Source of the DNA: an uncultured Gammaproteobacteria bacterium
GTDB taxonomy: Bacteria > Patescibacteriota > Microgenomatia > Levybacterales > UBA12049
Assembly (NCBI GenBank): GCA_964497535.1
Contig: CAZCCG010000002.1
Span: 169,297 to 233,296 of the forward strand
Length of the DNA stretch: 64,000 nucleotides
Direction: 5' to 3'
The notes beneath the pieces were generated by a model. That model was not told the origin of the DNA. It saw only the letters and a list, made by a program, of their open reading frames with translations, and did no database searches. The position numbers and the translations under genes were made by a program. How positions within the stretch are numbered: position 1 is the stretch's first letter; every line of letters starts with the position of its first letter. Positions 1-64,000 of this stretch are shown here, piece after piece.

Positions 1-354
1 ATGAGTCTGAGGCATCGGTCCTTCTTTGGCATCAATAAGAAGCAGGGCTCCATCTGCCATTTTCAATACCCGTTCTACTTCTCCACCAAAATCAGCATGA
101 CCTGGAGTATCAATAATATTGATTTTGATTCCTTCAGGATCTGCTCCGGTGAGAACAGGATCGTGCCAGATAACTGAGGCATTTTTGGAAAAAATAGTAA
201 TTCCACGCTCCTGCTCCAGCTCATTACTATCCATAATAAGAGTCTCGGATACATCTTTTTTGAGCTTAGTTTTGGATTGTTTTAACAACGCATCCACCAA
301 CGTAGTTTTTCCGTGGTCAACGTGAGCAATAATAGCCACATTCCTTATCTTCAT
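1..354 (-). CDS. typA: Translational GTPase TypA/BipA, N-terminal part (gene continues upstream of the window; start codon at 354)
   Basis: Reverse-strand translation begins [24 protein letters not shown]...[13 protein letters not shown]...[17 protein letters not shown], matching the G1–G3 motifs and overall N-terminus of BipA/TypA. Confidence 0.85.
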
Positions 355-509
355 AATATATAAACACCCTCCCAGGTTTCCTTTTGGCACCTCGTGGGTG
401 ACTCAAGGCGTTTTTGGAGGGTTATAAATCTCCTTCATTATACCAAATTTCCCTTCAAACAAGCAAATAACAGCCTCTAGGTATTTTTAACCTTTCCGGT
501 ACAATTGAT

Positions 510-1181
510 ATGGTATTATTAACGATATCTTTTATTACCATGAAAAGTACTCTCTTATTCTTTGCTGCTATTATTGTTGCCGCAGTACTAGTTATCGCCA
601 TATTCAATAGGCCTACTGCTCAAAAACAAGAACCACTCATCAGTCCTATTGCAACCTCGGGTGGATTTTCTCTGGAGCAGGCTCCCAGTAAATCTTTGAA
701 AGGGACTATTTCTTTTACCGGATCTTTAGAGTGGCAATCACGAATAGCTACTATGCCGGCTCTCCTTACCCAACCGGTATCATTACAACAAGGTGAGATA
801 ATAATTACAAAAGATACCGGAAGAGCTACGATAGAATTTCCAAATGCCGTAAGCATCTCTGCTTCTCCCAATACTGAGATTGAATTTATTCAGACGTTAC
901 CCGATAATTTCGTCGTCCTACAACGACAAGGCAAAGCAGATTATAAAAAGTCAGGAACAACACCGCTTTCTCTTCGAATCCTGGGAATGATTCTCAAACA
1001 AAATGAGGGGGAAATTTCTGCGTCAATTGACGACACCGGCTCACTGCTTACTATTTCTGTAATAAAAGGATCAATAACAGCAGCCTACAACGATGTAGAT
1101 TATCTGAGTAATGTCCTTACTGTTTCAGAAGGAGAAACCCTCACGTTTGATAACGAAACCAAAACAGCCACTATCAATTAG
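510..1181 (+). CDS. Hypothetical membrane-anchored protein (N-terminal TM helix, extracytoplasmic domain)
   Basis: 223-aa ORF with a hydrophobic N-terminus (LLFFAAIIVAAVLVIAIF); no recognisable family. Confidence 0.5.
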   Translation: MVLLTISFITMKSTLLFFAAIIVAAVLVIAIFNRPTAQKQEPLISPIATSGGFSLEQAPSKSLKGTISFTGSLEWQSRIATMPALLTQPVSLQQGEIIITKDTGRATIEFPNAVSISASPNTEIEFIQTLPDNFVVLQRQGKADYKKSGTTPLSLRILGMILKQNEGEISASIDDTGSLLTISVIKGSITAAYNDVDYLSNVLTVSEGETLTFDNETKTATIN

Positions 1182-1236
1182 CAGTTAGCAGTTAGCAGTT
1201 AGCAGTTAGCAGTTAGCAGTTAGCAGTTAGCAGTTA
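1179..1236. repeat. Heptanucleotide tandem repeat (CAGTTAG)x~8 immediately 3' of the stop codon, followed by an AT-rich inverted-repeat region (1260–1390)
   Basis: Direct reading of tagcagttagcagttag...; the flanking AT-rich segment carries aattttcaatttta / taaattgaaaatt inverted copies between convergent genes. Confidence 0.9.
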
Positions 1237-1402
1237 ATTATCCCAACATTTGTATATAGCTATGGCACAAGGCAATTTTCAATTTTAAGTTTTCAATTTT
1301 AAATGAAATCTTAATTTGAAATATTTAAAACTTTAAACATTTACTATTCAATGAAAATTTATAATTTTAAATTGAAAATTACTTACCCTTGATACCCTTT
1401 AA

Positions 1403-2569
1403 CTATTTATACCCCTTGAGTGGATCTAAAATTGTGCTGCTTTCATATCCCAGTGCCCAGAGAGCCAAACCGCCTAATTTATTGTTCCGAGTAAAATCGA
1501 TTTTTGCCTGAGTCGACTGTGCTGTTGGATAAAACAACTGGTGAAAGGTACCCGTATCCGTATCCTGATACGTAATATATGATTCCTGGGCATCCTGATC
1601 GAAATGTGCACTACATGTTGTACAGTATGATGCAAGCTCTTGCGCCCGACTACTACTGGCAGTTAATCCGCTACCGGGCAAAACAACTGAGTGAGGATTT
1701 GAATCAATTGTTTCCCATTCATACCCGTAGAGAGGAACACCCAAAATGAGTTTGCGGGAGTCAATTACTTCCAATGCTTTTTGCATAGCCGTCTGGGTAT
1801 CATACTCTGCTGTTATACCTGCACCACCCAGAGGAGCAACAGGGCCAGTAACATATGAACCAATATAATGAAAGTCATAAGCCATAACCACAACAGAGTC
1901 GGCAATCTCACCGGTAATTTTCGGATCAATTAATGTTTTTTTAATAAGATCCTGCCCGCTTACTTCAACAGTCAGTGTCCCCAGCTTTCTGGCATCTACC
2001 TCTTCTTTAACTGTTTGTAAAAACTGTCTGAAATGCATTCTGGCTTCATCGGATGCTTGCTGGGTACTTTCAATATCTAAATTAAGATCGGTAAAACCAT
2101 ATTTTTTCATAATTGGCTCGGCATCTCTTACCAAACGTTTTGCGTGAGGTATGGGATCACTTACTAATTGGTCTATTGAATCACTATCGCCGTTGAAAAT
2201 AAGAAGGGATAAAGAAACATTATTTTTTTTCGCAGAGGATAAATAAGGATCTAAATTGCCTGAGAAAAGCGCATGCCACCCCGGTTCTTCTTCCTGCTCA
2301 TTTGCCAGTTTTAAAATACTTCCGTCACTCCCAAGATTGAGCCCAAAATAAGTAAGCGTGGTTATATATGATGAATAGTCAGTTTTTGCTTTTCCAACGA
2401 GCCAATACGGTAAAAATCCAATCACCTGCTTTTTCGCAATAATATCCTGGAAATCAAATGAGTTATTCTTAAAAGGTGTATAAAAAGTGATAAAAATCCC
2501 AAGAATGATACCGATGACAATTCCACAAAATAAAACAATACTTTTTTGAAGCATACACCATTTTATCAC
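1403..2569 (-). CDS. Glycoside hydrolase family 18-like protein (chitinase/YaaH-like), N-terminal membrane anchor
   Basis: N-terminal TM; GH18-like core around FTDLNLDIE resembling the DxxDxDxE catalytic motif with N replacing the middle Asp; TIM-barrel-like length. Confidence 0.55.
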   Translation of the reverse strand: MIKWCMLQKSIVLFCGIVIGIILGIFITFYTPFKNNSFDFQDIIAKKQVIGFLPYWLVGKAKTDYSSYITTLTYFGLNLGSDGSILKLANEQEEEPGWHALFSGNLDPYLSSAKKNNVSLSLLIFNGDSDSIDQLVSDPIPHAKRLVRDAEPIMKKYGFTDLNLDIESTQQASDEARMHFRQFLQTVKEEVDARKLGTLTVEVSGQDLIKKTLIDPKITGEIADSVVVMAYDFHYIGSYVTGPVAPLGGAGITAEYDTQTAMQKALEVIDSRKLILGVPLYGYEWETIDSNPHSVVLPGSGLTASSSRAQELASYCTTCSAHFDQDAQESYITYQDTDTGTFHQLFYPTAQSTQAKIDFTRNNKLGGLALWALGYESSTILDPLKGYK

Positions 2570-2601
2570 CTTTCCTTTTAAGTAACGTTATATAAAAACT
2601 T

Positions 2602-3291
2602 TTATCGAAGTACTTCCCTAACTGTGGCTTGTGCAAGTATTTCCATTGTATCGTAGATCTGTATCTCTTCATGTTTTGGAACAATAAGTTGTAGATCTGT
2701 ACAAGCAAGAATTATCGTCTTGAGTCCTTGAGAAGAAAAACTTTCAATTATTTGCAATAGTTCTTCTTTATCTTTTTGAGTATGTTTGCTATGAACAAGA
2801 TGATTGATAATAGCAGTTACTCTTGACTGATCTTCTTCACCTGGAGTCTGGATGGTAATACCTTTTTCCGCAAGTCTTTGGTCATACAACTGTTTACGAA
2901 TGGTTGCTGAAGTTGCTAATATTCCAACGTCTGTTATTCTTTTCTCTTCCAAAAACCGTACTGTTTCATCAATTATACTTAAAACTGGGATTTTAACAGC
3001 CTTTATTATATCTTTAATAAAAATATGGACAGAATTACAGGGTATTACAATAAAATCTGCTCCCCCATCTTCTAGGCGTTTGGCTGCATCCAAAAGATAA
3101 GGAAGATATTTTTCTTCACCCTCAGCTTTTGCAATGAAGTCTTCTTCTATTTTATAAGGAAGCGGAACATTCCAAATAAGCATAGGCGGTCTTGTTTCTT
3201 TATTTTTCTCAAAAGTTGAAAATACTACTTCCAGGTAAAAGTTAGCAGTGGTCTGCGGACCGAGTCCTCCAATAACACCAACAGTTTTCAT
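2602..3291 (-). CDS. Aspartate/glutamate racemase family protein (aspartate racemase-like)
   Basis: N-terminus MKTVGVIGGLGPQTTANFY typical of Asp/Glu racemases; ~230 aa. Confidence 0.8.
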   Translation of the reverse strand: MKTVGVIGGLGPQTTANFYLEVVFSTFEKNKETRPPMLIWNVPLPYKIEEDFIAKAEGEEKYLPYLLDAAKRLEDGGADFIVIPCNSVHIFIKDIIKAVKIPVLSIIDETVRFLEEKRITDVGILATSATIRKQLYDQRLAEKGITIQTPGEEDQSRVTAIINHLVHSKHTQKDKEELLQIIESFSSQGLKTIILACTDLQLIVPKHEEIQIYDTMEILAQATVREVLR

Positions 3292-3341
3292 AAAACGATT
3301 ATAGCAGAGTTGACCCTTGGGATTCGGATTGAGAAGAATAG

Positions 3342-4460
3342 TTATTGTGCGGAGAGATTGTGGGTGATGGTTTCCAGAATGGCTGGGATTCCTTCCCCTG
3401 ATTTGACAGAGACAAACAAAGGGGAATACATACGGTATTGTTCCAGTAATTCTTTGGTATCCAAATCCGGTACCCGATCTGTTTTATTAAAAATATAGAT
3501 AACATTATCGGTATTTCTTCCCATTTCTTTGAGAATATCATTGACTACCTGGATTTTTATATCCCGCTCTGGATCTGATACATCAATAACATGAAGCAAA
3601 ACATCTGCATGGAGCGATTCCATCAGGGTGGACTTGAATGCTTGAATAAGACGAGGCGGCAAATCACGAATAAACCCTATGGTATCTGTAATAAGGATCT
3701 CACTTTTTAACTGAGGAAGATATATCTTGCCAACAGCACTATCCAGTGTCGCAAAAAGCGCGTTCTCAGTCAGATTATGTTTCCCACTGAGTTTGTTAAA
3801 CAGAGAACTTTTCCCTGCATTGGTATATCCGATGATTGAGACAGTTTTGAATCCGGCTCGTTTTCTTCGTTCCAATTGCTGCTCCCGGGTTTTGCCCAGC
3901 TTTGCAAGCTGCTCTGTAATCTTTTTTATCTCATCCCGCCAATGACGTTTCATCAGCTCTGTATTGGTCTCTCCAACTCCCACTGTACCGATACCGCCGC
4001 CTTGTCGTGACATGACAAAGCCCATTCCGTAAATTCGTGGTCCCATATACCTCATGCGGGCGAGTTCTATTTGCAATTTTGCTTCAGTAGTTGTGGCATG
4101 TTTATCAAAAATATGCAGTATTAAATCTACCCGATCCCATACATCAATCTGAGGATTTTCTTTTTGTAATATACCTTTCAGATTATGGATCTGCCCCGGC
4201 TTGGCCATGGCATTTAAAACTACTACATCAACCTGTTTTTGTTTTACTATTTCTGCAACTTCTGCTGCTTTTCCTTTTCCAATATACGTTGCATGATCAG
4301 GCCGATCCATTCTCTGTACCACCCGCTGTACAATCGTTGCCCCCAGCGTTGTAATCAAAGACTCCAATTCTTCTCCAATATGAATCGCGTGTTCTTTTTC
4401 AAGACGCGGATCAATAACATGAATCGGAATTATTTGAAGTGTTTTATTTGTTTCAATCAT
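3342..4460 (-). CDS. hflX: GTPase HflX
   Basis: HflX N-domain followed by a GTPase domain with P-loop IGYTNAGKSSLFNKL, TLD and NKTD motifs. Confidence 0.85.
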   Translation of the reverse strand: MIETNKTLQIIPIHVIDPRLEKEHAIHIGEELESLITTLGATIVQRVVQRMDRPDHATYIGKGKAAEVAEIVKQKQVDVVVLNAMAKPGQIHNLKGILQKENPQIDVWDRVDLILHIFDKHATTTEAKLQIELARMRYMGPRIYGMGFVMSRQGGGIGTVGVGETNTELMKRHWRDEIKKITEQLAKLGKTREQQLERRKRAGFKTVSIIGYTNAGKSSLFNKLSGKHNLTENALFATLDSAVGKIYLPQLKSEILITDTIGFIRDLPPRLIQAFKSTLMESLHADVLLHVIDVSDPERDIKIQVVNDILKEMGRNTDNVIYIFNKTDRVPDLDTKELLEQYRMYSPLFVSVKSGEGIPAILETITHNLSAQ

Positions 4461-4562
4461 AGCACAAGGATTATACCTTATTTACACACATCCGGTGTGT
4501 GCTAGGTAGACACATCGGGATTTCAATGGTCCAGCACTCAAAAAAAGTGTTATACTTACTCC

Positions 4563-4901
4563 ATGGAAGAAAAAGAACAAGAGCTAAAAATTGAAGATCT
4601 CAAGGAGGGTACTGGCCCGGCAGTAAAAGATGGAGATACTGTTGTGATGCACTATACGGGCTGGCTTGAAGATGGGACCAAATTTGATTCATCACATGAC
4701 CGCAATCAACCATTTGAGACAAAAATAGGAGTTGGGTATGTTATCAAGGGATGGGATATGGGAGTACCAGGTATGAAAGTAGGAGGAAAAAGAAAACTGA
4801 CTATTCCCTATCAATTAGGATATGGAAAATACGGAGCGGGAGATGCAATCCCAGGTTTTGCAACCCTTATTTTTGAAGTCGAACTCCTCAAAATTAAATA
4901 A
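4563..4901 (+). CDS. FKBP-type peptidyl-prolyl cis-trans isomerase
   Basis: [18 protein letters not shown]...[30 protein letters not shown]...[12 protein letters not shown] is a canonical FKBP domain. Confidence 0.9.
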
Positions 4902-4960
4902 AGTGCCTCATTTTTTTTGATCTCTTGCATACTATGCTTTCTTCATTTATACTGCTTCTA

Positions 4961-5080
4961 ACATCAAGAGTGATAGATGAAATGCTATCCGGCAACCGAA
5001 GTATTTACGGTGCCAGTTCCAAATAATTGGAGATGCGGCGAGAGCAAAATACCAAAACCTCTCGCATGAGAGGTTTTTTT
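4961..5080 (+). promoter_or_regulatory. SAM-I clan (S-box-like) riboswitch leader of metK with terminator/SD-sequestering expression platform
   Basis: Conserved S-box strings ATCAAGAG (P1 5'), GATGAAA…CCGGCAACC, GGTGCCAgTTCC and AGATG (P1 3', pairs with CATC). It is followed by hairpin CCTCTC-gcat-GAGAGG (5058–5073) plus T7 (5074–5080) abutting the metK ATG. An upstream CGAGAG could form an antiterminator. Confidence 0.7.
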
Positions 5081-6184
5081 ATGAGAAATTATTTTACTTC
5101 AGAGTCCGTATGCGCAGGACATCCTGACAAAGTATGTGACCAAATAAGTGACGCAATTGTTGATGATGTTCTCTCCCAAGATAAAAACGGTAAAGTCGCA
5201 ATAGAAACACTTGTTACCCAAAACCAAATCACAATAGCCGGAGAAATAAAGGCTCATGCCAAACCTAATTTTAAAAAAATAGCCCGACGAGAAATAAAAA
5301 GACTCGGTTATACACTCCCAAAATTAAAATTTACTTCAAACTCTCCCATTTCTTTGTTTGTCCATGCACAGTCACCCGAAATCGCAGTTGGTGTTGAAAA
5401 AAAAGGAGCCGGGGATCAGGGAATGATGTTTGGGTATGCCTGTAAAGAAACCAAAGAATACATGCCGCTTCCGATTATGCTTGCCCATGCCCTCTGCCGC
5501 CAAATTGATACCCTGAGAGAGTCAAAAAAACTGCCATATTTGCTACCGGATGGCAAAAGCCAGGTAACAGTTCGCTATCAAAAAGGCAAACCCGTTGCAG
5601 TAGATCGGGTAATACTGGCTGTTCCCCATAGTGATATGGTACAACTCCAGCAAGTAAAGCACGACATTTACAAACAGGTTGTTATACCGATACTGCAAGA
5701 ATACGGATACAATACACATGAAAAAGATGTCCTGGTAAATGGGACGGGTGTCTGGCATTTCTCCGGTCCCGCAGCTGATACAGGAGTAACAGGCAGAAAG
5801 ATTGTTGTGGATACCTATGGAGGGTATGCCAGAGTTGGGGGAGGAGCCTTTTCAGGAAAAGACCCAACCAAAGTTGATCGCTCAGGAGCATATGCTGCCA
5901 GGTATTTAGCAAAAAATATTGTTGCTCATGGATTGGCGCAGCAGGCAGAGGTACGACTGGCATATGTTATTGGTAGAGCAGAACCGCTCATGCAAGAAGT
6001 TGAAACATTTGATACCAATACCGTTTCACAAAAAGCACTCATAGAATTTATGAAAAAACTCCTCGATTGTTCGGTAGAAGGCATTCTCAAGGGTCTTGCG
6101 TTACAACAACCTCTTTACCTACCTTGCGCAGCATACGGACATTTTGGAAGGTCACAGTTCCCCTGGGAAAAAATCGTGAAATAA
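5081..6184 (+). CDS. metK: S-adenosylmethionine synthetase
   Basis: MRNYFTSESVCAGHPDKVCDQISDAIVD matches the MetK N-terminus; the GAGDQG motif is present; the ATG at 5081 is preferred over the ORF-track TTG at 5027, which would read through the riboswitch. Confidence 0.9.
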   Translation: MRNYFTSESVCAGHPDKVCDQISDAIVDDVLSQDKNGKVAIETLVTQNQITIAGEIKAHAKPNFKKIARREIKRLGYTLPKLKFTSNSPISLFVHAQSPEIAVGVEKKGAGDQGMMFGYACKETKEYMPLPIMLAHALCRQIDTLRESKKLPYLLPDGKSQVTVRYQKGKPVAVDRVILAVPHSDMVQLQQVKHDIYKQVVIPILQEYGYNTHEKDVLVNGTGVWHFSGPAADTGVTGRKIVVDTYGGYARVGGGAFSGKDPTKVDRSGAYAARYLAKNIVAHGLAQQAEVRLAYVIGRAEPLMQEVETFDTNTVSQKALIEFMKKLLDCSVEGILKGLALQQPLYLPCAAYGHFGRSQFPWEKIVK

Positions 6185-6264
6185 GTCCTAGATATCAGTA
6201 TGTAGAGCACAAAAACCGCCTTTCTTACAGCCTCTAGCAATTTACAGCAAGATGTGTTATACTG

Positions 6265-6642
6265 TTGCCACAAAAGAAACCTATGAGAAAAATATTACTT
6301 TCAATCGTCCTTGCAGTCCTTATTACAGTTGGTGTCGGAAATCAACCAGCCTTTGCCCAGGTTTATCCGGGACCTCAGGCTCCTTATAATCAACCCATTG
6401 GTCTTCCTAACCCATTTCCGGGTCCTCAGCCATACGCAAATGACTACTATAGACAATATTATGCATATTTGGCCGCATATCAAAAATATATCATGGATTT
6501 TTATCGTTCTTATCAACAACCCTGTGCCGCCCCCTTGCCTTGCGGAGGTCAACCAGGTCCCTATCAACAACCATACCAGACCCCGGCAAATTATTATCCT
6601 CAACAACCAGGATTTTCTAACCCCTATCTCCAAATGTATTAA
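6265..6642 (+). CDS. Small secreted Pro/Gln/Tyr-rich low-complexity protein
   Basis: Signal peptide (MRKILLSIVLAVLITVGVGNQPAFA) followed by PGPQ/YQQP/YY low-complexity sequence; composition-based call only. Confidence 0.45.
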   Translation: MPQKKPMRKILLSIVLAVLITVGVGNQPAFAQVYPGPQAPYNQPIGLPNPFPGPQPYANDYYRQYYAYLAAYQKYIMDFYRSYQQPCAAPLPCGGQPGPYQQPYQTPANYYPQQPGFSNPYLQMY

Positions 6643-6669
6643 TCTTCTGGATCCTATAGAAGGTCACTT

Positions 6670-6939
6670 TTAGCATCTCCCCCGACAATATCTACTTACT
6701 GGATAGGTGTATGAGTAGGAATAATAATAAGGATAGTAGGTATACGTAACAGGGTAATACCAATAGGTCGGATAGTAATAATAGCTTACCGGATAATAAT
6801 ACGTTGGATATGAATACCATGCATGTGCAGACTTTACACTTCCTAATCCCGCAGATATCGCTATGACTACACTCAAAAGTATCATCAGAATAATTCTCAT
6901 AATACCTTTTACCTTACTATCCAAGAATATATTTTTCAA
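6670..6939 (-). CDS. Small secreted tyrosine-rich repeat protein (YYP/YTY repeats); probable true start at internal Met (~6900)
   Basis: Signal peptide MRIILMILLSVVIAISAGLGSVKSAHA followed by WYSYPTYYYPVSYYYYPTYWYYPVTYTYYPYYYSYSYTYP. Confidence 0.45.
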   Translation of the reverse strand: MKNIFLDSKVKGIMRIILMILLSVVIAISAGLGSVKSAHAWYSYPTYYYPVSYYYYPTYWYYPVTYTYYPYYYSYSYTYPVSRYCRGRC

Positions 6940-6981
6940 TCAAAATTCATTTAAAAATTTGTAAGAAAAAGAGGAAGGAAA

Positions 6982-7440
6982 CTAAAAAGATACGGCGATC
7001 GTACCGGATTTTGACATACCGGTAGTTGTGGTAGCATCATAATGGATCGTTGCCTGACGGGTATCCTGATCCAAAATGCCCTTAAATACAACATTTCCAT
7101 CTACAGTCAGTATTCCCAGCGGGCATGATATCGCACCTGTACCTGTAAAATCCTTCTGTGACGGGCCGGCATAATTTCCTGTGATTGTTCCATTACAGTC
7201 CCCGCTTATTTTCCCGGTGAGGGGTCCGCCGTTTTTAGGAGTAGTCATATCAATAGTTATATTCATACCCATAGCAGTAATAGTTTTTTTGATAGCTATA
7301 GTCTCTTGGGGAGACACAGTTACATGCTCTTGAGTAACGACCGGTTGGATTTGGGTATGTGAGGCAAATGGCAAAAGTGAGGTTATACCCAAAGCAAAGG
7401 TAGTAATTCCTTTTGATAATCCTTCAAAAAAGTATTCCAT
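6982..7440 (-). CDS. Hypothetical secreted protein
   Basis: 152-aa ORF, hydrophobic N-terminus, Gly/Thr-rich; no family recognised. Confidence 0.45.
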   Translation of the reverse strand: MEYFFEGLSKGITTFALGITSLLPFASHTQIQPVVTQEHVTVSPQETIAIKKTITAMGMNITIDMTTPKNGGPLTGKISGDCNGTITGNYAGPSQKDFTGTGAISCPLGILTVDGNVVFKGILDQDTRQATIHYDATTTTGMSKSGTIAVSF

Positions 7441-7516
7441 ACTATTATTATAACAGATCCCTGAATCGGTAATGTGGACTACAGATTGTCTACCCTTCTC
7501 GCTTTAGAATAATTAT

Positions 7517-7744
7517 GTGGCAGAAAAATATCAAGGATCTAACTATTTTGCAGAGCTAGCAAAAGAATCGGTTAAACGACTAGCGGCAAGACAACAAAGA
7601 GAAAGAAGACCAGATGCAGCCTTGACCCCTGAAGGTTTTGATCTATACCCACGAGCAGCATATTCAATAGATCAACTCCGTCATCAAATGAAACATGGGA
7701 TTGAAGAACCAATCTTCCCGGAATTTCAAGATTTGGAGGAATAG
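7517..7744 (+). CDS. Small hypothetical protein (75 aa)
   Basis: Only ORF in this intergenic gap; charged, no homology recognised. Confidence 0.25.
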   Translation: MAEKYQGSNYFAELAKESVKRLAARQQRERRPDAALTPEGFDLYPRAAYSIDQLRHQMKHGIEEPIFPEFQDLEE

Positions 7745-7755
7745 ATAGATAATTC

Positions 7756-9027
7756 TTAGCGTATAATCAACGCTTCACGCTTGGGACCCGTGGAGATATA
7801 CTTAACCGATACTCCGGTTAGTTTTTCCAGTTTTGCGATATACATCTTTGCATTTTTCGGTAAATCTTTGTAATTGGTTATCCCCTGTGTTGATTGTTTC
7901 CAGCCCTTCATTGTTTTGTAGACAGGTTTTACCTGTGATAAAAAGACATCATCACCATCATAGTAGCTCACTTTTTTCCCATTGTAGGTATAGCCTATAC
8001 AAATTTTAATCGTTGGAAAACTATCCAATATATCTAATTTGGTTAAAGCAAGCGAGGTAAATCCCGACAACTCTGCGGCAAATCGTACCAGCGCGGCATC
8101 AAACCAACCACAGCGGCGAGGTCGTCCGGTTGTCGTCCCATATTCCTGACCAATCTCACGCAGTTTTTCTCCATCTTTATCAAATAATTCTGTCGGAAAA
8201 GGACCTGCGCCTACTCGTGTTGTATAGGCTTTGGTTACCCCAATCGTTTCTGTAATCTCACGAGGCGCGATACCCGCTGCAGCATTAATTCCTCCCGGTA
8301 CTATTGTTGATGCAGTGACAAATGGATACGTGCCCCAATCATTATCCAAAAATACCGCTTGTGCTCCTTCCAAAAGAAATGTTTTCTTCGTTTTCAAATC
8401 TGTGTGAAGCCGGGAGAAAAGTTCTTTGACAAAAGGCGCAATAATTTTTCTTAAAGGAGCATACTGTTTCTCTATTTCTTTTTGATTGAGCGGTTTTTGG
8501 GAAAAAGCTTTTAGAATTTTGTTTTTCACACGCAATTGTATCTCAAGTTTTTGTGCAAATCTCTTTTTGTCTAAAAAGTCAGATATACGAATACCGTTGT
8601 AACTTACTTTATCCGCGTATACAGGACCGATTCCCCGTCCTGTGGTACCAGTTTTTGCTTTTCCTTTGGCCTCTTCAAAAAGTTTGTCAAAAAGCTTATG
8701 GTAAGGGAGAATCAGATGACAACGGGGAGAAATAAAGAATCGATTATCAAGCTGTATACCTGCTTCTTTCAATAACTTGATTTCATCAACCAAAACTTGT
8801 GCATCGATTACGACACCGTTACTGATATATGACGTTGCCTTTTTGGAAAAAACTCCTGAAGGGATAAGATGAAGGGGAAATTTACCGTATTCGTTAATTA
8901 CCGTATGGCCTGCGTTGTTGCCTCCGTTAAAACGGATTACATAATCAAGGGTTGGGGATAACGCGTCTATGACTTTTCCTTTCCCTTCGTCTCCCCACTG
9001 AGAACCAAGAACTACAATAACTGCCAT
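7756..9027 (-). CDS. purA: Adenylosuccinate synthetase
   Basis: N-terminus MAVIVVLGSQWGDEGKGKVID is the PurA P-loop signature; 423 aa. Confidence 0.92.
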   Translation of the reverse strand: MAVIVVLGSQWGDEGKGKVIDALSPTLDYVIRFNGGNNAGHTVINEYGKFPLHLIPSGVFSKKATSYISNGVVIDAQVLVDEIKLLKEAGIQLDNRFFISPRCHLILPYHKLFDKLFEEAKGKAKTGTTGRGIGPVYADKVSYNGIRISDFLDKKRFAQKLEIQLRVKNKILKAFSQKPLNQKEIEKQYAPLRKIIAPFVKELFSRLHTDLKTKKTFLLEGAQAVFLDNDWGTYPFVTASTIVPGGINAAAGIAPREITETIGVTKAYTTRVGAGPFPTELFDKDGEKLREIGQEYGTTTGRPRRCGWFDAALVRFAAELSGFTSLALTKLDILDSFPTIKICIGYTYNGKKVSYYDGDDVFLSQVKPVYKTMKGWKQSTQGITNYKDLPKNAKMYIAKLEKLTGVSVKYISTGPKREALIIR

Positions 9028-9085
9028 GCAACCTTACGATTGTATCATGAAGAATTCTAATTGCAAGAGATTAACTCAGGCAAAA

Positions 9086-10519
9086 TCAAGGAGTTATTTT
9101 TGTAGGGGATTTGCTCACTGTTGGTTTTTGTACATAATTTTTACCAATAACAATGAGAAGATCATAGGGAGAATTAGAATTCTTCTGACCCATAGCTACC
9201 TCTGCGTTAAATTCTGTCTGTAATGACTGTATGACCTTTTTATCTACATTAGAAATAGTATAGATTTTTGTTCTGGTGAGTGACTGATCATCAAAAGTAC
9301 CGGGAGGTAATACTGAATACTTTTTTGTTTTCAATTCATTGACAGCTAACAGTGCAAGACCGGGAGTTTTCGTCCCATTATCAACTTGGATAACCGGATC
9401 AGTAATAATACTGTTGGGATTTAACGAAAAGGCAATCCATTTATGAATTGAGTCCCATTGTCCGATACCGCTTCTGGGCATCAGGATGGATTGTTTGTCA
9501 TCAGAAAATCCATCGGTGAGATAATTCTGGTCTGTCAATGCTAAATTTTTGATCGTATAGTTTTTAAAGACATTTGATTGCTTGAGAAAAAATTCTACAT
9601 CCTGTAAGGACATATCCGTACGAAAATCTTCACCTAAGGATGTCATAAAAGGTATGATTTTTGTAATAAATCCAATATCAAATACGCGCTGTTTTACCGC
9701 AACCAAAAGATTTCTCTGGCGCTTTGCCCTACCAAAATCAGTACCATCCTGAAGAGAATGGCGAGACCTCGTATATTTGAGTGCCTGTGTTCCATCCATA
9801 TGTTGCAGTCCTTTGTCAAAATGTAAATGTTCATACCGGCAGGGGAAAATCTCCGATTCATCCATGGTAGCACTGCCTGTCGCAAGTTCTGCTGAAAATG
9901 ACGCTATCTCAGTATCACTATGTCCACATGGCTCTGTCTCTTTTCCTTCAATGGGATATGAATAATCATCAAAAGCTGTCTCAACATTAATATTTACACC
10001 CTCCAATGAATCAATCGTATGCTTGAATCCGTCAAAATCAATCGCGACAAAGTTATCAATCGGCATCCCGACTACCTGTTCTACCGTCTTTTTTGCCAGG
10101 TCTCCTGCCCCAGCTTCACCTTTATACTGATCAGGTTTATTGGGATAATTACGATCGTCCATACCAATCTGATAAGCCGTATTGATCTTTTGATTTGATA
10201 ACCCTTCAATAGGAAGTTTTACCCATAAATCCCGGGGAATTGAGATAAGCGTTACTATCTTATTTTGGGAATCAACATGAGCAACTATAATAGAATCTGT
10301 TAGATAGGTGCCATCATGGTTTCCTCCTCCATAGCCGAGCATCAAAATGTTAAAGGGTTTTTTATTGGTAAATTTTTCCTGAAGATTATCCAGTTTTGGG
10401 GCAGAAGCTGAAGTATTTTTAACAAAGATCTTGTTGGAGACGTCTTTTGTTTTAAAATAGAGATACACCCCGCCTCCCATGAATAAAAGAAGCAGTATTA
10501 TGGCTACAATTTTTTTCAT
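9086..10519 (-). CDS. LytR-CpsA-Psr (LCP) family cell-envelope polymer transferase
   Basis: N-terminal TM, then FNILMLGYGGGNHDGTYLTDSIIVAHVD...LISIPRDLWV, the LCP domain core. Confidence 0.8.
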   Translation of the reverse strand: MKKIVAIILLLLFMGGGVYLYFKTKDVSNKIFVKNTSASAPKLDNLQEKFTNKKPFNILMLGYGGGNHDGTYLTDSIIVAHVDSQNKIVTLISIPRDLWVKLPIEGLSNQKINTAYQIGMDDRNYPNKPDQYKGEAGAGDLAKKTVEQVVGMPIDNFVAIDFDGFKHTIDSLEGVNINVETAFDDYSYPIEGKETEPCGHSDTEIASFSAELATGSATMDESEIFPCRYEHLHFDKGLQHMDGTQALKYTRSRHSLQDGTDFGRAKRQRNLLVAVKQRVFDIGFITKIIPFMTSLGEDFRTDMSLQDVEFFLKQSNVFKNYTIKNLALTDQNYLTDGFSDDKQSILMPRSGIGQWDSIHKWIAFSLNPNSIITDPVIQVDNGTKTPGLALLAVNELKTKKYSVLPPGTFDDQSLTRTKIYTISNVDKKVIQSLQTEFNAEVAMGQKNSNSPYDLLIVIGKNYVQKPTVSKSPTKITP

Positions 10520-10669
10520 AGAACCATATCATACCAAAAACAACCTGAAAAAATCCTGAGGAAAATGGAATACAATTTGGGATATCAAATATAAACTTAC
10601 ACACAAAGATTATAAGAAAAAATTAAAGGGGTGCTTCTTTTGAAACACCCCAAGAGGTTGTGTTAGGCT

Positions 10670-10870
10670 TTACAACGGATGCCCGAAGAAACAATGGGTA
10701 ACTTGCCAATGGTCTTGTTTACGGTACTTAGTACCACAATTGTTACACTGCAAGTACTGGAACGAGCATGAGGCATCGCCTGCACCAAGCGTTCCATGGC
10801 ACGTAATACCATATCCATCAACAAGTCCTTTGCACTTCTCGCATTGGTACGCCAGTACCGAAAGAGACAT
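10670..10870 (-). CDS. Small Cys-rich (zinc-ribbon-like) hypothetical protein inside the GC-rich islet; alternative overlapping frame 10663..10941
   Basis: CEKCKG...CNNCG paired Cys motifs; local GC elevated; weak call. Confidence 0.25.
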   Translation of the reverse strand: MSLSVLAYQCEKCKGLVDGYGITCHGTLGAGDASCSFQYLQCNNCGTKYRKQDHWQVTHCFFGHPL

Positions 10871-10913
10871 ATGCTGATGCTCCTTTCCCCAAACATCTGT
10901 TCATCAATCTCGC

Positions 10914-11096
10914 TTACCGAAGATAAATCTGAAACCTCCATGATACTAACATCCCCACAACTGGAGACGCTGCAAATACGAATGCTCCTGCTTGATGACC
11001 ATAGAATTGACCAACAAGAAGGGATGACGCCATAGCCAGGGAAACCGCTATCATCAGGAGCATAACTTTCCTTTGAGACCGTTTTTGTTCAGTCAT
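10914..11096 (-). CDS. Small hydrophobic hypothetical protein (60 aa)
   Basis: One or two predicted TM segments; in the GC-rich islet; weak call. Confidence 0.25.
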   Translation of the reverse strand: MTEQKRSQRKVMLLMIAVSLAMASSLLVGQFYGHQAGAFVFAASPVVGMLVSWRFQIYLR

Positions 11097-11250
11097 CGTC
11101 CTTCTCCCTTCAGTTCTTCGACAAACCGAGATACCCTATCAACGTACAAATCGAATTATACGAAAGCCATACAGATAATACAAATTGAGGAATTTTGTAG
11201 AATTACTTTAGCTCTATATGCCTTTATATTTCTAAGAAGACAAAAAATAG

Positions 11251-11290
11251 GGGTGGTCGAGTCCGCCAGCTGGCGGAGACTCGACCACCC
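11251..11290 (-). terminator. Intrinsic terminator-like hairpin (13-bp perfect stem GGGTGGTCGAGTC/GACTCGACCACCC with palindromic loop CGCCAGCTGGCG), U-run on minus strand
   Basis: Read directly; lies 22 nt downstream of minus-strand ORF 11312..11605 and is followed on the minus strand by CTATTTTTTG. Confidence 0.6.
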
Positions 11291-11311
11291 ACAGTGAAAG
11301 AAACTGAGAAG

Positions 11312-11605
11312 TCAATCACGAGGAGCTGCTGCAGCAAGCTCTGAGAGGCTCACTGCATACGCTGTACGACGCGCATTATGGTATGAGACGTATTTGTCGT
11401 TGATCTCCCTCTCGAACTCGAGAAACGACTGGATGACAGACTGTCCTCCAGATGAGCTATGAGGTACTTCTACCTTTACCAGAAGCAACTCACCAGTATC
11501 AAGCTGCTCCGCAAGATAGAAGTAATCCCCCCAATCCAAAGGACGAGTTCCTGGCAACCTTCCCGGGTCAAGCTCACGCCGTACCCATTGGCACGTTTTG
11601 GACAC
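11312..11605 (-). CDS. Hypothetical protein (97 aa), GC-rich islet
   Basis: ORF with higher GC than the host background and a downstream terminator; no homology recognised. Confidence 0.4.
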   Translation of the reverse strand: MSKTCQWVRRELDPGRLPGTRPLDWGDYFYLAEQLDTGELLLVKVEVPHSSSGGQSVIQSFLEFEREINDKYVSYHNARRTAYAVSLSELAAAAPRD

Positions 11606-11760
11606 AACTACTCTCCTTCCTCTTCTTGACAGAAAATCCTATCAGATTCTCTCAACCGGAGGCATTGTACTAAAAAAAGAAGATAAAAACAAATTGAAGA
11701 TTATTTATAAGAAAAGGGGGGTACAAGTCTGCACCCCCCGAAAAACGGAATAGGATACTT

Positions 11761-12225
11761 CTAATTAAGTTGTATCGAGTACTCCTCAAGCAGTGCATCC
11801 CCATCGAGGACATAGCGGGTATCAGCCCATGTGTCTCTTGTTTCAAGAGGACATGAGAGTGTTCGGCCTTCTCCTGCAAGGACCAGACTACACTTCTCAA
11901 GCCGGTTACGTCCCACATACACGAAGTGATCGAAGCATACCTGCAAGACAACCCCGTTTTCTGGCGCGTTCTGGTCGATGCTTGCGATGTACCCTACGCC
12001 ATAACGAGTCAGTAATCTCTCTTGCCATGGTTCCATCAATAGCTCGTGGGGGTAGAACCGGTATCCCCGCAATGCCCGATTGATAAGCCACACTGGTGCT
12101 ATTTGCTGGACAAGGATTACTCCCAACCAGTATGGAACAAAGCCAAAGACTTTGAGCACGTTCACGCTGCCTCCTCTTGAGTGATATACCAACGCTACCG
12201 CCATTTTATAAAAATTACTGTGCAA
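11761..12225 (-). CDS. Hypothetical protein (154 aa), GC-rich islet
   Basis: Local GC ~50% versus ~35% background; no homology recognised. Confidence 0.4.
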   Translation of the reverse strand: MHSNFYKMAVALVYHSRGGSVNVLKVFGFVPYWLGVILVQQIAPVWLINRALRGYRFYPHELLMEPWQERLLTRYGVGYIASIDQNAPENGVVLQVCFDHFVYVGRNRLEKCSLVLAGEGRTLSCPLETRDTWADTRYVLDGDALLEEYSIQLN

Positions 12226-12263
12226 TTACAAATAAAGGAAATTATACAAAGGATTGAAGAGAG

Positions 12264-13463
12264 TTAATTTTTTTGCCGGAGAAAGGCGGGGATATCCCAT
12301 ACATCTTCGTCTTCTTTAATATTCGTATCTTCCTGAGAGAAGTTTGCAGGACTTGGAGGAGTCTGCTGTGGTTGCTGCGTCTGTTGCGGCTCAGGTTGCT
12401 GATGAGTTATCGGAGTCACCGGCGGCTGGTATCTATGTTGTTCTTCCTGATGTTCTTCTTTCATCTCAGGACCACGGGGAATAGACATAAATTGCTGAAG
12501 TTTTTGTTTGTTCTGGTCAAATCCTGTGGCAACCACGGTAATTTTGAGCTGGTCATGCATTGCCTCGTTAATTGTTGCTCCAAAAATAATATTTGCATCA
12601 GGATCAGCACTTGCTGAAATAATTTTGGCTGCTTCATCAACTTCATTCATCGTCAAATCCGGCCCTCCAATAATATTAAAGAGTACTCCGCGTGCTCCGG
12701 TCATTGATATTTCCAGAAGCGGAGAAGAAATAGCTGACCGGGCTGCTGCTTGTGCACGATTTTCGCCAAATCCGGTACCAATTCCCATCAATGCCGAACC
12801 TGCATCAGTCATAATAGTTCGTACATCGGCAAAATCGACGTTGATCAGTCCCGGCATGGTGATCAAATCTGAAATTCCCTGTACACCCTGGGTCAACACG
12901 GAATCCGCTACTTTGAATGCTTCAAGAAGCGACATTTTTTTATCTACAACATCCAGAATTCTTTGGTTGGGAATAACAATCAGGGTATCTACTTTATCTT
13001 TGAGGTTTTCAATCCCATCTTCCGCCTGGACAAAACGGCGAGTTCCTTCAAAAGAAAAAGGCTTGGTAACAACCGCTACGGTAAGCGCTCCAACTTCTTT
13101 TGCAATTCGTGCTACAACTGGAGTAGCCCCTGTACCGGTGCCGCCACCCATTCCTGCTGTCAAAAAGACCATATCTGATCCCTCAAGCATGTCTTTAATT
13201 TTCTCTTCTGATTCTTCAGCAGCTTGGCGTCCCATTTCAGGATTGCCCCCGGATCCAAGTCCTTTGGTTAATTGATCACCAATTTGAAGTTTGCCATCTG
13301 CGGGACATCCCAGAAGTGCTTGAGCATCAGTATTGACTGCTACGAAATCAACGCCATTAATACTTGCCGAGGAAATCATTGAAGCGAGAGCATTGTTGCC
13401 ACCTCCACCAATACCCACAACCCTGATTTTTGCAAAATTTGAAGTAGTTGGTTTGATCAGCAT
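12264..13463 (-). CDS. ftsZ: Cell division protein FtsZ
   Basis: [22 protein letters not shown] tubulin signature, C-terminal DIPAFLR tail. Confidence 0.95.
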
Positions 13464-13518
13464 AGGAGTGATAGCATCCTAGCAGATACAACTGGAGATT
13501 GCAAGTATACTTCATAGC

Positions 13519-14385
13519 TTAGGTATATAGTATTCGTGCATTGTTATCTGCGGATAATGACATTGTAAGATGTTCTAATGACATCCATATAATTCCTCTT
13601 TCTGAGTCAATTACCTGGATATCCATTTCACCATTTGTCTGTACCTGATATCCTGCAACACAAACTGAATGTCTCCCAACTACATCTTTATCCAAATAAA
13701 TATGATTCGACATAACAGCTAAAAGAACTGCTTGGGTATCTAAGATATTTTTTATGAGTTTTGCATTCGCACCAATCTTAGACTCATTTATTTCACTTGT
13801 TGATCCGATATAGCTTATCGTTGTGGCAAACTCTCCGTGTGATGAAACATATTCTTTCCCTACTATTCGTATGGGTTGCGTAGTTTTGTGAAGCCCAGGT
13901 AAAGAACTAATTTGAACTTCTTCATACCTTTGCCTGGCACTCATTTCTTCTAATTCTTCATATGTCATCCCTCCTCTTTTTGATTTTTCTATGTCAATTG
14001 CAAAGTTAAGCAAATCCATAGTAAATTGTGTTTTTGGACGGATTCCTAAAGCCTTCATACCGCTGGCAAATGACCAGGGTAAGCAAGTTGGTTCTATTCC
14101 CTGGTAATACCATCCCCCGGTATAAACGTGGGATGAGGCAGGACAGGCTGTAAGAGTACGGTTAGAATCAGCCAGACTTCGTTCAAAAACAGCTAGATCC
14201 TGTGCAGATGCTTTTAATTCCAGAGGGGGCAATGGATGATCAAGAAGTCGACTTACTGTCTGCCTATCATAATCAAATCCATACCCTGTCCCAATAAGAT
14301 CAGATCCAAACAAACGGATATTTGGTTTTTCTTGGGCACCAACCTCAAAAAAGTAGGATATATCTGCTTCCCGAGCAATAGCCAT
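13519..14385 (-). CDS. Hypothetical protein between ftsA and ftsZ; possible papain-fold cysteine peptidase
   Basis: 288 aa; Cys context PTCLPWSFASG and His context GRHSVCVAGYQ resemble C1/C39-like catalytic dyad motifs; speculative. Confidence 0.4.
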   Translation of the reverse strand: MAIAREADISYFFEVGAQEKPNIRLFGSDLIGTGYGFDYDRQTVSRLLDHPLPPLELKASAQDLAVFERSLADSNRTLTACPASSHVYTGGWYYQGIEPTCLPWSFASGMKALGIRPKTQFTMDLLNFAIDIEKSKRGGMTYEELEEMSARQRYEEVQISSLPGLHKTTQPIRIVGKEYVSSHGEFATTISYIGSTSEINESKIGANAKLIKNILDTQAVLLAVMSNHIYLDKDVVGRHSVCVAGYQVQTNGEMDIQVIDSERGIIWMSLEHLTMSLSADNNARILYT

Positions 14386-14418
14386 AAAACGAGGTATTAT
14401 ACCATGGAAATTCTATCG

Positions 14419-15738
14419 TTAGGGGATGAAGGATTTCAGAAGATTAACAACTTTTTTAACCATCTTTCCGCTTGGCATACCTCCAAGTCGTGGCATAGAA
14501 AATCCGAGAGGAAGTGACTTACCACCGCCGGTATCTTGTTTTGCCCCGTAAATCAAAAGCCCGACTCCTGCTGAAAAAGCAGGGCTATTGATCTCATCAA
14601 TCAAACCCTTTAGACCGGTTGGCATACCGACTCGTACCGGCATCGCAAGCATTCGCTTGGCAGATTCTGAAATTCCTACTGTCAATGATCCCCCACCTGT
14701 TATTACTAACCCTGCAGGAGTTTGACCTCCATATCCGCTCTTTTTAATCTCAAGTCCAATCATTGTGAATATTTCATTTAGTCGTGGGCGTATAATACCG
14801 TCAACCAATGTTTTTCGGGAAACCTTGTGTAATTCTTCAGGAAGTTCCAATACACCCAAATCTACTTCATCACTGATGGATGCCAAATCAGCCCGCTTCA
14901 CGGTACGACCCATCATCGTTTCTTCTGTATCTTCCGGCATGACAATTTTTTTCTGTGGCTCAGACAAAAATAATTTGATTTTCTCAGCACTTTCCAGAGA
15001 AAGCCGTAAACCGATTGCCAAATCATTGGTAATATGACGAGCACCAATAGGCAGAACTGAAGAATATGCAATTGCTCCATCAACATAAATAGAGATATCG
15101 GTAGTTCCCGCTCCCATATCTACCAAAACTACCCCTAATTCCTTCTCAGTATCGGTAACCACGGCAAGACTACTGGAATATCCACTAAATACGATACTAT
15201 CCACATCTACTCCTACTTGTGACAGTGCTTTTTCAAGATTACGCAAAGCAGTACTGCTTGCTGTTATGATATGGGTATCTACCTCCAACCGTACCCCTGT
15301 CATGCCAATCGGATCTTTGATACCATCTTGCCCATCTACCGAATAGTTACGCGGCAGTACGTGGATAATTTCTCGTGTTGAAGGCAATGAAATGGCTCGA
15401 GCAGCATCTATAACGCGTTCAACATCGTTACTGATAATCTCTCCATCAGGCTTGGAAACTGCTACAACTCCATGAGAATTTTGGCTTTCAATATGACCGC
15501 CACCGATAGAAGCCGTAACATGAGCCACAGAATAACCGGCCATTCGCTCCGCAGCTTCGATTGAGGAATTTATTGCAGCTACTGCTTCTTCAATATCAAC
15601 GATTTGTCCTTTTTTTATTCCTAAGGCTCGAGTCTCTGCAACTCCCAAAACATTGATTTCTTCATCAATTTTGGCAATTATCGTAACGATTTTCGAGGTC
15701 CCAATATCAACTCCAACAACTATCTTTCCATCTGTCAT
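14419..15738 (-). CDS. ftsA: Cell division protein FtsA
   Basis: Actin-fold N-terminus IVVGVDIGTSKIVTIIA; 439 aa; position upstream of ftsZ. Confidence 0.92.
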   Translation of the reverse strand: MTDGKIVVGVDIGTSKIVTIIAKIDEEINVLGVAETRALGIKKGQIVDIEEAVAAINSSIEAAERMAGYSVAHVTASIGGGHIESQNSHGVVAVSKPDGEIISNDVERVIDAARAISLPSTREIIHVLPRNYSVDGQDGIKDPIGMTGVRLEVDTHIITASSTALRNLEKALSQVGVDVDSIVFSGYSSSLAVVTDTEKELGVVLVDMGAGTTDISIYVDGAIAYSSVLPIGARHITNDLAIGLRLSLESAEKIKLFLSEPQKKIVMPEDTEETMMGRTVKRADLASISDEVDLGVLELPEELHKVSRKTLVDGIIRPRLNEIFTMIGLEIKKSGYGGQTPAGLVITGGGSLTVGISESAKRMLAMPVRVGMPTGLKGLIDEINSPAFSAGVGLLIYGAKQDTGGGKSLPLGFSMPRLGGMPSGKMVKKVVNLLKSFIP

Positions 15739-15760
15739 ATGAATACTAATTTAATTTGAT

Positions 15761-16201
15761 CTATTTGCGGTACACGATCACAGGATTATCAAACCTAAAA
15801 TCCAGGCTTGAAAACCGCTTTCCCTCTATTGTAAGCCGTGACAGGACAAATTGTAAAGAGGATATTTGTTGTGCAATCGGTTTTTTGGAAGAAAAATATA
15901 TGTATTCTCCATCTTTGAACTTTATAAGATACGAGTAGTCTTCTGCAATGTAAACCCCTTCATAGTCAATATGAGCTTTCCGCAGTCCCTCTTCTATTGA
16001 AAGTGTGTTGTTAGACCGCTGAGTAATAAACTTTCCCAAAGGCAACGGGCTAATAAAGTCAGGAGCCTGGTTTAACAAAATACCCACGACTACCATTACA
16101 AAACTGAAAAGAAATATAACAGCACTTACCGAAAGAAAAAATAACCGTAGTTTACGGCGTGATCGATTCCGTACCTTCCGCGGATTATGAGCAGATTTCA
16201 T
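15761..16201 (-). CDS. ftsQ: FtsQ/DivIB-like cell division protein (short form, single TM + POTRA-like region)
   Basis: Basic N-terminus, one TM, 146 aa; call based mainly on synteny between murG and ftsA. Confidence 0.5.
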   Translation of the reverse strand: MKSAHNPRKVRNRSRRKLRLFFLSVSAVIFLFSFVMVVVGILLNQAPDFISPLPLGKFITQRSNNTLSIEEGLRKAHIDYEGVYIAEDYSYLIKFKDGEYIYFSSKKPIAQQISSLQFVLSRLTIEGKRFSSLDFRFDNPVIVYRK

Positions 16202-16202
16202 C

Positions 16203-17312
16203 TTAATGCACTACCTTCTGTACTTGCTCAAAGATTTTTAAAGCTGCGGCAGGATGAAGAAGTTGTTTCCCTTTCTGCGCTGCTTTTTCGTATTCTTCTT
16301 TCCTATTGTACATATTCTTTAGAAGTTCGTACACTCGGTCAACCGATGCATCATCTTGCAGCACTACTCGTGCAAACCCCAAAGACGCAACCATTTGGGC
16401 ATTTTTCAATTGTTCACCGCGTTGACCATAGGGTAAGGGAATAAAAAGTGCCGGTTTTCCAAAATACAAAACCTCGGTTACCGTATTAATCCCGGCTCTG
16501 CCCAAAACAATATCTGCTTGGTGAAAAACACTGCCAATCTGCCCAGGACTGATAAATTTGGTAGCAACGTAGCGCTTCGCAAGCTTTGGGGAAAGACCAT
16601 CGACCACTTTTTGTAATCGGTCATAGTCGTTATACTGATGTGAATCTCCGGTCTGATGAATAATACGAAATGTTTGGAGCAATCTTTCAAGTCCTGAAAC
16701 AATCAGCATATTGATAAAATGTGCTCCTCCGCTCCCCCCGGTTACATACAAAAGCGGCACTTTCTCCTCGGAAATTTGAAATTGAAAATTTGAAATTGAA
16801 AATTTTTTCAGAGGATTACCCGTCAACACCGTTTTGCCTTTTGGAAAAAATTCTTCAGATTCTTTCCAGGAGATACAAATAGTTTTTGCAAAACGGCTGG
16901 CAAGTTTATTGGCAGCGCCTGCCTCAAGCGTTTGTTCATGAATCACCACAGGAATACCCAAAGTCTTTGCTGCCAACGTCACTGGAACTGCTACGTATCC
17001 ACCAAAAGAAAGGATACAATCAGGTTTGTATTTGCCCAAAATCAAAAGCGCCTGGGCATACCCATAGGGAATCTTCAAAATTGAAGGAATAGTATGGATG
17101 GTTAATGATCGTTGGACTCTTCCTGTTGTTAAAGCCTGAAAATTCCACTGCTCTATTTCTGCCGTTTTATACTCCAAAGAAAGAGCTTGATCACCCTCAA
17201 AGGTATACTTTCTTCCAATAAGTAAAAAGTCAACATCTTTTGGCAGTATTTTTATGACTGCATATGCTGCTGCGAAATGTCCTCCTCCCCCTGCTGTAAT
17301 AACAATTTTCAT
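16203..17312 (-). CDS. murG: UDP-GlcNAc:MurNAc-pentapeptide-PP-undecaprenol GlcNAc transferase MurG
   Basis: MKIVITAGGGGHFAAAYA (N-domain G-loop), GGSGGAHF (C-domain); contains an in-frame low-complexity insertion FSISNFQFQISEEK in the inter-domain linker. Confidence 0.9.
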   Translation of the reverse strand: MKIVITAGGGGHFAAAYAVIKILPKDVDFLLIGRKYTFEGDQALSLEYKTAEIEQWNFQALTTGRVQRSLTIHTIPSILKIPYGYAQALLILGKYKPDCILSFGGYVAVPVTLAAKTLGIPVVIHEQTLEAGAANKLASRFAKTICISWKESEEFFPKGKTVLTGNPLKKFSISNFQFQISEEKVPLLYVTGGSGGAHFINMLIVSGLERLLQTFRIIHQTGDSHQYNDYDRLQKVVDGLSPKLAKRYVATKFISPGQIGSVFHQADIVLGRAGINTVTEVLYFGKPALFIPLPYGQRGEQLKNAQMVASLGFARVVLQDDASVDRVYELLKNMYNRKEEYEKAAQKGKQLLHPAAALKIFEQVQKVVH

Positions 17313-17315
17313 AAT

Positions 17316-18431
17316 TTATTTATGATGAGCGTGAACGCTCTGTTTTGAAATATTCAACAATATTCCAACTGCCGTTAAATCTATTATAAGCGATGATCCA
17401 CCATAGGAGATAAACGGTAATGGAACTCCGGTAAGTGGAATCAATGCCGTTTGGGCTGCCAGGTTTACAAACACCTGCATAGCAAGAAATGATGTAATAC
17501 CTGCAGCAAGAAGTTTACCAAATTGATCGGAAGCATGTATCGCAATAATAAAACCTCTCCATACTACTAATATGAATAGCAATATTACACCAGTTGCTCC
17601 TATAAATCCCATCTCTTCAGCAATAATTGCAAAAATTGAATCAGTTGTATTCTCTGGTAAATAAGCATACTTTTGTAATGAATTTCCCAACCCCACACCA
17701 CTAAATCCTCCTGACCCTAAAGCAATCAAAATTTGACGGACATGATATGATGACCCTTGTAATTCTTGTTCGGGATTTAAAAAAGTCGCAAGACGTTGCG
17801 CACGATACGGGGACAATTTAATCAATAATAATCCAGCTACTCCAAGTGCCGGAATAACAAAGATAAAATTTCGGATGCTTCCACCGGAAAGAAAATAAAG
17901 AATAAATGCTTCAGACATAATAATAATTGCCGTTCCCATGTCAGGCTCAAGCATTACCAACCCCAACACCAACCCAATCAAAAGACAAAACGCCAGAAAA
18001 CGCCCTTTTTCTTTGGTAGAAAACCATGCAGATAGATAAATAGCCAACGTAAGTTTTACAAACTCAGCCGGTTGAAGGATAAAAAAATGTAGATTAATCC
18101 ACCGATGTGCTCCTAACACTTTTACTCCAATACCGGGGATGAATACAAGCATTAGAAGTCCAATGGCCACAATTAATAGTGGCAAGGATAGATTATAAAA
18201 TCTATGATAGTCAAAATAGGAGAAAAAAAGAAGAGCAGTAATTCCTATAGCAAACCATATTGATTGTTCTTTAATATAATAATACTTATCTGCAAAATCC
18301 CGAAAAGCGATAAAAGATGACGCATCAAAAATAATCAACAGTCCAAAAAATGTTAGTAAGAGAGTTAACGCCAGGAGAAAAAAATCAAATCGTTTCATGA
18401 GCTTTTTTAATTCTAGTCTATTTGGAAGCAA
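17316..18431 (-). CDS. ftsW: SEDS-family peptidoglycan glycosyltransferase FtsW/RodA
   Basis: ~10 TM polytopic protein with SEDS hallmarks; location in dcw cluster. Confidence 0.88.
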   Translation of the reverse strand: MLPNRLELKKLMKRFDFFLLALTLLLTFFGLLIIFDASSFIAFRDFADKYYYIKEQSIWFAIGITALLFFSYFDYHRFYNLSLPLLIVAIGLLMLVFIPGIGVKVLGAHRWINLHFFILQPAEFVKLTLAIYLSAWFSTKEKGRFLAFCLLIGLVLGLVMLEPDMGTAIIIMSEAFILYFLSGGSIRNFIFVIPALGVAGLLLIKLSPYRAQRLATFLNPEQELQGSSYHVRQILIALGSGGFSGVGLGNSLQKYAYLPENTTDSIFAIIAEEMGFIGATGVILLFILVVWRGFIIAIHASDQFGKLLAAGITSFLAMQVFVNLAAQTALIPLTGVPLPFISYGGSSLIIDLTAVGILLNISKQSVHAHHK

Positions 18432-18444
18432 GGAGTAAAGGATA

Positions 18445-19473
18445 TTATCGAATAAACGCCAGATACAGACCTACAACAGCGAAGACAAAGCCCAAAAGCC
18501 ATGCCCTCATGACGATTTTTGGCTCTTCCCACCCTTTCATCTGAAGAAATAAATGAAGAGGCGCAACCGGCATAACTTTTTTCTTGAGGAATTTTTTTCC
18601 CAGTAACTGAATCAATGAAGAACCTACTTCCAAAACAAAAACTCCTCCAATAACTCCCAGAGCCGGAATCTTACCAGTCAAAAGTCCAATAACTGCTAGG
18701 CAAGCCCCCAATGCCATTGAACCAGTATCTCCCAACCATAGCCTGGCCCGATAAATATTGAAATAAAGAAATGCACCAATAGATCCCATCAGAATTGCAA
18801 TAAATATACCCAATCCCTGATCAAGTTGTGTGGAAACCTGAGAGATTGCCAGAAATGCTACCAAACAAATAAGAAAAAGTCCTGATGCAAGTCCATCAAG
18901 TCCATCTGTAATATTAAATGCGTTAGTGAATGAAACAATAATAAAGGCGGCAAAAACTGCAAAAATAAGAGGAGGAATTGGTATTGTTCCGATTCCATGA
19001 ATATACAAGAAGTTAAATCCTAATTGGGTCGCCAAAACCATTCCAATAATGCCTGCCAATATCCATTGAATGAAAAATTTGTGGCGAAATCTGAGTCCGA
19101 AAAATGCTTTGGCATGAGCGGTACCGGGCTTCACCAATTTTTTCAAATCATCGTAGAACCCTAACAGTCCAAAACCAATAAAAGAAAAAATTAATACAAA
19201 TGTCTCCCACGGTTTTACTTCTATTCCAAACAATCCATATGCCCAAAAAGTCAATAAAGAAGTTACCAACACAACGAGAATTCCTCCGCCAAAGGGAGTA
19301 CCAACTTTCCAAGAGTTAAATTTATCAAATATAGGGGTACGTTTGTCAAATATGTCTTTGGTTACCTGTTTTTGACGCTTCAATTTCACCTTATACAGGA
19401 AATCTATAAAAGGAATGAGTAGGATAAAACTGATAAAAAATGATAAGATCGAAAGCCCCAAAAGCTGAGACAT
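18445..19473 (-). CDS. mraY: Phospho-N-acetylmuramoyl-pentapeptide transferase MraY
   Basis: Polytopic protein with DDLKKL and NAFNITDGLDGLA motifs. Confidence 0.92.
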   Translation of the reverse strand: MSQLLGLSILSFFISFILLIPFIDFLYKVKLKRQKQVTKDIFDKRTPIFDKFNSWKVGTPFGGGILVVLVTSLLTFWAYGLFGIEVKPWETFVLIFSFIGFGLLGFYDDLKKLVKPGTAHAKAFFGLRFRHKFFIQWILAGIIGMVLATQLGFNFLYIHGIGTIPIPPLIFAVFAAFIIVSFTNAFNITDGLDGLASGLFLICLVAFLAISQVSTQLDQGLGIFIAILMGSIGAFLYFNIYRARLWLGDTGSMALGACLAVIGLLTGKIPALGVIGGVFVLEVGSSLIQLLGKKFLKKKVMPVAPLHLFLQMKGWEEPKIVMRAWLLGFVFAVVGLYLAFIR

Positions 19474-19554
19474 AGACTGATATTATACCTCCAATCAGTT
19501 GTGATAGCAATTCTTTTTAGGCCTATATTAAATAGGATCCCTCTGGGGAAATCC

Positions 19555-20604
19555 TCAGTAGCCTCGTTTTATACGCCAAATGGTTTCAATGGTGTAATTC
19601 TTCCAATAGAGGGGAGATGTCGGTAAATCCTGAGCATGAATTAAATTTACTCGTCTTCCGCCAAATCCTGTTTTAAATAACGTTAAACCGTGCCATGGAT
19701 GCTTTGGTTTTTCAGGCGGAACTACCCCCCAAAAATTATAGATAGTTTTCCCCTGCCTTTTTGCTTCTTTGATTGCTTCCCATTGAATTAGGTATGCCCC
19801 GGGAATATCTTTATATTCATCGGCTGAAGCACCATGATGATAGACTGCCTGATTTCCATAGTAAATGACTAAAGCACCGGCAATAATGTTAGAATTATGC
19901 CGGGCTACAAATAACTTTGCCATTTTATTGTTGACGAAAATATCAAATTCTTCTCTCAAACCCCGATGAGGAATAAAATTATGACGCTTGGAAGTCCGCT
20001 CATACAGATCCATAAACTCTTCAAAATCTTTGGCTGTCCCGGCACTGCTTATCTCAACACCCAGGTTTTGTGCACGTCTTACCAGATACCTCGTTGTTTT
20101 TCGCATTCCTGCCATAATTTCTTGCTCATCCTGACTCAGATCCAATACCCAGGCATTTTCAGCATCCATATTGTGAACTGGTGCATTTCTAAATCCTCGT
20201 TTTACAAAAAAGGGCATATCTGCATGTTCTTCTTCAATAACAGGAGATATACGAATGAATTCAATCTTTTTATGCCGACATCGATTTTTAAGGTCTTCCA
20301 AAAGTACATCAAAACTGTTTTCAAAATGGGTTAACACTGGTCCGTGACGAAGATGGAAATAATGAGCACGTTTTGCTTTTATCTCAACGAGTTGGGCAAT
20401 ACCTACCAGTGTATTTTCATTAAAGATTCCAATACGATTAACCTCATGACCTACTCTTTTTTGAACCTCTCCCCATTTCCACGACTGAAAAAAAGGAGTA
20501 TAAGCGATGTTACTCCTCAACAAAAATTGTTCCCAAATGGTTTCATTTGATATATCGCGAACTTTTAGCATATGACTGTAATAATGATACAATTTTTTTG
20601 ACAT
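19555..20604 (-). CDS. FemAB-family peptidoglycan interpeptide-bridge aminoacyltransferase (FemX-like)
   Basis: FemAB-type N-terminus (FFQSWKWGEVQK), ~350 aa, acyltransferase fold pattern. Confidence 0.7.
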   Translation of the reverse strand: MSKKLYHYYSHMLKVRDISNETIWEQFLLRSNIAYTPFFQSWKWGEVQKRVGHEVNRIGIFNENTLVGIAQLVEIKAKRAHYFHLRHGPVLTHFENSFDVLLEDLKNRCRHKKIEFIRISPVIEEEHADMPFFVKRGFRNAPVHNMDAENAWVLDLSQDEQEIMAGMRKTTRYLVRRAQNLGVEISSAGTAKDFEEFMDLYERTSKRHNFIPHRGLREEFDIFVNNKMAKLFVARHNSNIIAGALVIYYGNQAVYHHGASADEYKDIPGAYLIQWEAIKEAKRQGKTIYNFWGVVPPEKPKHPWHGLTLFKTGFGGRRVNLIHAQDLPTSPLYWKNYTIETIWRIKRGY

Positions 20605-21793
20605 CCTGTGTGGACATTCGGGGATAAGTAGGAAGATTAACGATAGTTACAGCAAGATGCCTTGCTTGAGGTGTCAAAGCCGGATAAAAATGAATTTTTT
20701 CAAATTGTACCCCTTTGGGATCAATAATATTGGCATACCACGTACCCAAATATATATTATTTTTTTTGAAAAGCTCCAATAGATCCTCCCGATGATGACA
20801 CAGGATAGGAAATCTCAAGTAAGGTATCTCTTGAGTAGATGGTAATTCAAATGAAGAACCGGCAAGTTCCTTTTGGTATTGAGTGGAGATTTGAATTCTT
20901 TTTTTATTATATTCAGCAATTTTGCGTAATTGAGACAGAGCAAGGATACACAAAGCATTCGGCATTTTTCTCACAAATAGCTCACTTCGATTTGAGCGTT
21001 TTTCACCTATAGTTACCGGCATCGAGAGCAAATGCAGACGTTGTAATACTACCAGTATTACTTTGCCCAACGATAAAACCGTATAGAAGGGTAAAATAAT
21101 GCCAAAAGCAAGTGGATGCAGAAGCTGTTGAAAAATCCAAAAAAATCCCGGGTATTCTTGTTTTTTCTGAAATTGTCGAAGCGTATTCCCCAATGTTTTA
21201 TCATTTGTAATTGCCATTCCTCCAAATACACTGGAAAAAGCCTTATCTCTCCCAAAACTAAAAAAAGCTGCATCTCCAAACGTTCCTAATTTTTTACCAT
21301 CATATGTTCCCCCTACAGTATGCGCACAATCTTCAATAATAAGCAGGTTATGTTTCTTGGCAATTTTTTTGATCTGATCCATTTGGGAGGGAATTCCAAA
21401 GGTATGCTGTACCAAAATTGCTTTTGTCTTTGATGTAATGTTTTTTTCAATAGTATCGGGATTGATTGTCCCATCAAAAAGGACATCTACATATACCGGC
21501 TTTGCGCCTGCCCAAATGATCGCATTTGGCACGGCAACACAAGTAAATGCTTGCAACAACACTTCGTCTTTCTCTCCAATTTCCATTGCTTTTAATAAAC
21601 TATAAAAAGCAGACCGACCGCTATTAAATGATATTGCATATGACATGGAGAAATAGTTACGAAACCACTGTTCAAGTTTGCCTATAGAATCACCTGAAAA
21701 ATAATTCCAGGGACGGAGAATAGCTCCGAATGTTACTGCTATATCATCAGGTTGTGTGTTGGGGGATAAACCAGGAGCTATAGGAAATGCCAT
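20543..21793 (-). CDS. DegT/DnrJ/EryC1/StrS-family PLP-dependent sugar aminotransferase
   Basis: AFTCVAVPNAIIWAGAKPVYVDV and SFGRDKAFSS (PLP-lysine region) typical of the DegT family. Confidence 0.7.
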   Translation of the reverse strand: MAFPIAPGLSPNTQPDDIAVTFGAILRPWNYFSGDSIGKLEQWFRNYFSMSYAISFNSGRSAFYSLLKAMEIGEKDEVLLQAFTCVAVPNAIIWAGAKPVYVDVLFDGTINPDTIEKNITSKTKAILVQHTFGIPSQMDQIKKIAKKHNLLIIEDCAHTVGGTYDGKKLGTFGDAAFFSFGRDKAFSSVFGGMAITNDKTLGNTLRQFQKKQEYPGFFWIFQQLLHPLAFGIILPFYTVLSLGKVILVVLQRLHLLSMPVTIGEKRSNRSELFVRKMPNALCILALSQLRKIAEYNKKRIQISTQYQKELAGSSFELPSTQEIPYLRFPILCHHREDLLELFKKNNIYLGTWYANIIDPKGVQFEKIHFYPALTPQARHLAVTIVNLPTYPRMSTQDVKKIVSLLQSYAKSSRYIK

Positions 21794-21795
21794 AG

Positions 21796-23433
21796 TTATG
21801 CTTTCCTCACTTTCGTCACAATAACGCGGGGAATACCTTTTCCCATCATCACACTAATATCACCTTTTTTTGTATTGTTTACAACAAAATCAGTAATCTC
21901 CTCTATTGTTCCCGTTTTCACTTTACATTCCCCTTTTCCATCAGTAATTCCCTGAGTAATTTCTTTGTAAAAGTTTTTATTGACGAGAAAGAGATAATCG
22001 CATATAACAGAGATTGCTTTTGCAACTCTATAGTGTTCTTCTTTTCCTTTTTTCCCAAGTTCAATCATTGGTTCCAATATGAAAATTCTCTTGCCTTTAT
22101 ATTGCTTTATATACTCAAGCGTTGCAATCACACTATCAGGATTTGCATTAAATGTATTATCTAAAATATGGGATCCGTTTGAAAGTTCACTTCGAACCAT
22201 CGTATGAGGCAGCGGCGTTAGCTTGGATACGGCTGTTTTTATTTCCATATCGGACATTCCCAAATAGTCAGCTAGATAAATAGCGGGAAGAATATTTTCA
22301 ACCATATGGAGCCCAATCAATGATGTTTTTAAATGCAGTATTTTTTTTCTCAACTGCACATCAAAGTGAGTTCCATCCTCCTGGCCAGAGATATTATAGG
22401 CAACAATGTCCCCCAATTTCCCTACATTTGTTAATACTGTCTTTTTTGCCGATGATATAACTCTCCGATAGAGGACTTTTTTCTTTGTTGTATTTTTGTA
22501 TAGTTGAAAAACACGTTCGTTATTTCCGTTAAAAAGTGCCAAACCGTTTCTAGGAAGCGATTCAATTAATTCATATTTGGTTTTTTCTATATTTTCAATA
22601 CTTCCAAACAATGATAAATGTTGGCCTGCTATTGCTGTAAGTACACCGATTTTAGGACGGGCAATTGCACACAGCTCCGCGATTTCTCCTTTTTTATACG
22701 CTCCCATTTCTGCCACAAATATCTGAGTATTATTTTTTAATCCTTTCAAAATAGTATATGCTACCCCGATTGGAGTATTATCGGAATACTTTGTTTTTAA
22801 TACCTCGAATTTATGGGAGAGAACCTGGGCAATAAATTCCTTGGTAGAACTTTTTCCATAGCTGCCGGTAACTCCAATTACTAACAACTTTTCACTTTTT
22901 AAAATTTTTTTGGTTGCCCGCTCAATCTGGTAATCCTTGTAAAGCACCGTCGGCAAGGATACCGCAAAAACAACACATCCAACAACAAAAGGCAAAAGAA
23001 TATCCAAAATCATTAACCATACAAATGGATCTGTAGTAAGAGGAATGAGAAACAATGTAGTATAAATGTAAATTACTATCCCAATTAAAAGAAGCGCTTT
23101 TGTAGTAAATTTCGGACGCCGGAATGTATGAGTTAACAGTTCGTGGATAACCGCAACTCCTTCAATGAGTAATACAAGAGTAACAACTATTTGATAGAGT
23201 ACGAGAAAAAGTGGGTTATATACTGCAAATGCAAATCCTAATATCAGAATCCATTTGAAAATCGCATAAAATGAAAAAAGAATACTCTTACCACTGTGCG
23301 TTTCTGAAAGCTCTGCAAATAGCCGATCATACCGGTATTCCCGCCGTTGCCATAAAGACACCCAAAAAAAGGTGTTGCGTACTACCCATAAGAGAAAACT
23401 GACTGCGGCAATATAATATAAAACAGTAATCAT
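21796..23433 (-). CDS. murF: Mur ligase family protein (MurF-like D-Ala-D-Ala adding enzyme) with ~170-aa N-terminal polytopic membrane domain
   Basis: C-terminal two-thirds has the Mur ligase P-loop VIGVTGSYGKSSTKEF; the N-terminal ~170 aa contain 4–5 hydrophobic helices. Confidence 0.7.
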   Translation of the reverse strand: MITVLYYIAAVSFLLWVVRNTFFWVSLWQRREYRYDRLFAELSETHSGKSILFSFYAIFKWILILGFAFAVYNPLFLVLYQIVVTLVLLIEGVAVIHELLTHTFRRPKFTTKALLLIGIVIYIYTTLFLIPLTTDPFVWLMILDILLPFVVGCVVFAVSLPTVLYKDYQIERATKKILKSEKLLVIGVTGSYGKSSTKEFIAQVLSHKFEVLKTKYSDNTPIGVAYTILKGLKNNTQIFVAEMGAYKKGEIAELCAIARPKIGVLTAIAGQHLSLFGSIENIEKTKYELIESLPRNGLALFNGNNERVFQLYKNTTKKKVLYRRVISSAKKTVLTNVGKLGDIVAYNISGQEDGTHFDVQLRKKILHLKTSLIGLHMVENILPAIYLADYLGMSDMEIKTAVSKLTPLPHTMVRSELSNGSHILDNTFNANPDSVIATLEYIKQYKGKRIFILEPMIELGKKGKEEHYRVAKAISVICDYLFLVNKNFYKEITQGITDGKGECKVKTGTIEEITDFVVNNTKKGDISVMMGKGIPRVIVTKVRKA

Positions 23434-24149
23434 TGGATAAACTTTAAAACCTCCTCGGCAAATTTTTGAGGATACTCATATGGCAACTTATGTGTCGCCT
23501 CAGGTACCACTACATAAGTCGCACCCGGAATATACTCTGCAATCTCTTTTCCTATTATCAATGGTACAAATGTATCCTGTCCTCCCCATACTACCAATGT
23601 TTTTGTATGGATAGTTGGCAAAAGTGAAAGCAAGTCCTCATGAATGACTTTTTTGAATGTTTCTTTCAGACCTCCTGCTTTATAATAATCCCACTCTCCC
23701 AACAACTGATATGTCCCTTTTTTAAAGAGATCTGAAACTTCTTTTGGAAGGATATCCACAACTTGTTTGCCTGATTTTGCAATAGAGGAGATAACTTGTT
23801 TTTTCAATGATAATTTTTTTCTGATAAGCGGTGAACCGGTCAAAATCAGAGCTTGAACCAGCTGCGGATTTTGAGCGGACAATTTAGCAGCAATCCTTCC
23901 TCCAAATGAATGACCAATTAAAATTACTTTTTTCAACTGTTTCTTTATCATAAATTCTTTGACAAAATCAACATAGTCATCTAAATCCATACCTGGTTTG
24001 GTCAAAGGTTGCTTACCAAACCCGGGCAAATCTGGAGTAAAAACCGCAAACCCTTTTTTTTCAAGAATAGATTTGAGCTCGGAATAGCGATCCCCAGTCA
24101 TTGTTGTTGCCCATCCATGCAGGATGATAATTGGATATTTTTGTTTCAT
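23430..24149 (-). CDS. Alpha/beta-hydrolase fold protein
   Basis: Nucleophile elbow GHSFGG; ~240 aa. Confidence 0.75.
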   Translation of the reverse strand: MKQKYPIIILHGWATTMTGDRYSELKSILEKKGFAVFTPDLPGFGKQPLTKPGMDLDDYVDFVKEFMIKKQLKKVILIGHSFGGRIAAKLSAQNPQLVQALILTGSPLIRKKLSLKKQVISSIAKSGKQVVDILPKEVSDLFKKGTYQLLGEWDYYKAGGLKETFKKVIHEDLLSLLPTIHTKTLVVWGGQDTFVPLIIGKEIAEYIPGATYVVVPEATHKLPYEYPQKFAEEVLKFIQ

Positions 24150-24150
24150 A

Positions 24151-25911
24151 CTATTTAACTGTTACGCTTTTTGCAAGATTACGAGGTTTATCAGGATCAA
24201 ACCCTTTCTTCAATGCAAGATAATAACCCAAAAGTTGTGCAGGAATGATTTGAGGAATGATAGTTGCCTGTCCAACATCGTGTACTTCAATCCAATAATC
24301 AAAAATAGGAGAATTTTTTGAAGAAACTCCAATAATAATACCTCCCCGTGATTTAATTTCCATTGCATTTGATAACATTGCTTCATATGTTTGATCCTGT
24401 GGCGCAAAGACAATACAAGGAGTTCCCTCGGAGATCAAAGCGAGTGTCCCATGTTTGAGTTCTCCTCCTGCCAATCCTTCCGTATGAATATAGCTCACTT
24501 CTTTTATTTTAAGTGCCGCCTCCAAAGCGGTAGGAAGTGAAATTCCTCTCCCAATGGTATATAAATGTTCTTTTTTTGAAAGTAATTCAATAATGGGTTC
24601 AAGCTTTTCAATATTTTTTTTCTCCAAAAGCCGTTCTATCTCCTCAGCAGCTTTATCCAGAAGCGTTATAGATTCATTTACTTCTCCTTTTACCGCATAG
24701 GCAAGCATAAGAAGGATAGAAAGTTTGGCAATATATGCTTTTGTTGAAGCCACTGCTTTCTCAGGTCCTGCTCCAAGAAGCAATTTATAGTCTGCAAGTC
24801 TATATATTGTTGATCCTAAAACATTGGTGATAGCCACAATTTTACTTCCCTTTACTTTTGCGTGATTAAGTGGCTCTACAACATCGATTGTTTCACCGGA
24901 TTGAGATAAAGCAATTACCAAACTTTTTTTGTTGAGAAAATCTTCTAAATAATTAAATTCGGATGCGAAAGATGTATTTACATGCTTATGAGCTAATGTA
25001 GAAAACCAATACACCCCTGCCAAACAAGCATGGTATGCAGTTCCTGCAGCAATAAAAAATGTCCCTTTTGCCTCTGTTACAATTTTCCCCAAACTCTGGA
25101 CTTGTTGTCCATACTCATGCGCTATATTACGAATTACTTTTGGTTGTTCGTAAATTTCTTTTAGCATGAAATAATCATAAGTACCTTTATCTGCATCTTC
25201 TACTTTCCACGTAATTGTTTCAAAAGTTGGTTTAATTTTTGTGCCTTGAGGCATTTGCAGCAATTGTAAATCTTTACCGAGCACTACCATTTCATTATCT
25301 TTTAAAAATAACAGTTCTCTTGTATATTTAATAATTCCTGCTGCGTCTGATGCGATAAAATATTCATCATTTGTTTTTCCAACAATCAGCGGAGAGCCAT
25401 TTTTGACTGCAACAATTTCTTTCGAGGGGGCATATGCAACAACGATCGCATTCAATCCTTTTAGTTGGTTAAATGCATCACGAACAGATGAAGTAAATCC
25501 TTCTTTTTTTAGATTTTCTTCAATGAGATGACATACTATTTCAGTATCTGTTTCTGAAATAAATGTGTGACCTTTTTTTTGAAGTTGGGTTCTGAGTTCT
25601 GCGAAATTTTCAATAATTCCGTTGTGAACTACAGCTAAATCTTTGTTACAATCTAAGTGTGGATGTGCATTCTCTGTCGTAACCCCACCATGAGTTGCCC
25701 ATCGCGTATGACCAATACCAATTTCACTGTCTGCTAAGTTAACAGTAGCATTTCCAATTTTCCCGGTATGTTTATCAACAACAAGTTTTCCGCCATCCTT
25801 AACAGTTATTCCCCAAGAATCATATCCTCTGTATTCCAGAAGTTTTAATCCCTCAAGTACAATGGCTGCCGCATTTTTTCTCGTACCGATGTATCCAAAT
25901 ATTCCACACAT
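24151..25911 (-). CDS. glmS: Glutamine--fructose-6-phosphate aminotransferase (GlcN-6-P synthase)
   Basis: MCGIFGYIG Ntn-amidotransferase start, two SIS domains, 586 aa. Confidence 0.95.
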   Translation of the reverse strand: MCGIFGYIGTRKNAAAIVLEGLKLLEYRGYDSWGITVKDGGKLVVDKHTGKIGNATVNLADSEIGIGHTRWATHGGVTTENAHPHLDCNKDLAVVHNGIIENFAELRTQLQKKGHTFISETDTEIVCHLIEENLKKEGFTSSVRDAFNQLKGLNAIVVAYAPSKEIVAVKNGSPLIVGKTNDEYFIASDAAGIIKYTRELLFLKDNEMVVLGKDLQLLQMPQGTKIKPTFETITWKVEDADKGTYDYFMLKEIYEQPKVIRNIAHEYGQQVQSLGKIVTEAKGTFFIAAGTAYHACLAGVYWFSTLAHKHVNTSFASEFNYLEDFLNKKSLVIALSQSGETIDVVEPLNHAKVKGSKIVAITNVLGSTIYRLADYKLLLGAGPEKAVASTKAYIAKLSILLMLAYAVKGEVNESITLLDKAAEEIERLLEKKNIEKLEPIIELLSKKEHLYTIGRGISLPTALEAALKIKEVSYIHTEGLAGGELKHGTLALISEGTPCIVFAPQDQTYEAMLSNAMEIKSRGGIIIGVSSKNSPIFDYWIEVHDVGQATIIPQIIPAQLLGYYLALKKGFDPDKPRNLAKSVTVK

Positions 25912-25913
25912 AG

Positions 25914-26363
25914 TTAGGTATTTCCTCCTAAATAGATACGATAATCATTTGTATCTCTTTTTTCAAAACCAAGTGATTCATATAATCTATTTGCGGCAAC
26001 TCGAGTAGGATTAGACGTGAGATCAATATGATGTATTCCCTCTTTTTTTGCCATCTCAAGAAGTTTTTTGACCAAAAGAGTCCCTACTCCTTTTGATCTG
26101 TGGTTATCATCAACAAAAACATCCTGAATCCATCCTCTTTTGCCACTTAAAGCAGGTGACATAATAAGCGTTATGGTACCTATTATCTCCTCCCCCTCCA
26201 GAGCTACAAAAAGTTTTACCGAAGGGGCTACCAACAAACCTTTGAGATAATTTTCTGTCAATTGAAGCAACTGCGGATTTAACTCTTTTATAAATCTGTT
26301 GAGAGTTTCTAAAAGATATGGTGAATAGGTATCTATTTGTTGAACATTGATATTTTTTTCCAT
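25914..26363 (-). CDS. GNAT-family N-acetyltransferase (possible GNA1-like glucosamine-phosphate N-acetyltransferase)
   Basis: GNAT motif A region RSKGVGTLLVKKLLEMAKKEG; function inferred from genomic context. Confidence 0.7.
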   Translation of the reverse strand: MEKNINVQQIDTYSPYLLETLNRFIKELNPQLLQLTENYLKGLLVAPSVKLFVALEGEEIIGTITLIMSPALSGKRGWIQDVFVDDNHRSKGVGTLLVKKLLEMAKKEGIHHIDLTSNPTRVAANRLYESLGFEKRDTNDYRIYLGGNT

Positions 26364-26364
26364 A

Positions 26365-27138
26365 TTATGCTGTCTCTGAAGAAGCAGTTGAGATATGATT
26401 TAGGCTGGTAAATAATTTCTCAGCTTCTTCCAGTTCTTCTTTTGTATTTACACCCTGCCATGAAAGCTTTCCACCCTGTACTGTTGCAATTTTTTGATTA
26501 TGTTTCATTGCCGTATCAATCAAACTGGTAAGATAATATTCTCCGGTAACGGGACTTTTTTCAACTTTCGCAAGATATTTACTGAGAAAAGTTCTACTAA
26601 ACACATAGCAAGCCGGATTAATTTCATGGATTTGTCTTTGTTCCAATGTGGCATCTTTTTCTTCAACAATTGCTGTTACTTTTCCACCAAGATCGCGTAC
26701 TACCCGTCCCAGACCTGTTGGGTCATCTTTTTCAATCGTTAGAAATGTAACCGCAGCAGATGAATTAAAATGAGTATCTATTAATTTATTTAAAATTTCT
26801 TTGCTATAAAAAGCAGAGTCATCTCCTCCTAAAACAAGTACATCTGTAATTGATGGCGGTAATTTCTTCAATCCGCAAAATACAGCATGAGCTGTTCCCA
26901 ACCGTTTTCTCTGTTCTGCAAAAAGCACCGATGTCCCTGATAATGCTTTCATTACTGATTCTTTTGCAAACCCGACAACAACAACAATGTTTTGCAGCTG
27001 TAAACTTTCCAGAAGCAAAATCGAGTGCAGGATCATCGGTTTGTCCGCAAGGGAAACGGCAACTTTATTGATATCCTTGGCTTTCATACGTTTTCCTTTA
27101 CCTGCAGCCATAATAATAGCTCCAATATGTTCTCTCAT
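26365..27138 (-). CDS. Sugar-1-phosphate nucleotidyltransferase (GlmU N-terminal uridyltransferase-like; no LbH acetyltransferase domain)
   Basis: GAIIMAAGKGKRMK signature of GlmU/RmlA-type nucleotidyltransferases; only 257 aa. Confidence 0.75.
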   Translation of the reverse strand: MREHIGAIIMAAGKGKRMKAKDINKVAVSLADKPMILHSILLLESLQLQNIVVVVGFAKESVMKALSGTSVLFAEQRKRLGTAHAVFCGLKKLPPSITDVLVLGGDDSAFYSKEILNKLIDTHFNSSAAVTFLTIEKDDPTGLGRVVRDLGGKVTAIVEEKDATLEQRQIHEINPACYVFSRTFLSKYLAKVEKSPVTGEYYLTSLIDTAMKHNQKIATVQGGKLSWQGVNTKEELEEAEKLFTSLNHISTASSETA

Positions 27139-28469
27139 AATTCATCCTCTTTCTCACGAACAATGTCAGCCCCAAGATTAGTCAGACGCTGCTCAAATCG
27201 TTCATATCCTCGGTCGAGCTTTTCAACTCCAAAAATAGTACTTGTTCCACGAGCGGCCAATGCAGCCAATACCACTGCTGCACCTGCACGAATATCAAGC
27301 GTTGTAAGAATTGCATTGTGTAGTTGAGTAGGACCGGTTATACGAACCGCGTGGAAATACTCCGGACTGTCATCTTCCAGATTGAAATTGTATAGGTGCT
27401 CCCGGTTACCAACCTCAGGGTTATATAACTCCATCTGTGCACCCATTTTTTTCAAATCTTTTACATATCCCATTTTATTCTCAAATACTGTTTCATGTAC
27501 TGTTGAAACTCCATCAGCTTGAGTCATAAGTACTGCCCATGGAGCTTGCCAATCCGTCATAAATCCCGGATAAATAGCAGTAGCTACATCAGTCGCCTTC
27601 AAGGTATTTCTAAAGAAAAATCGTATTCCTTCTCCTTTGGACTCATATTCTCCTCCCACACTTTGAAGTTTTTGTAAAAAGGCTTCCAGGTTGACATTTT
27701 TTACATTCTCAACAAAAATATCTCCTTTGGTAACCAGCGCCGCAATTGCAAATGTCACAATTTCGTTTCTATCCGGACTAATGGTAAATTCTGCACCATG
27801 AAGTTTTTGTACCCCTTTGACTGTTATTTGTCGTTTTGCAGTACGTTTTATATCTGCTCCCATCAAATTAAGCAGGGTCATTAAATCATCAATTTCCGGC
27901 TCTTGGGCTGCATTCTCAAGCACTGTAGTACCTTCTGCGCAAACGGAAGCCAGAATCAAAGTCTCGGTACCGGTATGAGTATTTTTTTCAAATGTATAGT
28001 CAATCCCCTTGAGTCCCGTGGTTTTAGCATGAAAATAACCATCATCACTCATATAGGTTATATCGGTATTCATTTTGGCTATGCCTTCTATAGTCCGATC
28101 AATTGGACGAGCACCTAACCGGCATCCACCTGGATTTGGAATAATTGCCTCATGGGTACGAACCAACAGCGGAGCAATAAACATGGCAGAAGTTCTGGCA
28201 AGTGCTGCTTTTTCCAGAGAAATCGAGGAGGTTTTGAATTGTTGCATTCTAATTTTAGCTGTATGTCCCGTCACGACAACCTGAGCTCCTAACTCTTTCA
28301 TGATATCTACCATCACAAAAAAATCAGAGATATGAGGAACATTATGGATAATAACTTCTTCATCAGTAAGGCATGCGGCAACAAGCACCTTCAAGGCTAC
28401 ATTTTTTGCTCCTGATACAGCAACTGTACCACTGAGTCTTTTACCACCTGTTACGACAAACTTTTCCAT
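27135..28469 (-). CDS. murA: UDP-N-acetylglucosamine 1-carboxyvinyltransferase
   Basis: MEKFVVTGGKRLSGTVAVSGAKNVALKVLVAACL is the canonical MurA N-terminus; 444 aa. Confidence 0.95.
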   Translation of the reverse strand: MEKFVVTGGKRLSGTVAVSGAKNVALKVLVAACLTDEEVIIHNVPHISDFFVMVDIMKELGAQVVVTGHTAKIRMQQFKTSSISLEKAALARTSAMFIAPLLVRTHEAIIPNPGGCRLGARPIDRTIEGIAKMNTDITYMSDDGYFHAKTTGLKGIDYTFEKNTHTGTETLILASVCAEGTTVLENAAQEPEIDDLMTLLNLMGADIKRTAKRQITVKGVQKLHGAEFTISPDRNEIVTFAIAALVTKGDIFVENVKNVNLEAFLQKLQSVGGEYESKGEGIRFFFRNTLKATDVATAIYPGFMTDWQAPWAVLMTQADGVSTVHETVFENKMGYVKDLKKMGAQMELYNPEVGNREHLYNFNLEDDSPEYFHAVRITGPTQLHNAILTTLDIRAGAAVVLAALAARGTSTIFGVEKLDRGYERFEQRLTNLGADIVREKEDEL

Positions 28470-28553
28470 AGCATTTCTTAATTATAGTATTGGGGCAGTC
28501 TTATTGTAATAATTTCAGGCAGGTGAAACAAGAGGAAGAAACCACAACTGTAG

Positions 28554-29543
28554 TTACATTCCTACTCCATACACATTCATCATCAAATGAACTCCGCATT
28601 TTTTTAACACTTCATTTTTTGCCAATTGAACAAGGGCAACAACATCCGTTGCGCTAGCATTCCCTAAATTTACAATAAAATTCATATAGAGACCTGAAAT
28701 AATAGCATCTCCCACTTTTATATCTTTTACGCCCGATTTTCCCATCAGATGACCCGCAGAGACAATTTTATCAGGAACTTGAATCTGAGTTGACTCTTCA
28801 ACTGAGGTATTGCGAAAGGTACATCCTGATGTTTCTTTTGGTTGTGATGCACTTCGGTGCTGCAGAGCCTGAGTTCCTCGTTCCCATAGCAATTTTTTAT
28901 CCATGGGACTAAATTTAAAAATAACAGATAATACAATTTCTTTTGTTTGCTGCAAGATACTCTTGTCATACCCAAAGTTAAAATAGGATGAGTCTACTTC
29001 TTTTACTTCTCCCTCATGGGTAAGCAGACGTACCCGATATACACAATCACCTACAAATGCGCTTGCTTTCTCCCAATTGGAATTCATACAAATCCCACCT
29101 CCGACAGTCCCGGGAAGACCCAATTGATATTCAATACCGGAAAGTCCTTGTTCTATAGTAAAACGTACCAGTTGATTCATAATTGTTCCTCCTTCGGCAT
29201 ATACGTACGCATTATTGACATCCATTTTCCATCCTTCAGCTTTATTCTGCATTTTACCAGTCATACTCATGACGTCAAATTTTCGGCAGTTATTTTTGAT
29301 TACTAACCCCTTGAAACCGCTATCTGAAACAACCACGTTGGAACCTCCCCCCAGGATAAAAACTTCAATATCGTTTTCATAACATGTTTTTACCAGCTGA
29401 ATAATTTCATCAATTTTTTCGGTATCAATATAAAACTGGGCGGGACCACCAATTTTAAGTGTGGTATGCAACTTCATGGGTTCATCCAATCTCAACCTGT
29501 TCTGTCCCACAATTTGTTCTAATGCTTTTCTTTTCTTATCCAT
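28554..29543 (-). CDS. murB: UDP-N-acetylenolpyruvoylglucosamine reductase
   Basis: FAD-binding N-terminus KLHTTLKIGGPAQFY, MurB C-terminal domain; 329 aa. Confidence 0.9.
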   Translation of the reverse strand: MDKKRKALEQIVGQNRLRLDEPMKLHTTLKIGGPAQFYIDTEKIDEIIQLVKTCYENDIEVFILGGGSNVVVSDSGFKGLVIKNNCRKFDVMSMTGKMQNKAEGWKMDVNNAYVYAEGGTIMNQLVRFTIEQGLSGIEYQLGLPGTVGGGICMNSNWEKASAFVGDCVYRVRLLTHEGEVKEVDSSYFNFGYDKSILQQTKEIVLSVIFKFSPMDKKLLWERGTQALQHRSASQPKETSGCTFRNTSVEESTQIQVPDKIVSAGHLMGKSGVKDIKVGDAIISGLYMNFIVNLGNASATDVVALVQLAKNEVLKKCGVHLMMNVYGVGM

Positions 29544-29545
29544 AA

Positions 29546-30973
29546 TTATTTTACGCTTTGCATTTTTAGTTTCTCGCTTATTTTGTATACATCTCCTGCT
29601 CCCATCGTCAGAATGATTGTATCCTTGGGATAGGCTTTTTTGTTGATATATTCTACCACAGATGAACTTGTGGGTAAAAAGGTGACATTCTTATGTACTG
29701 AGGCCATATCCTGGGCTAACTTTTGAGAAGTTATTGTAGAATCAAGCTCCTCCCTCATTGACGCATAAATAGGAAGCAAAATAACAGTGTCGGCTTTATC
29801 AAAGGCTTTTAAAAAATCCGGATATAATTCTTTTGTTCGTGAATAGGTATGGGGTTGAAAAATGCAGACGATTTTGTGTTTGGGATAACTGTTGGCAAAG
29901 GCAATAAGCGTTTTTTTGATTTCCGTAGGATGGTGGGCATAATCATCAAAAAGTTGAGCTCCACCGACCAATTCACCCCTATATTCCGCTCGCCGCTTGC
30001 TCCCAACAAAATTTGGCAATGCTTTTTTAATAGTATCGATAGAAATCCCGGATTCAAAAGCTGTAATGATAGCTGCCAATGCATTCAGTGCATTATGCTC
30101 ACCCAATACGCGGACAAAAAACTCACCCAAGGAAGTTCCATATGCATCTACCCAAAAACTTGTCCGATTTGCAGAAAGCGATATATGTTTTATGACATAA
30201 TCATTGGAAGGAGAAAATCCATAGGTAATAGACTTCCCATTGTACTGTTTTAAAAGTATTTGTACTTGAGGATCATCACCGCAGGCAATTACTAGACCAT
30301 CAGTAGGAAGATTTTGGAGAAATTCCAAGAACGCATGACGCAAATCATCAACCGTATGATAAAAATCAGTATGATCCAATTCAATATTAGTAACAACCGC
30401 GATTTTGGGATGTTGCCATAAAAATTTTGTTGTCTGATCATGTATCGGATCTGTCGCATATTCATCAGCTTCGGCAATAAAATACATTCCCTTTCCTTTA
30501 TGACCGGGTTTACCCAACGATGGAACAGAAGCGGTTCCAATAACATATGATGGTTGACGTTTGGCCTGCTCAAATAAGGTTGCAACCATAGCAGTTGTCG
30601 TTGTCTTTCCATGCGTTCCTGCCACAGAGATACCGATATATTTTTTATGAAAGATATCTCCTTTCATAAATTCTCCTACCGCTTGCCCTTGTAACCATAC
30701 CGGAATGCCTTTTTCTTTCGCTGCAATTACTTCTACATTGTCATAACCACCATGTGCTCCCGTAGTAATAACAAGCTGTGCCCCATCAATATGGGATGGA
30801 TCAAAACCCACCAATGGGATAATACCGGCTTCTTGTAAGATACTGTCTGTAATAAAAGTTTCGACAATATCCGACCCTGTCACCACAAATCCGGCTTCTT
30901 TTGCAATAATTGCCAAAGGAGTCATGCCAACCCCCTTAATTCCAACAAAATGGATATGTTTAATTCTTTTCAT
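29546..30973 (-). CDS. murC: UDP-N-acetylmuramate--L-alanine ligase
   Basis: IHFVGIKGVGMTPLAII (MurC N-domain), GTHGKTTTT P-loop; 475 aa. Confidence 0.92.
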   Translation of the reverse strand: MKRIKHIHFVGIKGVGMTPLAIIAKEAGFVVTGSDIVETFITDSILQEAGIIPLVGFDPSHIDGAQLVITTGAHGGYDNVEVIAAKEKGIPVWLQGQAVGEFMKGDIFHKKYIGISVAGTHGKTTTTAMVATLFEQAKRQPSYVIGTASVPSLGKPGHKGKGMYFIAEADEYATDPIHDQTTKFLWQHPKIAVVTNIELDHTDFYHTVDDLRHAFLEFLQNLPTDGLVIACGDDPQVQILLKQYNGKSITYGFSPSNDYVIKHISLSANRTSFWVDAYGTSLGEFFVRVLGEHNALNALAAIITAFESGISIDTIKKALPNFVGSKRRAEYRGELVGGAQLFDDYAHHPTEIKKTLIAFANSYPKHKIVCIFQPHTYSRTKELYPDFLKAFDKADTVILLPIYASMREELDSTITSQKLAQDMASVHKNVTFLPTSSSVVEYINKKAYPKDTIILTMGAGDVYKISEKLKMQSVK

Positions 30974-31698
30974 ACCATGCCGATTATTCCTGCAAATACT
31001 TTATGGTTCTTTTTAACATGTTGTTTGCGATAGGAGTAGAATATATCAGCATTATCACGAGTACATATCTCTAAATCTTCAATGTTTTCTCTCTGAATGC
31101 CCATTGATACTAATTGATGATAGATAATCGTTTGTAAACTGAGGAAATTCTGATCATTTTTTTTAAGCAGAAAATCATTTCCATACTCATGGAATTTTTT
31201 TTGAAATAATTGTGCCACATCATGGGAAACAATATAACAACATATTCGTATTGAAGGCCCAATACCAACCAAAATATCCTTGGGATCAGATCCATGTTTG
31301 ATCAAATCCAGTAGAAGATGCCGCACAACCTCATGATATGTCCCCCTCCATCCGCTATGGACAATTCCAATCATCTTTAAATGAGTATCATAAAACAAAA
31401 CCGGCACACAATCGGCAAATGTACCATACAAAAATGTTTGTGGTACATTGGACCATAAGCTATCTACCCCATCAATAATTTTTCCTTTATCAATGTTCTT
31501 AGCTTGATAAACACTATTCCCATGAATTTGTTCCATTCCAATGCTATCTTCTGTTGAAATTCCCACCAGTTCAGCCAAGGATCGAATGGAACTAACTCCT
31601 TTTCCACCAGAGGCCATATTGCCAAGAAGAATAGTCGAGAACCCATGCACTAAGCCGGGAATATTTGATAATTTTTTTACTGTATATATTGAATCCAT
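30970..31698 (-). CDS. pgeF: Peptidoglycan editing factor PgeF / YfiH (DUF152, laccase-domain) family protein
   Basis: HGNSVY, ADCVPVLFYD, HSGWRG motifs of the YfiH/PgeF family. Confidence 0.8.
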   Translation of the reverse strand: MDSIYTVKKLSNIPGLVHGFSTILLGNMASGGKGVSSIRSLAELVGISTEDSIGMEQIHGNSVYQAKNIDKGKIIDGVDSLWSNVPQTFLYGTFADCVPVLFYDTHLKMIGIVHSGWRGTYHEVVRHLLLDLIKHGSDPKDILVGIGPSIRICCYIVSHDVAQLFQKKFHEYGNDFLLKKNDQNFLSLQTIIYHQLVSMGIQRENIEDLEICTRDNADIFYSYRKQHVKKNHKVFAGIIGMV

Positions 31699-31707
31699 TT
31701 TGATTAC

Positions 31708-32919
31708 TTACTGAGAAATGTTACTCAGTGCTTCTTGTACTGCCTGGTGTTCGCTATAGGGAAGTTCTTTTCCATTATAATTCATTGACTTTTCATGCCC
31801 TTTTCCAAGGAGCAAAACAATGTCTCCTTTTTTTGCTAATTTGGTAATGATAAAGTTAATTGCTTCTGTTCTGTTTGGAATTTTAAATAATGTTTTATTC
31901 TTAATTCTTGATTCATAATTCTTAATTCCTGATTGAATCTCATTGATAATCTTCATCGGGTCCTCCCGTCTTGGATCCTCATCTGTCAAAACAATAGTGT
32001 CGGCAATCCTACCAGCAATTTCTCCCATCATAGGACGTTTCAATACATCTCTTTCTGAAGCACTTCCTAACATTACAATGATTTTTCCATCTTTTTTTAT
32101 TTGCGCTTTTGCTGCTTCTAAAATTCCTTGCACAGCATCGGGCTTATGGGCAAAATCAATAATAACTCGGAAATCTTTTCCGGTAGGGACTTCCTCAAAC
32201 CGCCCGGCAAGGTTAGTAACATTTTCAAGCGCATGTTTTATTGTTTTTTCCGGCACACCCAGAATCGTACCGACGGCGGCGGCTGCTAATGCATCCAATA
32301 AATTAAAATCTCCGGGTAGCTTTATATGGAGATTTAGTTTTTTTTGCGTAATATCACCCTCATTTAAGCCAAAGGTAATTGCCTTTTTCTGTACATCGTC
32401 AAACCCTACCGCTTCTTTCAGTTCATCCTTGATTCCCTTGAAGGGAAGGACTACTTTTTTTGCGTTATGAAGGAGAATAAATTTTGCTTTTGCGTAATTT
32501 TCAAACGTTTTATGGTAATCCAAATGTTCATGGGCAAGAGTTGTTAATACACCGATTGAAAAAGGAATAAATGCCGCCCTATTTTGATGCAATGCGTGAG
32601 ATGACACTTCCAGAACAAAATATCTATCACCCTGATCCACTGCTTGACGTAAATATTTGGGAAGTGTCTGAGGATCAGGAGTTGTTACATGAAATCCGGT
32701 ATCATAATCGATACCCCCGACAACTGCTTTGATAGACGAAAGAAGAGAAACCTTATATCCTGCAGCTTTTAGGAGTTCATATACCATATGGGTTGTAGTG
32801 GTTTTACCGCTCGTACCGGTAATTCCAATCACAGTAAGCTGTTTTCCGGGAAAACGATAGTAAAGATGAGCGAGAAAAGCAGTCGCAAGATGATATAAAT
32901 TTTTAAAGTCTTGCCACAT
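31708..32919 (-). CDS. murE: Mur ligase family protein, MurE-like (short, lacks canonical N-terminal domain); could alternatively be murD
   Basis: P-loop GITGTSGKTTTTHMV, C-terminal GKGHE motif as in MurE/MurF; contains a 21-nt in-frame tandem duplication at 31898–31939. Confidence 0.65.
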   Translation of the reverse strand: MWQDFKNLYHLATAFLAHLYYRFPGKQLTVIGITGTSGKTTTTHMVYELLKAAGYKVSLLSSIKAVVGGIDYDTGFHVTTPDPQTLPKYLRQAVDQGDRYFVLEVSSHALHQNRAAFIPFSIGVLTTLAHEHLDYHKTFENYAKAKFILLHNAKKVVLPFKGIKDELKEAVGFDDVQKKAITFGLNEGDITQKKLNLHIKLPGDFNLLDALAAAAVGTILGVPEKTIKHALENVTNLAGRFEEVPTGKDFRVIIDFAHKPDAVQGILEAAKAQIKKDGKIIVMLGSASERDVLKRPMMGEIAGRIADTIVLTDEDPRREDPMKIINEIQSGIKNYESRIKNKTLFKIPNRTEAINFIITKLAKKGDIVLLLGKGHEKSMNYNGKELPYSEHQAVQEALSNISQ

Positions 32920-33028
32920 AATGGTAATGTATCAAATTGTATTTTTTATATTATAGCTGAAATACCGACACCGTGCAGACTTGGAAAACCCTTCGTAATA
33001 CCAAAAAATCACCGTCGGAAAATAAAGC

Positions 33029-33060
33029 GGGCAAGGAACAGCCTACACTATTCCTTGCCC
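33029..33060 (-). terminator. Hairpin (10-bp stem GGGCAAGGAA/TTCCTTGCCC, 12-nt loop) downstream of island gene, weak U-run
   Basis: Read directly; lies 31 nt downstream of the minus-strand stop at 33092. Confidence 0.4.
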
Positions 33061-33091
33061 AGTGAGAAGATTGAAACCACTCAGTGGCTGA

Positions 33092-33781
33092 TCACCCCTT
33101 GACAGAATCTTTGTTGGAAGACAACAAACCTACTCTAGTCATCTCGGTATGGAACCGCATCCATCCATCATCAGTGTTAAGCCTGAGCTCTTCATACAAC
33201 TCTCTTAGCCCACCAGATATAGTTTCACGATCCAGGCTTCCTTCTCGTAGCGCTATCAACCGGTCGACACCGGTCAGAAGCTGTTGTTTGAAAATAGGGT
33301 GCGTTTCACTTCCAAGAGTTGCTTTCTTCTCAAGTATCTTGAGTAGAAAACGCTTCACCGAAGGTGAAACTCCCAATTGTCCTCCCCGTATTCGTGGCTT
33401 TCTCGGGTTAGTTCTAGTTCCCCTTTTGCGAACGTCAACGGGCTGGGGACGTGGACTGGAAATGGCCTGTTCTTGAAACGCCCGCCGGGCAGCCTGGTGT
33501 TCCTCAGGCAAAAGCTGATCGTCAAGAGCATGCAAAACCCCTGATGCCTGAATTGTTACAACTGATAATCGTACTTCTACAGAAGTGATTACTGACAAAG
33601 CCAGATATAGGGTTTCCCTTATCTCAGTATCACTAAATATCCTTTCTTTGTATCGTCTCAGCTGCATTAGTGTAGGATTTAGATTGTTGGCTACCTGAGT
33701 AAGGTGGTCAGCGTGCTCAAGCAGATCTTTTTGGAAAGCTTCAAGTTGTCTCATTGCCTCATCCACCAACGTTACAGACAT
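33092..33781 (-). CDS. Hypothetical protein (229 aa), GC-rich island
   Basis: High-GC ORF, Arg/Pro-rich central linker; no homology recognised. Confidence 0.5.
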   Translation of the reverse strand: MSVTLVDEAMRQLEAFQKDLLEHADHLTQVANNLNPTLMQLRRYKERIFSDTEIRETLYLALSVITSVEVRLSVVTIQASGVLHALDDQLLPEEHQAARRAFQEQAISSPRPQPVDVRKRGTRTNPRKPRIRGGQLGVSPSVKRFLLKILEKKATLGSETHPIFKQQLLTGVDRLIALREGSLDRETISGGLRELYEELRLNTDDGWMRFHTEMTRVGLLSSNKDSVKG

Positions 33782-34030
33782 GAGTACCTCCTTCTGTCAT
33801 ACCCTCCACGTTTTATCAGAAAGTGTGTTGGTTTTCTCCTCTCACTTGTAAATGTACCCTAAACCACAAAGCCAAAACACAAGGTTTTGGCAGCAGTTAT
33901 ATGTGAAAATCTCTCACTGGTATCAATCCGTATTGATGCCAGAATCAAGATTGTGAGAGAGGGTCTTGATAGATATCTTCCTCAAACGTCAAGCCGCATA
34001 TATGGCTTGTGTGTGGAAAGTATCTTGGGT

Positions 34031-34063
34031 GGGTTGGGGCCGAGTCTAACTCGGCCCCAACCC
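34031..34063 (-). terminator. Very stable GC hairpin (14-bp perfect stem GGGTTGGGGCCGAG/CTCGGCCCCAACCC, loop TCTAA) without U-tract
   Basis: Read directly; 16 nt downstream of the minus-strand stop at 34079; resembles U-tract-less terminators of high-GC bacteria. Confidence 0.5.
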
Positions 34064-34078
34064 GGATATGTAATGCAG

Positions 34079-34825
34079 TCAGGACGCTTTGTTCCTGCCG
34101 CTGGGCAAAACGACACCCCACTGCCTGAGCAGTTTGATGAAGTTGCCCTCGCCCATGCTGCGCACTACTTCCCGCAGAGAAGCAGCATCCCGGCTAACCG
34201 GTGCATCTGAGGTCAAGCAGACTAAGGCACTGCGTAAATCCCGGCAGATGACGCTCGCCTGCTTATCAGCGATATCGTCACCAACCACGATATCCACCAG
34301 ACCGTACTGACCTTTAACAGCCAACCGCACGATATGGGTACGCCACCCCTGACCGTACATCAGCTCCATTACCGCCTCCATGCTCTTGGGAAGCGGTTTG
34401 TTACCCCGATGCATCAGGATCTTTCGAAGGATGGAGCGAGCCAACAGCGGAATCCCCTTCGTCCGTTGCGGGATAGCAGGAGTTACTGCTGGCGCGGCCA
34501 CCGGTGGGGCAGGGGGAGCCGGCGGAGAGACAGGCGGTGTCACGGAACGACCTCCGCTCTGCCTGGCTCGGGAAACTGCATGATGAGGCGCAGACGCGGT
34601 CCCCAGATCATACTGGATCTCCGATAGTGCCCGCTGCGCTTCACTGATTGCTGCAGAAAGTTGACGTGCACTACGGCGACCCTTCTGAGGTCGCTCAACA
34701 AGTGCGAGAACCTTCTGTGCCGCCACATGGTAGCGTTGACTCTCTGCCTGAAGCTGAGCCGCGATACTACGCAGCGGCCTGAAAGTCTTCTCCTCAAACA
34801 ACGATACATCTGGCTTGGCCATCAC
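34079..34825 (-). CDS. Hypothetical protein with Pro/Ala-rich linker (PPAPPAPPVAAPAVTP) and C-terminal ~110-aa domain, GC-rich island
   Basis: High-GC ORF; no homology recognised. Confidence 0.5.
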   Translation of the reverse strand: MMAKPDVSLFEEKTFRPLRSIAAQLQAESQRYHVAAQKVLALVERPQKGRRSARQLSAAISEAQRALSEIQYDLGTASAPHHAVSRARQSGGRSVTPPVSPPAPPAPPVAAPAVTPAIPQRTKGIPLLARSILRKILMHRGNKPLPKSMEAVMELMYGQGWRTHIVRLAVKGQYGLVDIVVGDDIADKQASVICRDLRSALVCLTSDAPVSRDAASLREVVRSMGEGNFIKLLRQWGVVLPSGRNKAS

Positions 34826-34916
34826 TTCTTCCTTCCACTATTCGTAGGAGACATGGCGCGATGCCATATCTCATGGAGGTTTGGTAACACTCCCCATCCA
34901 CATCAGAGGATCCTTT

Positions 34917-36872
34917 CTAGCGCTTGCGGCCGCTCGGCCGACTGACGCGCTGCTTCGACCTCCCATACAGGAGGAAGGCATTGCGATGATGCTCAGCTGG
35001 ATCCCGGGTCGGCAAGGTGACCTCAGTCACCGCCATAGCGGCACTGAGCATAACCAGGTCCCGCTGCTGTTCGATATCTCGAGCAGCGATAGCAGCAGCC
35101 AAAGCTTCTGCTTCCTGGTTTACGATTACCCAACCCAGATCCATTTCATCGACGCTATACGGCTTGTCAGGATCATCCAAGGGGGAAATCCGAACCCGTA
35201 TAGAAGGATGTAGGTGAACCTCCTCAGGAGAAGGAGTCCTCTTGGGTAAACCTGTCTCGATGTAGAAGGTGGCTCTGTGGCCAGGATCCAGAGGAGACAG
35301 GTAGAAGGTGATACTGTTGCGGCCGCTCACCTTAAAGGGTGGCGGGACCGTAACTGAAACCACATATTTCCCATGCGGCTTCTTCCCGTAGGTGATGCGT
35401 CCTCCTTCCTGGGTTACCCTGACAGGTTCCCCTTCCAGGAAGATACGCACACCCATGACGGGTTGACCCCACTCATCAATCGCCCTGATGATCACTCGAT
35501 CTGACAGGGGATCAATTGGTGGGTCTACGATAACTCCTTTCTCTTTCCTCCGGCGAGTCTCTTTCCGAGTCTCACCGGGACCGGGGACCAGGAGGGCATC
35601 TCTAAAGATGTCCATTTCTCCCATGGCTTCGGTAATCGCATTCCCCACGTCTTCGCCGACCTTGTGGATCTGCTCGTCGTTTTGTCGGCGGCGAATCTCC
35701 TCAGAGGCCTTTTTGATCTCCGGCTCGAGCTTCTTCAGCTCATCTACCAGAAGATCAAGAATCTCAGACGGCTGGGGAGCACTCTTGCGAGAGTTCCATG
35801 GAAAGACAGTGTCAGGCAAGTCGGGCGCGCTGACAAACCCGTTCAACTCAGTCCATGGGGGACTATTGAATTGAGGCAGACTTGTCAAGTCGTTCACCCG
35901 GGACCCGGCCCGACGCAGGTCAAGCTGATGTTGCCCGCGCTTTACTTCAACCTCCAGATAGAGATCCACCTCGAAGGTAATATCAGTTCCATACAGACGA
36001 AGTGTCCGATGAGGAATGATATTCACACCCCGATACTTGGTAGCCTCTACCGGGATGATGCGTCCGGTCTTGGTCTTACGACCTTCCTCGGACACTCGAT
36101 CCACGATGACAAGCCGCAGCCGGTCAATCCGGATATCTTCGCTGAAGCGGCTGGAGAATGCGTCCCTGAGCAACCACGGCCGCAGGGCAGCTTCTACCCG
36201 ATCTTTGAACTCAACAACTTCTACTTGAGTCCCGGATCGAAGTTCTTTACCGGTTTCCGGATCCCTCAGGACTACATCCACCTCTTCAATTGTATATTTG
36301 CGGTCGTTGACTGCTAACATCTCTGCAGTTGGCGCTACGAGAAGACAGGTAGGGACCTCCCAGGGATGGAACTTCCGACCCCAGAATTCCTCTGCCATGT
36401 CAACTGTCGCCCTCGTGTACCATACAGCCCGGTTCCCTATGGAAGTGAATCCTAGGATACCCAAGCCCTTGGTTCCTCGTACCCGCTTACGCGGCTTATG
36501 CCGCTTAAATGAGTATGCGGCACTCTGCATCATCATCTTAAAGGACTTCCAGGAGAGCTCGTGCTTGATCTCATCAGCCAGACTGAGGCTGTGGGCGGAA
36601 GGGACACCTTTTTTGATGTCCTCCAGAAGCATATCGAACAGAAGGTTATCGTCAGGCATGAGCGACGGCACCAGGCCATGCCCATTGCCTACGACGATGA
36701 GCTTACCTGGTTCTGTGATCACCCAAACGCGGTCGGCACCGGCATCGATTTCATTCTCAACCAGTTCCGCCGCGGCATCAATCGGCGAATCGTACAGTGC
36801 GCCGTGATGCAACATGGAGGCGCCGGGATTGATTTCCGCCGTCCCCTCATAGCGTTGGTAGCGTTGGTTCAT
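34917..36872 (-). CDS. GHKL-superfamily ATPase (MutL/MORC-like HATPase_c at extreme N-terminus) with C-terminal carboxypeptidase-regulatory-like beta-sandwich region
   Basis: N-box AAAELVENEIDAGA (ExxxNxxDAGA, as in MutL VKELVENSLDAGA), G1 VVGNGHGL, G2-like GTKGLGILGFTS; C-terminal IFLEGEPVRVTQEGGRITYGKKPHGKYVVSV pattern. Confidence 0.65.
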   Translation of the reverse strand: MNQRYQRYEGTAEINPGASMLHHGALYDSPIDAAAELVENEIDAGADRVWVITEPGKLIVVGNGHGLVPSLMPDDNLLFDMLLEDIKKGVPSAHSLSLADEIKHELSWKSFKMMMQSAAYSFKRHKPRKRVRGTKGLGILGFTSIGNRAVWYTRATVDMAEEFWGRKFHPWEVPTCLLVAPTAEMLAVNDRKYTIEEVDVVLRDPETGKELRSGTQVEVVEFKDRVEAALRPWLLRDAFSSRFSEDIRIDRLRLVIVDRVSEEGRKTKTGRIIPVEATKYRGVNIIPHRTLRLYGTDITFEVDLYLEVEVKRGQHQLDLRRAGSRVNDLTSLPQFNSPPWTELNGFVSAPDLPDTVFPWNSRKSAPQPSEILDLLVDELKKLEPEIKKASEEIRRRQNDEQIHKVGEDVGNAITEAMGEMDIFRDALLVPGPGETRKETRRRKEKGVIVDPPIDPLSDRVIIRAIDEWGQPVMGVRIFLEGEPVRVTQEGGRITYGKKPHGKYVVSVTVPPPFKVSGRNSITFYLSPLDPGHRATFYIETGLPKRTPSPEEVHLHPSIRVRISPLDDPDKPYSVDEMDLGWVIVNQEAEALAAAIAARDIEQQRDLVMLSAAMAVTEVTLPTRDPAEHHRNAFLLYGRSKQRVSRPSGRKR

Positions 36873-38638
36873 TAAAACCCTACCTCCTTCATGACTCTGA
36901 TGCGGTCTTCTCGAACCACTCCCTGTTTTACCAGGATTTCCAGAAGCTGGATAACGCCGTTCATAGCGCTTCCATGCTCCCTTCGGAGTTGATCTCGTGT
37001 AGCAGGATCATCAGCCTCCATATACTCTCGCAAGAGTGCTTCAAGACTGCTTAACGTTACCGCAACATCGCTTCCCTCTGTATGAGCCTTCCTCCTTCTG
37101 AGGCGCTCCTCAAATGCTCTTCCTTCGAGCATCTGTTGCAGACTTGTTACCGCGTTGTGTATCTGACCCAAACGCTCTGCCTGCTCGTGCAGTAACTGCT
37201 CGCGCATCTGTGCAAGATCTTGTTGGATTTGGGCTCGAATGGCTTCGTTATCTGCTGCTCGTTTTCCTCCCATAGCTAAAACTACCACCTCTGTTAAGGT
37301 TCTTGATATCTCAGCACCAATTTGCTGAGATAGTGCATGGACGAGGTTATCGATATAACCTCCTACCAAACCCCCTACAGAAGAGGATAACGATGGTACA
37401 GATGGTTCTAGTACAACCGCCTCTTCCTCCGATGGTGGCGGGAGTCGGTCTTCAGACGGTTCTTCCTCTTCGCCACTCTCGTCTCCAAGAGACGCGGGTG
37501 CAGAATCTACGTCCTCCCCATCCTCCGGGTTCTCCGACTTTTTCTCTAGCCACTCCTGATATTCTTGCTCCGACCAGGCTCGCTTCACTTCGCGAAAACC
37601 TTTTCCGTGTGCCACCCAGATAGGGGGCAACGTACAGGGATCCGCAAGTGGTAACCGGCTCAGCCGGTGGATGTTGGCGTAGTGCTCTGTGTTGAGTACA
37701 TCTTCGCCGTGGATGATCTTGTGCCATGTCCCCAACGGTATACCAGCTTCGTGTGCAAAAACCGTCAGTGACGTACCACGATTGGCAGGAATCCACTCCC
37801 GCAAATCGTGCATCAGGTCCTGGGCAAATGTCGGTGGAGGCGGTTGCTCTTGTAAAGCCAGCCACTCCTCCAATCGTTGTTCTGTCCACGCCCGATGAAT
37901 CAGGATGTGTTTCCTGTTATCCCGAGGACCAACTTGTGAAGGTCGGCCAGGGATAATCGTCGGCCGGGATTGTGGCAACCTCGTGAGGCGGTATATACGA
38001 GCATAGTACTCGTAGTCCTCCGCTTCAACGATAGACTCGCCGTAAACAACCCGCTTGAGCACATTCCAGGGTACTTCCAGCTCAGCAGACAACCTCTTGT
38101 TATCGTATCCGTGCTCACCCATCCAGGCGAGAATCGCCGTGGAAAGAGCTGCACGGAACTGCTGCGGAGTCAGCTCTTCCGATGAAGAACCACTCCTTGC
38201 AGCTGCAACTGCGGACGCTTGGTCCATGTCCACCTCCTCTTCAGTTCCTCCCTGTTGTGTGCTTCCTAAAACAGGACCTGCAGACGCAGCTTCCTGCTTA
38301 CGATTCTTCTCTAGCCACTCCTGATATTCTTGCTCCGACCAGGCACGGACTTTCCCCGACAGTATTCCACCTCTTCGCACATGTGAATATGCAATCGGTA
38401 GCCTACTCGGGTCAGCCTCTTGTATACCAAAGTCGTGATGAAGCCTGGCATAGACATCTGTTGCATCCAGGATTGCCCCTGCGGTAAGCAGCAGCTTTCC
38501 TTCGGCTTCAGATACCCCAAGCTCCTCGAAGAAATCTGGCTCAGATCGATGCTCTTTCTCAAGCATCTCCAGTACAGCAAAGGCAACCTTTTCTGCCCAC
38601 TGCTGTTCCTCGGTGGTAAACGCCAAGTTGACGTTCAA
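36872..38638 (-). CDS. Hypothetical protein with three tandem ~120-aa repeats (each ending R-A-W-[ST]-E-Q-x-x-x-E-W-L) and C-terminal coiled coil; translationally coupled to the GHKL ATPase gene
   Basis: Protein-level repeats RAWSEQEYQEWLEK (x2) and RAWTEQRLEEWLALQ; 37-nt perfect DNA repeat at 37543–37579 and 38308–38344 (765 nt apart, in frame); its stop overlaps the downstream start at 36872. Confidence 0.55.
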   Translation of the reverse strand: MNVNLAFTTEEQQWAEKVAFAVLEMLEKEHRSEPDFFEELGVSEAEGKLLLTAGAILDATDVYARLHHDFGIQEADPSRLPIAYSHVRRGGILSGKVRAWSEQEYQEWLEKNRKQEAASAGPVLGSTQQGGTEEEVDMDQASAVAAARSGSSSEELTPQQFRAALSTAILAWMGEHGYDNKRLSAELEVPWNVLKRVVYGESIVEAEDYEYYARIYRLTRLPQSRPTIIPGRPSQVGPRDNRKHILIHRAWTEQRLEEWLALQEQPPPPTFAQDLMHDLREWIPANRGTSLTVFAHEAGIPLGTWHKIIHGEDVLNTEHYANIHRLSRLPLADPCTLPPIWVAHGKGFREVKRAWSEQEYQEWLEKKSENPEDGEDVDSAPASLGDESGEEEEPSEDRLPPPSEEEAVVLEPSVPSLSSSVGGLVGGYIDNLVHALSQQIGAEISRTLTEVVVLAMGGKRAADNEAIRAQIQQDLAQMREQLLHEQAERLGQIHNAVTSLQQMLEGRAFEERLRRRKAHTEGSDVAVTLSSLEALLREYMEADDPATRDQLRREHGSAMNGVIQLLEILVKQGVVREDRIRVMKEVGF

Positions 38639-38862
38639 CGCAACCTCCTTCTTTTCTGTTTCCAGTTATCGTATAAGGTATTACATATACCCTCTCTCAC
38701 TTTTCAATGTGCTTTTTTATTCCATGGTAAAACCATTTGGGCACTCTATGCCCGCAGGTCAAAACATGGATAAGAATTATACTATAAATTGCATCTTGTA
38801 GTAAAGTCAGCAAGAGGCTAATCGATTCCCGGGAATATTCAAGAAGAGATCTTATAATACAA

Positions 38863-40542
38863 CTATTCGCTCGGAGGTATCTGGTAATAGTCAAAAAGCT
38901 TGCGGGAGATGTCGAAAAATAACGGCGCTGCAGTCTCAGCACCATAAATAGAGGTTGTCGGCCTATCAATAACAACCAGCATGGCAAATTTTGGATTATC
39001 GGCAGGAGCATAGCCGATAAATGAGGCAATTGTTTTATTTGGATCATAATGTCCTGCGATTGGAATCTGGGCAGTCCCTGTCTTTCCAGCAATTCGATAT
39101 CCTTTCACCCTGGCAAATTGGGCTTCCCCTTTATTGACTGCATTTACCAGTATTTCAGTCATGATCTTTGCTGTTTTGGAAGATATGGGGGTACTGAGTG
39201 TTTTTGGAGGAATATCAATTGTTTCCCCATCAGGAGTTTTAATCTGAGAAACAATATGCGGCTCCATCCGGATCCCATCATTGGCAAGCGCGGAAAAAGC
39301 ACTCAGTAGTTCTATCGGCGTTAAATCAATTCCCTGCCCAAAACTCGCTGTTGCCACATCTATTGGATACCACTGATCTTTTTCTTTGAGTCCCGGCGCG
39401 ATTTCTCCCTGGATATCAACCCCGGTAAGACCACCGACGCCAAACTTTTTAAAATACTCAAGCATTTGATCGAGTCCCAATTTCCTGGATACGAAAACCA
39501 TTCCTGTATTATCCGAATGACGTATTACGTCAATCATAGTCATTCCTTGCTGATATTGATTATTCCAGGTATGAATATCATATCCTCCAACGGATACAGG
39601 ACCCGCACAAATATCACATGTTGTATCTGGTTTTACTACACCTGCATCTATGGCTGCAGCCATAATAATTGATTTGAAAGTGGATCCGGGCTCATATAAA
39701 TTGCTGACGATTGGATTCTTATAAAGATCTGATTCATATTCATAAAACCTGCGTTGATCAAAAGAAGGAAAACTCGACATTGCCAAAATAGCACCCGTAT
39801 GAGGATCCATAATCACCACAAGCCCGCTGGAGGCCCCATATTTCTCAACGCTATCCTTTAATTGATTGTCAGAAATATATTGCACAGAACGATCAATACT
39901 TAAAGTCAAGGTTCTCCCATCAATCTGTCTCGTATTATCATTTATATACGCCAGAATCGGCCTGCCAAATGCATCATGAATTTCTCTTCCAATCCCACTC
40001 TTACCACTCAATTGTCTATCATAATATCCTTCAAGACCGAAATAACCTTTATCATTGCCTTCATCATCTTTACCGACAAAACCGGTCAGTTGGGCAGCCA
40101 GAGACGCTTCAGGATAAAAACGGACAGATAATTCTTCAAACCCAATTCCCGTTAGCTTTAATTTTTCAATTTCTTCTTTTTCTTTATTGTCCACAGGAGA
40201 TGTAATGGGAACCCAAAATTTATCCATGGCTAACTTAGCACTTACCGATGCCGGATCTTGCTGGAGGACCTGAGAAAGGAGAAGTGTTGTCTGATCTTTA
40301 TTTTTTATTTCTTTGGGGTTTGCAAAAACCAGGTATGCAGTTTTATTCGCAACAATTGAATAGCCATCTGCAGTCTGAATCTCTCCACGATTCGGAATGA
40401 GTTTTATATACCGTCCATACTGAGATTGCGCCAATTCAGACAATTCTTCCGCTTTCACTACTTGCCAATAAAATAACTTACTAATTACAAGGAAAAAAAG
40501 AAAAACCAAACATATCAATGTCAAACGATAACGCCATATCAT
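38863..40542 (-). CDS. ftsI: Peptidoglycan D,D-transpeptidase FtsI (class B PBP)
   Basis: N-terminal TM, SxxK (GSTFKSI), SxN (HSDN), KTGT motifs; 559 aa. Confidence 0.9.
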   Translation of the reverse strand: MIWRYRLTLICLVFLFFLVISKLFYWQVVKAEELSELAQSQYGRYIKLIPNRGEIQTADGYSIVANKTAYLVFANPKEIKNKDQTTLLLSQVLQQDPASVSAKLAMDKFWVPITSPVDNKEKEEIEKLKLTGIGFEELSVRFYPEASLAAQLTGFVGKDDEGNDKGYFGLEGYYDRQLSGKSGIGREIHDAFGRPILAYINDNTRQIDGRTLTLSIDRSVQYISDNQLKDSVEKYGASSGLVVIMDPHTGAILAMSSFPSFDQRRFYEYESDLYKNPIVSNLYEPGSTFKSIIMAAAIDAGVVKPDTTCDICAGPVSVGGYDIHTWNNQYQQGMTMIDVIRHSDNTGMVFVSRKLGLDQMLEYFKKFGVGGLTGVDIQGEIAPGLKEKDQWYPIDVATASFGQGIDLTPIELLSAFSALANDGIRMEPHIVSQIKTPDGETIDIPPKTLSTPISSKTAKIMTEILVNAVNKGEAQFARVKGYRIAGKTGTAQIPIAGHYDPNKTIASFIGYAPADNPKFAMLVVIDRPTTSIYGAETAAPLFFDISRKLFDYYQIPPSE

Positions 40543-40838
40543 TGTTCAAATGCCACGGGCATGGTGTTATTCAAGTAGGTGATCTTCTTTTCATGGATAA
40601 ACCCAAGCTCGGCAGCAGCTGACGCAATATGAGAATAGGAAGTAAGGGTAAGCATCTGCTCCTCCAGGATTGAGTTTTCATGTTTGTAATATTTAATTTG
40701 TTCCTCAAGCTGTCCGAGTACTATTCCTTTCGTAGATAAGTTATTGGATAAAGAAATCTGAACCACAGAAAGAGAAACAATAATAAGGGTTACAAATCCT
40801 ATAAAAAGTATTGAACGTTTCATATTACCTCTTCTCAA
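40539..40838 (-). CDS. ftsL: Cell division protein FtsL-like (small bitopic protein)
   Basis: 99 aa, single TM + coiled coil, sits between rsmH and ftsI. Confidence 0.6.
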   Translation of the reverse strand: MRRGNMKRSILFIGFVTLIIVSLSVVQISLSNNLSTKGIVLGQLEEQIKYYKHENSILEEQMLTLTSYSHIASAAAELGFIHEKKITYLNNTMPVAFEQ

Positions 40839-41772
40839 AAACCCTCAGTTTTGCGCTTCTGCTTCGTGGATTATGATTTACTTCATCCAAAGAAGCTGAA
40901 ATTGCATAGTGAGTTATTACTATACCTTTCTTTGTTTTTTCTAAATCTTCAAAGACAAATTGTACAATTCGATCTTCCAAAGAATGAAAAGTAATTACAG
41001 CTATTCTTCCTCCCACTTGTAATAAGGATAAAGCTTTAGGTAATGCAACACTAATTGCATTCAACTCATCATTTACCGCAATTCGAAGTGCCTGAAATAC
41101 TCTCTTATTTATATCTGCCCTCATTTTCGGACTGATAAATCCTTTTATTCCGTATGCCTGCTGTATTACAAAGGCTAATTCTCCAGTCGTCTCAATCGGT
41201 TTTCTTTCTCGTGTTTTTACAATATGATCAGCAATCACCCGTGCTTTTCTTTCCTCTCCTAGTTTTTGAAAAAGCTCTGCAAGATCTCTTTTGTCCAACG
41301 TATTTACCAATTCCTTTGCACTTATCCCACTGCTTTGATCCATTCTCATATCCAACGCCGCATCTCTTTGAAAACTGAACCCTCGCTGGGCAGTATCAAT
41401 CTGATGACTGGAAATTCCGATATCAAACAAAATTCCGGCTACCTGCTCAAACCCGTTTTCTTTTGCAATCACATCAATATCTTTGAAATTTCCCCGCACC
41501 AGGGTGATAGTAGAATACTGAGATACTAAGATATTATGTGCTTTATCTTCAATTTCTCTTTGTATCTTAATATCTTTATCTCTTAATATCTTCCCAACAT
41601 GCGCGAGCGCTTCTTGATCAACATCAATTCCCAATACTATTCCACCCTTTTCTATAATTGCCGTAGCGTGTCCTCCCCCACCCAATGTCGCATCAATATA
41701 TCTTTCCCCAGCTCCTACTTTTAATGCATCTATTGTTTCTGATACTAAAACCGGTATATGGTATGTACTCAT
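40825..41772 (-). CDS. rsmH: 16S rRNA (cytosine1402-N4)-methyltransferase RsmH/MraW
   Basis: MSTYHIPVLVSETIDAL start typical of RsmH; SAM-binding motifs; the ORF-track start at 41856 would overlap mraZ by 88 nt, so the internal Met at 41772 is preferred (ATGA overlap with the mraZ stop). Confidence 0.85.
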   Translation of the reverse strand: MSTYHIPVLVSETIDALKVGAGERYIDATLGGGGHATAIIEKGGIVLGIDVDQEALAHVGKILRDKDIKIQREIEDKAHNILVSQYSTITLVRGNFKDIDVIAKENGFEQVAGILFDIGISSHQIDTAQRGFSFQRDAALDMRMDQSSGISAKELVNTLDKRDLAELFQKLGEERKARVIADHIVKTRERKPIETTGELAFVIQQAYGIKGFISPKMRADINKRVFQALRIAVNDELNAISVALPKALSLLQVGGRIAVITFHSLEDRIVQFVFEDLEKTKKGIVITHYAISASLDEVNHNPRSRSAKLRVFEKR

Positions 41773-42212
41773 CTCTTTTTTTCTCCTTCCTGTGTAACCA
41801 ACCGGTTTGAAATTACATGAATTGTTTTTTCCAAAATTCCACGGTACTGATACCAACGTTGTCTACTCCACAACTCAACATATCGGTTCATGCCCAAAAA
41901 TACTACTTCTTTTTCTACAGTTGCAAATTCTCGGAGATAATCAGGCAATAATAATCTCCCTTTCTTATCTATTGTTACAAAACTTGCTCCGCCGAGTAGA
42001 TATCGTTGTGTGTCTCGTATCTCCTGTTGTAAAAATGATCTTTCTTCAATTCCGCGCAGTAGTGTCTTCCACTGTTTTTGAGTAACCACAATCAACGAAC
42101 GCTCATACCCAAGCGTTACGATTAAATCCGAACCCAAATCTTTCCGTAACTTCTTAGGAAATGCTATTCTTCCTTTTTGATCAATCTTTGCGTCATACTG
42201 CCCAAGTACCAT
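41769..42212 (-). CDS. mraZ: Transcriptional regulator MraZ
   Basis: MVLGQYDAKIDQKGRIAFPKKLR duplicated MraZ/SpoVT-AbrB fold signature; 147 aa. Confidence 0.9.
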   Translation of the reverse strand: MVLGQYDAKIDQKGRIAFPKKLRKDLGSDLIVTLGYERSLIVVTQKQWKTLLRGIEERSFLQQEIRDTQRYLLGGASFVTIDKKGRLLLPDYLREFATVEKEVVFLGMNRYVELWSRQRWYQYRGILEKTIHVISNRLVTQEGEKKR

Positions 42213-42229
42213 ATAAACTCCTTATATAA

Positions 42230-42330
42230 TTACGAATGGGCAGAATAATGGGTCAGAGAGATTATTTATCCCACCTTTTCCCACTTCTTATCATTTTGTA
42301 ATATTTTTCACAGAATGTCAAGAGGTTTTC
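42230..42330 (-). promoter_or_regulatory. Putative dcw-cluster promoter with MraZ-box direct repeats
   Basis: On the minus strand: TTGACA (42317–42322 on the plus strand as TGTCAA), then GTGGGAaaagGTGGGA (42269–42286) with 10-bp spacing, plus two CCCAT repeats (42236–42252); these resemble the TGGGN-type MraZ operator repeats. Confidence 0.4.
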
Positions 42331-42410
42331 ACAGAGGGTTTTTATAGAACTAGAAACTCTTTTAATAAGATCCTTGACTTTTTATTGGTTCGCAATTATC
42401 ATACACAAAT

Positions 42411-42716
42411 ATGCCAAAGGAAATTATGTATGAAAGAGATTCCAGTTGTTGCCAGTATCAAAGGACTGAACTCATAATAAAAATAGTAGTACTCGCCTTT
42501 TTAGGAATTCTTTCAATATTCCTTTTCGTTCGTCCCCCCGTTGCCCATATATACTGTGAGAAAAAATCAGAACAACTCTATTTGGGAGAAAGCATTGCAT
42601 ACAAACAACTCCATAATATGTCAAAAGGCCAAGTTCTCAATGATGCTCAGTTAAAAGCCCTTGCAGCAATTCTTTCTTACCGCTATCAACAATGCCTTCA
42701 TCGTTGGGGAGAATAA
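42411..42716 (+). CDS. Small hypothetical membrane protein
   Basis: 101 aa, one TM; the only plus-strand ORF here. Confidence 0.4.
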   Translation: MPKEIMYERDSSCCQYQRTELIIKIVVLAFLGILSIFLFVRPPVAHIYCEKKSEQLYLGESIAYKQLHNMSKGQVLNDAQLKALAAILSYRYQQCLHRWGE

Positions 42717-42757
42717 AAAGGCGAAAGACCGTACGTGAAGAAACGAAGAGTACACCG

Positions 42758-43273
42758 CTATTCCACTGGATAGGATTGTTCTGCTTGATATACTTTTCCA
42801 TTATCTTGTGTAATCTTGAGAGTTAATTTAATATCCGACATAACCTTATCATATCTGCAATGGCCGGAAGAACACGTACCAAATTCACGATATTCTGTCT
42901 CCCATGGGTTAGAACCCTTATCATTGGGAAGTGTTCCAAAAACTGCTTGATTCACGGTACCGCTATCTCCCCCTTCTTCCGGGTTGGCCGGAATTGCATC
43001 ATAAGACATGATATATTCAATAGCTTGAATACCATCGGATTTGCCTACTACGAATTTTGCTGCTTTTTTATCATCCCGAAATGTAAATGTCACTCCCAAA
43101 TCAGACATTTTCATATTCAGGACTTGTTGAGTATCTCCACTTGAGGTTTCAGTCATCTGTTTGGTAGAGGCTGATTTCTGGGAAGAAAGAACAAATACTC
43201 CTCCACCAACCAAAAGAATAACTACGACTATTATTGCAATCAAAATCCTTTTATCTTTCACTATCTTATCCAT
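42758..43273 (-). CDS. Hypothetical membrane-anchored protein
   Basis: 171 aa with an N-terminal TM (ILIAIIVVVILLVGGGVFVL). Confidence 0.5.
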   Translation of the reverse strand: MDKIVKDKRILIAIIVVVILLVGGGVFVLSSQKSASTKQMTETSSGDTQQVLNMKMSDLGVTFTFRDDKKAAKFVVGKSDGIQAIEYIMSYDAIPANPEEGGDSGTVNQAVFGTLPNDKGSNPWETEYREFGTCSSGHCRYDKVMSDIKLTLKITQDNGKVYQAEQSYPVE

Positions 43274-43296
43274 ATAAATTATTCTACGTTAGTATT

Positions 43297-44613
43297 TTAT
43301 TTACTGTCAAGTTTTTCCTGTAAATAGGGTTGTACTGAAGCTATTGTTACGCGCTCCTGTTGCCCAGTATCGCGATCGCGTACGGTAATTTGATTATCTT
43401 CAAGCGTTTGGAAATCAACAGTAATACACCAAGGAGTACCTATTTCATCCTGAGCCGCATATCGTTTGCCAATATTTCCCCGATCATCCCAGGCAACCAT
43501 ATAGGTTTGCTTGAGACTATCGTAGATCATCCGGGCTTTTTCTACTAATTCGGGCTTATTGGCCAATAAGGGAAATATTGCTGCTTTATATGGTGCAAGC
43601 TTAGGATCAAGCTGCATAACTACTTTTCCATCTTTTTCAGTATATGCATCAATGAGTAAAAAGAGGATTGAACGATCTACACCGGCCGATGTTTCAATAT
43701 CCCAAGGAATATATTCCTCACCACTTATTGGATCTCTGTAATTCATGCTTTGATGAGAATACTCTTGATGCCGACGTAAATCCCAATCACCCCTATTATG
43801 GATACCCATAAATTCCGACCACCCCCACGGCGCGTTATATTCTATATCTGTAGCTGCACGGGCATAATGAGCTCGTTCACCCTCTTCATGGTCTCGAAAT
43901 CTCAAATTCTTCTTGTTCATCCCCAAAGATACATACCAATCCATCCTATTCTGTTTCCAATAGTCAAACCAATTCTTCCCTTCCTGCTCATCAGGTTTTA
44001 TATAAAATTGAACTTCCATCTGTTCAAATTCGCGGGAACGGAATGTAAAGTTACCCGGAGTAATTTCGTTGCGAAATGCCTTCCCAATTTGAGCAATACC
44101 AAATGGGATTTTGACCCGTGTTGAATCTAAAACATTTTTGAAGTTTACATGAACACCATTAGTAATTTCACCCCGTAAATATATTTCCGTTTGTTTCCCT
44201 TCAAGTACACCCAAATAGGCTTTAACCAGAAGATTAAACTGCTGCGGTTGTGTCCACTCAATTGTTATACCCGTATGGACATTCTCATGAGCTTTGATCT
44301 CATCAGGTTTATCAGCGCGGAATCTCTGATGGCACGTTTTACATTCTACTAACGGATCTGTAAATGCCTCTACATGACCTGAGGCTTCCCAAGCGCGGGG
44401 ATTCATCATAATTGCAGCATCCACCCCTACAATATCACTACGAAGCTGTACCAGTTCTTTCCACCATATATCTTTGAGATTCTTTTTTAGAAGTGCACCC
44501 GCAGGACCGTAATCCCACGTACCTGCCAAGCCGCCGTAGATTTCACTACCGGGGAATATAAACCCCCGCCGCTTACACAGGGATACAATTTTTTCCATAC
44601 GATCCTTATCCAT
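43297..44613 (-). CDS. glyQS: Glycine--tRNA ligase (dimeric alpha2 type)
   Basis: MDKDRMEKIVSLCKRRGFIFPGSEIYGGLAGTWDYGPAG matches the GlyRS (class II) N-terminus; 438 aa. Confidence 0.9.
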   Translation of the reverse strand: MDKDRMEKIVSLCKRRGFIFPGSEIYGGLAGTWDYGPAGALLKKNLKDIWWKELVQLRSDIVGVDAAIMMNPRAWEASGHVEAFTDPLVECKTCHQRFRADKPDEIKAHENVHTGITIEWTQPQQFNLLVKAYLGVLEGKQTEIYLRGEITNGVHVNFKNVLDSTRVKIPFGIAQIGKAFRNEITPGNFTFRSREFEQMEVQFYIKPDEQEGKNWFDYWKQNRMDWYVSLGMNKKNLRFRDHEEGERAHYARAATDIEYNAPWGWSEFMGIHNRGDWDLRRHQEYSHQSMNYRDPISGEEYIPWDIETSAGVDRSILFLLIDAYTEKDGKVVMQLDPKLAPYKAAIFPLLANKPELVEKARMIYDSLKQTYMVAWDDRGNIGKRYAAQDEIGTPWCITVDFQTLEDNQITVRDRDTGQQERVTIASVQPYLQEKLDSK

Positions 44614-44640
44614 GAGCTCATTATAGCAGATATTATATGG

Positions 44641-45186
44641 TTACTGAAGAAATCGAGGGATAAGACCTTTGCTTTTTAATTTTCGTTCCAGAAGTTGTTC
44701 AATATAGGAAGAAGTGTTGAATGTTTGCTGCTCATGATTTTGGGGCAAATATCCTAGTAAATGAAGCAAATTCCTTTCAAATTCAGAGAGTAAATCAGAA
44801 CTGCTTTGAGCTTTGTCCAATTTTGTCAGAGACTGATAGAGTAGTTCATAAATCTGGTCATGCTCTTGACCTTCCGCGCATAATCCATCGATCAACTCAC
44901 ACATATGATATGAAAATCCCACCTTGCGTAAATTTGTTTTTATATTCTCAAATGCTTCAATGGTTTGCGCTTCTGTAATGATACCGATACCATTTCCTTT
45001 ATGAATTGTTACTTCTACACTATTGAGAAGTTCTATATGAGCAGACCTACGGCTTGATATTTTTCGGACTCCGCTTGCTTTGAGATTTATTTTTCCATAA
45101 TCTTTAGCAAATAGTGTTACAAATCGATCTGCCTCTCCACTATTTCGCCGCCGAATGACAATTCCTTCTAGTTTGAATCGTTTCAC
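44641..45186 (-). CDS. recO: DNA repair protein RecO (short form)
   Basis: EGIVIRRRNSGEADRFVTLFAKDYGKINLKASGVRK is the RecO N-terminal OB-fold signature. Confidence 0.75.
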   Translation of the reverse strand: MKRFKLEGIVIRRRNSGEADRFVTLFAKDYGKINLKASGVRKISSRRSAHIELLNSVEVTIHKGNGIGIITEAQTIEAFENIKTNLRKVGFSYHMCELIDGLCAEGQEHDQIYELLYQSLTKLDKAQSSSDLLSEFERNLLHLLGYLPQNHEQQTFNTSSYIEQLLERKLKSKGLIPRFLQ

Positions 45187-45255
45187 TTTTCTATCATAAC
45201 AAGATAAAAGGGGTATTACAAATGAGCAAAACTAATAATGAGTAAACCGGGGAGT

Positions 45256-47208
45256 TTAAAGCTTAATCTTCAATTCTTTATCCATCAGCAGGGGAAAGCT
45301 ATCAACCTGTTTGCCATTTACATTAACCGTATAATCAAATCCAGTGGTACCGGGTTGTTTTTGGATAAGGTATGGCAGAATTTCACCCGATTTGACTTTA
45401 AAGGGTAATCGATATTTCAAGGTATAGACTGCTGCTCCCAATGGACGTACTGTTACAAATCCATCAAATACGGTCTTTCCCAGATCTTCATAGGTCGTTA
45501 CCTTGACTTCAGAACCCTTACTATCCAGAAGCGTGCTGCCTTTGGGCACATATACCCGAATCCAGTCTCGCAAAACTGCATTGAGACAGAGTGCTCCTCG
45601 CTCCAAATTACAATCCGATGGTGCTTGAGGATTTTTATAGTTAATAGTGATAGATTGGATAAGGGTTCCATCACTTTGAGTCTCAATATTTTGGCTTACT
45701 ACTTCTTGTACAAATAGGTTTGATTTTTGCCCACCCAAATTGGCTTCGTTAATATGGAGATAATCTCCTTCAAATGGCTTAATCTGACCGGTAACGTTGA
45801 GTGACGCAAGCCCTGATTGAGCATCGGAATCATTTATATCAAAGAGAACATGCTTTTGTCCTGCTTGAGTAATGAGATCCTGCATGAGCGGTCCCCAATA
45901 TATTTTAGGTGATGATTTCAATGCTTTTTGCATAATAGCATAGAGAAGTTGACCCAACAGTGCTTTTCTTTCGGATTTGATATACCCTACCGGACGACTA
46001 ATCTCATTTTCCAACGCATAGATTACCTGAGGACAATTACAACGCTTGTCTATATCTGTTGTAAATGTTAATCCCCCTGCTTGGATTTCGTTATCTAAAA
46101 TTTTAATTGTTGATACCAAAACATGAGTATCCAAAGCAATAATTCCATCCACCTTGGTGGCACCAGGAATGCTGTTGTACATATCTTTAAATGTTTTCAT
46201 CGATTCAATATAATCGGGGGATATATTGGTATCGCGTAAATTCCAGCTGGATTGTTGAGGCAAATACTTCACAAGTGCCGCAGGAGCTTTTGGCTTATGG
46301 GGAACTTTTGCGTCTAATTCATAAATATCTTCAGATTTCTCCACCGAAATGAGGCCTTTATCGATCTTAAATACTGCGTAGGCAGTAATAAATCCACCGG
46401 TTGGGCGTAATTCTTTATCATTTTGGAAAATAATAAGATATTTCTTTTCTTTCTGATCACCCGCCAATGCAGGCAATACCTTTATCAGAGGCCGGGCTTC
46501 GTTAACAAACGTGACTCCTTGATCGGTATATGTTTTGAGTTGAGTAAGCTGGTTTCTTATTTTTGCTCCGGGTCCAAAATCAGGGTAGTGGTTGGGGTCT
46601 ACCTGATCAATTTCTGCCCGTGCCTTTAGCATATATACGGAAATTGCATCAATGTTTGGAGTTATTTTTCCAAGGGTAGCTACTGCAGTCCGAATTCGAT
46701 CCTCTGCTGAACCCATGACAAAACTCCCTTTCCCTTTGAGGCCTAGCACATCGGTATACGGTTTTAATGAAGTTACCACCAAATTTGCCGCATCCAGAGA
46801 ATCTGCACCAGCTTTGAGCAAATGATCTGCATCATTGTAATAATTGTTTGCCAAAGGAATATATTTAATATATCCCATTGCTGCCAACTCTTTTTGGGTT
46901 TGGGCAAGCTTTACCTGGGTCTTTTTTATTTCTGTTCCGGCAAGCTCAATATTTTGTTTTTTAGCAGCATCGTAGGCAAGTTTGGCTTGGGAATACGTCG
47001 CCATTGCGGCAACATAGGTTTTTTGTGCAGGCAATACAACTCCTACCAGAATAATTACTACAAATATAGCAACAACTACTGCAGTAATAATAAGAAATCT
47101 CTTTGAAATTTTTACTTTCCCTCTTCGTGACATAGTGTTTTCCGACTGTTTTCTTTCGCCCTTTTCCGGCTCGGAAGAGACAAAATCAACCTTTTTCCAT
47201 TCAGCCAT
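45256..47208 (-). CDS. Large membrane-anchored extracytoplasmic protein of unknown function
   Basis: 650 aa with an N-terminal TM; no catalytic motif recognised. Confidence 0.5.
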   Translation of the reverse strand: MAEWKKVDFVSSEPEKGERKQSENTMSRRGKVKISKRFLIITAVVVAIFVVIILVGVVLPAQKTYVAAMATYSQAKLAYDAAKKQNIELAGTEIKKTQVKLAQTQKELAAMGYIKYIPLANNYYNDADHLLKAGADSLDAANLVVTSLKPYTDVLGLKGKGSFVMGSAEDRIRTAVATLGKITPNIDAISVYMLKARAEIDQVDPNHYPDFGPGAKIRNQLTQLKTYTDQGVTFVNEARPLIKVLPALAGDQKEKKYLIIFQNDKELRPTGGFITAYAVFKIDKGLISVEKSEDIYELDAKVPHKPKAPAALVKYLPQQSSWNLRDTNISPDYIESMKTFKDMYNSIPGATKVDGIIALDTHVLVSTIKILDNEIQAGGLTFTTDIDKRCNCPQVIYALENEISRPVGYIKSERKALLGQLLYAIMQKALKSSPKIYWGPLMQDLITQAGQKHVLFDINDSDAQSGLASLNVTGQIKPFEGDYLHINEANLGGQKSNLFVQEVVSQNIETQSDGTLIQSITINYKNPQAPSDCNLERGALCLNAVLRDWIRVYVPKGSTLLDSKGSEVKVTTYEDLGKTVFDGFVTVRPLGAAVYTLKYRLPFKVKSGEILPYLIQKQPGTTGFDYTVNVNGKQVDSFPLLMDKELKIKL

Positions 47209-47280
47209 TTCTTAATGATAACCAAAAACAGTTGAGATTGTCAAATCCTTAATCACCCACTCCTAAGGCTATCTCCTCAA

Positions 47281-47946
47281 TCATAATGCTCCTTTTCCGC
47301 TAATCATAGTCCATGGAGTTTTAAGAATGATTCCTAAGTCATAAAAAACAGACCTTTTTTGGACATACTGAGCATCCATTTTTATTCTTTTGTCAAAGTT
47401 AATGGCGCTTCGTCCGCTTACCTGCCAATATCCGGTAATGCCAGGTTTTACCGATAACACAACTTTAACCGAATCTCGAGTGTAAGGATATTTTTTTTGT
47501 TGATCCCGAAGTTCGTCAGGATAATATGCCCGAGGTCCTACCAAACTCATGTCACCCCGAAGTACATTGAAAAACTGAGGAACCTCATCAAGTGAATGTC
47601 TTCGTATAAAGTGCCCAATTCGAGTTATTCGGGGATCATCTCTCAGTTTATAACTGTCCCGTTTGTATTCTGAAAAAAGTTCTGCATAGTTAGGATTCTG
47701 TCGCAAAATATCATGAGCGTTTTGGATCATGGAACGAAATTTGAACATTTTAAAAAGTTTTCCGTTCTTTCCAACGCGCTCAGGAATATCGGCAAAAACA
47801 GGCCCCGGAGAATCTAATTTAATAGCAATACAAATAATAATAATTACTGGAAGAAAGAGGAGAATCAATGCCATGGAAAATCCGATGTCTAGCGCCCGCT
47901 TGGCCATTTCATACAGTCTACTTTTTCTAATCTCAATATATGGCAT
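47281..47946 (-). CDS. Polyprenyl-phosphate sugar phosphotransferase (bacterial sugar transferase / WbaP C-domain family)
   Basis: Hallmark PGITGYWQVSGRS and DLxxDxxY motifs; single N-terminal TM. Confidence 0.85.
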   Translation of the reverse strand: MPYIEIRKSRLYEMAKRALDIGFSMALILLFLPVIIIICIAIKLDSPGPVFADIPERVGKNGKLFKMFKFRSMIQNAHDILRQNPNYAELFSEYKRDSYKLRDDPRITRIGHFIRRHSLDEVPQFFNVLRGDMSLVGPRAYYPDELRDQQKKYPYTRDSVKVVLSVKPGITGYWQVSGRSAINFDKRIKMDAQYVQKRSVFYDLGIILKTPWTMISGKGAL

Positions 47947-47949
47947 ATA

Positions 47950-49032
47950 TTAGGTGAGATGTTCATGTTCTGTTCCTTTTAATTTTTCGACAAGTTTTTT
48001 GATTTTAGGAACAGAAGTTTTTGGACATACCAACACTACGTCTTCCGTATTAATCACAAGCATTTGATTTAAATCAATACCTACTAATAATTGCTTTGTA
48101 TAATTGAATACTAACGAATCTTGTGAATCTTCTACTAAAACATTTCCTTTTGTAACAATATCCTCATCCCTATCTGAAAGTGCTTCTTTTAACGATTCCC
48201 ATGCACCTACATCGCTCCACTCCAAATCGGCAGAAATAACCAGAATTCCCGAAGGGTTCATCTTTATTAAGATCAAATCATCAAAACTTATTTTTTCAAG
48301 TTCTGGATATTTCGACTCCAAAACATTCTCAAAACTGCTTGTTCCCCATGCGTTTCCAATCTCCGCCAGTTCTGTATGCATCTGTACTGCAAATGTTTCA
48401 AAAAGTGAAGATAAATATCGTGGTGTTGAGACAAAATATCCCAGATTCCATACAAAGTTTTTATGGTTATAAAATGTTATTGCTTCCGTTAATGTCGGGC
48501 GATAGCGAAAACTTTTAAATGAGTACATTTTTACGTCTTCTTTCTGATCAATTTCTTCTCCGACCTCTATCCATCCCATATTTTGATTCGCAAACCGGGG
48601 TTTTTGAGCAATAAATACAAATTTAGATTTTTCTGTTTTTATTGCTTCTTCCGCCAAAGAAAGTGCGTTTTTAAATGCAGCAATATTTTTAACCAAATGA
48701 TCACTCCATAAAATTGCCACAGGTTCATCAGGGAATTTTTTTTGCAACAGTGCTGCTACTAACCCAATTGCAGGACCAACATCACGCATCTGAGGTTCAA
48801 AAATGAAATTTTCTTTGGGGATGGGTAACAACTGGTCGGTTATAATAGATTCGTATCGTTTTCCCGTAGCGATATAAATATCTGAATAATCAATATCTGG
48901 AATCAAACGATTTACCGTCTCTTGAAGCGTAGATTTATCCCCTATTATTTTTTCAAACTGTTTTGGCGTATTTCTTCTCGAAAGCGGCCACAAACGGGTT
49001 CCAATTCCTCCTGCAAAAATAACTACTTTCAT
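47950..49032 (-). CDS. Mannose-1-phosphate guanylyltransferase-like nucleotidyltransferase
   Basis: MKVVIFAGGIGTRLWPLSRRNTPKQF matches the ManC/GMP N-terminus. Confidence 0.8.
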   Translation of the reverse strand: MKVVIFAGGIGTRLWPLSRRNTPKQFEKIIGDKSTLQETVNRLIPDIDYSDIYIATGKRYESIITDQLLPIPKENFIFEPQMRDVGPAIGLVAALLQKKFPDEPVAILWSDHLVKNIAAFKNALSLAEEAIKTEKSKFVFIAQKPRFANQNMGWIEVGEEIDQKEDVKMYSFKSFRYRPTLTEAITFYNHKNFVWNLGYFVSTPRYLSSLFETFAVQMHTELAEIGNAWGTSSFENVLESKYPELEKISFDDLILIKMNPSGILVISADLEWSDVGAWESLKEALSDRDEDIVTKGNVLVEDSQDSLVFNYTKQLLVGIDLNQMLVINTEDVVLVCPKTSVPKIKKLVEKLKGTEHEHLT

Positions 49033-50180
49033 AGGTTCTTTTTATATTCTTTTATATATGTTTGTAATTGAGCCATAAATGCTTTCTTAAATTGCTCTGT
49101 ACCAAATTTTCTGGCTTGTTGTATACAATCTTTTCTATCAAAATGAAATGTATCAAAGTTTTTCAGTGCCGTAATTAATGCATGAGCATTTTGTGGGTAA
49201 AAAAACGCACCGGTTTTTCCTTCTATAACTGTTTCTAACACACCTCCACTTTTTAGCGCAATTACCGGCTTACCCTGAGCCTGGACTTCCAATGCTGTCA
49301 ATCCAAAATCTTCATTAGCCGGAATAATAAGGGCTTTACAATTCCTATAATACTCTAGCAATTCTTCATCCGTCAAGGTTCCTACAAACGTTACTGTTGG
49401 GCCGGCTATCCTGCGAAGTGCTCCTTCTTCAGATCCTTTGCCCACTATTATAAGAGGTAATTTAAGCATATTACATGCTTCTATAGCAATATCCAATCTT
49501 TTATAGGGCACAAATCGAGAAACGATAAGAAAATACGATGAGCGTTCACCTGCCCTCCAGTGTGTGTCACCTAAGGCGACTTTTAGTGGAGAGTTTAGTT
49601 TTTTCTCTTCCAACGAAACACTGCGAGACGCCAGGGTAAGGGCAGGATAAACAACCGAAGAATCCTTTTGATAATAGTTTTTAATCCTTTCCTGTACAGC
49701 TTGTGATATTGCAATATAAAAATCTGGACGGTTTGAGGCAATCGTATCAAATGTTTTTAAATACGCAATAGCAGGATGAGATAAAAAACGCAGCAATGAA
49801 TTTTTAAAATAATCCTGATATCCACTCCATAAATAACGAGTCGGTGTAAGACAATAACAGATATGTAGAGTCTGGGGCTTGGTAAGAATGCTTTTAGCAT
49901 GTTCACTCGTTATGGAAATGACAACATCATAGTCATCAAAATGGAAACTTTCAAAAGCCACTGGCATAAAAAGAGCAAATTGTTCATGAGAAGAAGAGGC
50001 AAACGGAATTTTCTGAAGAAATGTTGAACGGACATCAAATGGTTTTGCCCATCGTGCAGTTTTTTTATTATATACCGAAGTATACAATGGAGCATCCGGA
50101 AATAATTCCGCAAGCGCCAACAAAACGCGTTCCGCACCTCCCCATTTATTTACTCTGTCGTAGACTAATGCTACTTTCAT
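49029..50180 (-). CDS. Glycosyltransferase family 4 (GT-B)
   Basis: GT4 architecture with an E-x7-E-like C-terminal region; 383 aa. Confidence 0.75.
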   Translation of the reverse strand: MKVALVYDRVNKWGGAERVLLALAELFPDAPLYTSVYNKKTARWAKPFDVRSTFLQKIPFASSSHEQFALFMPVAFESFHFDDYDVVISITSEHAKSILTKPQTLHICYCLTPTRYLWSGYQDYFKNSLLRFLSHPAIAYLKTFDTIASNRPDFYIAISQAVQERIKNYYQKDSSVVYPALTLASRSVSLEEKKLNSPLKVALGDTHWRAGERSSYFLIVSRFVPYKRLDIAIEACNMLKLPLIIVGKGSEEGALRRIAGPTVTFVGTLTDEELLEYYRNCKALIIPANEDFGLTALEVQAQGKPVIALKSGGVLETVIEGKTGAFFYPQNAHALITALKNFDTFHFDRKDCIQQARKFGTEQFKKAFMAQLQTYIKEYKKNL

Positions 50181-50249
50181 ATGTTATGGAATAGTTCAGC
50201 TAATTCTAACGTATCGGCAGAGGCAGAAGCAAGAATCTATAGAAGTATA

Positions 50250-51368
50250 TTATCCTTGAGCATATACTTCTTGATAAATTTTCAATGTTTTTTTAGCCAT
50301 CTGTTGCCATGCAAAGCTTTTCACATACACAGATTCTTTCCTCCCATATTCTTCTCTTTTTTTCTGAGATACATGATATGCATCAACTAATCTTTTTTCT
50401 ATATCTTTTACTTTGAATGGATCGAAATACAAACAGTTTTGTTTATATATTTCTTTATATACCACAATGTTGGATGCTAGAACCAATGCTCCATATTCCA
50501 TGGCTTCAAGACCAGGTAATCCAAATCCTTCCATCAGAGATGGACAAACAACAGCCAAACAATTTTTATAAAGCTCGGCAAGTTTTTCGTCGGATACATA
50601 TCCCATGAAGGAAACAGAATTCTCAAGTGACATCGTATGGATCAGTTTTTTAATTCTTTTGTAAAAATAATCTTGCCTTCCTACTAATTGTAGTTTTACA
50701 GTTGGATAATGATGGTGAAATTGTAAAAATGCTTCCAATAATCTCTCGAGATTTTTATGAGGATAGGCATTTCCAACATATAAAAAATATGGATTTTTTA
50801 CATCTGTACCCTGCCCCGAATTAGAGATTTTCTTATCTACTCCCTCATACGTAACTGTTACTCGATCTGGGTCTACATCAAAATGTTTTATTATCTCAGC
50901 TTTTGTCGCGTTAGACACGGTAATAATAAAGTTAGATTTTCTCGAAGCTTCCTGGATAATAAATTTATAACCGAATTGTTTCAACCAATATAATGGTGGC
51001 GGCAATGTAGAAGCCTTCCCGGTTGGATAGTGATGTAAAATCAAATCATGAATCGTAACAATAAATTTTTTATGATAAAAAATTGGAACTGAAAAATAAG
51101 GGAAATGAACCAAATCTAACTCTTCCGAAGCAATAAGAGCAGGAAATGTAATCTGTTCCCAAATTGTATGCCACCGAATATCTGCTTTTACCAATGTCCA
51201 GTTTTTCTTATTGCTAATGTGAGACGCAACTTCATCATAATCAGACGATAGAACAAAAAGGGTATAGTAATTTTTTTTGTCTATTACTCCAAGTTCTCTT
51301 ACCAAATTTCTAATATACCTTCCAACTCCTGACTCATTCCAGAGTCTGCAATCAATTCCAATTCTCAT
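50250..51368 (-). CDS. Glycosyltransferase family 4 (GT-B)
   Basis: MRIGIDCRL N-terminus and GFGLPGLEAM motif typical of GT4. Confidence 0.8.
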   Translation of the reverse strand: MRIGIDCRLWNESGVGRYIRNLVRELGVIDKKNYYTLFVLSSDYDEVASHISNKKNWTLVKADIRWHTIWEQITFPALIASEELDLVHFPYFSVPIFYHKKFIVTIHDLILHHYPTGKASTLPPPLYWLKQFGYKFIIQEASRKSNFIITVSNATKAEIIKHFDVDPDRVTVTYEGVDKKISNSGQGTDVKNPYFLYVGNAYPHKNLERLLEAFLQFHHHYPTVKLQLVGRQDYFYKRIKKLIHTMSLENSVSFMGYVSDEKLAELYKNCLAVVCPSLMEGFGLPGLEAMEYGALVLASNIVVYKEIYKQNCLYFDPFKVKDIEKRLVDAYHVSQKKREEYGRKESVYVKSFAWQQMAKKTLKIYQEVYAQG

Positions 51369-52261
51369 TGATATTTCCTCCTACTGAGAATATATAAAAG
51401 ATTAATACCATTTGTAACCATTGAAGTAACAAAACCGGGATACACATTTTTATAATGTTTTTTATAGAAAATCCTCATAGCATCAAATCGGGCATCGGTA
51501 GTACGGAGTTTTGTTTCTTTATCCGCAGATGTTACATCTTTGGAAACTTGCTTGATCCCGCCTGATACTCCTTTATAATGGAGCAGTGAAACGGTTGGAA
51601 CATAATATATCTTCCACCCTTTTTTTTTCAGCATATAACAAAAATCCAAATCTTCGCCGTAGAAGAAATAATCTTCATCCCACCAGCCGATCTGCTCCCC
51701 AGCTTCCCAGCGAACGATCATAAATGCACCTGCCAATGCATCAATTTCATGAATTTTTCCTAAATCTTTCCACCCCAAATTATACCCGTTCAAAAATAAG
51801 CTGTTTGGAAATACTTTGGAGATACCACTGAAATGGCAAAAAGAATTCCAGGGAGTAGGAAATCCGCGATGAGATGCATCATCAATTTGACCATCTGGCA
51901 ATTCTACTTTACACGTCGCAGCACCAGCATCAGCATGATTATCCATGAATCGAATCATCTCCTCAAGTGTTTTTGCTCGTAAAATCGCGTCTGAATTTAG
52001 AAAGAGCATATATCTTCCTTTTGCAACTGCAACTCCAATATTATTGGCTTTTGAAAATCCTAGATTTTCATTATTTACGATGGTGTGAACCTGAGGGAAA
52101 CTCTTTCTTACCATCTTAATAGAATCATCTTTTGAATTGTTATCAACTACAATAACCTCATAATGTAATTCCTTAGATACCCTGGTAAAAACTGCAGTCA
52201 GACATTCTTTCAGAAAATCCTGCGTATTGTATGAAACAATAATAATTGAAACATCTATCAT
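51365..52261 (-). CDS. Glycosyltransferase family 2 (GT-A)
   Basis: VSIIIVSYNTQDFLKECL, DxD region; 298 aa. Confidence 0.85.
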   Translation of the reverse strand: MIDVSIIIVSYNTQDFLKECLTAVFTRVSKELHYEVIVVDNNSKDDSIKMVRKSFPQVHTIVNNENLGFSKANNIGVAVAKGRYMLFLNSDAILRAKTLEEMIRFMDNHADAGAATCKVELPDGQIDDASHRGFPTPWNSFCHFSGISKVFPNSLFLNGYNLGWKDLGKIHEIDALAGAFMIVRWEAGEQIGWWDEDYFFYGEDLDFCYMLKKKGWKIYYVPTVSLLHYKGVSGGIKQVSKDVTSADKETKLRTTDARFDAMRIFYKKHYKNVYPGFVTSMVTNGINLLYILSRRKYQ

Positions 52262-53448
52262 GTTACTGACTTATATACTCCTTCTAATTTTTCCGTAATA
52301 CTTTTCCAATTATACTGTTTTTCAACCAGGTTGCGGGCATTTTGGGAGAGTTCTTTATACTTTTTTTTATCTCGCAAAAGATCTAGTAGCGATGATCGTA
52401 TTTCTTCTGAAGTATTACTCATTATTACTTCTTTTCCTCCATGAGAAACAAGCCCTTGCGCTCCTAAGGTACTGGTAATAACCGGTACACCGCTTGCCAT
52501 TGCTTCAATTATTTTAAAGCTTGTCCCTCCTCCAATTCGTATAGGAGTTAAAAGAATAAAAGCATTTTTAAAAATATCAGAAGTTTTATCTGAAGCGTTT
52601 TCGTCAAAAATAACTGTCTGATCTAAAACTAATTGTTGAATCGAATCAGGAATATGCTTTCCTACAATCCATAATTTTAATTCATGATTCAAAATTCCCG
52701 ATTCAGACTTTATTTTTCCCCAAACTTCCTTGAGAATAAATCGAACTGTATCCCTATTTTGTAACCATTTAAAATTGCCAATAAAGAGAATGTTTCGTTC
52801 TGTTTGTTTATACTTCTCCTCAGGCAAAATATAAGGAAATGCTTCCAAATCAACTCCATTTGGAATTACAACTACATCAGACCTCTTCATTTCCTGCTTT
52901 TCCTCCTCTGAAACTGCGATAAGTTTTGTTGCTCTCTGCCAAAATTGCTGTTCCCATTTTTTTAATTTCTTAACATCAATATGCAAAAGCGGACGTAAAA
53001 AAACAGGTGCTTTTTGTACAAAACGCTCATAAACAAAATATTCAATATTATGTTCTACCAAGACAATAGGAACCGATGTGACAGGAACATTTTGCATAAT
53101 ATATGATGTCTCAACGTGAATTATATCTATCTTTTCTTTTTGCAGAATCTGCGAGATTTTCTCTTTCATCGCAGGGTTTGTATGACCCACTATCAAAAAT
53201 GGATATGAAGAAAAACCAGTTTTAAGTATTGTACTGATAGACCATTGTCTTTTACGTGGATAGGTATATATTTCTTTACAGAATTTTCCTACAGCTTGCA
53301 CATCGACTTCAGACTGATTTGACCTTTTTTCACAAACTAAAATAATCTCGTGATGACGTGAAAGGTGCTTGAGAATGTTATACAAACGAACGTGACCTCC
53401 GGAATGAAGCGGATATGGAAGATAAGAAGAAACAACCAATATTTTCAT
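52258..53448 (-). CDS. Glycosyltransferase family 4 (GT-B)
   Basis: MKILVVSSYLPYPLHSGGHVRLYN and a C-terminal GT1/GT4 motif. Confidence 0.8.
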   Translation of the reverse strand: MKILVVSSYLPYPLHSGGHVRLYNILKHLSRHHEIILVCEKRSNQSEVDVQAVGKFCKEIYTYPRKRQWSISTILKTGFSSYPFLIVGHTNPAMKEKISQILQKEKIDIIHVETSYIMQNVPVTSVPIVLVEHNIEYFVYERFVQKAPVFLRPLLHIDVKKLKKWEQQFWQRATKLIAVSEEEKQEMKRSDVVVIPNGVDLEAFPYILPEEKYKQTERNILFIGNFKWLQNRDTVRFILKEVWGKIKSESGILNHELKLWIVGKHIPDSIQQLVLDQTVIFDENASDKTSDIFKNAFILLTPIRIGGGTSFKIIEAMASGVPVITSTLGAQGLVSHGGKEVIMSNTSEEIRSSLLDLLRDKKKYKELSQNARNLVEKQYNWKSITEKLEGVYKSVT

Positions 53449-54905
53449 GGTTTCTGTTTGAGATTCACTAATATATATTGTGGTGATGAGGCAACAATTT
53501 TGTACTTTTTTCCGATAGTCATTTCTTGCTTAGTTGGGTTTACAAATACTAAGTATGTTGCTCCCATTTTTACTAAATCCTCAGTTGAGTGCTCAAAGCT
53601 AGGCCACCCTCTGCGATTCGTCTGATAAAGAAACGATGTATCTCCATCGTAGGGAGCAATAACTTTTGCATTTTTTGGTGTGAGTTTATCTACTACATGA
53701 CCTGCCACAACAATTGAACGATTATTAATATTAAAATAGTCTTTAACATACATCCACCCAACATAGAACATACCAATAGTGACCAATACAACTGCAATCT
53801 TAACTGTCACATTCTTGCGTTCCCATAAATAGTAAGCACCAATCCCATAAAAAATAGCAAGAGACGGGCTGATGAGAATTTGATAATAGTCATGCTGTAC
53901 ATTCCCTGTAGCAAAAACTATTACGTACAATGCAGACGCGATCAGAAAAGATAGGAAAAAGAAGAAAGACTTGGATTTACGAAGCTGAAAGATCCCATAG
54001 CCTAAAAAGATAAGTCCAAAATACGCTGAGATCAGTTTTGTCAACCGTTCATAGAGTATCCAACGAAAAAAAGCAGGACGGAAACGTATCCCATTCCCAT
54101 TGAGAAGCCATGCATTAGCAGGTATTCCCTCGGCATACTGACTAATCCATTGTCTCCACAAGACCAACGGCAAAATAGTAAGAATTGCCACAAGCCACAA
54201 TTGCCATTTTTTAAATAAGCTCCATCCAAATACTTCCCATGCCAAATACCCCATCGGTAAACAGAAAAACAAAGCATATGGTTTTAATAAACAAGCAGTC
54301 GCGGTAAATAGAAGTGATATCAATAAATATAGATAGTTTTTCAATTGACTGTTTTCTTTTTCATTTTTCGCTTTTCGCTTTTCACTTTTTTTGAGCCACA
54401 GGTCAAAAAAGTATATTCCACCGAGCACTGCCATAACCATCGAGGGATCGGGAAGTATTGTCCTCCCATAATAAATATTATATGGCACGAACGCATAGAA
54501 AAATGCCGTAAATAATCCTGCTTTTTTACTCAGATGATTACTGACGATTAAGTACAAAAATAACGTCGCAAGCAAAGAAGAAAGAATTGTGACGATTCTT
54601 CCCCATTCTTCCAATGTAAACCCATGGAATATTTGATACAAACCGGCTTGTGCTATATTATAGATAGGGAATTCTACAAATCTATAACCATTGGGATTAT
54701 CAAGACCTGAAGGGACATTTGATATATCATCAAATCGAGGATGTAAAATATCATATCCATGTTGTACAAAATTGCGTGATACTGCCGACGTATCCGCCTG
54801 CCTCCAGCTGTGCCAATCAGCAATAGGATTATCAAACCGATAGAGACGCACAATACATGCCCCAAGCAAAATCAGAACAAGATATAAGAGAGCATTTTTC
54901 TGCAT
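53445..54905 (-). CDS. GT-C-type polytopic membrane glycosyltransferase (ArnT/PMT-like)
   Basis: ~12 TM protein with a periplasmic C-terminal domain; 486 aa; GT-C assignment is from architecture only. Confidence 0.5.
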   Translation of the reverse strand: MQKNALLYLVLILLGACIVRLYRFDNPIADWHSWRQADTSAVSRNFVQHGYDILHPRFDDISNVPSGLDNPNGYRFVEFPIYNIAQAGLYQIFHGFTLEEWGRIVTILSSLLATLFLYLIVSNHLSKKAGLFTAFFYAFVPYNIYYGRTILPDPSMVMAVLGGIYFFDLWLKKSEKRKAKNEKENSQLKNYLYLLISLLFTATACLLKPYALFFCLPMGYLAWEVFGWSLFKKWQLWLVAILTILPLVLWRQWISQYAEGIPANAWLLNGNGIRFRPAFFRWILYERLTKLISAYFGLIFLGYGIFQLRKSKSFFFFLSFLIASALYVIVFATGNVQHDYYQILISPSLAIFYGIGAYYLWERKNVTVKIAVVLVTIGMFYVGWMYVKDYFNINNRSIVVAGHVVDKLTPKNAKVIAPYDGDTSFLYQTNRRGWPSFEHSTEDLVKMGATYLVFVNPTKQEMTIGKKYKIVASSPQYILVNLKQKP

Positions 54906-54906
54906 G

Positions 54907-57900
54907 TTAATCTACTTCAAATATAGTGTAGTTTTTATCAAAAGTAAAAATGTAGTTATTGTAAGGAGATGCTGTCTGTGCTTCCGATTTTTTTTGTTTT
55001 GCTTGCGAGATAGTTTCAGATTGGATAATATTAAGACTCGTATCTCTATAAACAAACCATACCCCGTCTGAAAGGCCTACCGGCAAAACCCATGCTTGTC
55101 CTTGTTTAATTGGTACATTTACAAACTGTAATGTTGTATGGACAGGAAACTGAGGGTGTTCAATTCTCAAAGCAGTGAGTGTATCTTGTGTAATAATTCC
55201 GGCTTTTTCCCAATCATTTTTTTGAATATTCAACTCATACCGGTAAAACATCCCTAATAAAATAACAATCACAAAAAGGACTAAGACAAGATGTGATTGT
55301 TTTTTCAAGAATACTGTTAAAAACACATGTAACGCACCCATGACCAATAGGATATAACCAATACTTGAGAAATATGCAAGATTTGGCATAACTATCCCAA
55401 ACGCCAAATAAGGAACGAGAGCAATCAAAAATACACTCATTGCAAAAACAAAGATTCTACGAAACTCCGCATCTGTTCCCTTCCTTTTTCCAAACGTGAG
55501 TAATGCTGTTCCAAGAATAAGTATCCCTATGATAATCCCAACAAATGGCTGAACAACCACCAATAGAGCAAGATAGCTTCCTAAGGTAGGAAGGATATTT
55601 TGTAGAGTATAAGGGACTCCCAATAGTAGTGGCACTCCTGCATGCTGATGGATCAGTAAATATACGGCAATAGCTACAAAGAAAGGTATATATCCAACAC
55701 AGATACTTTTTATATTTCTTCCTTTTGAGAAGATACCATCATAAGTAATAAGCAAGAGTGGAAAAATAAGTGATGAATCATTTGAAAAAAGTGCCAGAAT
55801 CATAAAAACAAGACTGATCAAATAAGAAATCGCTGATTTGGCATCCGTATATTTTATATAGAAATACAATCCATATACGATAAAGAGTACCGATAGGTTA
55901 ACAGGTAATGTCGAAATCCAGAAAATATTCTCACCATGTAACGGTAAGAGACCAAATAAGAATGCAGCAGCAAATCCCCATACCTTACTCTTGAAGAGTT
56001 TAGCAATAAGAAGAAAAACACCAAATGTAATCAACAAGTGAGTCAGAAGTGAAAAGAGATGGTAACCTTGAGGTTGAAGCGAGAAAACTGTATAGAGTGC
56101 GAACATCACCGCTTTAGCAATAGGATTATAAAAACCTGCAGAAATACCGGTAAAATAATGAGGCACATCAGGGAAATTAGATGATGCTGCCAAACGAAGC
56201 CAGATGAAATCCTCACCTACGAAAAAGTTATTAATACTGGGCATAAATACAACCATTATTATTACCAGTAAATAAAAGAAGATCAAAATATTTGATGAAA
56301 ATATTTTTTTCAAATAGAAAATGTAATCAATTTTTTTCTTTTTAAATAGATAGACAACCCCGGCCCCAATCCCGAGTAATATCCACAAGTTTTCAGCTAC
56401 TTTTGAAGCTTCAAATACATCAATAAAAAGGGCATTTACCAAAAGACCTACTACTCCCCCACAAATACCCCATACATAAGCCTGTGGATAATCTGTTTCT
56501 GACAACTCATGCCTATATACATAGAGCAAGATTCCTAATATTAGGAATATCGAAAAAAATGTCAGTAGTCCCAAAAATCCTGACTCTCCCATAAATCTTA
56601 AGTAATCTCCATCCGTAGCCAGAGTAATTGTTGAGAATCCACTTCCCAAGGGGGGAAAACGCAGAAATGCCCTCCAGGCATTTGGCCATTCTGCTTGAAA
56701 CCGTGTTGTAAACGATATGTCATACACCAAAGCCTTTTGAATAAGAAAGCTTCCTGAAACGGTAGATATCTCAACCCCACCATATTTAAGTTTTAGTCTT
56801 TTTGCTTCTTCTGCCGCTATTTTAGACTGGATCACCGCCGATGTAGTTGAAACAGGAGCCTTTGATTGAGGAACGACTATAAAGGATGAACCGGCAGGAA
56901 GATTTTGTGTTGGTGGTGCCGAACCTACCACAACGGGATTTTTGCTTATTCTATTTTGAAGCTCTGTCGGAAGGGTTGAAATGGTTTCCCCAACTACCTG
57001 CCCCTGGTTATTCGTTACAATTGAGGTCAACCGAATGGTATCTAAAAACCTCTTGGCGGTTGATCCGCTAAACAAAAGTAACAAAGAAAAACTGATAATA
57101 AGAATCGGGGGGATAAACTTTTTCTTTTTGGCAAAAACAAGTGCTGCTATCATCCCAACAATATACGCAATAAATGATACACGGGAAGCAGTAAAGATAA
57201 GAAGCATCAGAGCTCCCATGGAAAGAACCAACATTCCCAAACGCGCATACCACTTTTTAAGCATAAGAAAGAGAAGTATCAGAACCGGAATTACGAGTAC
57301 TAAATATGCTGCTAAATCATAATGCCCTCCAAATGTCGAGGTAATTCGACCATCAGGAGGAAGACATAATGGGATTCCTTTGGCAAATTCTTCATTTCCT
57401 GTTTGGAAAGAAGGAAAACAAAATGGATATTTTTCAAAAAATTGAGGAAATTTAGCCCAAAAAAACAGGTAGCTTCTTTGCCCTATCCCGTAGATTACTA
57501 CTCCCGCGATTGCTATGCAAAACACAATAAGATACTGCTTTAAAATCTTTGTTGATGTAATTGTTGAAAAGGCTACAAAAAAGAGAATCATATACTCAAG
57601 TCTACGAAGATACTGCAGAATTGAGACATGAGGAAAAAAATTAGCAATCGTTGGACCAATTAAAATAAGGCCTACTAACAGAGATCCCAATGCACAAATC
57701 CAATAAATACCAAATGGCATGGCCAAAGCAACAGGTATGTGAACTTTTTTCCGCAGCAGCTGAATAAGCCATACTCCTACACTTGTCGCAATCAGAAAAT
57801 CTTCCAAGCGAATATACACCCAGGTTCTTTCAATATGGATACTGGGTAATTTGGGGTATAACGGAATAAAAACGAGTAATAATAGGACTAAGATTCTGAG

Positions 57901-57936
57901 TAGATTTTGGTCAAGAAAGTGTAAGAGCCTCTTCAT
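54907..57936 (-). CDS. Very large polytopic membrane protein (1009 aa); probable O-antigen ligase/polymerase-like domain fused to a GT-C/YfhO-like domain
   Basis: More than 20 hydrophobic segments in two blocks separated by a ~150-aa hydrophilic region; glycan-cluster context. Confidence 0.45.
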   Translation of the reverse strand: MKRLLHFLDQNLLRILVLLLLVFIPLYPKLPSIHIERTWVYIRLEDFLIATSVGVWLIQLLRKKVHIPVALAMPFGIYWICALGSLLVGLILIGPTIANFFPHVSILQYLRRLEYMILFFVAFSTITSTKILKQYLIVFCIAIAGVVIYGIGQRSYLFFWAKFPQFFEKYPFCFPSFQTGNEEFAKGIPLCLPPDGRITSTFGGHYDLAAYLVLVIPVLILLFLMLKKWYARLGMLVLSMGALMLLIFTASRVSFIAYIVGMIAALVFAKKKKFIPPILIISFSLLLLFSGSTAKRFLDTIRLTSIVTNNQGQVVGETISTLPTELQNRISKNPVVVGSAPPTQNLPAGSSFIVVPQSKAPVSTTSAVIQSKIAAEEAKRLKLKYGGVEISTVSGSFLIQKALVYDISFTTRFQAEWPNAWRAFLRFPPLGSGFSTITLATDGDYLRFMGESGFLGLLTFFSIFLILGILLYVYRHELSETDYPQAYVWGICGGVVGLLVNALFIDVFEASKVAENLWILLGIGAGVVYLFKKKKIDYIFYLKKIFSSNILIFFYLLVIIMVVFMPSINNFFVGEDFIWLRLAASSNFPDVPHYFTGISAGFYNPIAKAVMFALYTVFSLQPQGYHLFSLLTHLLITFGVFLLIAKLFKSKVWGFAAAFLFGLLPLHGENIFWISTLPVNLSVLFIVYGLYFYIKYTDAKSAISYLISLVFMILALFSNDSSLIFPLLLITYDGIFSKGRNIKSICVGYIPFFVAIAVYLLIHQHAGVPLLLGVPYTLQNILPTLGSYLALLVVVQPFVGIIIGILILGTALLTFGKRKGTDAEFRRIFVFAMSVFLIALVPYLAFGIVMPNLAYFSSIGYILLVMGALHVFLTVFLKKQSHLVLVLFVIVILLGMFYRYELNIQKNDWEKAGIITQDTLTALRIEHPQFPVHTTLQFVNVPIKQGQAWVLPVGLSDGVWFVYRDTSLNIIQSETISQAKQKKSEAQTASPYNNYIFTFDKNYTIFEVD

Positions 57937-58786
57937 ATGTCTTTGTAAGATATGTATTATCTAATATTTTCCCTAAAAAGATCAATACCCGAGCTTTCAT
58001 ACGCAGAGCACCACGAACTACTCTGTATTCCAGGGATGATTTATGTTTTTTATAGAAATATAACAATCCTTCGTAAATGTGTACAATGGCAAAACTTCTA
58101 TTGCTACTACCATGTTGCTTATGAATAATTGTAACAGATGGGTAATAATATGTCAGATATCCTTTTTTGAAAGCTCTATAACAGAGCTCCATATCTTCTA
58201 AATACATAAAAAAAGTTTCATCAAACCCTCCTAGTTCATCAAACATATTTTTTTGCACCATCATAGATCCCCCGCTTACCCAATCTACTTGGGAAATATG
58301 AGAAGGTGAAAAACGTGATAGTCCGAACCGCTCTGCTCCGATAAGCATCAGAAGTACAATTGATAGAGTATAAAATGTTCCTGCATATAATTGGGCTGAC
58401 CCATCTGGATTTGACAGTTTGCCTCCCAGAATTCCTACTTTTTCATTTTTTTCCAAAAATTCAACCATTCCATCTAATCCCTTATCTTCTATTTGAGTAT
58501 CTGAATTAAGAAATAACAACAGTCTTGCGGATGCATGTTTTGCACCGATATTACATCCCTTTGCAAACCCGTAATTTTTGTTGTTTTCAATAAATTTGAT
58601 ATGGGTTGCCCATTTCTGTGATTTAAGAAATGGTATTGAACCATCTGTAGAAGCATTATCAACAATAATTATTTCAAATTTTCTTTCTGATATTTCTTCC
58701 TGATATTGTTTTAGAAGGGACTGAATACAAATTGTTATTAAATCTTTGGTATTAAAACTGAGGATAATAATTGAAAGAGTTGTCAT
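57911..58786 (-). CDS. Glycosyltransferase family 2 (GT-A)
   Basis: LSIIILSFNTKDLITICIQSL, DNASTDGS; 291 aa. Confidence 0.85.
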   Translation of the reverse strand: MTTLSIIILSFNTKDLITICIQSLLKQYQEEISERKFEIIIVDNASTDGSIPFLKSQKWATHIKFIENNKNYGFAKGCNIGAKHASARLLLFLNSDTQIEDKGLDGMVEFLEKNEKVGILGGKLSNPDGSAQLYAGTFYTLSIVLLMLIGAERFGLSRFSPSHISQVDWVSGGSMMVQKNMFDELGGFDETFFMYLEDMELCYRAFKKGYLTYYYPSVTIIHKQHGSSNRSFAIVHIYEGLLYFYKKHKSSLEYRVVRGALRMKARVLIFLGKILDNTYLTKTYEEALTLS

Positions 58787-58798
58787 GCGTTTTGTCAG

Positions 58799-59392
58799 TT
58801 AGCGAAACCAGGCTGCTCTGCCAAGTTTATAATGAAGATCTTTTACGTTTCGCACTCCAATCTGTTTTGCAGGTACTCCACCAACAATCTGCATTGATGC
58901 TACATCTTTAGTCACAACCGCACCTGCTCCTACCACTGCTCCTTTTTTAATTGTCACTCCGGGCAGAATAATTGCACGAGGCCCGATAAAAACATAATCT
59001 TCAATAATAACGGGTTCTGTTTGGGCTTCAAAGCTTTCACTCTGGATATTATGTTCACCATTATAAATCATTACCTGTGAAGCAATATCAACATGGTCTC
59101 CAATTCGAATCGTATCCCGACCATCTAATATAACTTCTTCTCCTATAATCGAATCGTGTCCAATAACAATGTTTTCCGGTTTATAAAACCTGGCACCTGT
59201 GTGAATAGTTGTCCCTTTCCCAATGTGTATGCCCGCCATTCGGTAAAAAAATCTTCGAATATGATGAGCGGGAAGGTATCCAATACCGCTGAGAAGAAAA
59301 AGAACAAATTCATCCAAGACGGTATCTGCTCGTACTATTGATTTTTTGACAATTTGGGAATGAGAGAGGCTATTTCCGTACTTATCCTGCAT
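58799..59392 (-). CDS. Hexapeptide-repeat (left-handed beta-helix) acetyltransferase
   Basis: Repeated [LIV]-G-x-x-x-x hexapeptides (IGHDSIIGEEVILDGRDTIRIGDHVDIASQV); maltose/galactoside O-acetyltransferase-like. Confidence 0.85.
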   Translation of the reverse strand: MQDKYGNSLSHSQIVKKSIVRADTVLDEFVLFLLSGIGYLPAHHIRRFFYRMAGIHIGKGTTIHTGARFYKPENIVIGHDSIIGEEVILDGRDTIRIGDHVDIASQVMIYNGEHNIQSESFEAQTEPVIIEDYVFIGPRAIILPGVTIKKGAVVGAGAVVTKDVASMQIVGGVPAKQIGVRNVKDLHYKLGRAAWFR

Positions 59393-60515
59393 GATTTCCC
59401 CCTACTTCTTGTAATATTTCAAGAGTTTTTTTTGCGGTTTTTTCCCAACTGAATTTTTTTACTTGTTGATATCCTTTTTCTGTCATAGCATCTCTCAGTT
59501 TTTTATCTGCCAGAAGCTTTTCCATAGCATGGGTAATTTCATCAATATTCATCGGATCAATATAGAAAGCAGCATCTCCTCCTGCTTCAGGCAATGAAGA
59601 AACATTGCTGGTAATTACCGGACATCCCAGAGACATTGCCTCCAAAACAGGTAACCCAAATCCCTCATACAGACTGGGCAAAATAAAAAATAAAGCATGC
59701 TTATAGAGTGCATGAAGCTGGTCATCATTTACGAACTCAAGGAATTTGACATGCTCTTCAACTCCATAAAGTTTTGGTGCTGCCAAAATTTCTTCATACA
59801 ACCATCCCTTCTTCCCAACAATCAGCAACTGAGGAATCTTTTTGGGGTCTTTTAATAATTTCGAATAAGCTTCAACGAGTCTAACGATATTTTTTCGAGG
59901 CTGGAGCGTTCCCACAAACAGGATATAGTCTTTGGATATTCCATATTTTTCTTGCAGAGAATCGATATCTACTGTTTTGGTCATAGATATAGCTTTGATC
60001 CCAAGGTATGTTACGGCAACCTTATCCTGGGAAACACTGTAGAATTTGATTATATCACGTTTGGATGCTTCACTGATTGTAAGAATCTTTGTGGCATTCT
60101 TTACAGAATATGCGGTCCAATTTTGAAGCTGATACAGATCTTTTGCTGTAAATAATTGCGGATAGTGTATATAAGAAAGATCCATAATAGAAATAACTGT
60201 TGGAACAGGGCAAAAACGTGGAGCATAATGCGTCGGTGAAAAAAAGACAGAAGGCCTTGGACTATGAGTATATAAATCAAAAGGAAGCCCAAATTGCGTC
60301 CAAAGTTTAGCCGGTTTCACAATTCTATAATGCCATTTCTCACTCTCTTTTGGAAAATCGCTACCAGGCTGACGCTTTAAATATATTTGATATTTAATAT
60401 TTGGTATTTGATATTCGTTGAATTGATCCAACAACTCAAAACCATATTCACTAATACCTACCTTATTCACAACATTTGCTTCATTACCATCAATTCCTAT
60501 TATCATAACTTTCAA
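59382..60515 (-). CDS. Glycosyltransferase family 4 (GT-B)
   Basis: GT4 N- and C-domains ([19 protein letters not shown]); 377 aa. Confidence 0.8.
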
Positions 60516-60524
60516 CTTTATAAA

Positions 60525-61058
60525 CTAAATCCCCGGGTATACTACTGTTAATTTCTCAGGGGATATTTTTAGTATCTCTACAGCATCTTTTTTTGTCGCC
60601 TCAGAAATACAAATAATCGTATCGCATTCTTTCTTAACCCATTCAAGCCGCTTTTTCTGCACAGTAACAATTTTTGAATCTGTTTCTTGCGGATATTTGT
60701 ATATCACCAAATCATACAAAATAGTCACATTTTTTGCATTTGTAGGTGGCTGTGTCCAATCTGAAGAGATAAATAAATCAATATCTCCTATCAACCACTC
60801 TATTGGGATAATATGAAATCTATTCCATACTAAATTAAGTAGTATCGGAGGAAATTTGAATTCTTTAATTTTAACTTTTGAATTGGAATTTTGAATTTTT
60901 AATTTTGAGTTTTGAATTCTCTTTCTCATACTTGAGTAGAATAAAACATACTCATTTTCCCGATCTTGCTCAATAATATAGTGGACAAGATTCACAAGAT
61001 AATTTGCGACTCCGGTATCAGGATATGCAAGTTGGCTAATGTCAATTCCAATTCTCAT
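60525..61058 (-). CDS. GT4 N-terminal-domain-only protein (split or truncated glycosyltransferase) carrying a low-complexity repeat insertion
   Basis: MRIGIDISQLAYPDTGVANY resembles a GT4 N-domain start; only 177 aa; contains an NSKLKIQNSNSKVKIKEF segment encoded by the AATTTTGA-type DNA repeat. Confidence 0.5.
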   Translation of the reverse strand: MRIGIDISQLAYPDTGVANYLVNLVHYIIEQDRENEYVLFYSSMRKRIQNSKLKIQNSNSKVKIKEFKFPPILLNLVWNRFHIIPIEWLIGDIDLFISSDWTQPPTNAKNVTILYDLVIYKYPQETDSKIVTVQKKRLEWVKKECDTIICISEATKKDAVEILKISPEKLTVVYPGI

Positions 61059-61061
61059 AAG

Positions 61062-61280
61062 TTATCGTTTCTTTAGACCCACAATATATAATAGTATAGC
61101 CAATAAAAAAAATCCCGCTGCATACCATGTGAGACGCTCTGCTGTGAAAAAAATCCATTTTGCAAAAAGAGGAATGGAAAAGAGGAGACACAACAATCCA
61201 GCTGATACTAATAAATATCTCTTATGGATACCAACGAGTATGATTGCTGTAATAATAAATATTATATCCTGTATTTTCAT
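61062..61280 (-). CDS. Small membrane protein (72 aa, 2 TM)
   Basis: Hydrophobic ORF whose start overlaps the stop of the upstream gene. Confidence 0.4.
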   Translation of the reverse strand: MKIQDIIFIITAIILVGIHKRYLLVSAGLLCLLFSIPLFAKWIFFTAERLTWYAAGFFLLAILLYIVGLKKR

Positions 61281-63250
61281 GTTTTTTTCTTGTTACTCTT
61301 CAGCGCTATTATCATAATAATCCATAGTATGAAACTAATACAACTTATGAATAACCCAATATTTATTATTTGCTGAGGTTGATAATAAACTGTAGCTGTA
61401 TAATCACCATCTCTTTGGATAGTGAAGCTATTCAGCCGGTTATTATAAATCCTGGCAGGCTGGGAAATATCATTTGTTTTCATCATCCAATTTTTATCAA
61501 AATTTTGGGAAAAAACTACTTGGTCACCTTTTTTTACATTCTCAAAATGGAGGATATATTCTGTAGGATTCATTCTGGTATAGGTAATCTTTGATAAAGA
61601 TCCGGGAATCAAAAATTGAGAATAATATTGCTGGGTTTCATATATGACTATTTTCCCAATTCTCTTTTTTGCTTTTAGAGCTGGTATTTGATCAAGGCTA
61701 TGTACTGTATTTTGGTACATAGTTGGATCATATGTATTATCTCTGATAAAGATTGTCCCTAAACTGTCATAAGGAACAATAATATATCTTACTCCCAATT
61801 CTTTTAGTAAATTGTACGACCCGGGGTCGGATAATATTTTTACTACTTCACTTAATGAATTTGTCTTATAAAGTCCATAGGCATTCAAAGCCGGATGTTG
61901 AGGGGAATTATAAAAAAATTTCTGTAGTGAAGGTACCCATAATGTTCTATAAAAATCAGGATCTTTACTAATATAATTTTTTAACTGAATATATTCAGAG
62001 GGTAATTCATATGGTTTAAAAAGTCCGCTCAACTGTCCCATCCACAAAGGACGATATAAAACAACCATATAAATAACTACAAATAAGAGGAGTATTTTCT
62101 GCCATGGGATATTCTTTTTTTTCACATGATATGTAATAAATTCACTCCATAACACAATACCTAGAGGTATAAGCACTGCATATGCCAATGAAATAACGCT
62201 ATAGAACTTCATGGGATCGCGGAACATATAAAAACCGGGTATGTGGCTAAATAAAAATAAATAGAGTTCTCCAAAAGGAGGATTCGCTCCTTTTCCCAAA
62301 AAACTTCCTATCAGTGCCAGAAAAGCAAACAATAAAATGAAGAATTTTGTTTTTCGCTGTAGTAGTTTACTGCTTTCTATAAATAAGAGTACCGAAAAAG
62401 ACATAAAGGGAATAAATAAAAATTCAGGTTTCATAAAGGATACTTTGCCAAAAATATTTGTCGGCCAATTTGCTTGTAATAGCGAAAATGAATTTTCAAA
62501 TTGAGCAAAGCTAAAAAAACGCACAGCCTGTAAACTGTTATATGCCGACCCCAATTGTTCCACAGGATTTTGTCGATATACAATAAGCGGCAAAATCCAA
62601 AATAAATCAAGTACGAAAATTGAAATGAAAGGGATAACAATTCCATATATAAAAATAAGTTTTATTGATTTCATTTGGAAATCTTTCATAATCACGAACA
62701 GATAATAAAGTACAACCATCAGAAAGGTAATATATGCTATCCGTGGATCGAATATAACTTGAAGACTTGCAAGTAATCCCGCAAATAAAGAATTCCGCAG
62801 TAATATAAGGTGAGAAGATTGATTTTCCTCATATGGCAGGGTTTTTATAAACCGTGCCAAAACGAATGGGGCAAATGAATACGAGAATAAAATTCCCAAC
62901 TGTCCACCGCCAAAAGTCATTAAAAAATACGTATTAAAGATATAGATTAGTCCTGCCAAAAACGAAAGTGGAACCGTGGGGAAAAGGGCTTTATACAAAT
63001 ATCTTGCAGAAAAAAAAGTGATAATCCATGGAGGAATAAACCAGAAAATAATACTTACAATATTCCAAGGAATACCAAGACTACTTATCCAGGCAGTAAA
63101 ACCAAGATAGGTATCAATACCCAGCGTGCCAAAAGAAGGCATACCCAAACCATTATTTAAATAGGAATCCCAACCGGAAGGAAAATGAGTCAAATAAGAA
63201 ATAGCTTCTTTCCAGAAAAACGGCCAATCATTGGCAACTAAAACAATCAT
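61277..63250 (-). CDS. Large polytopic membrane protein (YfhO/GT-C-like), glycan assembly
   Basis: 657 aa, ≥12 TM, large C-terminal extracytoplasmic domain; context. Confidence 0.5.
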   Translation of the reverse strand: MIVLVANDWPFFWKEAISYLTHFPSGWDSYLNNGLGMPSFGTLGIDTYLGFTAWISSLGIPWNIVSIIFWFIPPWIITFFSARYLYKALFPTVPLSFLAGLIYIFNTYFLMTFGGGQLGILFSYSFAPFVLARFIKTLPYEENQSSHLILLRNSLFAGLLASLQVIFDPRIAYITFLMVVLYYLFVIMKDFQMKSIKLIFIYGIVIPFISIFVLDLFWILPLIVYRQNPVEQLGSAYNSLQAVRFFSFAQFENSFSLLQANWPTNIFGKVSFMKPEFLFIPFMSFSVLLFIESSKLLQRKTKFFILLFAFLALIGSFLGKGANPPFGELYLFLFSHIPGFYMFRDPMKFYSVISLAYAVLIPLGIVLWSEFITYHVKKKNIPWQKILLLFVVIYMVVLYRPLWMGQLSGLFKPYELPSEYIQLKNYISKDPDFYRTLWVPSLQKFFYNSPQHPALNAYGLYKTNSLSEVVKILSDPGSYNLLKELGVRYIIVPYDSLGTIFIRDNTYDPTMYQNTVHSLDQIPALKAKKRIGKIVIYETQQYYSQFLIPGSLSKITYTRMNPTEYILHFENVKKGDQVVFSQNFDKNWMMKTNDISQPARIYNNRLNSFTIQRDGDYTATVYYQPQQIINIGLFISCISFILWIIMIIALKSNKKKT

Positions 63251-63618
63251 AATGGAGTTTTCTGCTTTCTTATCTCTGTAAGGGATAGAATTATATACGT
63301 AGCCAATAATAAATAACTTATATCTCCGGAAATCTCAAGCGGGGCTGTAAAACCAATAATCGCAAAAATACAGGCGGGAATAAATAAACAAATTCCAACC
63401 AAAAGTACTAGTTCTTTTTGAGGTCTAAAGAGTATCAGAAATGCTACCCAGTCAACGAGATAAGGGAAAAATACAATTAATATATTTATTAGGTTCAGAT
63501 AAGGTAAATTTACTAATGATGATACACAAAAATGTAATAACAAAATAAATAAGATCTTAGCAATATTCTTTTCATACCCCAAATAGATCTTTTTAATTGA
63601 ATTAGTAATTTTTTTCAT
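63247..63618 (-). CDS. Small polytopic membrane protein (GtrA-like?)
   Basis: 123 aa, 3–4 TM, start overlaps the upstream stop; GtrA-like flippase-accessory assignment is speculative. Confidence 0.35.
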   Translation of the reverse strand: MKKITNSIKKIYLGYEKNIAKILFILLLHFCVSSLVNLPYLNLINILIVFFPYLVDWVAFLILFRPQKELVLLVGICLFIPACIFAIIGFTAPLEISGDISYLLLATYIILSLTEIRKQKTPL

Positions 63619-63649
63619 TTTGTTCTTCTCTTTATTATGACAATTAATA

Positions 63650-64000
63650 ACCCACCAATAGTTATAACCAAGGAAACAACCATTATAATGAAGCTTTTAT
63701 CAACAATATCTTGTATGGTATACGTAATAACTCCCTGCCCTCCATTATTTATCAACCAGGCATTTATATGTCCGTTGGCGGTAAAACTGTTTTGATCGTT
63801 AAATCCTGATAACTTCCAGTTAGGACTGAATGATTTATCCAGGAGAATAATATTTTGCCCATTATCTTTAATATCTACTGTATACTTAGTCTGATTAATC
63901 CTATTATAACTGTAATCTACCCCTGGCGCTGAGAAATCCCCTTTCTTATAAAAAACGATATCCGGTGTGACCGATTGCCTGATTTTAAGATTTATTACTT
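63650..64000 (-). CDS. Probable 3' end of a further minus-strand gene extending beyond the window
   Basis: No start codon in the window, so it is absent from the ORF track; gene density and minus-strand polarity suggest continuation; not verified by translation. Confidence 0.2.

Follow-up and report, generated by a model that had tools for sequence, protein, structure and literature searches.

The metK gene at positions 5081–6184 (+) of the window, by which we mean the whole 64,000-nt stretch of DNA that was analysed, encodes an S-adenosylmethionine (SAM) synthetase of 367 amino acids with three S-AdoMet synthetase Pfam domains. The question raised by this locus is which kind of RNA element precedes the gene, and how such an element would act on it. 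Our answer is that the leader is very probably a SAM-I/IV riboswitch giving feedback repression of metK, the regulated gene, in a Microgenomates-like (Patescibacteria/CPR) host. Class membership is given by a covariance model, the helices by folding and covariation, and the Shine-Dalgarno (SD) sequence, U run and AUG by their positions. The class, the target gene and the type of expression platform are all known already, and standard Rfam annotation would flag the element. It is an ordinary member of the SAM-I/IV class and leaves the knowledge of SAM riboswitches unchanged.

Class of the leader and anatomy of its aptamer

When the window was scanned against Rfam 15 with cmscan, the SAM-I/IV family (RF01725) matched at 4956–5061 on the plus strand with 44.2 bits (gathering score 41.1). 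The E-value was 6.7e-4 for the whole 64-kb window and 4227 families, and 3.1e-6 in a local search. The margin over the gathering threshold is 3 bits only, but the bit score and both E-values together make the match more than a chance one. It was the sole match above the gathering threshold in the 64 kb; no tRNA, rRNA or other Rfam family was found besides the riboswitch in positions 1–64000, and a permissive local scan around the leader gave no other credible family. RF01725 also scored higher at this leader than the SAM-I family, RF00162. The element lies on the metK strand and the match ends 19 nt upstream of the ATG at 5081. A sequence-only reading of this DNA had proposed a SAM-I-clan element of the SAM-I/IV type ahead of metK and had suggested two checks, a search for an Rfam match above threshold and a look at whether P1 and the terminator can form. 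The proposal is borne out on both counts: the match is present, and in the minimum-free-energy (MFE) fold of the whole leader (4960–5090; -34.1 kcal/mol, z -2.97) all helices and the terminator were recovered, P1 among them.

The core strings quoted in that reading are found at ATCAAGAG (4963–4970), CCGGCAACC (4989–4997) and GGTGCCAGTTCC (5009–5020), and AGATG (5031–5035) closes P1 on CATC (4962–4965), as claimed. The element is also as compact as had been described, spanning 74 nt from P1 to P1. P1 pairs CAUC (4962–4965, +) with GAUG (5032–5035, +) according to the Rfam alignment, the MFE fold and covariation. In the window it is only 4 bp long, and the outer pair A4961/C5036, which is G-C, A-U or G-U in relatives, is mismatched. 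Compensatory changes in P1 among the relatives include C-G to U-A and G-C to A-U. The strand J1/2, AAGAG (4966–4970, +), is a conserved part of the SAM pocket, as judged by its (near-)invariant columns and the Rfam consensus.

P2 is a plain hairpin (GAUAG 4972–4976 / CUAUC 4985–4989, +) with an 8-nt loop at 4977–4984, and both the Rfam alignment and the MFE fold add the pair G4970–C4990 to it. Neither an internal loop nor a K-turn was seen in P2 of the window in the alignment or the fold. The string GATGAAA, which had been listed among the conserved S-box core strings, is here merely the P2 loop, and a K-turn reading of it was rejected. As to the pseudoknot PK-1, complementarity between the P2 loop and J3/4 amounts to at most 3 nt (GAA/UUC) and overlaps P4; with so little complementarity PK-1 was rejected. 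P3 carries the asymmetric bulge (GGC-AA-CCG 4991–4998 / CGG-U-GCC 5008–5014, +; Rfam alignment, MFE and RNAalifold) and is closed by the loop AAGUAUUUA (4999–5007, +). Its GGCAACC and GGUGC segments are invariant in 12 sequences including env87, and the same holds for the other SAM-pocket residues, namely AGAG of J1/2 and the A-U/U-A pairs of P1. A SAM-I-type binding core, made up of P1, J1/2 (A/C)(A/C)GAG and the asymmetric bulge of P3, is thus complete within 4962–5035, and we infer that the element binds SAM.

The claim that the element shows no P4 hairpin did not survive. A mini-hairpin of 5 bp, UCCAA (5018–5022), loop AUAA, UUGGA (5027–5031), on the plus strand, is found in the MFE folds. 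It covaries among relatives, and since it sits between P3 and the 3' strand of P1 it must be regarded as P4. Taken alone this hairpin is weak (-3.1 kcal/mol, with 22 of 200 shuffles folding equally well) and its support is comparative: of 13 junction segments tested, 12 form a hairpin of 2–7 bp here. Downstream of P1 lies a vestigial P5 (5038–5045, +), which corresponds to P4 of the Rfam model and consists of G5038–C5045, C5039–G5044 and a GAGA tetraloop. The Rfam alignment retains two of the four model pairs of this 3' hairpin, which is present in the MFE fold with marginal stability. P5 thus has 2 bp in the window as against 3–7 or more in the relatives. P5, the pseudoknot PK-2 and the antiterminator, the latter two described below, go beyond the earlier description of the leader.

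Relatives, covariation and the PK-2 pseudoknot

For comparison, metK leaders were fetched from 12 distinct relatives (L001, L083, L085, L086 and L176–L183). The S-box core is present in all 12. Seven of these leaders scored above the RF01725 gathering score and one just below it; L001, L086, L179 and L181 carry long P2, P3 or P5 insertions; they missed the threshold and were recognised by a core regular expression plus alignment. On this sequence evidence a SAM-I/IV aptamer is found in the metK leaders of all 12 fetched Microgenomates relatives. Scans of genome and metagenome contigs with universally conserved MetK peptides gave mostly distant homologues (57% identity or less), the useful ones being L001, L036 and L096. 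The latter two, more distant relatives, have classical SAM-I leaders; that of L036 (2775–2875; from 'bacterium YP4.bin81', MetK 59% identical) has a P2 with a K-turn, a PK-1 (UUGG/CCAA) and a very short P4. This shows that the SAM-I and SAM-I/IV types of the clan both serve metK in neighbouring lineages.

RNAalifold applied to an unfitted MAFFT alignment of 11 leaders recovered P1–P3, with compensatory changes in 8 of 17 pairs. MAFFT was unable to align the variable arms of P4, P5 and PK-2, and for these a structural alignment of the 11 leaders and env87 (A2) was made by hand. In A2, 24 of 39 pairs have changed on both sides (P4 5/7, P5 4/7, PK-2 6/8; for P2, 5/6 in the structure-guided alignment). 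Paired cells make up 99.7%, compared with 37–48% in every slid control, a percentage that is inflated by construction because the alignment was fitted by hand. Compensatory changes are accordingly seen in P1–P5 and in PK-2 across the related leaders.

PK-2 joins the P3 loop to the tail of the aptamer. In the window its 5' strand GUAUUU (5001–5006, +) pairs with AAAUAC (5047–5052, +), just 3' of the mini-P5 and corresponding to the conserved CAAAAA tail of the Rfam consensus. All six pairs are Watson-Crick and the duplex is worth -3.8 kcal/mol. PK-2 was also examined independently of any alignment, by calculating duplex energies for every P3 loop against every 12-nt tail following P5. The mean was -2.79 kcal/mol for self combinations and 0.01 kcal/mol for non-self ones, and none of 20000 tail permutations gave a mean as low. 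The loop and tail of the window are each other's best partners among the 12 tails and 12 loops. An unrestricted search for P3-loop complements had returned chance matches in coding regions, such as GAAGUA/UACUUC, and was replaced by this 12-nt test.

Expression platform and its proposed coupling to the aptamer

The segment between the aptamer and metK folds into a hairpin of 10 bp resembling an intrinsic terminator: AAAACCUCUC (5054–5063), the loop GCAU and GAGAGGUUUU (5068–5077), with U7 at 5074–5080, all on the plus strand (-12.7 kcal/mol, z -5.9). The string CCTCTC-gcat-GAGAGG-T7 noted earlier does occupy 5058–5080 and directly abuts the ATG at 5081. The U run itself supplies the U of four A-U pairs in the ten-pair stem, and UUU alone stays unpaired. 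A terminator scan called the 5054–5077 hairpin on the minus strand only, the plus-strand call presumably being missed because the stem extends into the U run. A terminator function of this palindromic hairpin on the minus strand was rejected, as no minus-strand gene ends there. The SD sequence GAGAGG (5068–5073, +) lies 7 nt from the AUG and wholly inside the 3' arm of the hairpin. That it is the only plausible ribosome-binding site holds true, no other purine-rich run resembling an SD occurring within 20 nt of the AUG. In the rest of the window, genes that have an SD show canonical AGGAGG-type sites.

A second hairpin can form in the same region. GCGAGAG (5038–5044) is complementary to CUCUCGC (5059–5065, both +), giving a putative antiterminator or anti-sequestor of 7 bp with a 14-nt loop (-10.0 kcal/mol, z -4.3, a stability reached by 0 of 200 shuffles), whose structure comes from folding and whose function would follow from its position. 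It is the MFE structure of a nascent transcript ending at 5067, before the 3' arm of the terminator. Its 5' strand is the mini-P5, in that seven nucleotides of the GAGA hairpin region double as antiterminator strand, and its loop holds the 3' strand of PK-2. With strands shared in this way, the SAM-stabilised PK-2/P5 subdomain and the antiterminator are alternatives. An equivalent antiterminator occurs in L083, L176, L177 and L180, where it draws on the GAGAG of P4 and breaks up P1 as well as P4. The bases of the terminator loop covary with the upstream antiterminator strand (GC/GC in the window, AGA/UCU in L083). Unlike that of the relatives, the antiterminator of the window overlaps neither P1 nor P4, and its coupling to SAM binding therefore rests wholly on PK-2/P5.

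These structures suggest the following course of events. Transcription would begin about 1–2 nt before P1, from a conserved promoter, and the aptamer (4962–5052) would fold into P1–P2–P3–P4 and the 3' subdomain composed of the 2-bp P5 and of PK-2 between the P3 loop and the tail. With SAM bound, the core and PK-2/P5 would be stabilised and 5038–5052 held in the aptamer, leaving CCUCUC (5058–5063) free to pair with GAGAGG (5068–5073). The hairpin and U7 would then terminate transcription just before the AUG, and any read-through transcript would have its SD buried, resulting in a dual OFF switch. At low SAM, GCGAGAG (5038–5044) would pair with CUCUCGC (5059–5065) as soon as the latter is transcribed and block the terminator; GAGAGG would be single-stranded, and metK would be both transcribed and translated. 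The role proposed here for PK-2/P5 fits a report attributed to Trausch et al. in 2014, in which SAM is said to stabilise a pseudoknot that forms part of the regulatory switch.

The scheme includes a competition between PK-2/P5 and the antiterminator, which we infer to be kinetic. By nearest-neighbour energies the antiterminator (-10 kcal/mol) is preferred to P5 (about -2) plus PK-2 (-3.8), so that the OFF state needs ligand plus tertiary stabilisation, or kinetic trapping. How a 2-bp P5 and a 6-bp, A/U-rich PK-2 withstand an antiterminator of -10 kcal/mol is the main mechanistic question posed by the leader.

The relatives differ in how the aptamer is joined to metK. A hairpin followed by U6–7 and directly by the AUG is shared by the window, L085 (CCCCGC/GCGGGG), L180 (CCUCUCG/CGAGAGG) and L183, and the recurrence of this layout with different stems argues that the dual arrangement has been selected. 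In L083, L176, L177 and L001 the terminator stands 6–115 nt before the start. L178, L179, L181, L182 and L086 have no terminator, their SD lying in the 3' arm of P5 and/or PK-2 touching the AUG. The leaders thus show at least three platforms: one with the terminator far from the start, one in which terminator and SD overlap, and one with P5/PK-2 covering SD and AUG. In two of the terminator-less leaders, L178 (235–255) and L182 (485–505), the predicted 3' strand of PK-2 overlaps the start codon (AAAAUA-UG and UAUG, respectively), and a SAM-stabilised PK-2 would directly occlude the AUG there. A further arrangement was observed in L177 (about 435–610), where terminator, U7 and AUG are followed by a 13-codon ORF (MGKKLHVILEGTK*), some 110 nt and then the real metK start. 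This order gives the impression that an ancestral dual platform has been parted from metK by an insertion.

A switch acting on translation only, in which the 5054–5077 hairpin sequesters the SD upon SAM binding and U7 is a mere A/U-rich spacer, has to be weighed against the dual mechanism. It would explain why the SD is entirely within the 3' arm of the hairpin and why four of the ten stem pairs consume the U run down to UUU, and it would agree with the five terminator-less relatives, in which SD or AUG is set against P5/PK-2, as well as with the SD-like string 'aggag' in the tail of the Rfam SAM-I/IV consensus. However, L001, L176 and L177 keep the same hairpin and U7 at 20–115 nt upstream of the start, too far for sequestering an SD, which argues for a real terminator rather than only an SD sequestor, and the geometry of a canonical terminator is seen in the G+C-rich core with its seven U behind it. 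We therefore regard a translation-only switch as unlikely and retain the dual mechanism.

A more far-reaching proposal is that the aptamer is read out entirely via the 3' PK-2/P5 subdomain and not via P1, and that the same aptamer sits on at least three platforms among the Microgenomates relatives. We advance this tentatively and would lean somewhat against it ourselves. If true, the metK leaders of Microgenomates would form a natural series for the evolution of expression platforms, and Patescibacteria, for which genetic tools are wanted, would gain a native control element that responds to a ligand.

Comparison with known SAM riboswitches

The closest known system is the SAM-I/IV class itself (RF01725), for which Weinberg et al. 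2010 is reportedly the work to cite. With this class, whose representative env87 has a crystal structure (PDB 4L81, credited to Trausch et al. 2014), the window shares J1/2 AAGAG, GGCAACC/GGUGC, an unsplit P2 with neither K-turn nor PK-1, a small P4 in the junction, PK-2 and the association with a gene of SAM metabolism. The GAGA-looped 3' hairpin, which in the class packs on PK-2, is represented in the window by the marginal 2-bp P5. An unsplit P2, absence of PK-1, presence of P4 and a PK-2 constitute the SAM-I/IV architecture (PMC6890682), and a plain P2 without PK-1 is a defining feature also according to PMC2864571. The published env87 sequence has CACCG-GAGA-CGGUG in the junction and GCCC-GAGA-GGGC as its 3' hairpin, and its tail GUCCGU is complementary to the P3 loop ACGGAC (PMC5393176). 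The window differs from env87 in that P5 has 2 bp instead of 4 and the loop of P4 is AUAA, not GNRA. In its platform the terminator and the SD overlap, while for the class the tail of the Rfam consensus points mostly to direct control of the SD, and its host is a Microgenomates-like CPR bacterium, whereas the class was first described from marine metagenomes. SAM-IV (RF00634) likewise combines PK-2 with a hairpin 3' of P1, but has a P2 split into P2a/P2b, a PK-1 and no P4 (PMC6890682), in contrast to the plain P2, missing PK-1 and P4 of the window.

The likeness to the classical SAM-I or S-box riboswitch (RF00162) is considerable and comprises the ligand core, a four-way junction with P4, metK as target and a terminator/antiterminator logic. 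One could accordingly view the leader as a SAM-I aptamer that has lost P4 and acts purely by competition between P1 and an antiterminator, a view helped by the core strings common to SAM-I, by the true SAM-I leaders of the more distant L036 and L096 and by the placing of SAM-I, SAM-IV and SAM-I/IV as types within a single general class (McCown et al. 2017, PMC5473149). The leader nevertheless has a P4, albeit a minimal one, lacks the K-turn or internal loop of P2 as well as PK-1, possesses an extra and covarying PK-2/P5 subdomain, and scores better with RF01725 than with RF00162. In SAM-I the antiterminator competes with P1; here the sole stable antiterminator competes with P5/PK-2 and leaves P1 uninvolved. 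A P4-less SAM-I aptamer is for these reasons very improbable. Equally improbable is a decaying, non-functional relic whose hairpin serves as a constitutive attenuator or RNA-stability element: P5 is indeed down to 2 bp, P1 has 4 bp next to an A/C mismatch and the Rfam threshold is barely exceeded, but the pocket residues are all intact, PK-2 has six unbroken pairs and is specific to its own tail, a matched antiterminator exists, the layout is apparently kept in the nearest relative (MetK 66% identical), and a constitutive terminator ahead of an essential gene would be harmful.

The sequence-only reading had pointed to combined transcriptional and translational control. This is no unusual arrangement, having already been defined by Barrick and Breaker (2007, Genome Biol 8:R239, PMC2258182) as a 'dual expression platform', a terminator with the ribosome-binding site in its 3' side and no more than 10 nt separating its hairpin from the start codon, which could attenuate transcription as well as translation. 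In the window 5077 is the last position of the stem, the AUG follows at 5081 and the ribosome-binding site is in the 3' arm; nothing essential differs, and the leader is another instance, on a SAM-I/IV aptamer. The same reading held that SAM riboswitches are not often noted in reduced genomes of this type. This agrees with the searched literature, in which no account of a natural riboswitch from Patescibacteria or Microgenomates turned up. Among the fetched Microgenomates metK loci, however, the element is the rule (12 of 12, on several different expression platforms). That a small-genome CPR bacterium retains metabolite-sensing RNA control of SAM synthesis is modestly interesting, chiefly since that literature hardly touches on natural riboswitches in Patescibacteria. 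Riboswitches have been named as promising tools for Patescibacteria engineering (PMC11665869), a purpose that a native SAM-responsive element could serve.

Promoter, host and gene calls

A sigma-70-type promoter is predicted from the sequence upstream of the aptamer, with -35 TTGCAT at 4925–4930, a 17-nt spacer and -10 TATACT at 4948–4953 (+). A corresponding pair, TTGCAa-17/18-TtaaAT, precedes P1 by 6–9 nt in 12 of 13 leaders; automatic scoring of -35 and -10 boxes missed -10 boxes of the TTAAAT type, which became visible only in a listing anchored on P1. These positions would place the transcription start at about 4960–4961, 1–2 nt before P1.

Two Logan assemblies, SRR9179563 and SRR9179560, are the only places where the exact MetK of the window was found. 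Among named sequences, the nearest homologues of MetK (65–74% identity) and of PurA, which is encoded near metK, belong to Candidatus Roizmanbacteria, Levybacteria, Daviesbacteria and 'Patescibacteria group', and one PurA homologue is 81% identical to that of the window. It is from these two proteins that the host is placed as a Microgenomates-like CPR bacterium. Public gene calls for Microgenomates metK often begin inside the leader and thereby carry 8–48 spurious N-terminal residues, as in P0005, P0010, P0022, P0027, P0057, P0086, P0091 and P0114 (loci L085, L177 and L180). Spurious N-termini such as '...SRMRGFFM' and '...YSRGFFM' are the translated terminator hairpin and U run. The N-terminus of P0086 reads '...SSRMRGFLM', compared with '...SRMRGFFM' for the translated leader of the window, and is consistent with an identical CCUCUCGCAUGAGAGG-U6-AUG. 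The closest relative found is the probable source of P0086, and as judged by this N-terminus the hairpin-U-AUG layout appears to be kept in that nearest relative (MetK 66% identity).

Some features of the remaining window were observed in passing. The long ORFs from 1.4 kb onward are nearly all on the minus strand, metK being among the few plus-strand genes. Many of the long ORFs have a TATAAT-like box some 6–10 nt before the ATG and no Shine-Dalgarno sequence, for example 'ctgctataatcgttttATG' and 'ccatggtataatacctcgttttATG'; minus-strand ORF starts with such a box are located at 3291, 4460, 7440, 9027, 10519, 14385, 19473, 28469 and 44613. GGAG, GAGG or AGGA occurs at -22 to -4 in 14 of 46 ORFs of at least 150 amino acids (background 12.7%), and those sites are strong canonical SDs. 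This start-site pattern suggests that leaderless or very short-leader mRNAs may be widespread in the window. Finally, the G+C content of positions 32001–40000 is 49%, against 33–42% elsewhere in the window, and this segment may be a block gained by horizontal transfer, or else a gene cluster of distinct composition.

Follow-up and report, generated by a model that had tools for sequence, protein, structure and literature searches.

Two small convergent open reading frames, ORF A and ORF B, are located between metK and purA in the window, i.e., the whole 64,000-nucleotide stretch of DNA analysed here. ORF A is a genuine, very narrowly distributed gene for a protein with predicted export, which carries an unusual conserved helix with tyrosines in heptad positions. 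ORF B is plausibly a gene as well, though this is unproven. We propose that the two products are unrelated, lineage-restricted small proteins, exported via Sec and possibly acting as self-associating 'stickers' of the cell envelope or extracellular matrix. With ORF A taken as a gene and ORF B as a probable one, we give this reading a probability of about 0.45.

Locus, start codons and predicted signal peptides

The features of the locus are listed below.

4956..5061, SAM-I/IV riboswitch preceding metK
about 5081..6184, + strand, metK, left flank of the region
6255..6263, + strand, extended -10 promoter element TGTTATACT of ORF A, read from the sequence
6283..6642 (stop codon included), + strand, ORF A, 119-aa precursor of a predicted secreted Pro/Tyr/Gln-rich protein
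6283..6357, + strand, predicted ORF A signal peptide, 25 aa, ending in AFA, with cleavage before Gln26
6442..6519, + strand, conserved core of ORF A (residues 54-79, DYYRQYYAYLAAYQKYIMDFYRSYQQ), predicted amphipathic helix with Tyr/Phe at heptad a/d positions
6523..6543, + strand, C-x5-C loop of ORF A (C81..C87, then Gly), directly after the helix
6670..6900 (stop codon included), - strand, ORF B, 76-aa candidate precursor
6820..6900, - strand, predicted ORF B signal peptide, 27 aa, with the cleavage site between AHA and W
6926..6955, - strand, promoter-like site TTTAAA-18-TATATT upstream of ORF B, found by a consensus scan
6982..7440, - strand, gene for a 152-aa orphan protein with a hydrophobic N-terminus and two conserved Cys
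7756..9027, - strand, purA, right flank of the region

Both reading frames reported in the first-pass annotation are present and convergent, their stop codons being 27 bp apart, but their starts had to be corrected. The TTG codons at 6265 (ORF A) and 6939 (ORF B), which had been taken as the ends of the pair, were rejected in favour of ATG 6283 and ATG 6900. ATG 6283 is supported by the choice of gene finders, by the alignment with a homologue and by a conserved promoter and leader. Gene callers selected it on the Logan contigs L001 and L002, which match the window DNA at 100% identity, giving a protein of 119 aa. The homologue encoded by contig L003 aligns with ORF A from the Met at 6283, while the in-frame extensions upstream of this codon are unrelated (MPQKKP in the window vs MIYFGHKTKD in L003). 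Transcription of ORF A is predicted to start near 6270, leaving a leader of about 12 nt (GCCACAAAAGAAACCT). TG-n-TATACT and the GCCACAAAA leader following it are kept in L003, while the remainder of the spacer is not conserved. Shine-Dalgarno motifs are missing from most genes here and a TATAAT-like box is present 5-12 nt before the ATG in about a quarter of them, the latter suggesting leaderless or short-leader mRNAs.

In front of ORF B, the promoter-like site is accompanied by an AGGT located 10 nt ahead of the ATG in the start-context table. Both matches are weak evidence, given the AT-richness of the region and the lack of a Shine-Dalgarno motif in most genes here. The 152-aa orphan gene is separated from the downstream ORF B by an 81-bp gap, and a terminator-like hairpin (7005..6989) overlaps its stop codon. 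Taken together, this hairpin and the promoter-like site (6955..6926) suggest that ORF B has its own transcript. No good terminator hairpin was found between ORFs A and B.

Genes within 5 kb code for a GH18 protein, a racemase, an HflX-like GTPase, an FKBP, MetK, the 152-aa orphan, a 75-aa ORF product, PurA and a LytR_cpsA_psr protein. The 152-aa orphan is a conserved neighbour of ORF A, found in the same position in L003 with 65% identity. It belongs to no Pfam, NCBIfam or PHROG family; a sub-threshold match to XopA/Hpa1 was obtained with NCBIfam (E 0.048, 14 bits vs a cut-off of 100), and its alignment against GTDB genomes and JGI metagenome contigs gave no match. Three distant homologues are available (P0004-P0006). 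P0005 and P0006 are both located in unrelated contexts with no Tyr-rich neighbours, and the context of P0004 is likewise unrelated.

The first-pass annotation had warned that the ORFs 6301..6633 and 6311..6673, both described as antisense, could be the real genes, and had proposed codon scoring as the check. This was done with a codon model for which 37 long ORFs of the window served as the training set. ORF A scored +0.13 bits per codon, which is the best of the six frames (the other five ranged from -0.05 to -0.64). ORF B scored -0.02, also the best of six in its region; its mature part taken separately scored -0.18, within the upper tail of wrong frames. The rivals 6301..6633 (- strand) and 6311..6673 (+ strand) obtained -0.37 and -0.15, respectively, as wrong frames do, and the latter is in fact not antisense but a second frame on the + strand. 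Synonymous-codon scores were 0.18 for ORF A and 0.13 for ORF B against -0.24 and -0.20 for the two rivals, genes of the window having 0.20 +/- 0.05.

The clean signal peptides ascribed to both products have the canonical Sec-type form. The ORF A signal peptide, MRKILLSIVLAVLITVGVGNQPAFA, is followed by QVYPG after the predicted cleavage site and consists of MRK, the core ILLSIVLAVLITVGVG and AFA before Gln; that of ORF B, MRIILMILLSVVIAISAGLGSVKSAHA, is followed by WYSYP and consists of MR, the core IILMILLSVVIAISAGLG and AHA before Trp. Each thus combines a positive n-region, an uncharged hydrophobic core and an AXA motif with small residues at -3 and -1, as expected of Sec substrates processed by signal peptidase I, whose cores span 10-15 residues. 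All 445 ATG-started ORF variants with a length of 60 aa or more in the six frames of the window were run through a crude Sec-signal filter. Ten of them passed: A, B, seven variants derived from six further long ORFs regarded as genes (four with Pfam domains and one FtsL-sized) and a single decoy. AlphaFold2 predicts a helix over residues 2-19 of the ORF A signal peptide, and the GNQxAFA/QVY stretch around its cleavage site is kept in the homologue. No lipobox L-[AS]-[GA]-C was found, and no Cys is present in or beside either signal peptide, the cysteines being A81, A87, B71 and B75. Neither A, which ends in NPYLQMY, nor B, which ends in RYCRGRC, has an LPXTG sortase signal or a C-terminal hydrophobic segment.

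The possibility that A and B are paralogues, or that B is an inverted duplication of A, was rejected, as BLASTP finds no alignment between them. All that was seen was a composition-driven, uncorrected tblastn hit (E 0.014) and an inverted match of 24 nt at 71%, both of which go back to the TAT codons and signal peptides that the two ORFs have in common. With no detectable relationship, A and B form a pair by position and composition only, not by descent.

ORF A is a conserved gene

ORF A is a real, conserved gene, present in Logan gene calls from independent assemblies. A word-indexed search of 5.8 billion proteins returned a single match, P0001 (126 aa, 58% identity), and when 1.84 billion representative proteins were searched with an HMMER profile, the ORF A family comprised only the P0001 cluster. 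Alignment of ORF A against JGI metagenome contigs gave nothing. Sequence searches of Pfam, NCBIfam and PDB at permissive thresholds, and of PHROGs, found nothing for either A or B. P0001 is encoded by the 51-kb contig L003, which comes from another sample, SRR21359062, shares about 70% DNA identity with the window and has the gene order FKBP, metK, A, 152-aa gene, small ORF, purA, LytR. Similar Tyr-repeat peptides, for which a search in related genomes had been advised, are represented by one syntenic homologue in the case of A and by none in the case of B.

Comparison of ORF A with P0001 (Nei-Gojobori) gave pN of 0.22 and pS of 0.71, with dN/dS of about 0.11; dN of the neighbouring 152-aa gene is similar. 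Judged from these sequences ORF A is under purifying selection, the conservation evidence consisting of one pairwise comparison, since the family has two members.

Mature A is rich in Pro (19), Tyr (18) and Gln (14), i.e., about 20%, 19% and 15% of the 93 residues counted when the chain is cut one residue late. The precursor as a whole contains 15% Tyr, and the mature part has five charged residues. The view that only low-complexity sequence follows the signal peptides holds for the Pro/Gln/Tyr-rich parts of A and for the Tyr-Pro-Thr-Ser sequence of B, but A also includes a conserved helical core. In A, the signal peptide is followed by a variable Pro/Gln arm, which holds a conserved GLPNPFP. 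Next comes the core block DYYRQYYAYLAAYQKY(I/L)(M/A)DFYRSYQQ, which shares 24 of its 26 residues with P0001, the two sequences showing synonymous differences and dN/dS of 0.09. C-x5-C-G, located after it, is common to both homologues (CAAPLPCG in the window, CGYQPSCG in P0001), and the second Pro/Gln/Tyr arm (…YYPQQ…) ends in MY.

From the alignment of the two sequences, AlphaFold2 predicts helical structure for residues 52-77 of A with pLDDT of about 70-80, and pLDDT is below 50 for the remainder after the signal peptide. Overall, the models of A and B are of low confidence (mean pLDDT about 54). The hydrophobic moment of the A helix is 0.43 vs 0.18 +/- 0.09 in shuffles (p 0.003), with a periodicity peak at 100 degrees. 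Tyr and Phe follow a 4-3-4-3 spacing along its a/d positions (Y55, Y59, Y62, Y66, Y69, F73), the last of which is S76, flanked at position e by Y56, L63, I70 and Y77. In this model, residues 54-79 have the heptad a/d pattern expected of a coiled-coil helix.

ORF B as a candidate young gene

Mature B (WYSYPTYYYPVSYYYYPTYWYYPVTYTYYPYYYSYSYTYPVSRYCRGRC, 49 aa) can be divided into the units WYSYPTY, YYPVSYY, YYPTYW, YYPVTYT, YYPYYYSYSYT and YPVSRYCRGRC, six Tyr-Pro-led stretches ending in C-x3-C. It contains 22 Tyr, 6 Pro, 5 Ser and 5 Thr, so the reported YYYP repeats and Tyr content of over 40% are borne out by a value of 45% in the mature part (29% in the precursor). In the gene set of the window (48 ORFs), Tyr makes up 4.0% on average and 7.3% at most. 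As a further control, DNA of over 80 bacteria (about 1 Mb in total) was used, with 6407 open frames of at least 60 aa. Among these frames, at least 12 Tyr per 45 residues were found only in B (22) and in the A homologue (12).

The best surviving alternative is that only A is a gene and that B is open by chance, the spacer between the convergent genes being AT-rich and triplet-biased; the signal-like start of B would then stem from the Ile/Leu/Val-rich translation of AT-rich DNA. We consider this explanation unlikely, but several observations agree with it. The ORF B product is absent from NCBI and Logan gene annotations with any of its three possible starts. No homologue was found at E <= 1 in the word-indexed search of 5.8 billion proteins. 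ORF B is absent from the sister contig L003, where the stop codons of A and the 152-aa gene are just 30 bp apart, so the comparison yields no sign of selection on B. The negative coding score of its mature part and the weak promoter and Shine-Dalgarno matches point in the same direction.

Other properties of ORF B are not readily explained by chance. Without it, the 339-bp spacer in which it sits would be empty, and shuffling this spacer yields an ATG ORF of 76 or more codons in 0.7% of cases (p 0.007). B also passed the signal filter, which admitted one decoy among the 10 passing variants of the 445 tested. Its 22 in-phase Tyr codons out of 49 have no parallel in the control DNA. Tandem Repeats Finder detects no microsatellite or tandem repeat in the ORF B DNA that could account for this phase. 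Copies of the DNA repeat are spaced by 21 and 18 nt, both multiples of three. Pro is encoded by CCA, CCG and CCT and Ser by TCN and AGY, with synonymous variation between units; this usage of multiple Pro and Ser codons fits constraint at the amino-acid level. A non-coding role for this DNA was rejected as well: there is no Rfam match, no tandem repeat and no unusually stable fold (z-score -0.39), leaving neither an RNA family nor a structure as another role.

On balance, we consider it rather probable that B is translated. The window has about 310 bp more than L003 at this place, and these extra nucleotides are essentially ORF B and its upstream region. The sequences suggest that B is plausibly a young, species-specific and possibly recently born gene, gain of B here being indistinguishable from loss in the sister, since there are two genomes to compare. 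The three source samples, SRR9179560, SRR9179562 and SRR9179563, have identical DNA and hence offer no population variation to use for B.

Possible function and comparison with known proteins

Based on composition and analogy, we infer that A and B may serve as self-associating cell-envelope or matrix material. Both would leave the cell through the Sec pathway and be set free by signal peptidase I. According to the sequence and the AlphaFold2 model, the A product of about 94 residues would consist of a disordered Pro/Gln/Tyr arm, a 26-residue helix, a C-x5-C loop and a second arm ending in Met-Tyr. With almost all a/d (and e) positions occupied by Tyr, the helix could form a 'tyrosine zipper', A oligomerising via its Tyr face. 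Sequences that carry almost no charge, are dense in Tyr and are interrupted by Pro are typical of 'sticker-spacer' polypeptides, which bind each other and carbohydrate. Outside the cell, A and B would be nearly uncharged 'sticker' polypeptides of this sort, the arms of A and the whole of B making multivalent aromatic and hydrogen-bond contacts with one another or with wall polysaccharide. B, if made, would be essentially equivalent to one Tyr/Pro/Gln arm of the A type. The Cys pairs of A and B are expected to form disulfides; the occurrence of such pairs in A, in B and also in the neighbouring 152-aa secreted orphan suggests that these disulfides are extracellular.

Envelope functions are abundant in the window. 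They include GH18, LytR_cpsA_psr and a polysaccharide-synthesis cluster with DUF4012, a sugar transferase, many glycosyltransferases and PMT_2. FtsZ, FtsA, MurG, FtsW and MraY were confirmed by Pfam on the identical contigs, and FtsI, MraW and MraZ directly. The Pfam scan of the window covered about 39 long ORFs, including a minor part of the mur/fts run (14.4-32.9 kb). Among these 39 or so ORFs there were no laccase, peroxidase, tyrosinase, radical-SAM, P450, sortase-type or wall-binding domains. The oxidative cross-linking role put forward in the first-pass annotation thus gains nothing from the scan: Tyr-Tyr cross-linking of this kind is possible, with no support here. The amyloid-like role suggested along with it fares no better, as neither A nor B matches the functional amyloid families (curli CsgA, Fap, TasA, chaplins) in Pfam or NCBIfam and AlphaFold2 predicts no strands in either of them.

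A bolder version of the sticker proposal combines the recent birth of B (about 310 bp gained between convergent genes) with the zipper of A. The two would then represent an as yet unseen bacterial class of extracellular Tyr-stickers, forming a surface layer by cross-linking or phase separation and thereby a prokaryotic counterpart to materials of the glutenin or resilin type. We regard this as improbable.

It is more doubtful still that one or both products are precursors of secreted bioactive peptides, such as bacteriocin-like or antimicrobial proline-rich peptides, signals or enzymatically Tyr-cross-linked ribosomal peptides. Tyr-containing precursors of cross-linked peptides are known, and the small size of the products, the Cys pairs in both, the aromatic repeat motifs in B and the nearby metK (SAM synthetase) would suit such a function. 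However, no radical-SAM, P450, ATP-grasp, peptidase-transporter or immunity gene is located within 5 kb, nor does any RiPP maturation enzyme (radical SAM, P450, ATP-grasp, cyclodehydratase) with a transporter adjoin the two ORFs. Classical Sec signals, not leader peptides, form the N-termini, the conserved part of A is an amphipathic helix rather than a short core motif, and the net charge is near zero, unlike that of Arg-rich proline antimicrobial peptides.

The least probable reading, and a very improbable one, is that A and B are adhesins by which an episymbiont attaches to the host cell surface, possibly after oxidative Tyr cross-linking: predicted export, Tyr-richness and lineage specificity are compatible with fast-evolving surface factors, but the window bears no episymbiont mark, having metK, purA, cell-division and wall genes and the large polysaccharide cluster, the best purA matches in GTDB (53% and 52% identity, all matches being distant) come from Anaerolineales genomes, no oxidase was found among the scanned window ORFs, and A is conserved at dN/dS of 0.1 rather than diversifying.

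If both ORFs are expressed, the sticker proposal would provide compact bacterial examples of exported, almost uncharged Tyr/Pro polypeptides. The conserved all-tyrosine helix face of A could then serve as a small model of assembly driven by aromatic residues or as a biomaterial motif, and B would be a candidate young gene with extreme composition. Gene finders skip ORFs such as B, which none of the recorded annotations contains. Secreted low-complexity orphans are frequent among uncultured bacteria; as the A family has two members and the function is speculative, the practical importance of this pair is limited.

Of the features that define known classes and could be looked for here, only the Sec signal peptide and the heptad helix were found. 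CotC and CotU of the Bacillus subtilis outer spore coat are small, tyrosine-rich proteins which assemble into high-mass forms (PMC7944565). Like A and B, both are small, of bacterial origin and very rich in Tyr, and they build an insoluble extracellular layer in which dityrosine and disulfide links have been considered. CotC and CotU are mother-cell products not known to carry Sec signal peptides, and besides Tyr they are rich in Lys and Asp. In contrast, A and B are nearly uncharged, Pro-rich and Sec-signalled, and no sporulation context was seen. Searches of the family libraries at permissive thresholds gave no Pfam, NCBIfam or PDB family match that would link A or B to CotC/CotU, which can be considered the nearest bacterial analogy but not a family assignment.

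Among eukaryotes, wheat HMW glutenin repeats (GYYPTSPQQ / PGQGQQ), amelogenin and resilin are Tyr-rich matrix-type proteins. Further examples of eukaryotic Tyr-rich wall proteins are GAM56 and GAM82 of the coccidian oocyst wall (PMC2726925). Such wall and matrix proteins share with A and B a signal peptide followed by disordered Tyr/Pro/Gln-rich repeats, and they assemble by aromatic contacts, beta-turns, terminal Cys or Tyr cross-links. ANYYPQQPG of A and YYYPTS/YYPVS of B resemble the glutenin nonapeptides, a likeness of composition. However, the eukaryotic proteins are much larger and not homologous to A and B, and the conserved Tyr-heptad helix is unique to A.

This helix brings to mind self-assembling surface proteins built of coiled coils or amphipathic helices, with which residues 54-79 of A share the a/d spacing, a strong hydrophobic moment and the predicted helical structure; unlike these proteins, A has about 3.5 heptads and a core of Tyr instead of Leu/Ile/Val. 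B in turn is similar to lineage-specific orphan or de novo spacer genes, being found in one genome, having no homologue and showing a biased composition. Overall, A and B can be considered a modestly interesting variant among Tyr-rich secreted structural proteins rather than a new system.

Translation starts and the metK leader

Across the whole window, a Shine-Dalgarno-like motif is missing from the start contexts of 34 of the 42 genes, and a TATAAT-like box lies 5-12 nt 5' of the ATG in about 11 genes (example contexts are those of the minus-strand starts at 3291, 4460, 7440, 10519, 14385, 19473, and 44613). Taken together, these two features of the sequence suggest that leaderless or very short-leader mRNAs are widespread in the source organism.

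metK is immediately preceded by a riboswitch:

4956..5061 (+), SAM-I/IV riboswitch (RF01725), 44.2 bits vs. a gathering score of 41.1

Since the listed TTG start of metK (5027) falls inside this element, the true start is probably the later ATG that is used in the gene calls of the Logan contigs (assemblies 100% identical to the window DNA), giving a product of 367 aa.

Orphan genes

6982..7440 (-), orphan of 152 aa, N-terminus hydrophobic, Cys conserved at two positions

This gene neighbours ORF A (the Pro/Tyr/Gln-rich orphan located between metK and purA) both in the window and in the sister contig L003, where its counterpart is 65% identical. Among 5.8 billion proteins searched, only three distant homologues were found (P0004-P0006), encoded in unrelated gene contexts.

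10520..12263, 1.7 kb flanked by the genes for LytR and FtsZ, GC slightly raised (43%)

Only small ORFs are present here (92, 60, 97, and 147 aa in the Logan contig calls), none assignable to a known family; L003 carries different genes at the equivalent position.

GC-rich island and polysaccharide cluster

~34000..38700 (-), GC-rich island, 53-56% GC vs. 36-42% in the surroundings
34917..36872 (-), 651-aa ORF, weak HATPase_c_3 match
36872..38638 (-), 588-aa ORF, no Pfam match

The island, which contains these two large ORFs, was probably acquired horizontally and might represent a defence module. It adjoins ftsI and cell-division/wall genes.

The following ORFs lie within the polysaccharide cluster:

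60525..61058 (-), 177-aa ORF, N-terminal GT4 domain only
59382..60515 (-), 377-aa ORF following it, GT1 domain
54907..57936 (-), 1009-aa ORF, multiple hydrophobic N-terminal segments
61277..63250 (-), 657-aa ORF, multiple hydrophobic N-terminal segments

The first two (59382..61058) may constitute a split or duplicated glycosyltransferase. No Pfam domain was found in the 1009- and 657-aa products, which may be membrane proteins resembling polymerases or ligases.

Follow-up and report, generated by a model that had tools for sequence, protein, structure and literature searches.

The interval between ftsZ and the LCP gene raises the question of where its short genes come from and what kind of products they encode. 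It lies in a window (the whole stretch of DNA that was analysed) of 64,000 nt, corresponding to positions 169,297-233,296 on the forward strand of contig CAZCCG010000002.1 (GCA_964497535.1), which belongs to an uncultured member of the Patescibacteria. The interval, here called the islet, spans window positions 10520-12263 (~1.7 kb), and a sequence-only reading had singled out 10620-12240 as a GC-rich, foreign-looking insertion. We find four small predicted ORFs between ftsZ and LCP, both of which are intact; all four are read from the minus strand. The islet is probably lineage-specific and horizontally acquired, composed of three self-contained units and located at a variable spot directly downstream of ftsZ, with which the conserved part of the dcw cluster ends.

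Gene content and organisation of the islet

The features are given below in the order in which the minus strand is read.

12203..12231, minus strand: promoter-like TTGTAA-17-TAAAAT in the ftsZ-orf134 spacer (consensus scan)
11761..12165, minus strand: orf134, predicted 134-aa ORFan with a hydrophobic N-terminal helix and a ~100-aa C-terminal domain
11716..11739, minus strand: intrinsic terminator after orf134 (10-bp stem with 7 G-C pairs, then a T-run)
11664..11692, minus strand: promoter-like TTGTTT-17-TACAAT upstream of orf97 (read by eye; below the scan threshold)
11312..11605, minus strand: orf97, predicted acidic soluble 97-aa ORFan, pI 5.3, GTG start
11251..11290, minus strand: strong intrinsic terminator after orf97 (hairpin flagged by the sequence-only reading)
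11155..11183, minus strand: promoter-like TTGTAT-17-TATAAT 5' of the orf60-orf66 operon (identified by eye; below the scan threshold)
10914..11096, minus strand: orf60, predicted basic small membrane peptide, 60 aa, pI 11
10670..10870, minus strand: orf66, predicted 66-aa Cys-rich CxxC...CxxC protein, zinc-ribbon-like
10628..10651, minus strand: intrinsic terminator at the end of the orf60-orf66 unit, ahead of LCP (terminator scan)

The short minus-strand ORFs reported previously, one with a CxxC...CxxC pattern and one hydrophobic, are thus all present. The first of them had been read as a protein of 154 aa. Such an ORF exists, as the maximal frame starting from a TTG at 12225, and an ATG at 12204 would give 147 aa, but the likeliest start is the GTG at 12165, located 4 nt after an AGGAGG motif (12175-12170), and the product is then 134 aa long. 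The gene callers on public contigs chose either 134 or 147 aa. The 19-residue hydropathy maximum of orf134 is 1.71, at residue 1. No terminator was found in a scan of the minus strand from 12263 to 12166, that is, from ftsZ to orf134, and the terminator following the gene folds with -20.6 kcal/mol (z = -4.4).

The start of orf97 is preceded by the SD sequence GGAAGGAGAG at 11620-11611. The hairpin at 11290-11251 had been described as a strong terminator at the end of the segment. The terminator is real and strong, with a folding energy of -33.9 kcal/mol (z = -6.4), a minimum-energy fold of 11 + 6 pairs with a 2-nt bulge, and a U-run behind it, but it is situated in mid-segment, after orf97, and is accompanied by two more terminators, at 11739-11716 and 10651-10628. 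AlphaFold2 single-sequence models are of low confidence for both larger proteins, with pLDDT values of 48 for orf134 and 42 for orf97.

In orf60, a clear transmembrane segment covers residues ~9-32 and a second, moderately hydrophobic one residues ~36-55, the hydropathy maximum being 2.34; the SD-like sequence AAGGGAGAAGGA precedes its start at 11110-11099. The ATG of orf66 follows AAGGAG (10885-10880) at a distance of 9 nt. The two CxxC motifs of orf66 are found at residues 10-13 and 42-45, and only 0.3% of the ORFs of 60 aa or more that arise by chance contain such a pair. The matches of orf66 to zinc-ribbon profiles are weak, all below the cut-offs, and the frame itself is contested by orf92 (10663-10941, 92 aa), an alternative overlapping frame that is picked by public gene calls; codon models do not separate the two frames, both of which score negatively. 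The unit ends with a terminator of -17.7 kcal/mol (z = -4.6). It should be mentioned here that the promoter scan gives one promoter-like site in the islet versus 3.8 in shuffled sequence, which is fewer than chance.

Of the islet genes, only orf60 and orf66 could form a two-gene module, the other two being separate units. A toxin-antitoxin or membrane-toxin module can be envisioned in which orf60 is a small peptide that damages membranes and orf66 (or orf97) neutralises or regulates it. In some antitoxins the zinc-binding domain has a CxxC...CxxC pair, and the pair in orf66 is non-random; in addition, orf60 is basic, hydrophobic and 60 aa long, and the bicistronic unit has a promoter-like site on one side and a terminator on the other, its genes being small and adjacent as in type II modules. 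However, no toxin, antitoxin or defence profile is matched even at E <= 1 (Pfam, NCBIfam, PADLOC, PHROGs), no DNA-binding domain is recognised, and orf60, the first cistron, is a membrane peptide. The second cistron may be either orf66 or orf92, and both orf134 and orf97 are monocistronic. The toxin/antitoxin or membrane-peptide module suggested by the sequence-only reading is therefore not borne out, given the lack of profile matches and the presence of three units instead of one bicistronic module, and we consider a toxin-antitoxin function unlikely.

One can also ask whether the islet is a non-functional remnant or a non-coding element, with chance or decaying frames or with a GC-rich structured RNA in place of genes. 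The shorter frames would be compatible with this, since chance alone often produces ORFs of 60 aa or more (~2 per strand in dinucleotide shuffles), the length class to which the 60- and 66-aa frames belong. The negative codon scores of orf66 and orf92 and the low pLDDT values point the same way, and no sign of selection is seen, all available copies being 100% identical. On the other hand, the shuffles contain an ORF of at least 154 aa in 0.7% of cases and a second one of at least 97 aa in 1.7%, and both codon models score the true frame above the shifted frames for orf134, orf97 and orf60. The four ORFs are moreover non-overlapping and on the same strand, each with an SD at the correct spacing and bracketed by terminators. 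The structured RNA was rejected as a candidate: a search of the whole window against Rfam at gathering thresholds returned nothing relevant, a chance JUMPstart match was all that appeared at E <= 1 over 10400-14500, and the folding of the ORF bodies is unremarkable (z-scores of -0.7, -1.6 and -1.9). A remnant or non-coding element is on this evidence very improbable.

Base composition and Shine-Dalgarno usage

The GC content of the segment had been put at ~50%. This value is reached at local peaks, with 49.5% at 11201-11600 and 51.5% at 11801-12200 in 400-nt windows, but 10620-12240 as a whole has 46.1%, compared to a window mean of 39.5%. Of equal-sized windows, 8.8% have a GC content at or above that of the islet, nearly all of them within an island at 33-38.7 kb, and ftsZ, which adjoins the islet, itself has 44.8%. 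The robust compositional anomaly is GC3, rather than overall GC. It amounts to 0.533 for orf134, 0.480 for orf97 and 0.478 for orf66, while the host genes have 0.300 +/- 0.036, with a range of 0.217-0.359 (43 genes). Length-matched host chunks reach the islet value in 0/20000 draws for orf134, 0/20000 for orf97 and 0.2% for orf66; the GC3 of orf60, 0.377, is not significantly above that of the host (P=0.13).

The second GC-rich region, a 5.7 kb island at 33.0-38.7 kb between the Mur ligase and PBP genes, resembles the islet in several respects. Its genes have a high GC3 (0.41-0.60) and a strong SD without exception, they are co-oriented with the dcw genes and placed at a gene junction, and they have no close family matches. 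The island codon model fits orf134 and orf97 better than the host codon model does. The island differs in its larger genes (229-651 aa), one of which has a weak GHKL-ATPase match, and no sequence similarity was found between the island proteins and those of the islet.

An SD-like motif is located 5' of 4/4 islet ORFs and 4/4 island genes. In the host, the corresponding numbers are 6/43 at the longest-ORF start and 12/43 (28%) when any start within 25 codons is allowed. The difference between the eight GC-rich ORFs and these two counts is significant (Fisher 5e-6 and 2e-4, respectively), and the four islet ORFs taken alone give P = 0.01 versus the lenient host count. The ftsZ genes of 11 relatives have no SD site either, and a literature search on SD usage in Patescibacteria yielded no directly relevant paper. 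If correct, the occurrence of SD-led foreign genes in a largely SD-less host provides a cheap extra marker, besides GC3, for recent acquisitions.

The foreign-looking composition of the earlier reading is in this way upheld: rather than being identical to the flanks, the islet has a raised GC3 that departs from the host, and its SD usage is unlike that of the host. The same data bear on the possibility that the genes are native or de novo orphans, whose odd composition would come from their own history and not from transfer. This would be in line with the failure of the searches to find a donor, with the host-like GC3 of orf60, and with the intergenic pieces inside the islet, which have 33-47% GC versus ~39% for the whole window. 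However, genes born from non-coding DNA of the host (~33-37% GC) would be AT-rich, not GC3-rich, and GC3 values of 0.48-0.53 are outside the whole host range of 0.22-0.36. Since the same signature of GC3 and SD usage is present in the clearly inserted 5.7 kb island, we regard a native origin as quite unlikely.

The junction downstream of ftsZ

The islet had been placed within the dcw supercluster. This is not what the relatives indicate, because in L001-L010, the close relatives that were compared, the conserved order of dcw genes goes no further than ftsZ, and the next gene is a different one in each lineage examined. Among the lineages examined, the first gene after ftsZ encodes a NYN domain, a Lipoprotein_15, a deformylase or unknowns, and in one relative (L006) it is a phage-type integrase. 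As the gene order stops at ftsZ and the following gene is variable, the islet is located at a variable spot on the edge of the cluster. None of the four islet ORFs is present in the ftsZ loci of 80 relatives, the closest of which has 73% FtsZ identity, so within this set no conserved orthologues occupy this position. No LCP or purA match was found in the 80 loci. A metagenome scan with the LCP protein gave distant LCPs only, with full-length identities of <=32% and a single 50-residue segment at 48%, and none of them adjoins ftsZ.

The sharp compositional contrast with the flanks is also what one would expect from an assembly chimera that joins the DNA of another organism into the contig. However, the contigs of SRR9179560, SRR9179562 and SRR9179563, which were assembled separately, agree at 100% identity over the islet DNA and over its junctions (ftsZ-orf134 ... 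orf66-LCP), and the flanking ftsZ and LCP genes are intact. The probability of a chimera is thus negligible.

The position of orf134 directly after ftsZ, with no terminator between the two, suggests another alternative, namely that the islet encodes lineage-specific division or envelope accessories. Here, orf134 would share a transcript with ftsZ and act as a Z-ring partner anchored in the membrane, in the place held by ylm/sepF/divIVA after ftsZ in Gram-positive bacteria. The hydrophobic N-terminal helix of orf134 fits such a role, and in L002-L004 the gene that follows ftsZ likewise encodes a product with a hydrophobic N-terminus, although these products are not homologous to orf134. On the other side, the profile searches gave no match of the islet proteins to SepF, DivIVA, ZapA or any other division family, the genes are conserved in no relative, and their foreign composition and SD usage oppose an old, integrated role in division. 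We therefore consider this alternative distinctly improbable.

Origin of the islet and comparison with known systems

The searches for homologues returned the islet proteins themselves or nothing. No true homologue of orf134 was found among 5.8 G protein clusters or 1.84 G representatives; two extra HMMER matches of orf134 in the latter set turned out to be translated tandem-repeat junk and were discarded as spurious. In word-indexed searches, orf154 (the maximal form of orf134) and orf97 match only their own identical proteins, the sole database match of orf97 being an identical protein from the same population, and orf66 has no candidate. Pfam, PHROGs, PADLOC, NCBIfam and PDB sequences contain nothing above noise for the islet proteins, a tblastn search with the four concatenated proteins versus phage and plasmid records gave no match at E <= 1, and the IMG/VR and JGI metagenome scans and INPHARED gave no islet match. 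No paralogues of the islet proteins occur elsewhere in the window. The four proteins are singleton families and as such enlarge the pool of uncharacterised small proteins.

Signatures of mobility are likewise missing from the regions covered: the window has no tRNA gene, there are no flanking direct repeats or target-site duplications around the islet, no recombinase, transposase or phage gene is among the called genes of the public contigs covering the islet and its flanks, and a regular-expression search of both strands for the attC core-site pair RYYYAAC...GTTRRRY gave 0 matches.

Taken together, the islet most likely consists of ORFan cargo that was acquired horizontally and is arranged in the manner of phage morons. 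The two lines of evidence from which we infer the transfer are composition and SD usage; no donor was found. Each unit has a promoter-like -35/-10 pair and a strong SD, and its one or two small ORFs are followed by an intrinsic terminator. The genes may have come from an unsampled donor with a higher GC content and regular SD use, most plausibly a phage or mobile element present in the same community. They would be expressed autonomously, as phage morons are, orf134 possibly being reached also by read-through from ftsZ, and the terminators would insulate the downstream LCP gene. As to the products, the combination of two proteins that have hydrophobic segments with a small, acidic, soluble one and a zinc-ribbon-like one suggests envelope-associated accessory cargo, predicted to be of the exclusion, immunity or toxin type, and not core division components.

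Phage morons, associated with Hendrix and colleagues, are reportedly autonomous units of promoter, gene and terminator that have become inserted between other genes and whose base composition often deviates. The islet units are similar in that each has a promoter-like site, an SD and a terminator, and in that they are co-oriented between two intact genes with a composition unlike that of the flanks. They differ in that their setting is a bacterial chromosome, that no phage genes surround them and that they have no PHROG or phage-database match.

Islets of acquired ORFans share with the present one the short homologue-less genes, the atypical codon usage, the absence from relatives and the location at a gene-order breakpoint. 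The present islet is, however, very small (1.7 kb) and is accompanied by neither an integrase nor a tRNA gene nor flanking repeats. It also exceeds its host in GC content, while ORFans that have been acquired tend to be the more AT-rich. Integron gene cassettes are comparable insofar as the co-oriented small ORFans are each followed by an imperfect hairpin, but the islet has neither an attC pair nor a nearby called integrase, its hairpins are followed by U-runs like terminators, and each of its genes has its own promoter-like site.

As genomic islets go, this one is ordinary, and it opens no long-standing question. If the preferred reading, acquired cargo at the edge of the cluster, is correct, it constitutes one more case of gene flux into Patescibacteria genomes and shows that turnover extends to the border of a cluster as highly conserved as dcw.

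A broader proposal would combine the islet, the 5.7 kb island and a 288-aa gene into one class of co-oriented foreign cassettes that specifically target gene junctions in the dcw operon of this low-SD Patescibacteria lineage. Such cassettes would profit from read-through within the operon and contribute small modulators of the envelope or of division that matter for an episymbiotic lifestyle; a membrane-anchored FtsZ partner could be an example of such a modulator. We consider this proposal highly doubtful. The 288-aa gene is wedged between ftsA and ftsZ and, unlike the genes of the islet and the island, is not SD-led.

Organization and coding content of the islet

The interval between ftsZ and the LCP gene (10520-12263, minus strand; the islet) carries four small ORFs, named by their length in residues: orf134 (orf154 in its maximal form), orf97, orf60, and orf66. 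All the short minus-strand ORFs listed in the sequence-only reading are present. The best-supported interpretation is that the islet consists of ORFan genes gained horizontally and organized in the manner of phage morons. The host is an uncultured bacterium within the Patescibacteria (Microgenomates group); its FtsZ shares no more than 72-73% identity with the FtsZ of metagenome-assembled Levyibacteriota and other Patescibacteria genomes, and 66% with that of Gottesmanbacteria.

Features of the islet and its flanks, read along the minus strand
12264-13463, minus: ftsZ
98 nt following the ftsZ stop, minus: AT-rich spacer before orf134, containing promoter-like TTGTAA-17-TAAAAT
12165, minus: GTG start of orf134, with AGGAGG 4 nt upstream
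11739-11716, minus: terminator of unit 1, after orf134
Before orf97, minus: promoter-like TTGTTT-17-TACAAT of unit 2, read by eye
11605, minus: GTG start of orf97, preceded by GGAAGGAGAG
11290-11251, minus: terminator of unit 2, after orf97 (-33.9 kcal/mol, z = -6.4), followed by a U-run
Before orf60, minus: promoter-like TTGTAT-17-TATAAT of unit 3, read by eye
11096, minus: ATG start of orf60, preceded by AAGGGAGAAGGA
10870, minus: ATG start of orf66, with AAGGAG 9 nt upstream, inside the 43-nt orf60-orf66 gap
10651-10628, minus: terminator of unit 3, after orf66
9086-10519, minus: LCP (LytR_cpsA_psr) gene

The hairpin at 11251-11290 is real and strong, as had been proposed, but its place is mid-segment, behind orf97, rather than at the end. 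The 98-nt spacer between the ftsZ stop and orf134 contains no terminator. Each unit would be expressed autonomously from its own signals, an organization that resembles that of phage morons.

Dinucleotide shuffling of the interval produces an ORF of 154 aa or longer in 0.7% of cases and a second one of 97 aa or longer in 1.7%. Chance ORFs of 60 aa and above are frequent, and only 0.3% of these carry two CxxC motifs. Codon models built on the host and on the island, a separate GC-rich stretch at 33.0-38.7 kb, score orf134, orf97, and orf60 clearly higher in frame than in shifted frames, the island model fitting orf134 and orf97 better than the host model. That the islet is a non-functional remnant is improbable. 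Public gene calls place an overlapping 92-aa frame at the last gene, and the codon scores do not separate it from orf66; we prefer orf66 as the probable gene because of its Shine-Dalgarno (SD) site and Cys motif. The interval shows no sign of structured RNA: no family in Rfam matches, and the folding z-scores range from -0.7 to -1.9.

The orf134 product combines an N-terminal hydrophobic helix with a roughly 100-aa C-terminal domain, and the orf97 product is soluble and acidic. The basic orf60 product has two hydrophobic segments, one of them clear and the other weaker, and that of orf66 has CxxC motifs at residues 10-13 and 42-45. Given the hydrophobic segments in two of these proteins and the zinc-ribbon-like appearance of another, they may be accessory envelope-associated cargo, which we weakly favor over core division functions; a lineage-specific partner of FtsZ is given a small chance. 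The toxin-antitoxin module suggested earlier finds no positive support, such a pair being possible for orf60-orf66 only.

Base composition and Shine-Dalgarno usage

The GC content of about 50% reported previously applies to local 400-nt windows (49.5-51.5%), but the whole of 10620-12240 has 46.1%, against 39.5% for the window. This value ranks third in the window, both higher-ranked segments lying inside the island. Part of the local rise is common to the islet and ftsZ (44.8% GC). The inter-ORF non-coding pieces of the islet have 33-47%. The clear compositional signal is the GC content of third codon positions (GC3), which is 0.533 for orf134, 0.480 for orf97, and 0.478 for orf66, compared to 0.300 +/- 0.036 (range 0.217-0.359) for host genes of 150 aa or more (n = 43). 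Host-gene pieces of matched length reach these values in 0/20000, 0/20000, and 0.2% of draws, respectively; the GC3 of orf60 (0.377) is not significant by this comparison.

SD usage is a second marker of foreignness. Each of the four islet ORFs and each of the four island genes is preceded by a strong motif. Among the 43 host genes, only 6 have an SD-like pentamer where the longest ORF starts, and at most 12 do when all candidate starts within 25 codons are allowed. For the eight GC-rich ORFs, Fisher's test gives P = 5e-6 and 2e-4, respectively; with the islet ORFs taken by themselves (n = 4) and the lenient host count, P = 0.01. The island bears the same foreign GC3 and SD signature as the islet. 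Together with the gene turnover seen at this position among relatives, these data support the proposed foreign insertion, and origin of the genes de novo appears improbable.

SD sites seem to be rare in the host, and none precedes ftsZ in eleven relatives (loci L001-L016). In several host genes (purA, LCP, and the 288-aa ORF), a -10-like box stands just 10-15 nt or so ahead of the ATG, a possible sign of short-leader or leaderless mRNAs.

The island itself (33000-38700, minus, 5.7 kb, 53-58% GC) is flanked by a Mur ligase gene (31708-32919) and a PBP/FtsI-like gene (38863-40542) and encodes proteins of 229, 248, 651, and 588 aa. The GHKL-ATPase domain (HATPase_c_3) matches the 651-aa protein weakly, and a repeat unit of about 44 nt occurs three times within the coding sequence of the 588-aa protein. 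PADLOC and PHROG searches gave no significant match, and the island is known only from the same sequencing runs as the islet.

Homology searches and the position after ftsZ

orf154/134 and orf97 match nothing beyond identical copies of themselves in runs SRR9179560, SRR9179562, and SRR9179563. Across the islet junctions, contigs from these three runs agree with the window at 100% identity, which rules out an assembly chimera; the copies show no variation. Scanning all 1.84 billion representatives with HMMER brought up just two further proteins, both repeat junk, and the search for orf66 homologues returned zero candidates. No islet protein matches Pfam, PHROGs, PADLOC, NCBIfam, or PDB sequences above noise, and the islet has no match in phage or plasmid records, IMG/VR, or JGI metagenomes. 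AlphaFold2 single-sequence models were of too low quality for use. Neither a tRNA gene, a flanking repeat, nor an attC-like site was found, and no recombinase is among the called genes on public contigs covering the islet and its flanks. A closer relative sought through the LCP gene was not reached.

The islet had been placed within the dcw supercluster, which does not hold. In the close relatives examined, the dcw order is conserved as far as ftsZ and then ends, and the first gene 3' of ftsZ varies by lineage (NYN-domain, Lipoprotein_15, peptide deformylase, various unknowns, or a phage-type integrase); the islet therefore sits in a variable spot at the cluster edge, outside the conserved order. 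The four islet ORFs, the LCP gene, and purA occur in 0 of the 80 relatives' loci compared. Beyond the variable stretch there is usually a large gene (~950-1000 aa), presumed to be ileS on the basis of N-terminal sequence only. The islet is a real feature, and one more of a common kind.

The integrase (PF00589, E = 3e-32) lies at 11306-12328 of the L006 locus, directly downstream of ftsZ in a Gottesmanbacteria genome (UBA5942), and fits a post-ftsZ integration or turnover site in the group.

Other features of the window

A 288-aa ORF without a family match lies between ftsA and ftsZ (13519-14385, minus), a gap of about 45-170 nt, with no room for a gene, in every close relative examined (L001-L015). 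Unlike the islet, it has a host-like GC3 (0.27) and no SD site, and for these reasons it has the appearance of an older, or native, insertion in the dcw operon core. The block 19558-25944 (ORFs 19558-20646, 20546-21853, 21799-23475, and 24154-25944, among others), between an mraY-like gene and the gene at 26368-27141, is missing in three of the four closest relatives (L001, L003, and L004), so the content of the dcw cluster is variable within the clade.

A SAM-I/IV riboswitch (4956-5061, plus; 44.2 bits, gathering score 41.1) precedes the S-adenosylmethionine synthetase gene. AT-rich short tandem and inverted repeats occur at 1172-1243 (a TAGCAGT heptamer array), 1271-1380, and 16756-16804, and include 'GAAATTGAAAATT'-type repeats and a 53-nt inverted pair at 1274-1380.

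What the first reader, a model, noticed from the sequence alone, without database searches (positions are those of the whole stretch)
13519..14385. Unknown 288-aa protein wedged between ftsA and ftsZ, with papain-like Cys/His motifs
ftsA and ftsZ are usually adjacent. An inserted gene here is a candidate lineage-specific divisome component. The motifs PTCLPWSFASG (Cys) and GRHSVCVAGYQ (His) are reminiscent of C1/C39-type cysteine peptidases, so it could be a divisome-associated protease or transglutaminase-like enzyme.
Basis: partly seen in the sequence, partly recalled or inferred. Interest (0 to 1): 0.5.

Follow-up and report, generated by a model that had tools for sequence, protein, structure and literature searches.

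The report
Accessory papain-fold peptidase between ftsA/ftsZ
The gene between ftsA and ftsZ is real and encodes a papain-fold cysteine peptidase from a small unannotated family, but no sampled relative has it there, so it looks like an accessory gene in a permissive spacer, not a cell-division component.

Summary
A 288-aa ORF (13519-14385, minus strand) lies between ftsA and ftsZ in the dcw cluster of a Levybacteria (CPR) genome, and both quoted motifs are present.

The divisome reading is not supported:
- None of 80 related ftsA loci has a family member within 10 kb.
- 64 of 71 informative loci have ftsA and ftsZ adjacent.
- Thirteen further homologue contexts lack ftsA/ftsZ. They include toxin-antitoxin and restriction islands, glycan clusters, and one site just downstream of a class A PBP.

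In Levybacteria, ftsZ keeps its own conserved promoter-like motif directly upstream. X sits between the ftsA stop codon and that motif. Six of 25 Levybacteria loci carry other, unrelated cargo at the same place.

Verdict: a new member of a known enzyme superfamily, with unknown substrate and modest interest.

The parts
13519..14385 (-). Gene X: a 288-aa stand-alone papain-fold (C39_2-like) cysteine peptidase with no signal peptide.
14083..14085 (-). Codon of Cys101, the predicted nucleophile. It is the first residue of helix 101-112 in the model.
   Evidence: Invariant in 81 sequences. Aligns with Cys25 of cathepsin K in the profile alignment. Codon checked. Secondary structure.
14101..14103 (-). 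Codon of Gln95, the predicted oxyanion-hole residue, six residues before the Cys as in papain and C39.
   Evidence: At least 90% conserved. Aligns with Gln19 of cathepsin K. Codon checked.
13669..13671 (-). Codon of His239, the predicted general base, on strand 238-248 of the model.
   Evidence: At least 90% conserved. Aligns with the His of the conserved 'HA..VGY' motif in GtgE, dionain-1 and cathepsin K; that this His is the catalytic one in those enzymes is my own knowledge. Codon checked.
13606..13608 (-). Codon of Asp260, the predicted third triad residue, at the end of the next strand (254-260).
   Evidence: Invariant in 81 sequences. Strand assignment. Codon checked.
13476..13504 (-). 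Conserved promoter-like motif for ftsZ: TTGCAA, 17 nt, then TAGGAT preceded by TGc. The -10 element ends 12 nt before the ftsZ ATG.
   Evidence: Sequence. The same motif is upstream of ftsZ in every Levybacteria-type locus where a full-length ftsZ start was matched, including cargo-bearing L005, L019 and L045. It is absent in the Gottesmanbacteria, Chisholmbacteria and Chloroflexota loci, with one exception (L049). Promoter function is inferred.
14396..14404 (-). Candidate own promoter of X: an extended -10 element, TGGTATAAT, ending 10 nt before the X ATG.
   Evidence: Read from the sequence. Inference only: the generic promoter scan did not exceed chance in this region.
14419..15738 (-). ftsA, the upstream neighbour. 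Its stop codon is 33 nt before the X start.
   Evidence: Pfam FtsA and SHS2_FTSA. 72% identity to the best Levybacteria FtsA.
12264..13463 (-). ftsZ, the downstream neighbour. Its start is 55 nt after the X stop.
   Evidence: Pfam Tubulin and FtsZ_C. 68-74% identity to Levybacteria FtsZ over full-length matches.

Best explanation
X is a soluble thiol hydrolase of the papain-like superfamily (clan CA) with no signal peptide. It belongs to a small family that no curated model captures and that is distantly related to Peptidase_C39_2.

Proposed mechanism (inferred from conserved residues and fold):
- Cys101, at the N-terminus of a helix, attacks a peptide or isopeptide carbonyl.
- His239, on the facing beta-strand, acts as the base and is oriented by Asp260.
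- Gln95 supplies the oxyanion hole.

Its nearest structural relatives are the cell-wall peptide-cleaving domains of viral lysins (PeiR, mycobacteriophage Lysin A) and C39 peptidases. The most likely substrate class is therefore a short peptide or a peptidoglycan-type stem peptide. This substrate inference has roughly 0.3 probability on its own.

Its position between ftsA and ftsZ is best explained by insertion, not by divisome function. In Levybacteria, ftsZ carries its own conserved promoter-like element immediately upstream. DNA can therefore be inserted between the ftsA stop codon and that element without uncoupling ftsZ expression. X occupies exactly that slot, possibly with its own extended -10 promoter, and other Levybacteria carry unrelated cargo in the same slot.

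Shown: the gene, the family, the conserved Q/C/H/D residues, the fold, the absence from relatives' ftsA loci, the conserved motif and the variable cargo. Inferred: catalysis, substrate, promoter activity and the insertion history.
For: Family and catalytic residues:
- 123 homologues were found.
- C101 and D260 are invariant, and Q95 and H239 are at least 90% conserved across 81 sequences.
- The profile alignment places Q95/C101/H239 on the Gln/Cys/His of cathepsin K, and H239 on the conserved 'HA..VGY' His of GtgE and dionain.
- 29 of 81 members give weak Peptidase_C39_2 hits, the best at 7.6e-6.

Fold:
- The AF2 model has pLDDT 83.4 and pTM 0.82.
- Foldseek against PDB gives the same set.
- Foldseek against BFVD has mycobacteriophage Lysin A and a Gordonia endolysin among the top six hits, plus an AvrRpt2-like protease.
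- Only 2 of 127 family proteins have a TM-like segment.

Insertion model:
- ftsA and ftsZ are adjacent (gap <=334 nt) in 64 of 71 informative loci.
- There is no family member within +-10 kb of ftsA in the 80 relatives.
- The TTGCAA-N17-TGnTAGGAT motif is conserved before ftsZ in Levybacteria loci, including cargo-bearing ones, and lies in the X|ftsZ spacer here.
- Cargo is present in 6 of 25 Levybacteria loci against 1 of 46 others (Fisher p=0.0065). There are at least four unrelated cargo types.
- There is no terminator-like site on the minus strand between ftsA and ftsZ.
Against: - No biochemical data exist.
- I could not read the model coordinates, so the Cys-His geometry is unchecked.
- X itself gives no Pfam or NCBIfam hit, so family assignment rests on structure and weak profile matches.
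- Similarity to lysins is at the fold level (10-16% identity), and other clan CA enzymes with different chemistry score nearly as well.
- X's composition (GC 0.39, GC3 0.27) is not foreign to the window, and no repeats or target-site duplication flank it. Insertion is therefore inferred from comparison only.
- The nearest sampled relative has only 72% FtsA identity, so conservation of ftsA-X-ftsZ within the genus is untested.
- Three of 14 contexts are next to cell-wall or division genes. This could mean a real envelope link that the accessory reading underrates.
Confidence: 0.6

Rival explanations
1. X is a lineage-specific divisome-associated protease or regulator. It would be co-expressed with ftsA and ftsZ and act on FtsA, FtsZ (for example its long Q/P-rich C-terminal linker) or another division protein.
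For: X is co-oriented with ftsA and ftsZ with 33-nt and 55-nt gaps, and there is no terminator-like hairpin on that strand. The catalytic residues are intact. One homologue lies convergent to a tsaE/M23(EnvC-like)/FtsX/FtsE block, and another lies 48 nt downstream of a class A PBP.
Against: The arrangement is absent from all 80 related ftsA loci. None of the 13 other family contexts contains ftsA or ftsZ. The slot holds unrelated cargo in other Levybacteria. ftsZ keeps its own conserved promoter-like motif downstream of X.
Confidence: 0.1
2. X is an accessory conflict protein: a papain-fold toxin or effector protease like GtgE, AvrRpt2 or CdiA-CT. It would be delivered to, or used against, a host or competitor cell of this episymbiotic CPR bacterium, and landed in the ftsA|ftsZ slot by chance.
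Against: No adjacent conserved immunity or partner gene appears in 14 contexts. There is no PADLOC hit for X, and only one unrelated weak hit among 15 members. No secretion-system gene lies next to it here. No PHROG, phage or plasmid match was found. Other homologues sit inside housekeeping-type operons.
Confidence: 0.2
3. X is a non-proteolytic papain-fold enzyme: a gamma-glutamyl or acyl transferase or an amide synthase, like phytochelatin-synthase-like Alr0975, BtrH, CtaG, AziU3 or CcbD. It would use the same Cys-His-Asp triad through an acyl-enzyme intermediate.
Against: Peptidases outrank these hits in every search. The only recurrent Pfam signal is Peptidase_C39_2. No biosynthetic gene cluster surrounds X or most homologues.
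Confidence: 0.08

Closest known systems
Peptidase_C39_2 (Pfam PF13529) / stand-alone C39-like peptidases (e.g. PDB 3erv from Bacillus anthracis)
   Different: X itself does not hit the model at E<=1. The three relatives whose scores were listed fall below the 24-bit cut-off. X has a conserved N-terminal extension of about 85 aa and a variable insert of about 40 aa between the Cys and His halves.
C39 bacteriocin-processing peptidase domains of ABC transporters (PCAT1, ComA, LahT-type)
   Different: X is stand-alone and not fused to an ABC transporter. No transporter or double-glycine peptide gene lies next to it in the contexts examined.
Pseudomurein endoisopeptidase PeiR/PeiW/PeiP (MEROPS C71) and peptidase domains of mycobacteriophage Lysin A / Gordonia endolysins
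   Different: Identity is only 12-14%. X has no cell-wall-binding repeats. X is chromosomal and not in a phage or lysis cassette. Activity on cell-wall peptides is untested.
GtgE (Salmonella T3SS effector protease) and AvrRpt2 (C70)
   Different: The E-value is not significant. The hosts, secretion systems and targets are unrelated.
CPR-C4 (PMC9108980), a CPR-wide cysteine protease of unknown role
   Same: It is a precedent: a conserved soluble cysteine protease family in CPR bacteria whose gene neighbourhood gives no functional clue.

Membership tests
Papain-like cysteine peptidase superfamily (clan CA) | Alpha+beta papain fold: an N-terminal helical lobe carrying the Cys, and a C-terminal beta-sheet lobe carrying the His. 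| tested here: met
Papain-like cysteine peptidase superfamily (clan CA) | Catalytic Cys at a helix N-terminus, His on a beta-strand, Asn/Asp on the following strand, and Gln about 6 residues before the Cys. | tested here: met
   C101 and D260 are invariant, and Q95 and H239 are at least 90% conserved. C101 starts helix 101-112, H239 lies in strand 238-248 and D260 ends strand 254-260. The residues align with Q19/C25/H162 of cathepsin K (numbering from my own knowledge).
Papain-like cysteine peptidase superfamily (clan CA) | Thiol-dependent hydrolytic activity. | not testable with these tools
   This needs an enzyme assay with C101A and H239A controls.
Pfam PF13529 Peptidase_C39_2 | Score at or above the curated gathering cut-off (24 bits). 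| tested here: not met
   X gives no hit at E<=1. 29 of 81 relatives hit at E<0.1 (best 7.6e-6). The three whose scores were listed reach 16.9-19.9 bits, below 24.
C39 bacteriocin-processing peptidase (PF03412 type) | N-terminal domain of, or encoded next to, an ABC exporter with double-glycine leader peptide substrates. | tested here: not met
   X is stand-alone. No bacteriocin-type ABC exporter or leader-peptide gene was annotated next to it in the window or in the 13 other contexts. The only nearby ABC component is FtsE/FtsX in one convergent context.
C1 papain family | Secreted zymogen with a signal peptide and prodomain, and Asn as the third catalytic residue. | tested here: not met
   125 of 127 family members lack a hydrophobic N-terminal segment. 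The third residue is an invariant Asp. There is no Peptidase_C1 Pfam hit.
Transglutaminase-like superfamily (PF01841) | Match to the Transglut_core profile. | tested here: not met
Pseudomurein endoisopeptidase (C71; PeiW/PeiP/PeiR) | C71 catalytic domain with cell-wall (pseudomurein)-binding repeats, in a viral lysis context. | tested here: not met
Divisome component | Conserved genomic linkage with ftsA/ftsZ (or other division genes) across related genomes. | tested here: not met
   0 of 80 related ftsA loci carry a family member within +-10 kb. 0 of 13 other family contexts contain ftsA or ftsZ.
Divisome component | Physical interaction with division proteins, or localisation at the division site. 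| not testable with these tools
   This requires experiments.
CPR-C4 / vasohibin-like proteases | Protein of about 220 aa with a Cys61-His93-Leu(carbonyl) triad and a vasohibin-like fold (PMC9108980). | tested here: not met

The most novel reading that the evidence does not exclude
X and its family are cytoplasmic (iso)peptidases that edit peptidoglycan-type peptides from the inside. They might trim or proof-read stem or branch peptides on UDP-MurNAc or Lipid II precursors; this genome also encodes a FemAB-type branch-adding enzyme in the same cluster. Alternatively they might clip a division protein. Under this reading, the placement in the dcw cluster here, downstream of a class A PBP in another genome, and beside FtsEX/EnvC-like genes in a third, reflects a real and so far undescribed envelope-editing function in ultrasmall bacteria.
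Probability: 0.12. Interest if true: 0.6.

Novelty: new member of a known kind. Interest (0 to 1): 0.3.

Why it matters
A lineage-specific protease wired into ftsA-ftsZ would have been a rare handle on how uncultured CPR bacteria divide. The evidence points elsewhere. X is one more member of the large papain-like superfamily, in a small family that curated databases do not capture, with an unknown substrate.

Two by-products may be useful. First, the family definition (Q95/C101/H239/D260, no signal peptide, lysin-like fold) could seed a new profile model. Second, Levybacteria keep a dedicated conserved promoter-like element directly before ftsZ, and the spacer upstream of it has repeatedly accepted foreign or relocated genes. 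That is a caution against reading gene-order novelty in dcw clusters as functional coupling.

Tried and rejected
Searches on X that found nothing:
- Pfam, NCBIfam and PDB sequence searches gave nothing meaningful. The YrbL hit (0.013) and the RACK1 hit (0.42) are noise.
- The word-indexed homology search found only X itself. With the profile it added only P0070.
- Single-sequence AlphaFold failed (pLDDT 31). Only the run with the 81-sequence alignment was usable.
- PADLOC gave nothing for X and one weak unrelated hit among 15 members. PHROGs gave nothing for X and one weak unnamed-family hit. Phage and plasmid tblastn were negative.
- NCBIfam on all 81 members gave only one stray hit.

Searches limited by tools or caps:
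- The genome-contig scan with X found no relative. The second and last scan went to FtsA, so I could not survey whole genomes for family members.
The 5-sequence alignment found only 2 metagenome loci.
- The afdb50 library was unavailable.
- Model coordinates were not exposed, so active-site distances went unmeasured.

Ideas rejected:
- A compositional signature of foreign origin. X's GC and GC3 are within the window's range.
- Flanking direct or inverted repeats or a target-site duplication. Only short chance-level repeats were found.
- A conserved partner gene (immunity protein, substrate or transporter). None recurs across 14 contexts.
- Identity with the CPR-C4 protease family. The triad spacing and the fold differ.
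- A known structured RNA in the ORF-poor 1.7 kb downstream of ftsZ. There was no Rfam hit above threshold.

Full report
**1. Observation**

The ORF at 13519..14385 (minus strand, ATG start, 288 aa) exists as described. Pfam identifies the upstream gene (14419..15738) as FtsA and the downstream gene (12264..13463) as FtsZ, both with very strong scores.

All three genes are co-oriented within a typical dcw arrangement: mraY, ftsW, murG, a 146-aa membrane protein, ftsA, X, ftsZ. Further upstream lie a Mur ligase, a DegT aminotransferase and FemAB. The gaps are 33 nt (ftsA stop to X start) and 55 nt (X stop to ftsZ start). The two quoted motifs start at residues 99 and 237 and contain Cys101 and His239.

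FtsA relatives identify the organism as a Levybacteria (Microgenomates, Patescibacteria/CPR) bacterium. The best match has 72% identity.

**2. X is a real gene in a small unannotated family**

- X has no significant Pfam, NCBIfam or PDB sequence match.
- The word-indexed search found only X itself, on two Logan contigs from one study.
- The exhaustive HMMER search over 1.84 billion representatives found 123 proteins at E<=1e-3. The best non-self hit is 1.4e-43 at 37% identity.
- In an alignment of X with 80 of these, Cys101 and Asp260 are invariant. Gln95, His239, Gly245, Tyr246, Gln257, Gly264 and Glu271 are at least 90% conserved.
- Gln-x5-Cys, then His, then Asp on the next strand is the papain/C39 catalytic signature.
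- 29 of 81 members give weak Peptidase_C39_2 hits, the best at 7.6e-6. The three whose scores were listed are below the 24-bit cut-off. No NCBIfam model covers the family.
- A profile search of the PDB weakly aligns the His motif with the conserved 'HA..VGY' His of GtgE and dionain, and aligns Gln95/Cys101/His239 with the Gln/Cys/His of cathepsin K.

**3. Structure**

Single-sequence AlphaFold failed. With the 81-sequence alignment, the model reaches pLDDT 83.4 and pTM 0.82. Cys101 opens a helix, His239 lies on a strand, and Asp260 ends the following strand.

| Search | Main matches |
|---|---|
| Foldseek vs PDB | The same set |
| Foldseek vs viral models | Mycobacteriophage Lysin A (3e-6), an AvrRpt2-like protease, a Gordonia endolysin |

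Only 2 of 127 family proteins contain a TM-like hydrophobic segment, so the family is made as a soluble protein without a Sec signal. A transglutaminase assignment is not.

**4. The link to cell division**

I fetched 80 ftsA loci from species representatives and located ftsZ in each.

- In 64 of 71 informative loci, ftsA and ftsZ are adjacent, with gaps of 8-334 nt.
- tblastn with X found nothing in these loci.
- A profile search of all six-frame translations found no family member within +-10 kb of ftsA in any relative.

Thirteen further genomic contexts of family members contain neither ftsA nor ftsZ:

| Context |
|---|
| Beside a Y1 transposase and a restriction-modification system (Woesebacteria) |
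| Among hypothetical genes and dinB |
| Inside a glycosyltransferase/sugar-nucleotide cluster |
| Beside Fic and AbiEii toxins |
| Beside HigBA-like toxin-antitoxin genes and bAvd |
| Convergent to tsaE, an M23 EnvC-like gene, ftsX and ftsE |
| Near YafQ/RelB, DUF881 and murB |
| 48 nt downstream of a class A PBP, same strand |
| In diderm, non-CPR contigs beside a type I restriction-modification system or RND efflux genes |
| Two more unrelated neighbourhoods |

No partner gene recurs. A caveat remains. Three of 14 contexts, counting this window, touch peptidoglycan or division genes. Together with the lysin-like fold, that keeps a cell-envelope substrate plausible.

**5. Why X sits here**

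Aligning the ftsA-ftsZ spacers showed a conserved element upstream of ftsZ: TTGCAA, 17 nt, then TAGGAT preceded by TGn. The -10 element ends about 8-14 nt before the ftsZ ATG.

- It is present in every Levybacteria-type locus where a full-length ftsZ start was matched (L003-L028, L045, L077).
- Among the more distant Microgenomates, Saccharibacteria and Chloroflexota loci it was detected only in L049.
- In the window it occupies 13476-13504, inside the X|ftsZ spacer, starting 14 nt after the X stop codon.

X is therefore inserted exactly between the ftsA stop codon and the presumptive ftsZ promoter. X is itself preceded by a consensus extended -10 element, TGGTATAAT, 10 nt before its ATG. This is the same geometry as at ftsZ and suggests short-leader transcripts. 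No terminator-like hairpin lies on this strand between ftsA and ftsZ.

The same slot is occupied by other cargo in other Levybacteria:

| Locus | Cargo between ftsA and ftsZ |
|---|---|
| L005 | A 349-aa ORF on the opposite strand, no Pfam hit |
| L010 | A 1284-aa AAA_5 protein, a 1040-aa transglutaminase/VWA protein, and purN/purM-like genes |
| L013 | An S26 signal peptidase and a long ORF that runs off the contig |
| L019, L045, L048 | A 640-660-aa DUF676-like hydrolase (58-62% identical to each other) with a GNAT acetyltransferase and, in L019, a methyltransferase |

The cargo-bearing loci L005, L019 and L045 keep the motif next to ftsZ. Cargo occurs in 6 of 25 informative Levybacteria loci against 1 of 46 others (Fisher p=0.0065). 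This ignores phylogenetic non-independence; with X there are at least five distinct cargo types.

The simplest reading is that a dedicated ftsZ promoter makes the spacer upstream of it a permissive landing site. Against a recent transfer, X is compositionally unremarkable (GC 0.39, GC3 0.27) and has no flanking repeats.

**6. Mechanism and alternatives**

My best explanation has confidence 0.6. X is a soluble C39_2-like thiol (iso)peptidase that uses Cys101, His239, Asp260 and Gln95. Its most likely substrates are short peptides or peptidoglycan-type stem peptides. It is carried as an accessory gene in a permissive slot.

The rivals are:
- an effector or toxin-type protease of the conflict repertoire (0.2);
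- a true lineage-specific divisome protease (0.1);
- a papain-fold transferase or amide synthase (0.08).

PADLOC, PHROGs, phage and plasmid searches gave no support for a defence or mobile-element origin. The characterised CPR protease CPR-C4 is a different family with a different triad spacing and fold.

**7. Verdict**

- The fold interpretation is confirmed.
- The divisome interpretation is not supported.
- Novelty: a new, uncurated member family of a well-known enzyme superfamily.
- Interest is modest at 0.3. It comes mainly from the conserved ftsZ promoter-like motif and the insertion-slot pattern in Levybacteria, and from the residual possibility of a cytoplasmic cell-wall-peptide editing enzyme.

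Noticed in passing
window 13476-13504 (-); loci L003-L028, L045, L077 upstream of ftsZ: A Levybacteria-specific conserved promoter-like element lies before ftsZ: TTGCAA, 17 nt, then TGnTAGGAT. The -10 element ends only about 8-14 nt before the ATG, which suggests a near-leaderless ftsZ mRNA. The Gottesmanbacteria loci (L029-L036, L042) share a different motif (CTGCCCAGAAAGG-like) a few nt upstream of the ftsZ ATG.
   Followed up: partly
L005:1477-2519, L010:11290-21142, L013:11305-14400, L019:1554-5293, L045:9022-12629, L048:11287-21287, L078:11320-11850: The ftsA|ftsZ spacer carries unrelated cargo in several Levybacteria: an AAA_5 protein with a transglutaminase/VWA giant protein; a DUF676-like hydrolase with a GNAT and a methyltransferase; an S26 signal peptidase; and an unknown 349-aa ORF. 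Cargo is present in 6 of 25 Levybacteria loci against 1 of 46 others.
   Followed up: partly
window 10520-12263: The 1.7 kb downstream of ftsZ has higher GC (0.448 against 0.394 for the window). It holds only small minus-strand ORFs (154, 97, 92 and 60 aa) with no Pfam hit. It has no similarity in the 80 related loci and no Rfam hit above threshold. A 40-nt palindrome lies at about 11251-11290.
   Followed up: partly
window 4956-5061 (+): A SAM-I/IV riboswitch (Rfam RF01725, 44.2 bits) lies immediately upstream of the S-adenosylmethionine synthetase gene at about 5081-6184 on the plus strand.
   Followed up: no
window ~19555-23430 (-), from L001:953-4831: The dcw cluster of this genome includes a Mur ligase, a DegT/DnrJ-type aminotransferase and a FemAB-family peptidyltransferase upstream of mraY. 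This hints at a branched or modified peptidoglycan stem peptide.
   Followed up: no
L098, L100: More distant members of the X family (E about 1e-16) occur on contigs with outer-membrane beta-barrel, FeoAB, RND efflux and DUF1501 genes. These are diderm, non-CPR bacteria, so the family is not CPR-restricted.
   Followed up: no
window 15761-16201 (-): The 146-aa ORF between murG and ftsA, where ftsQ would be expected, has an N-terminal hydrophobic segment but no POTRA/FtsQ Pfam match. It may be a very reduced or divergent FtsQ/DivIB analogue.
   Followed up: no
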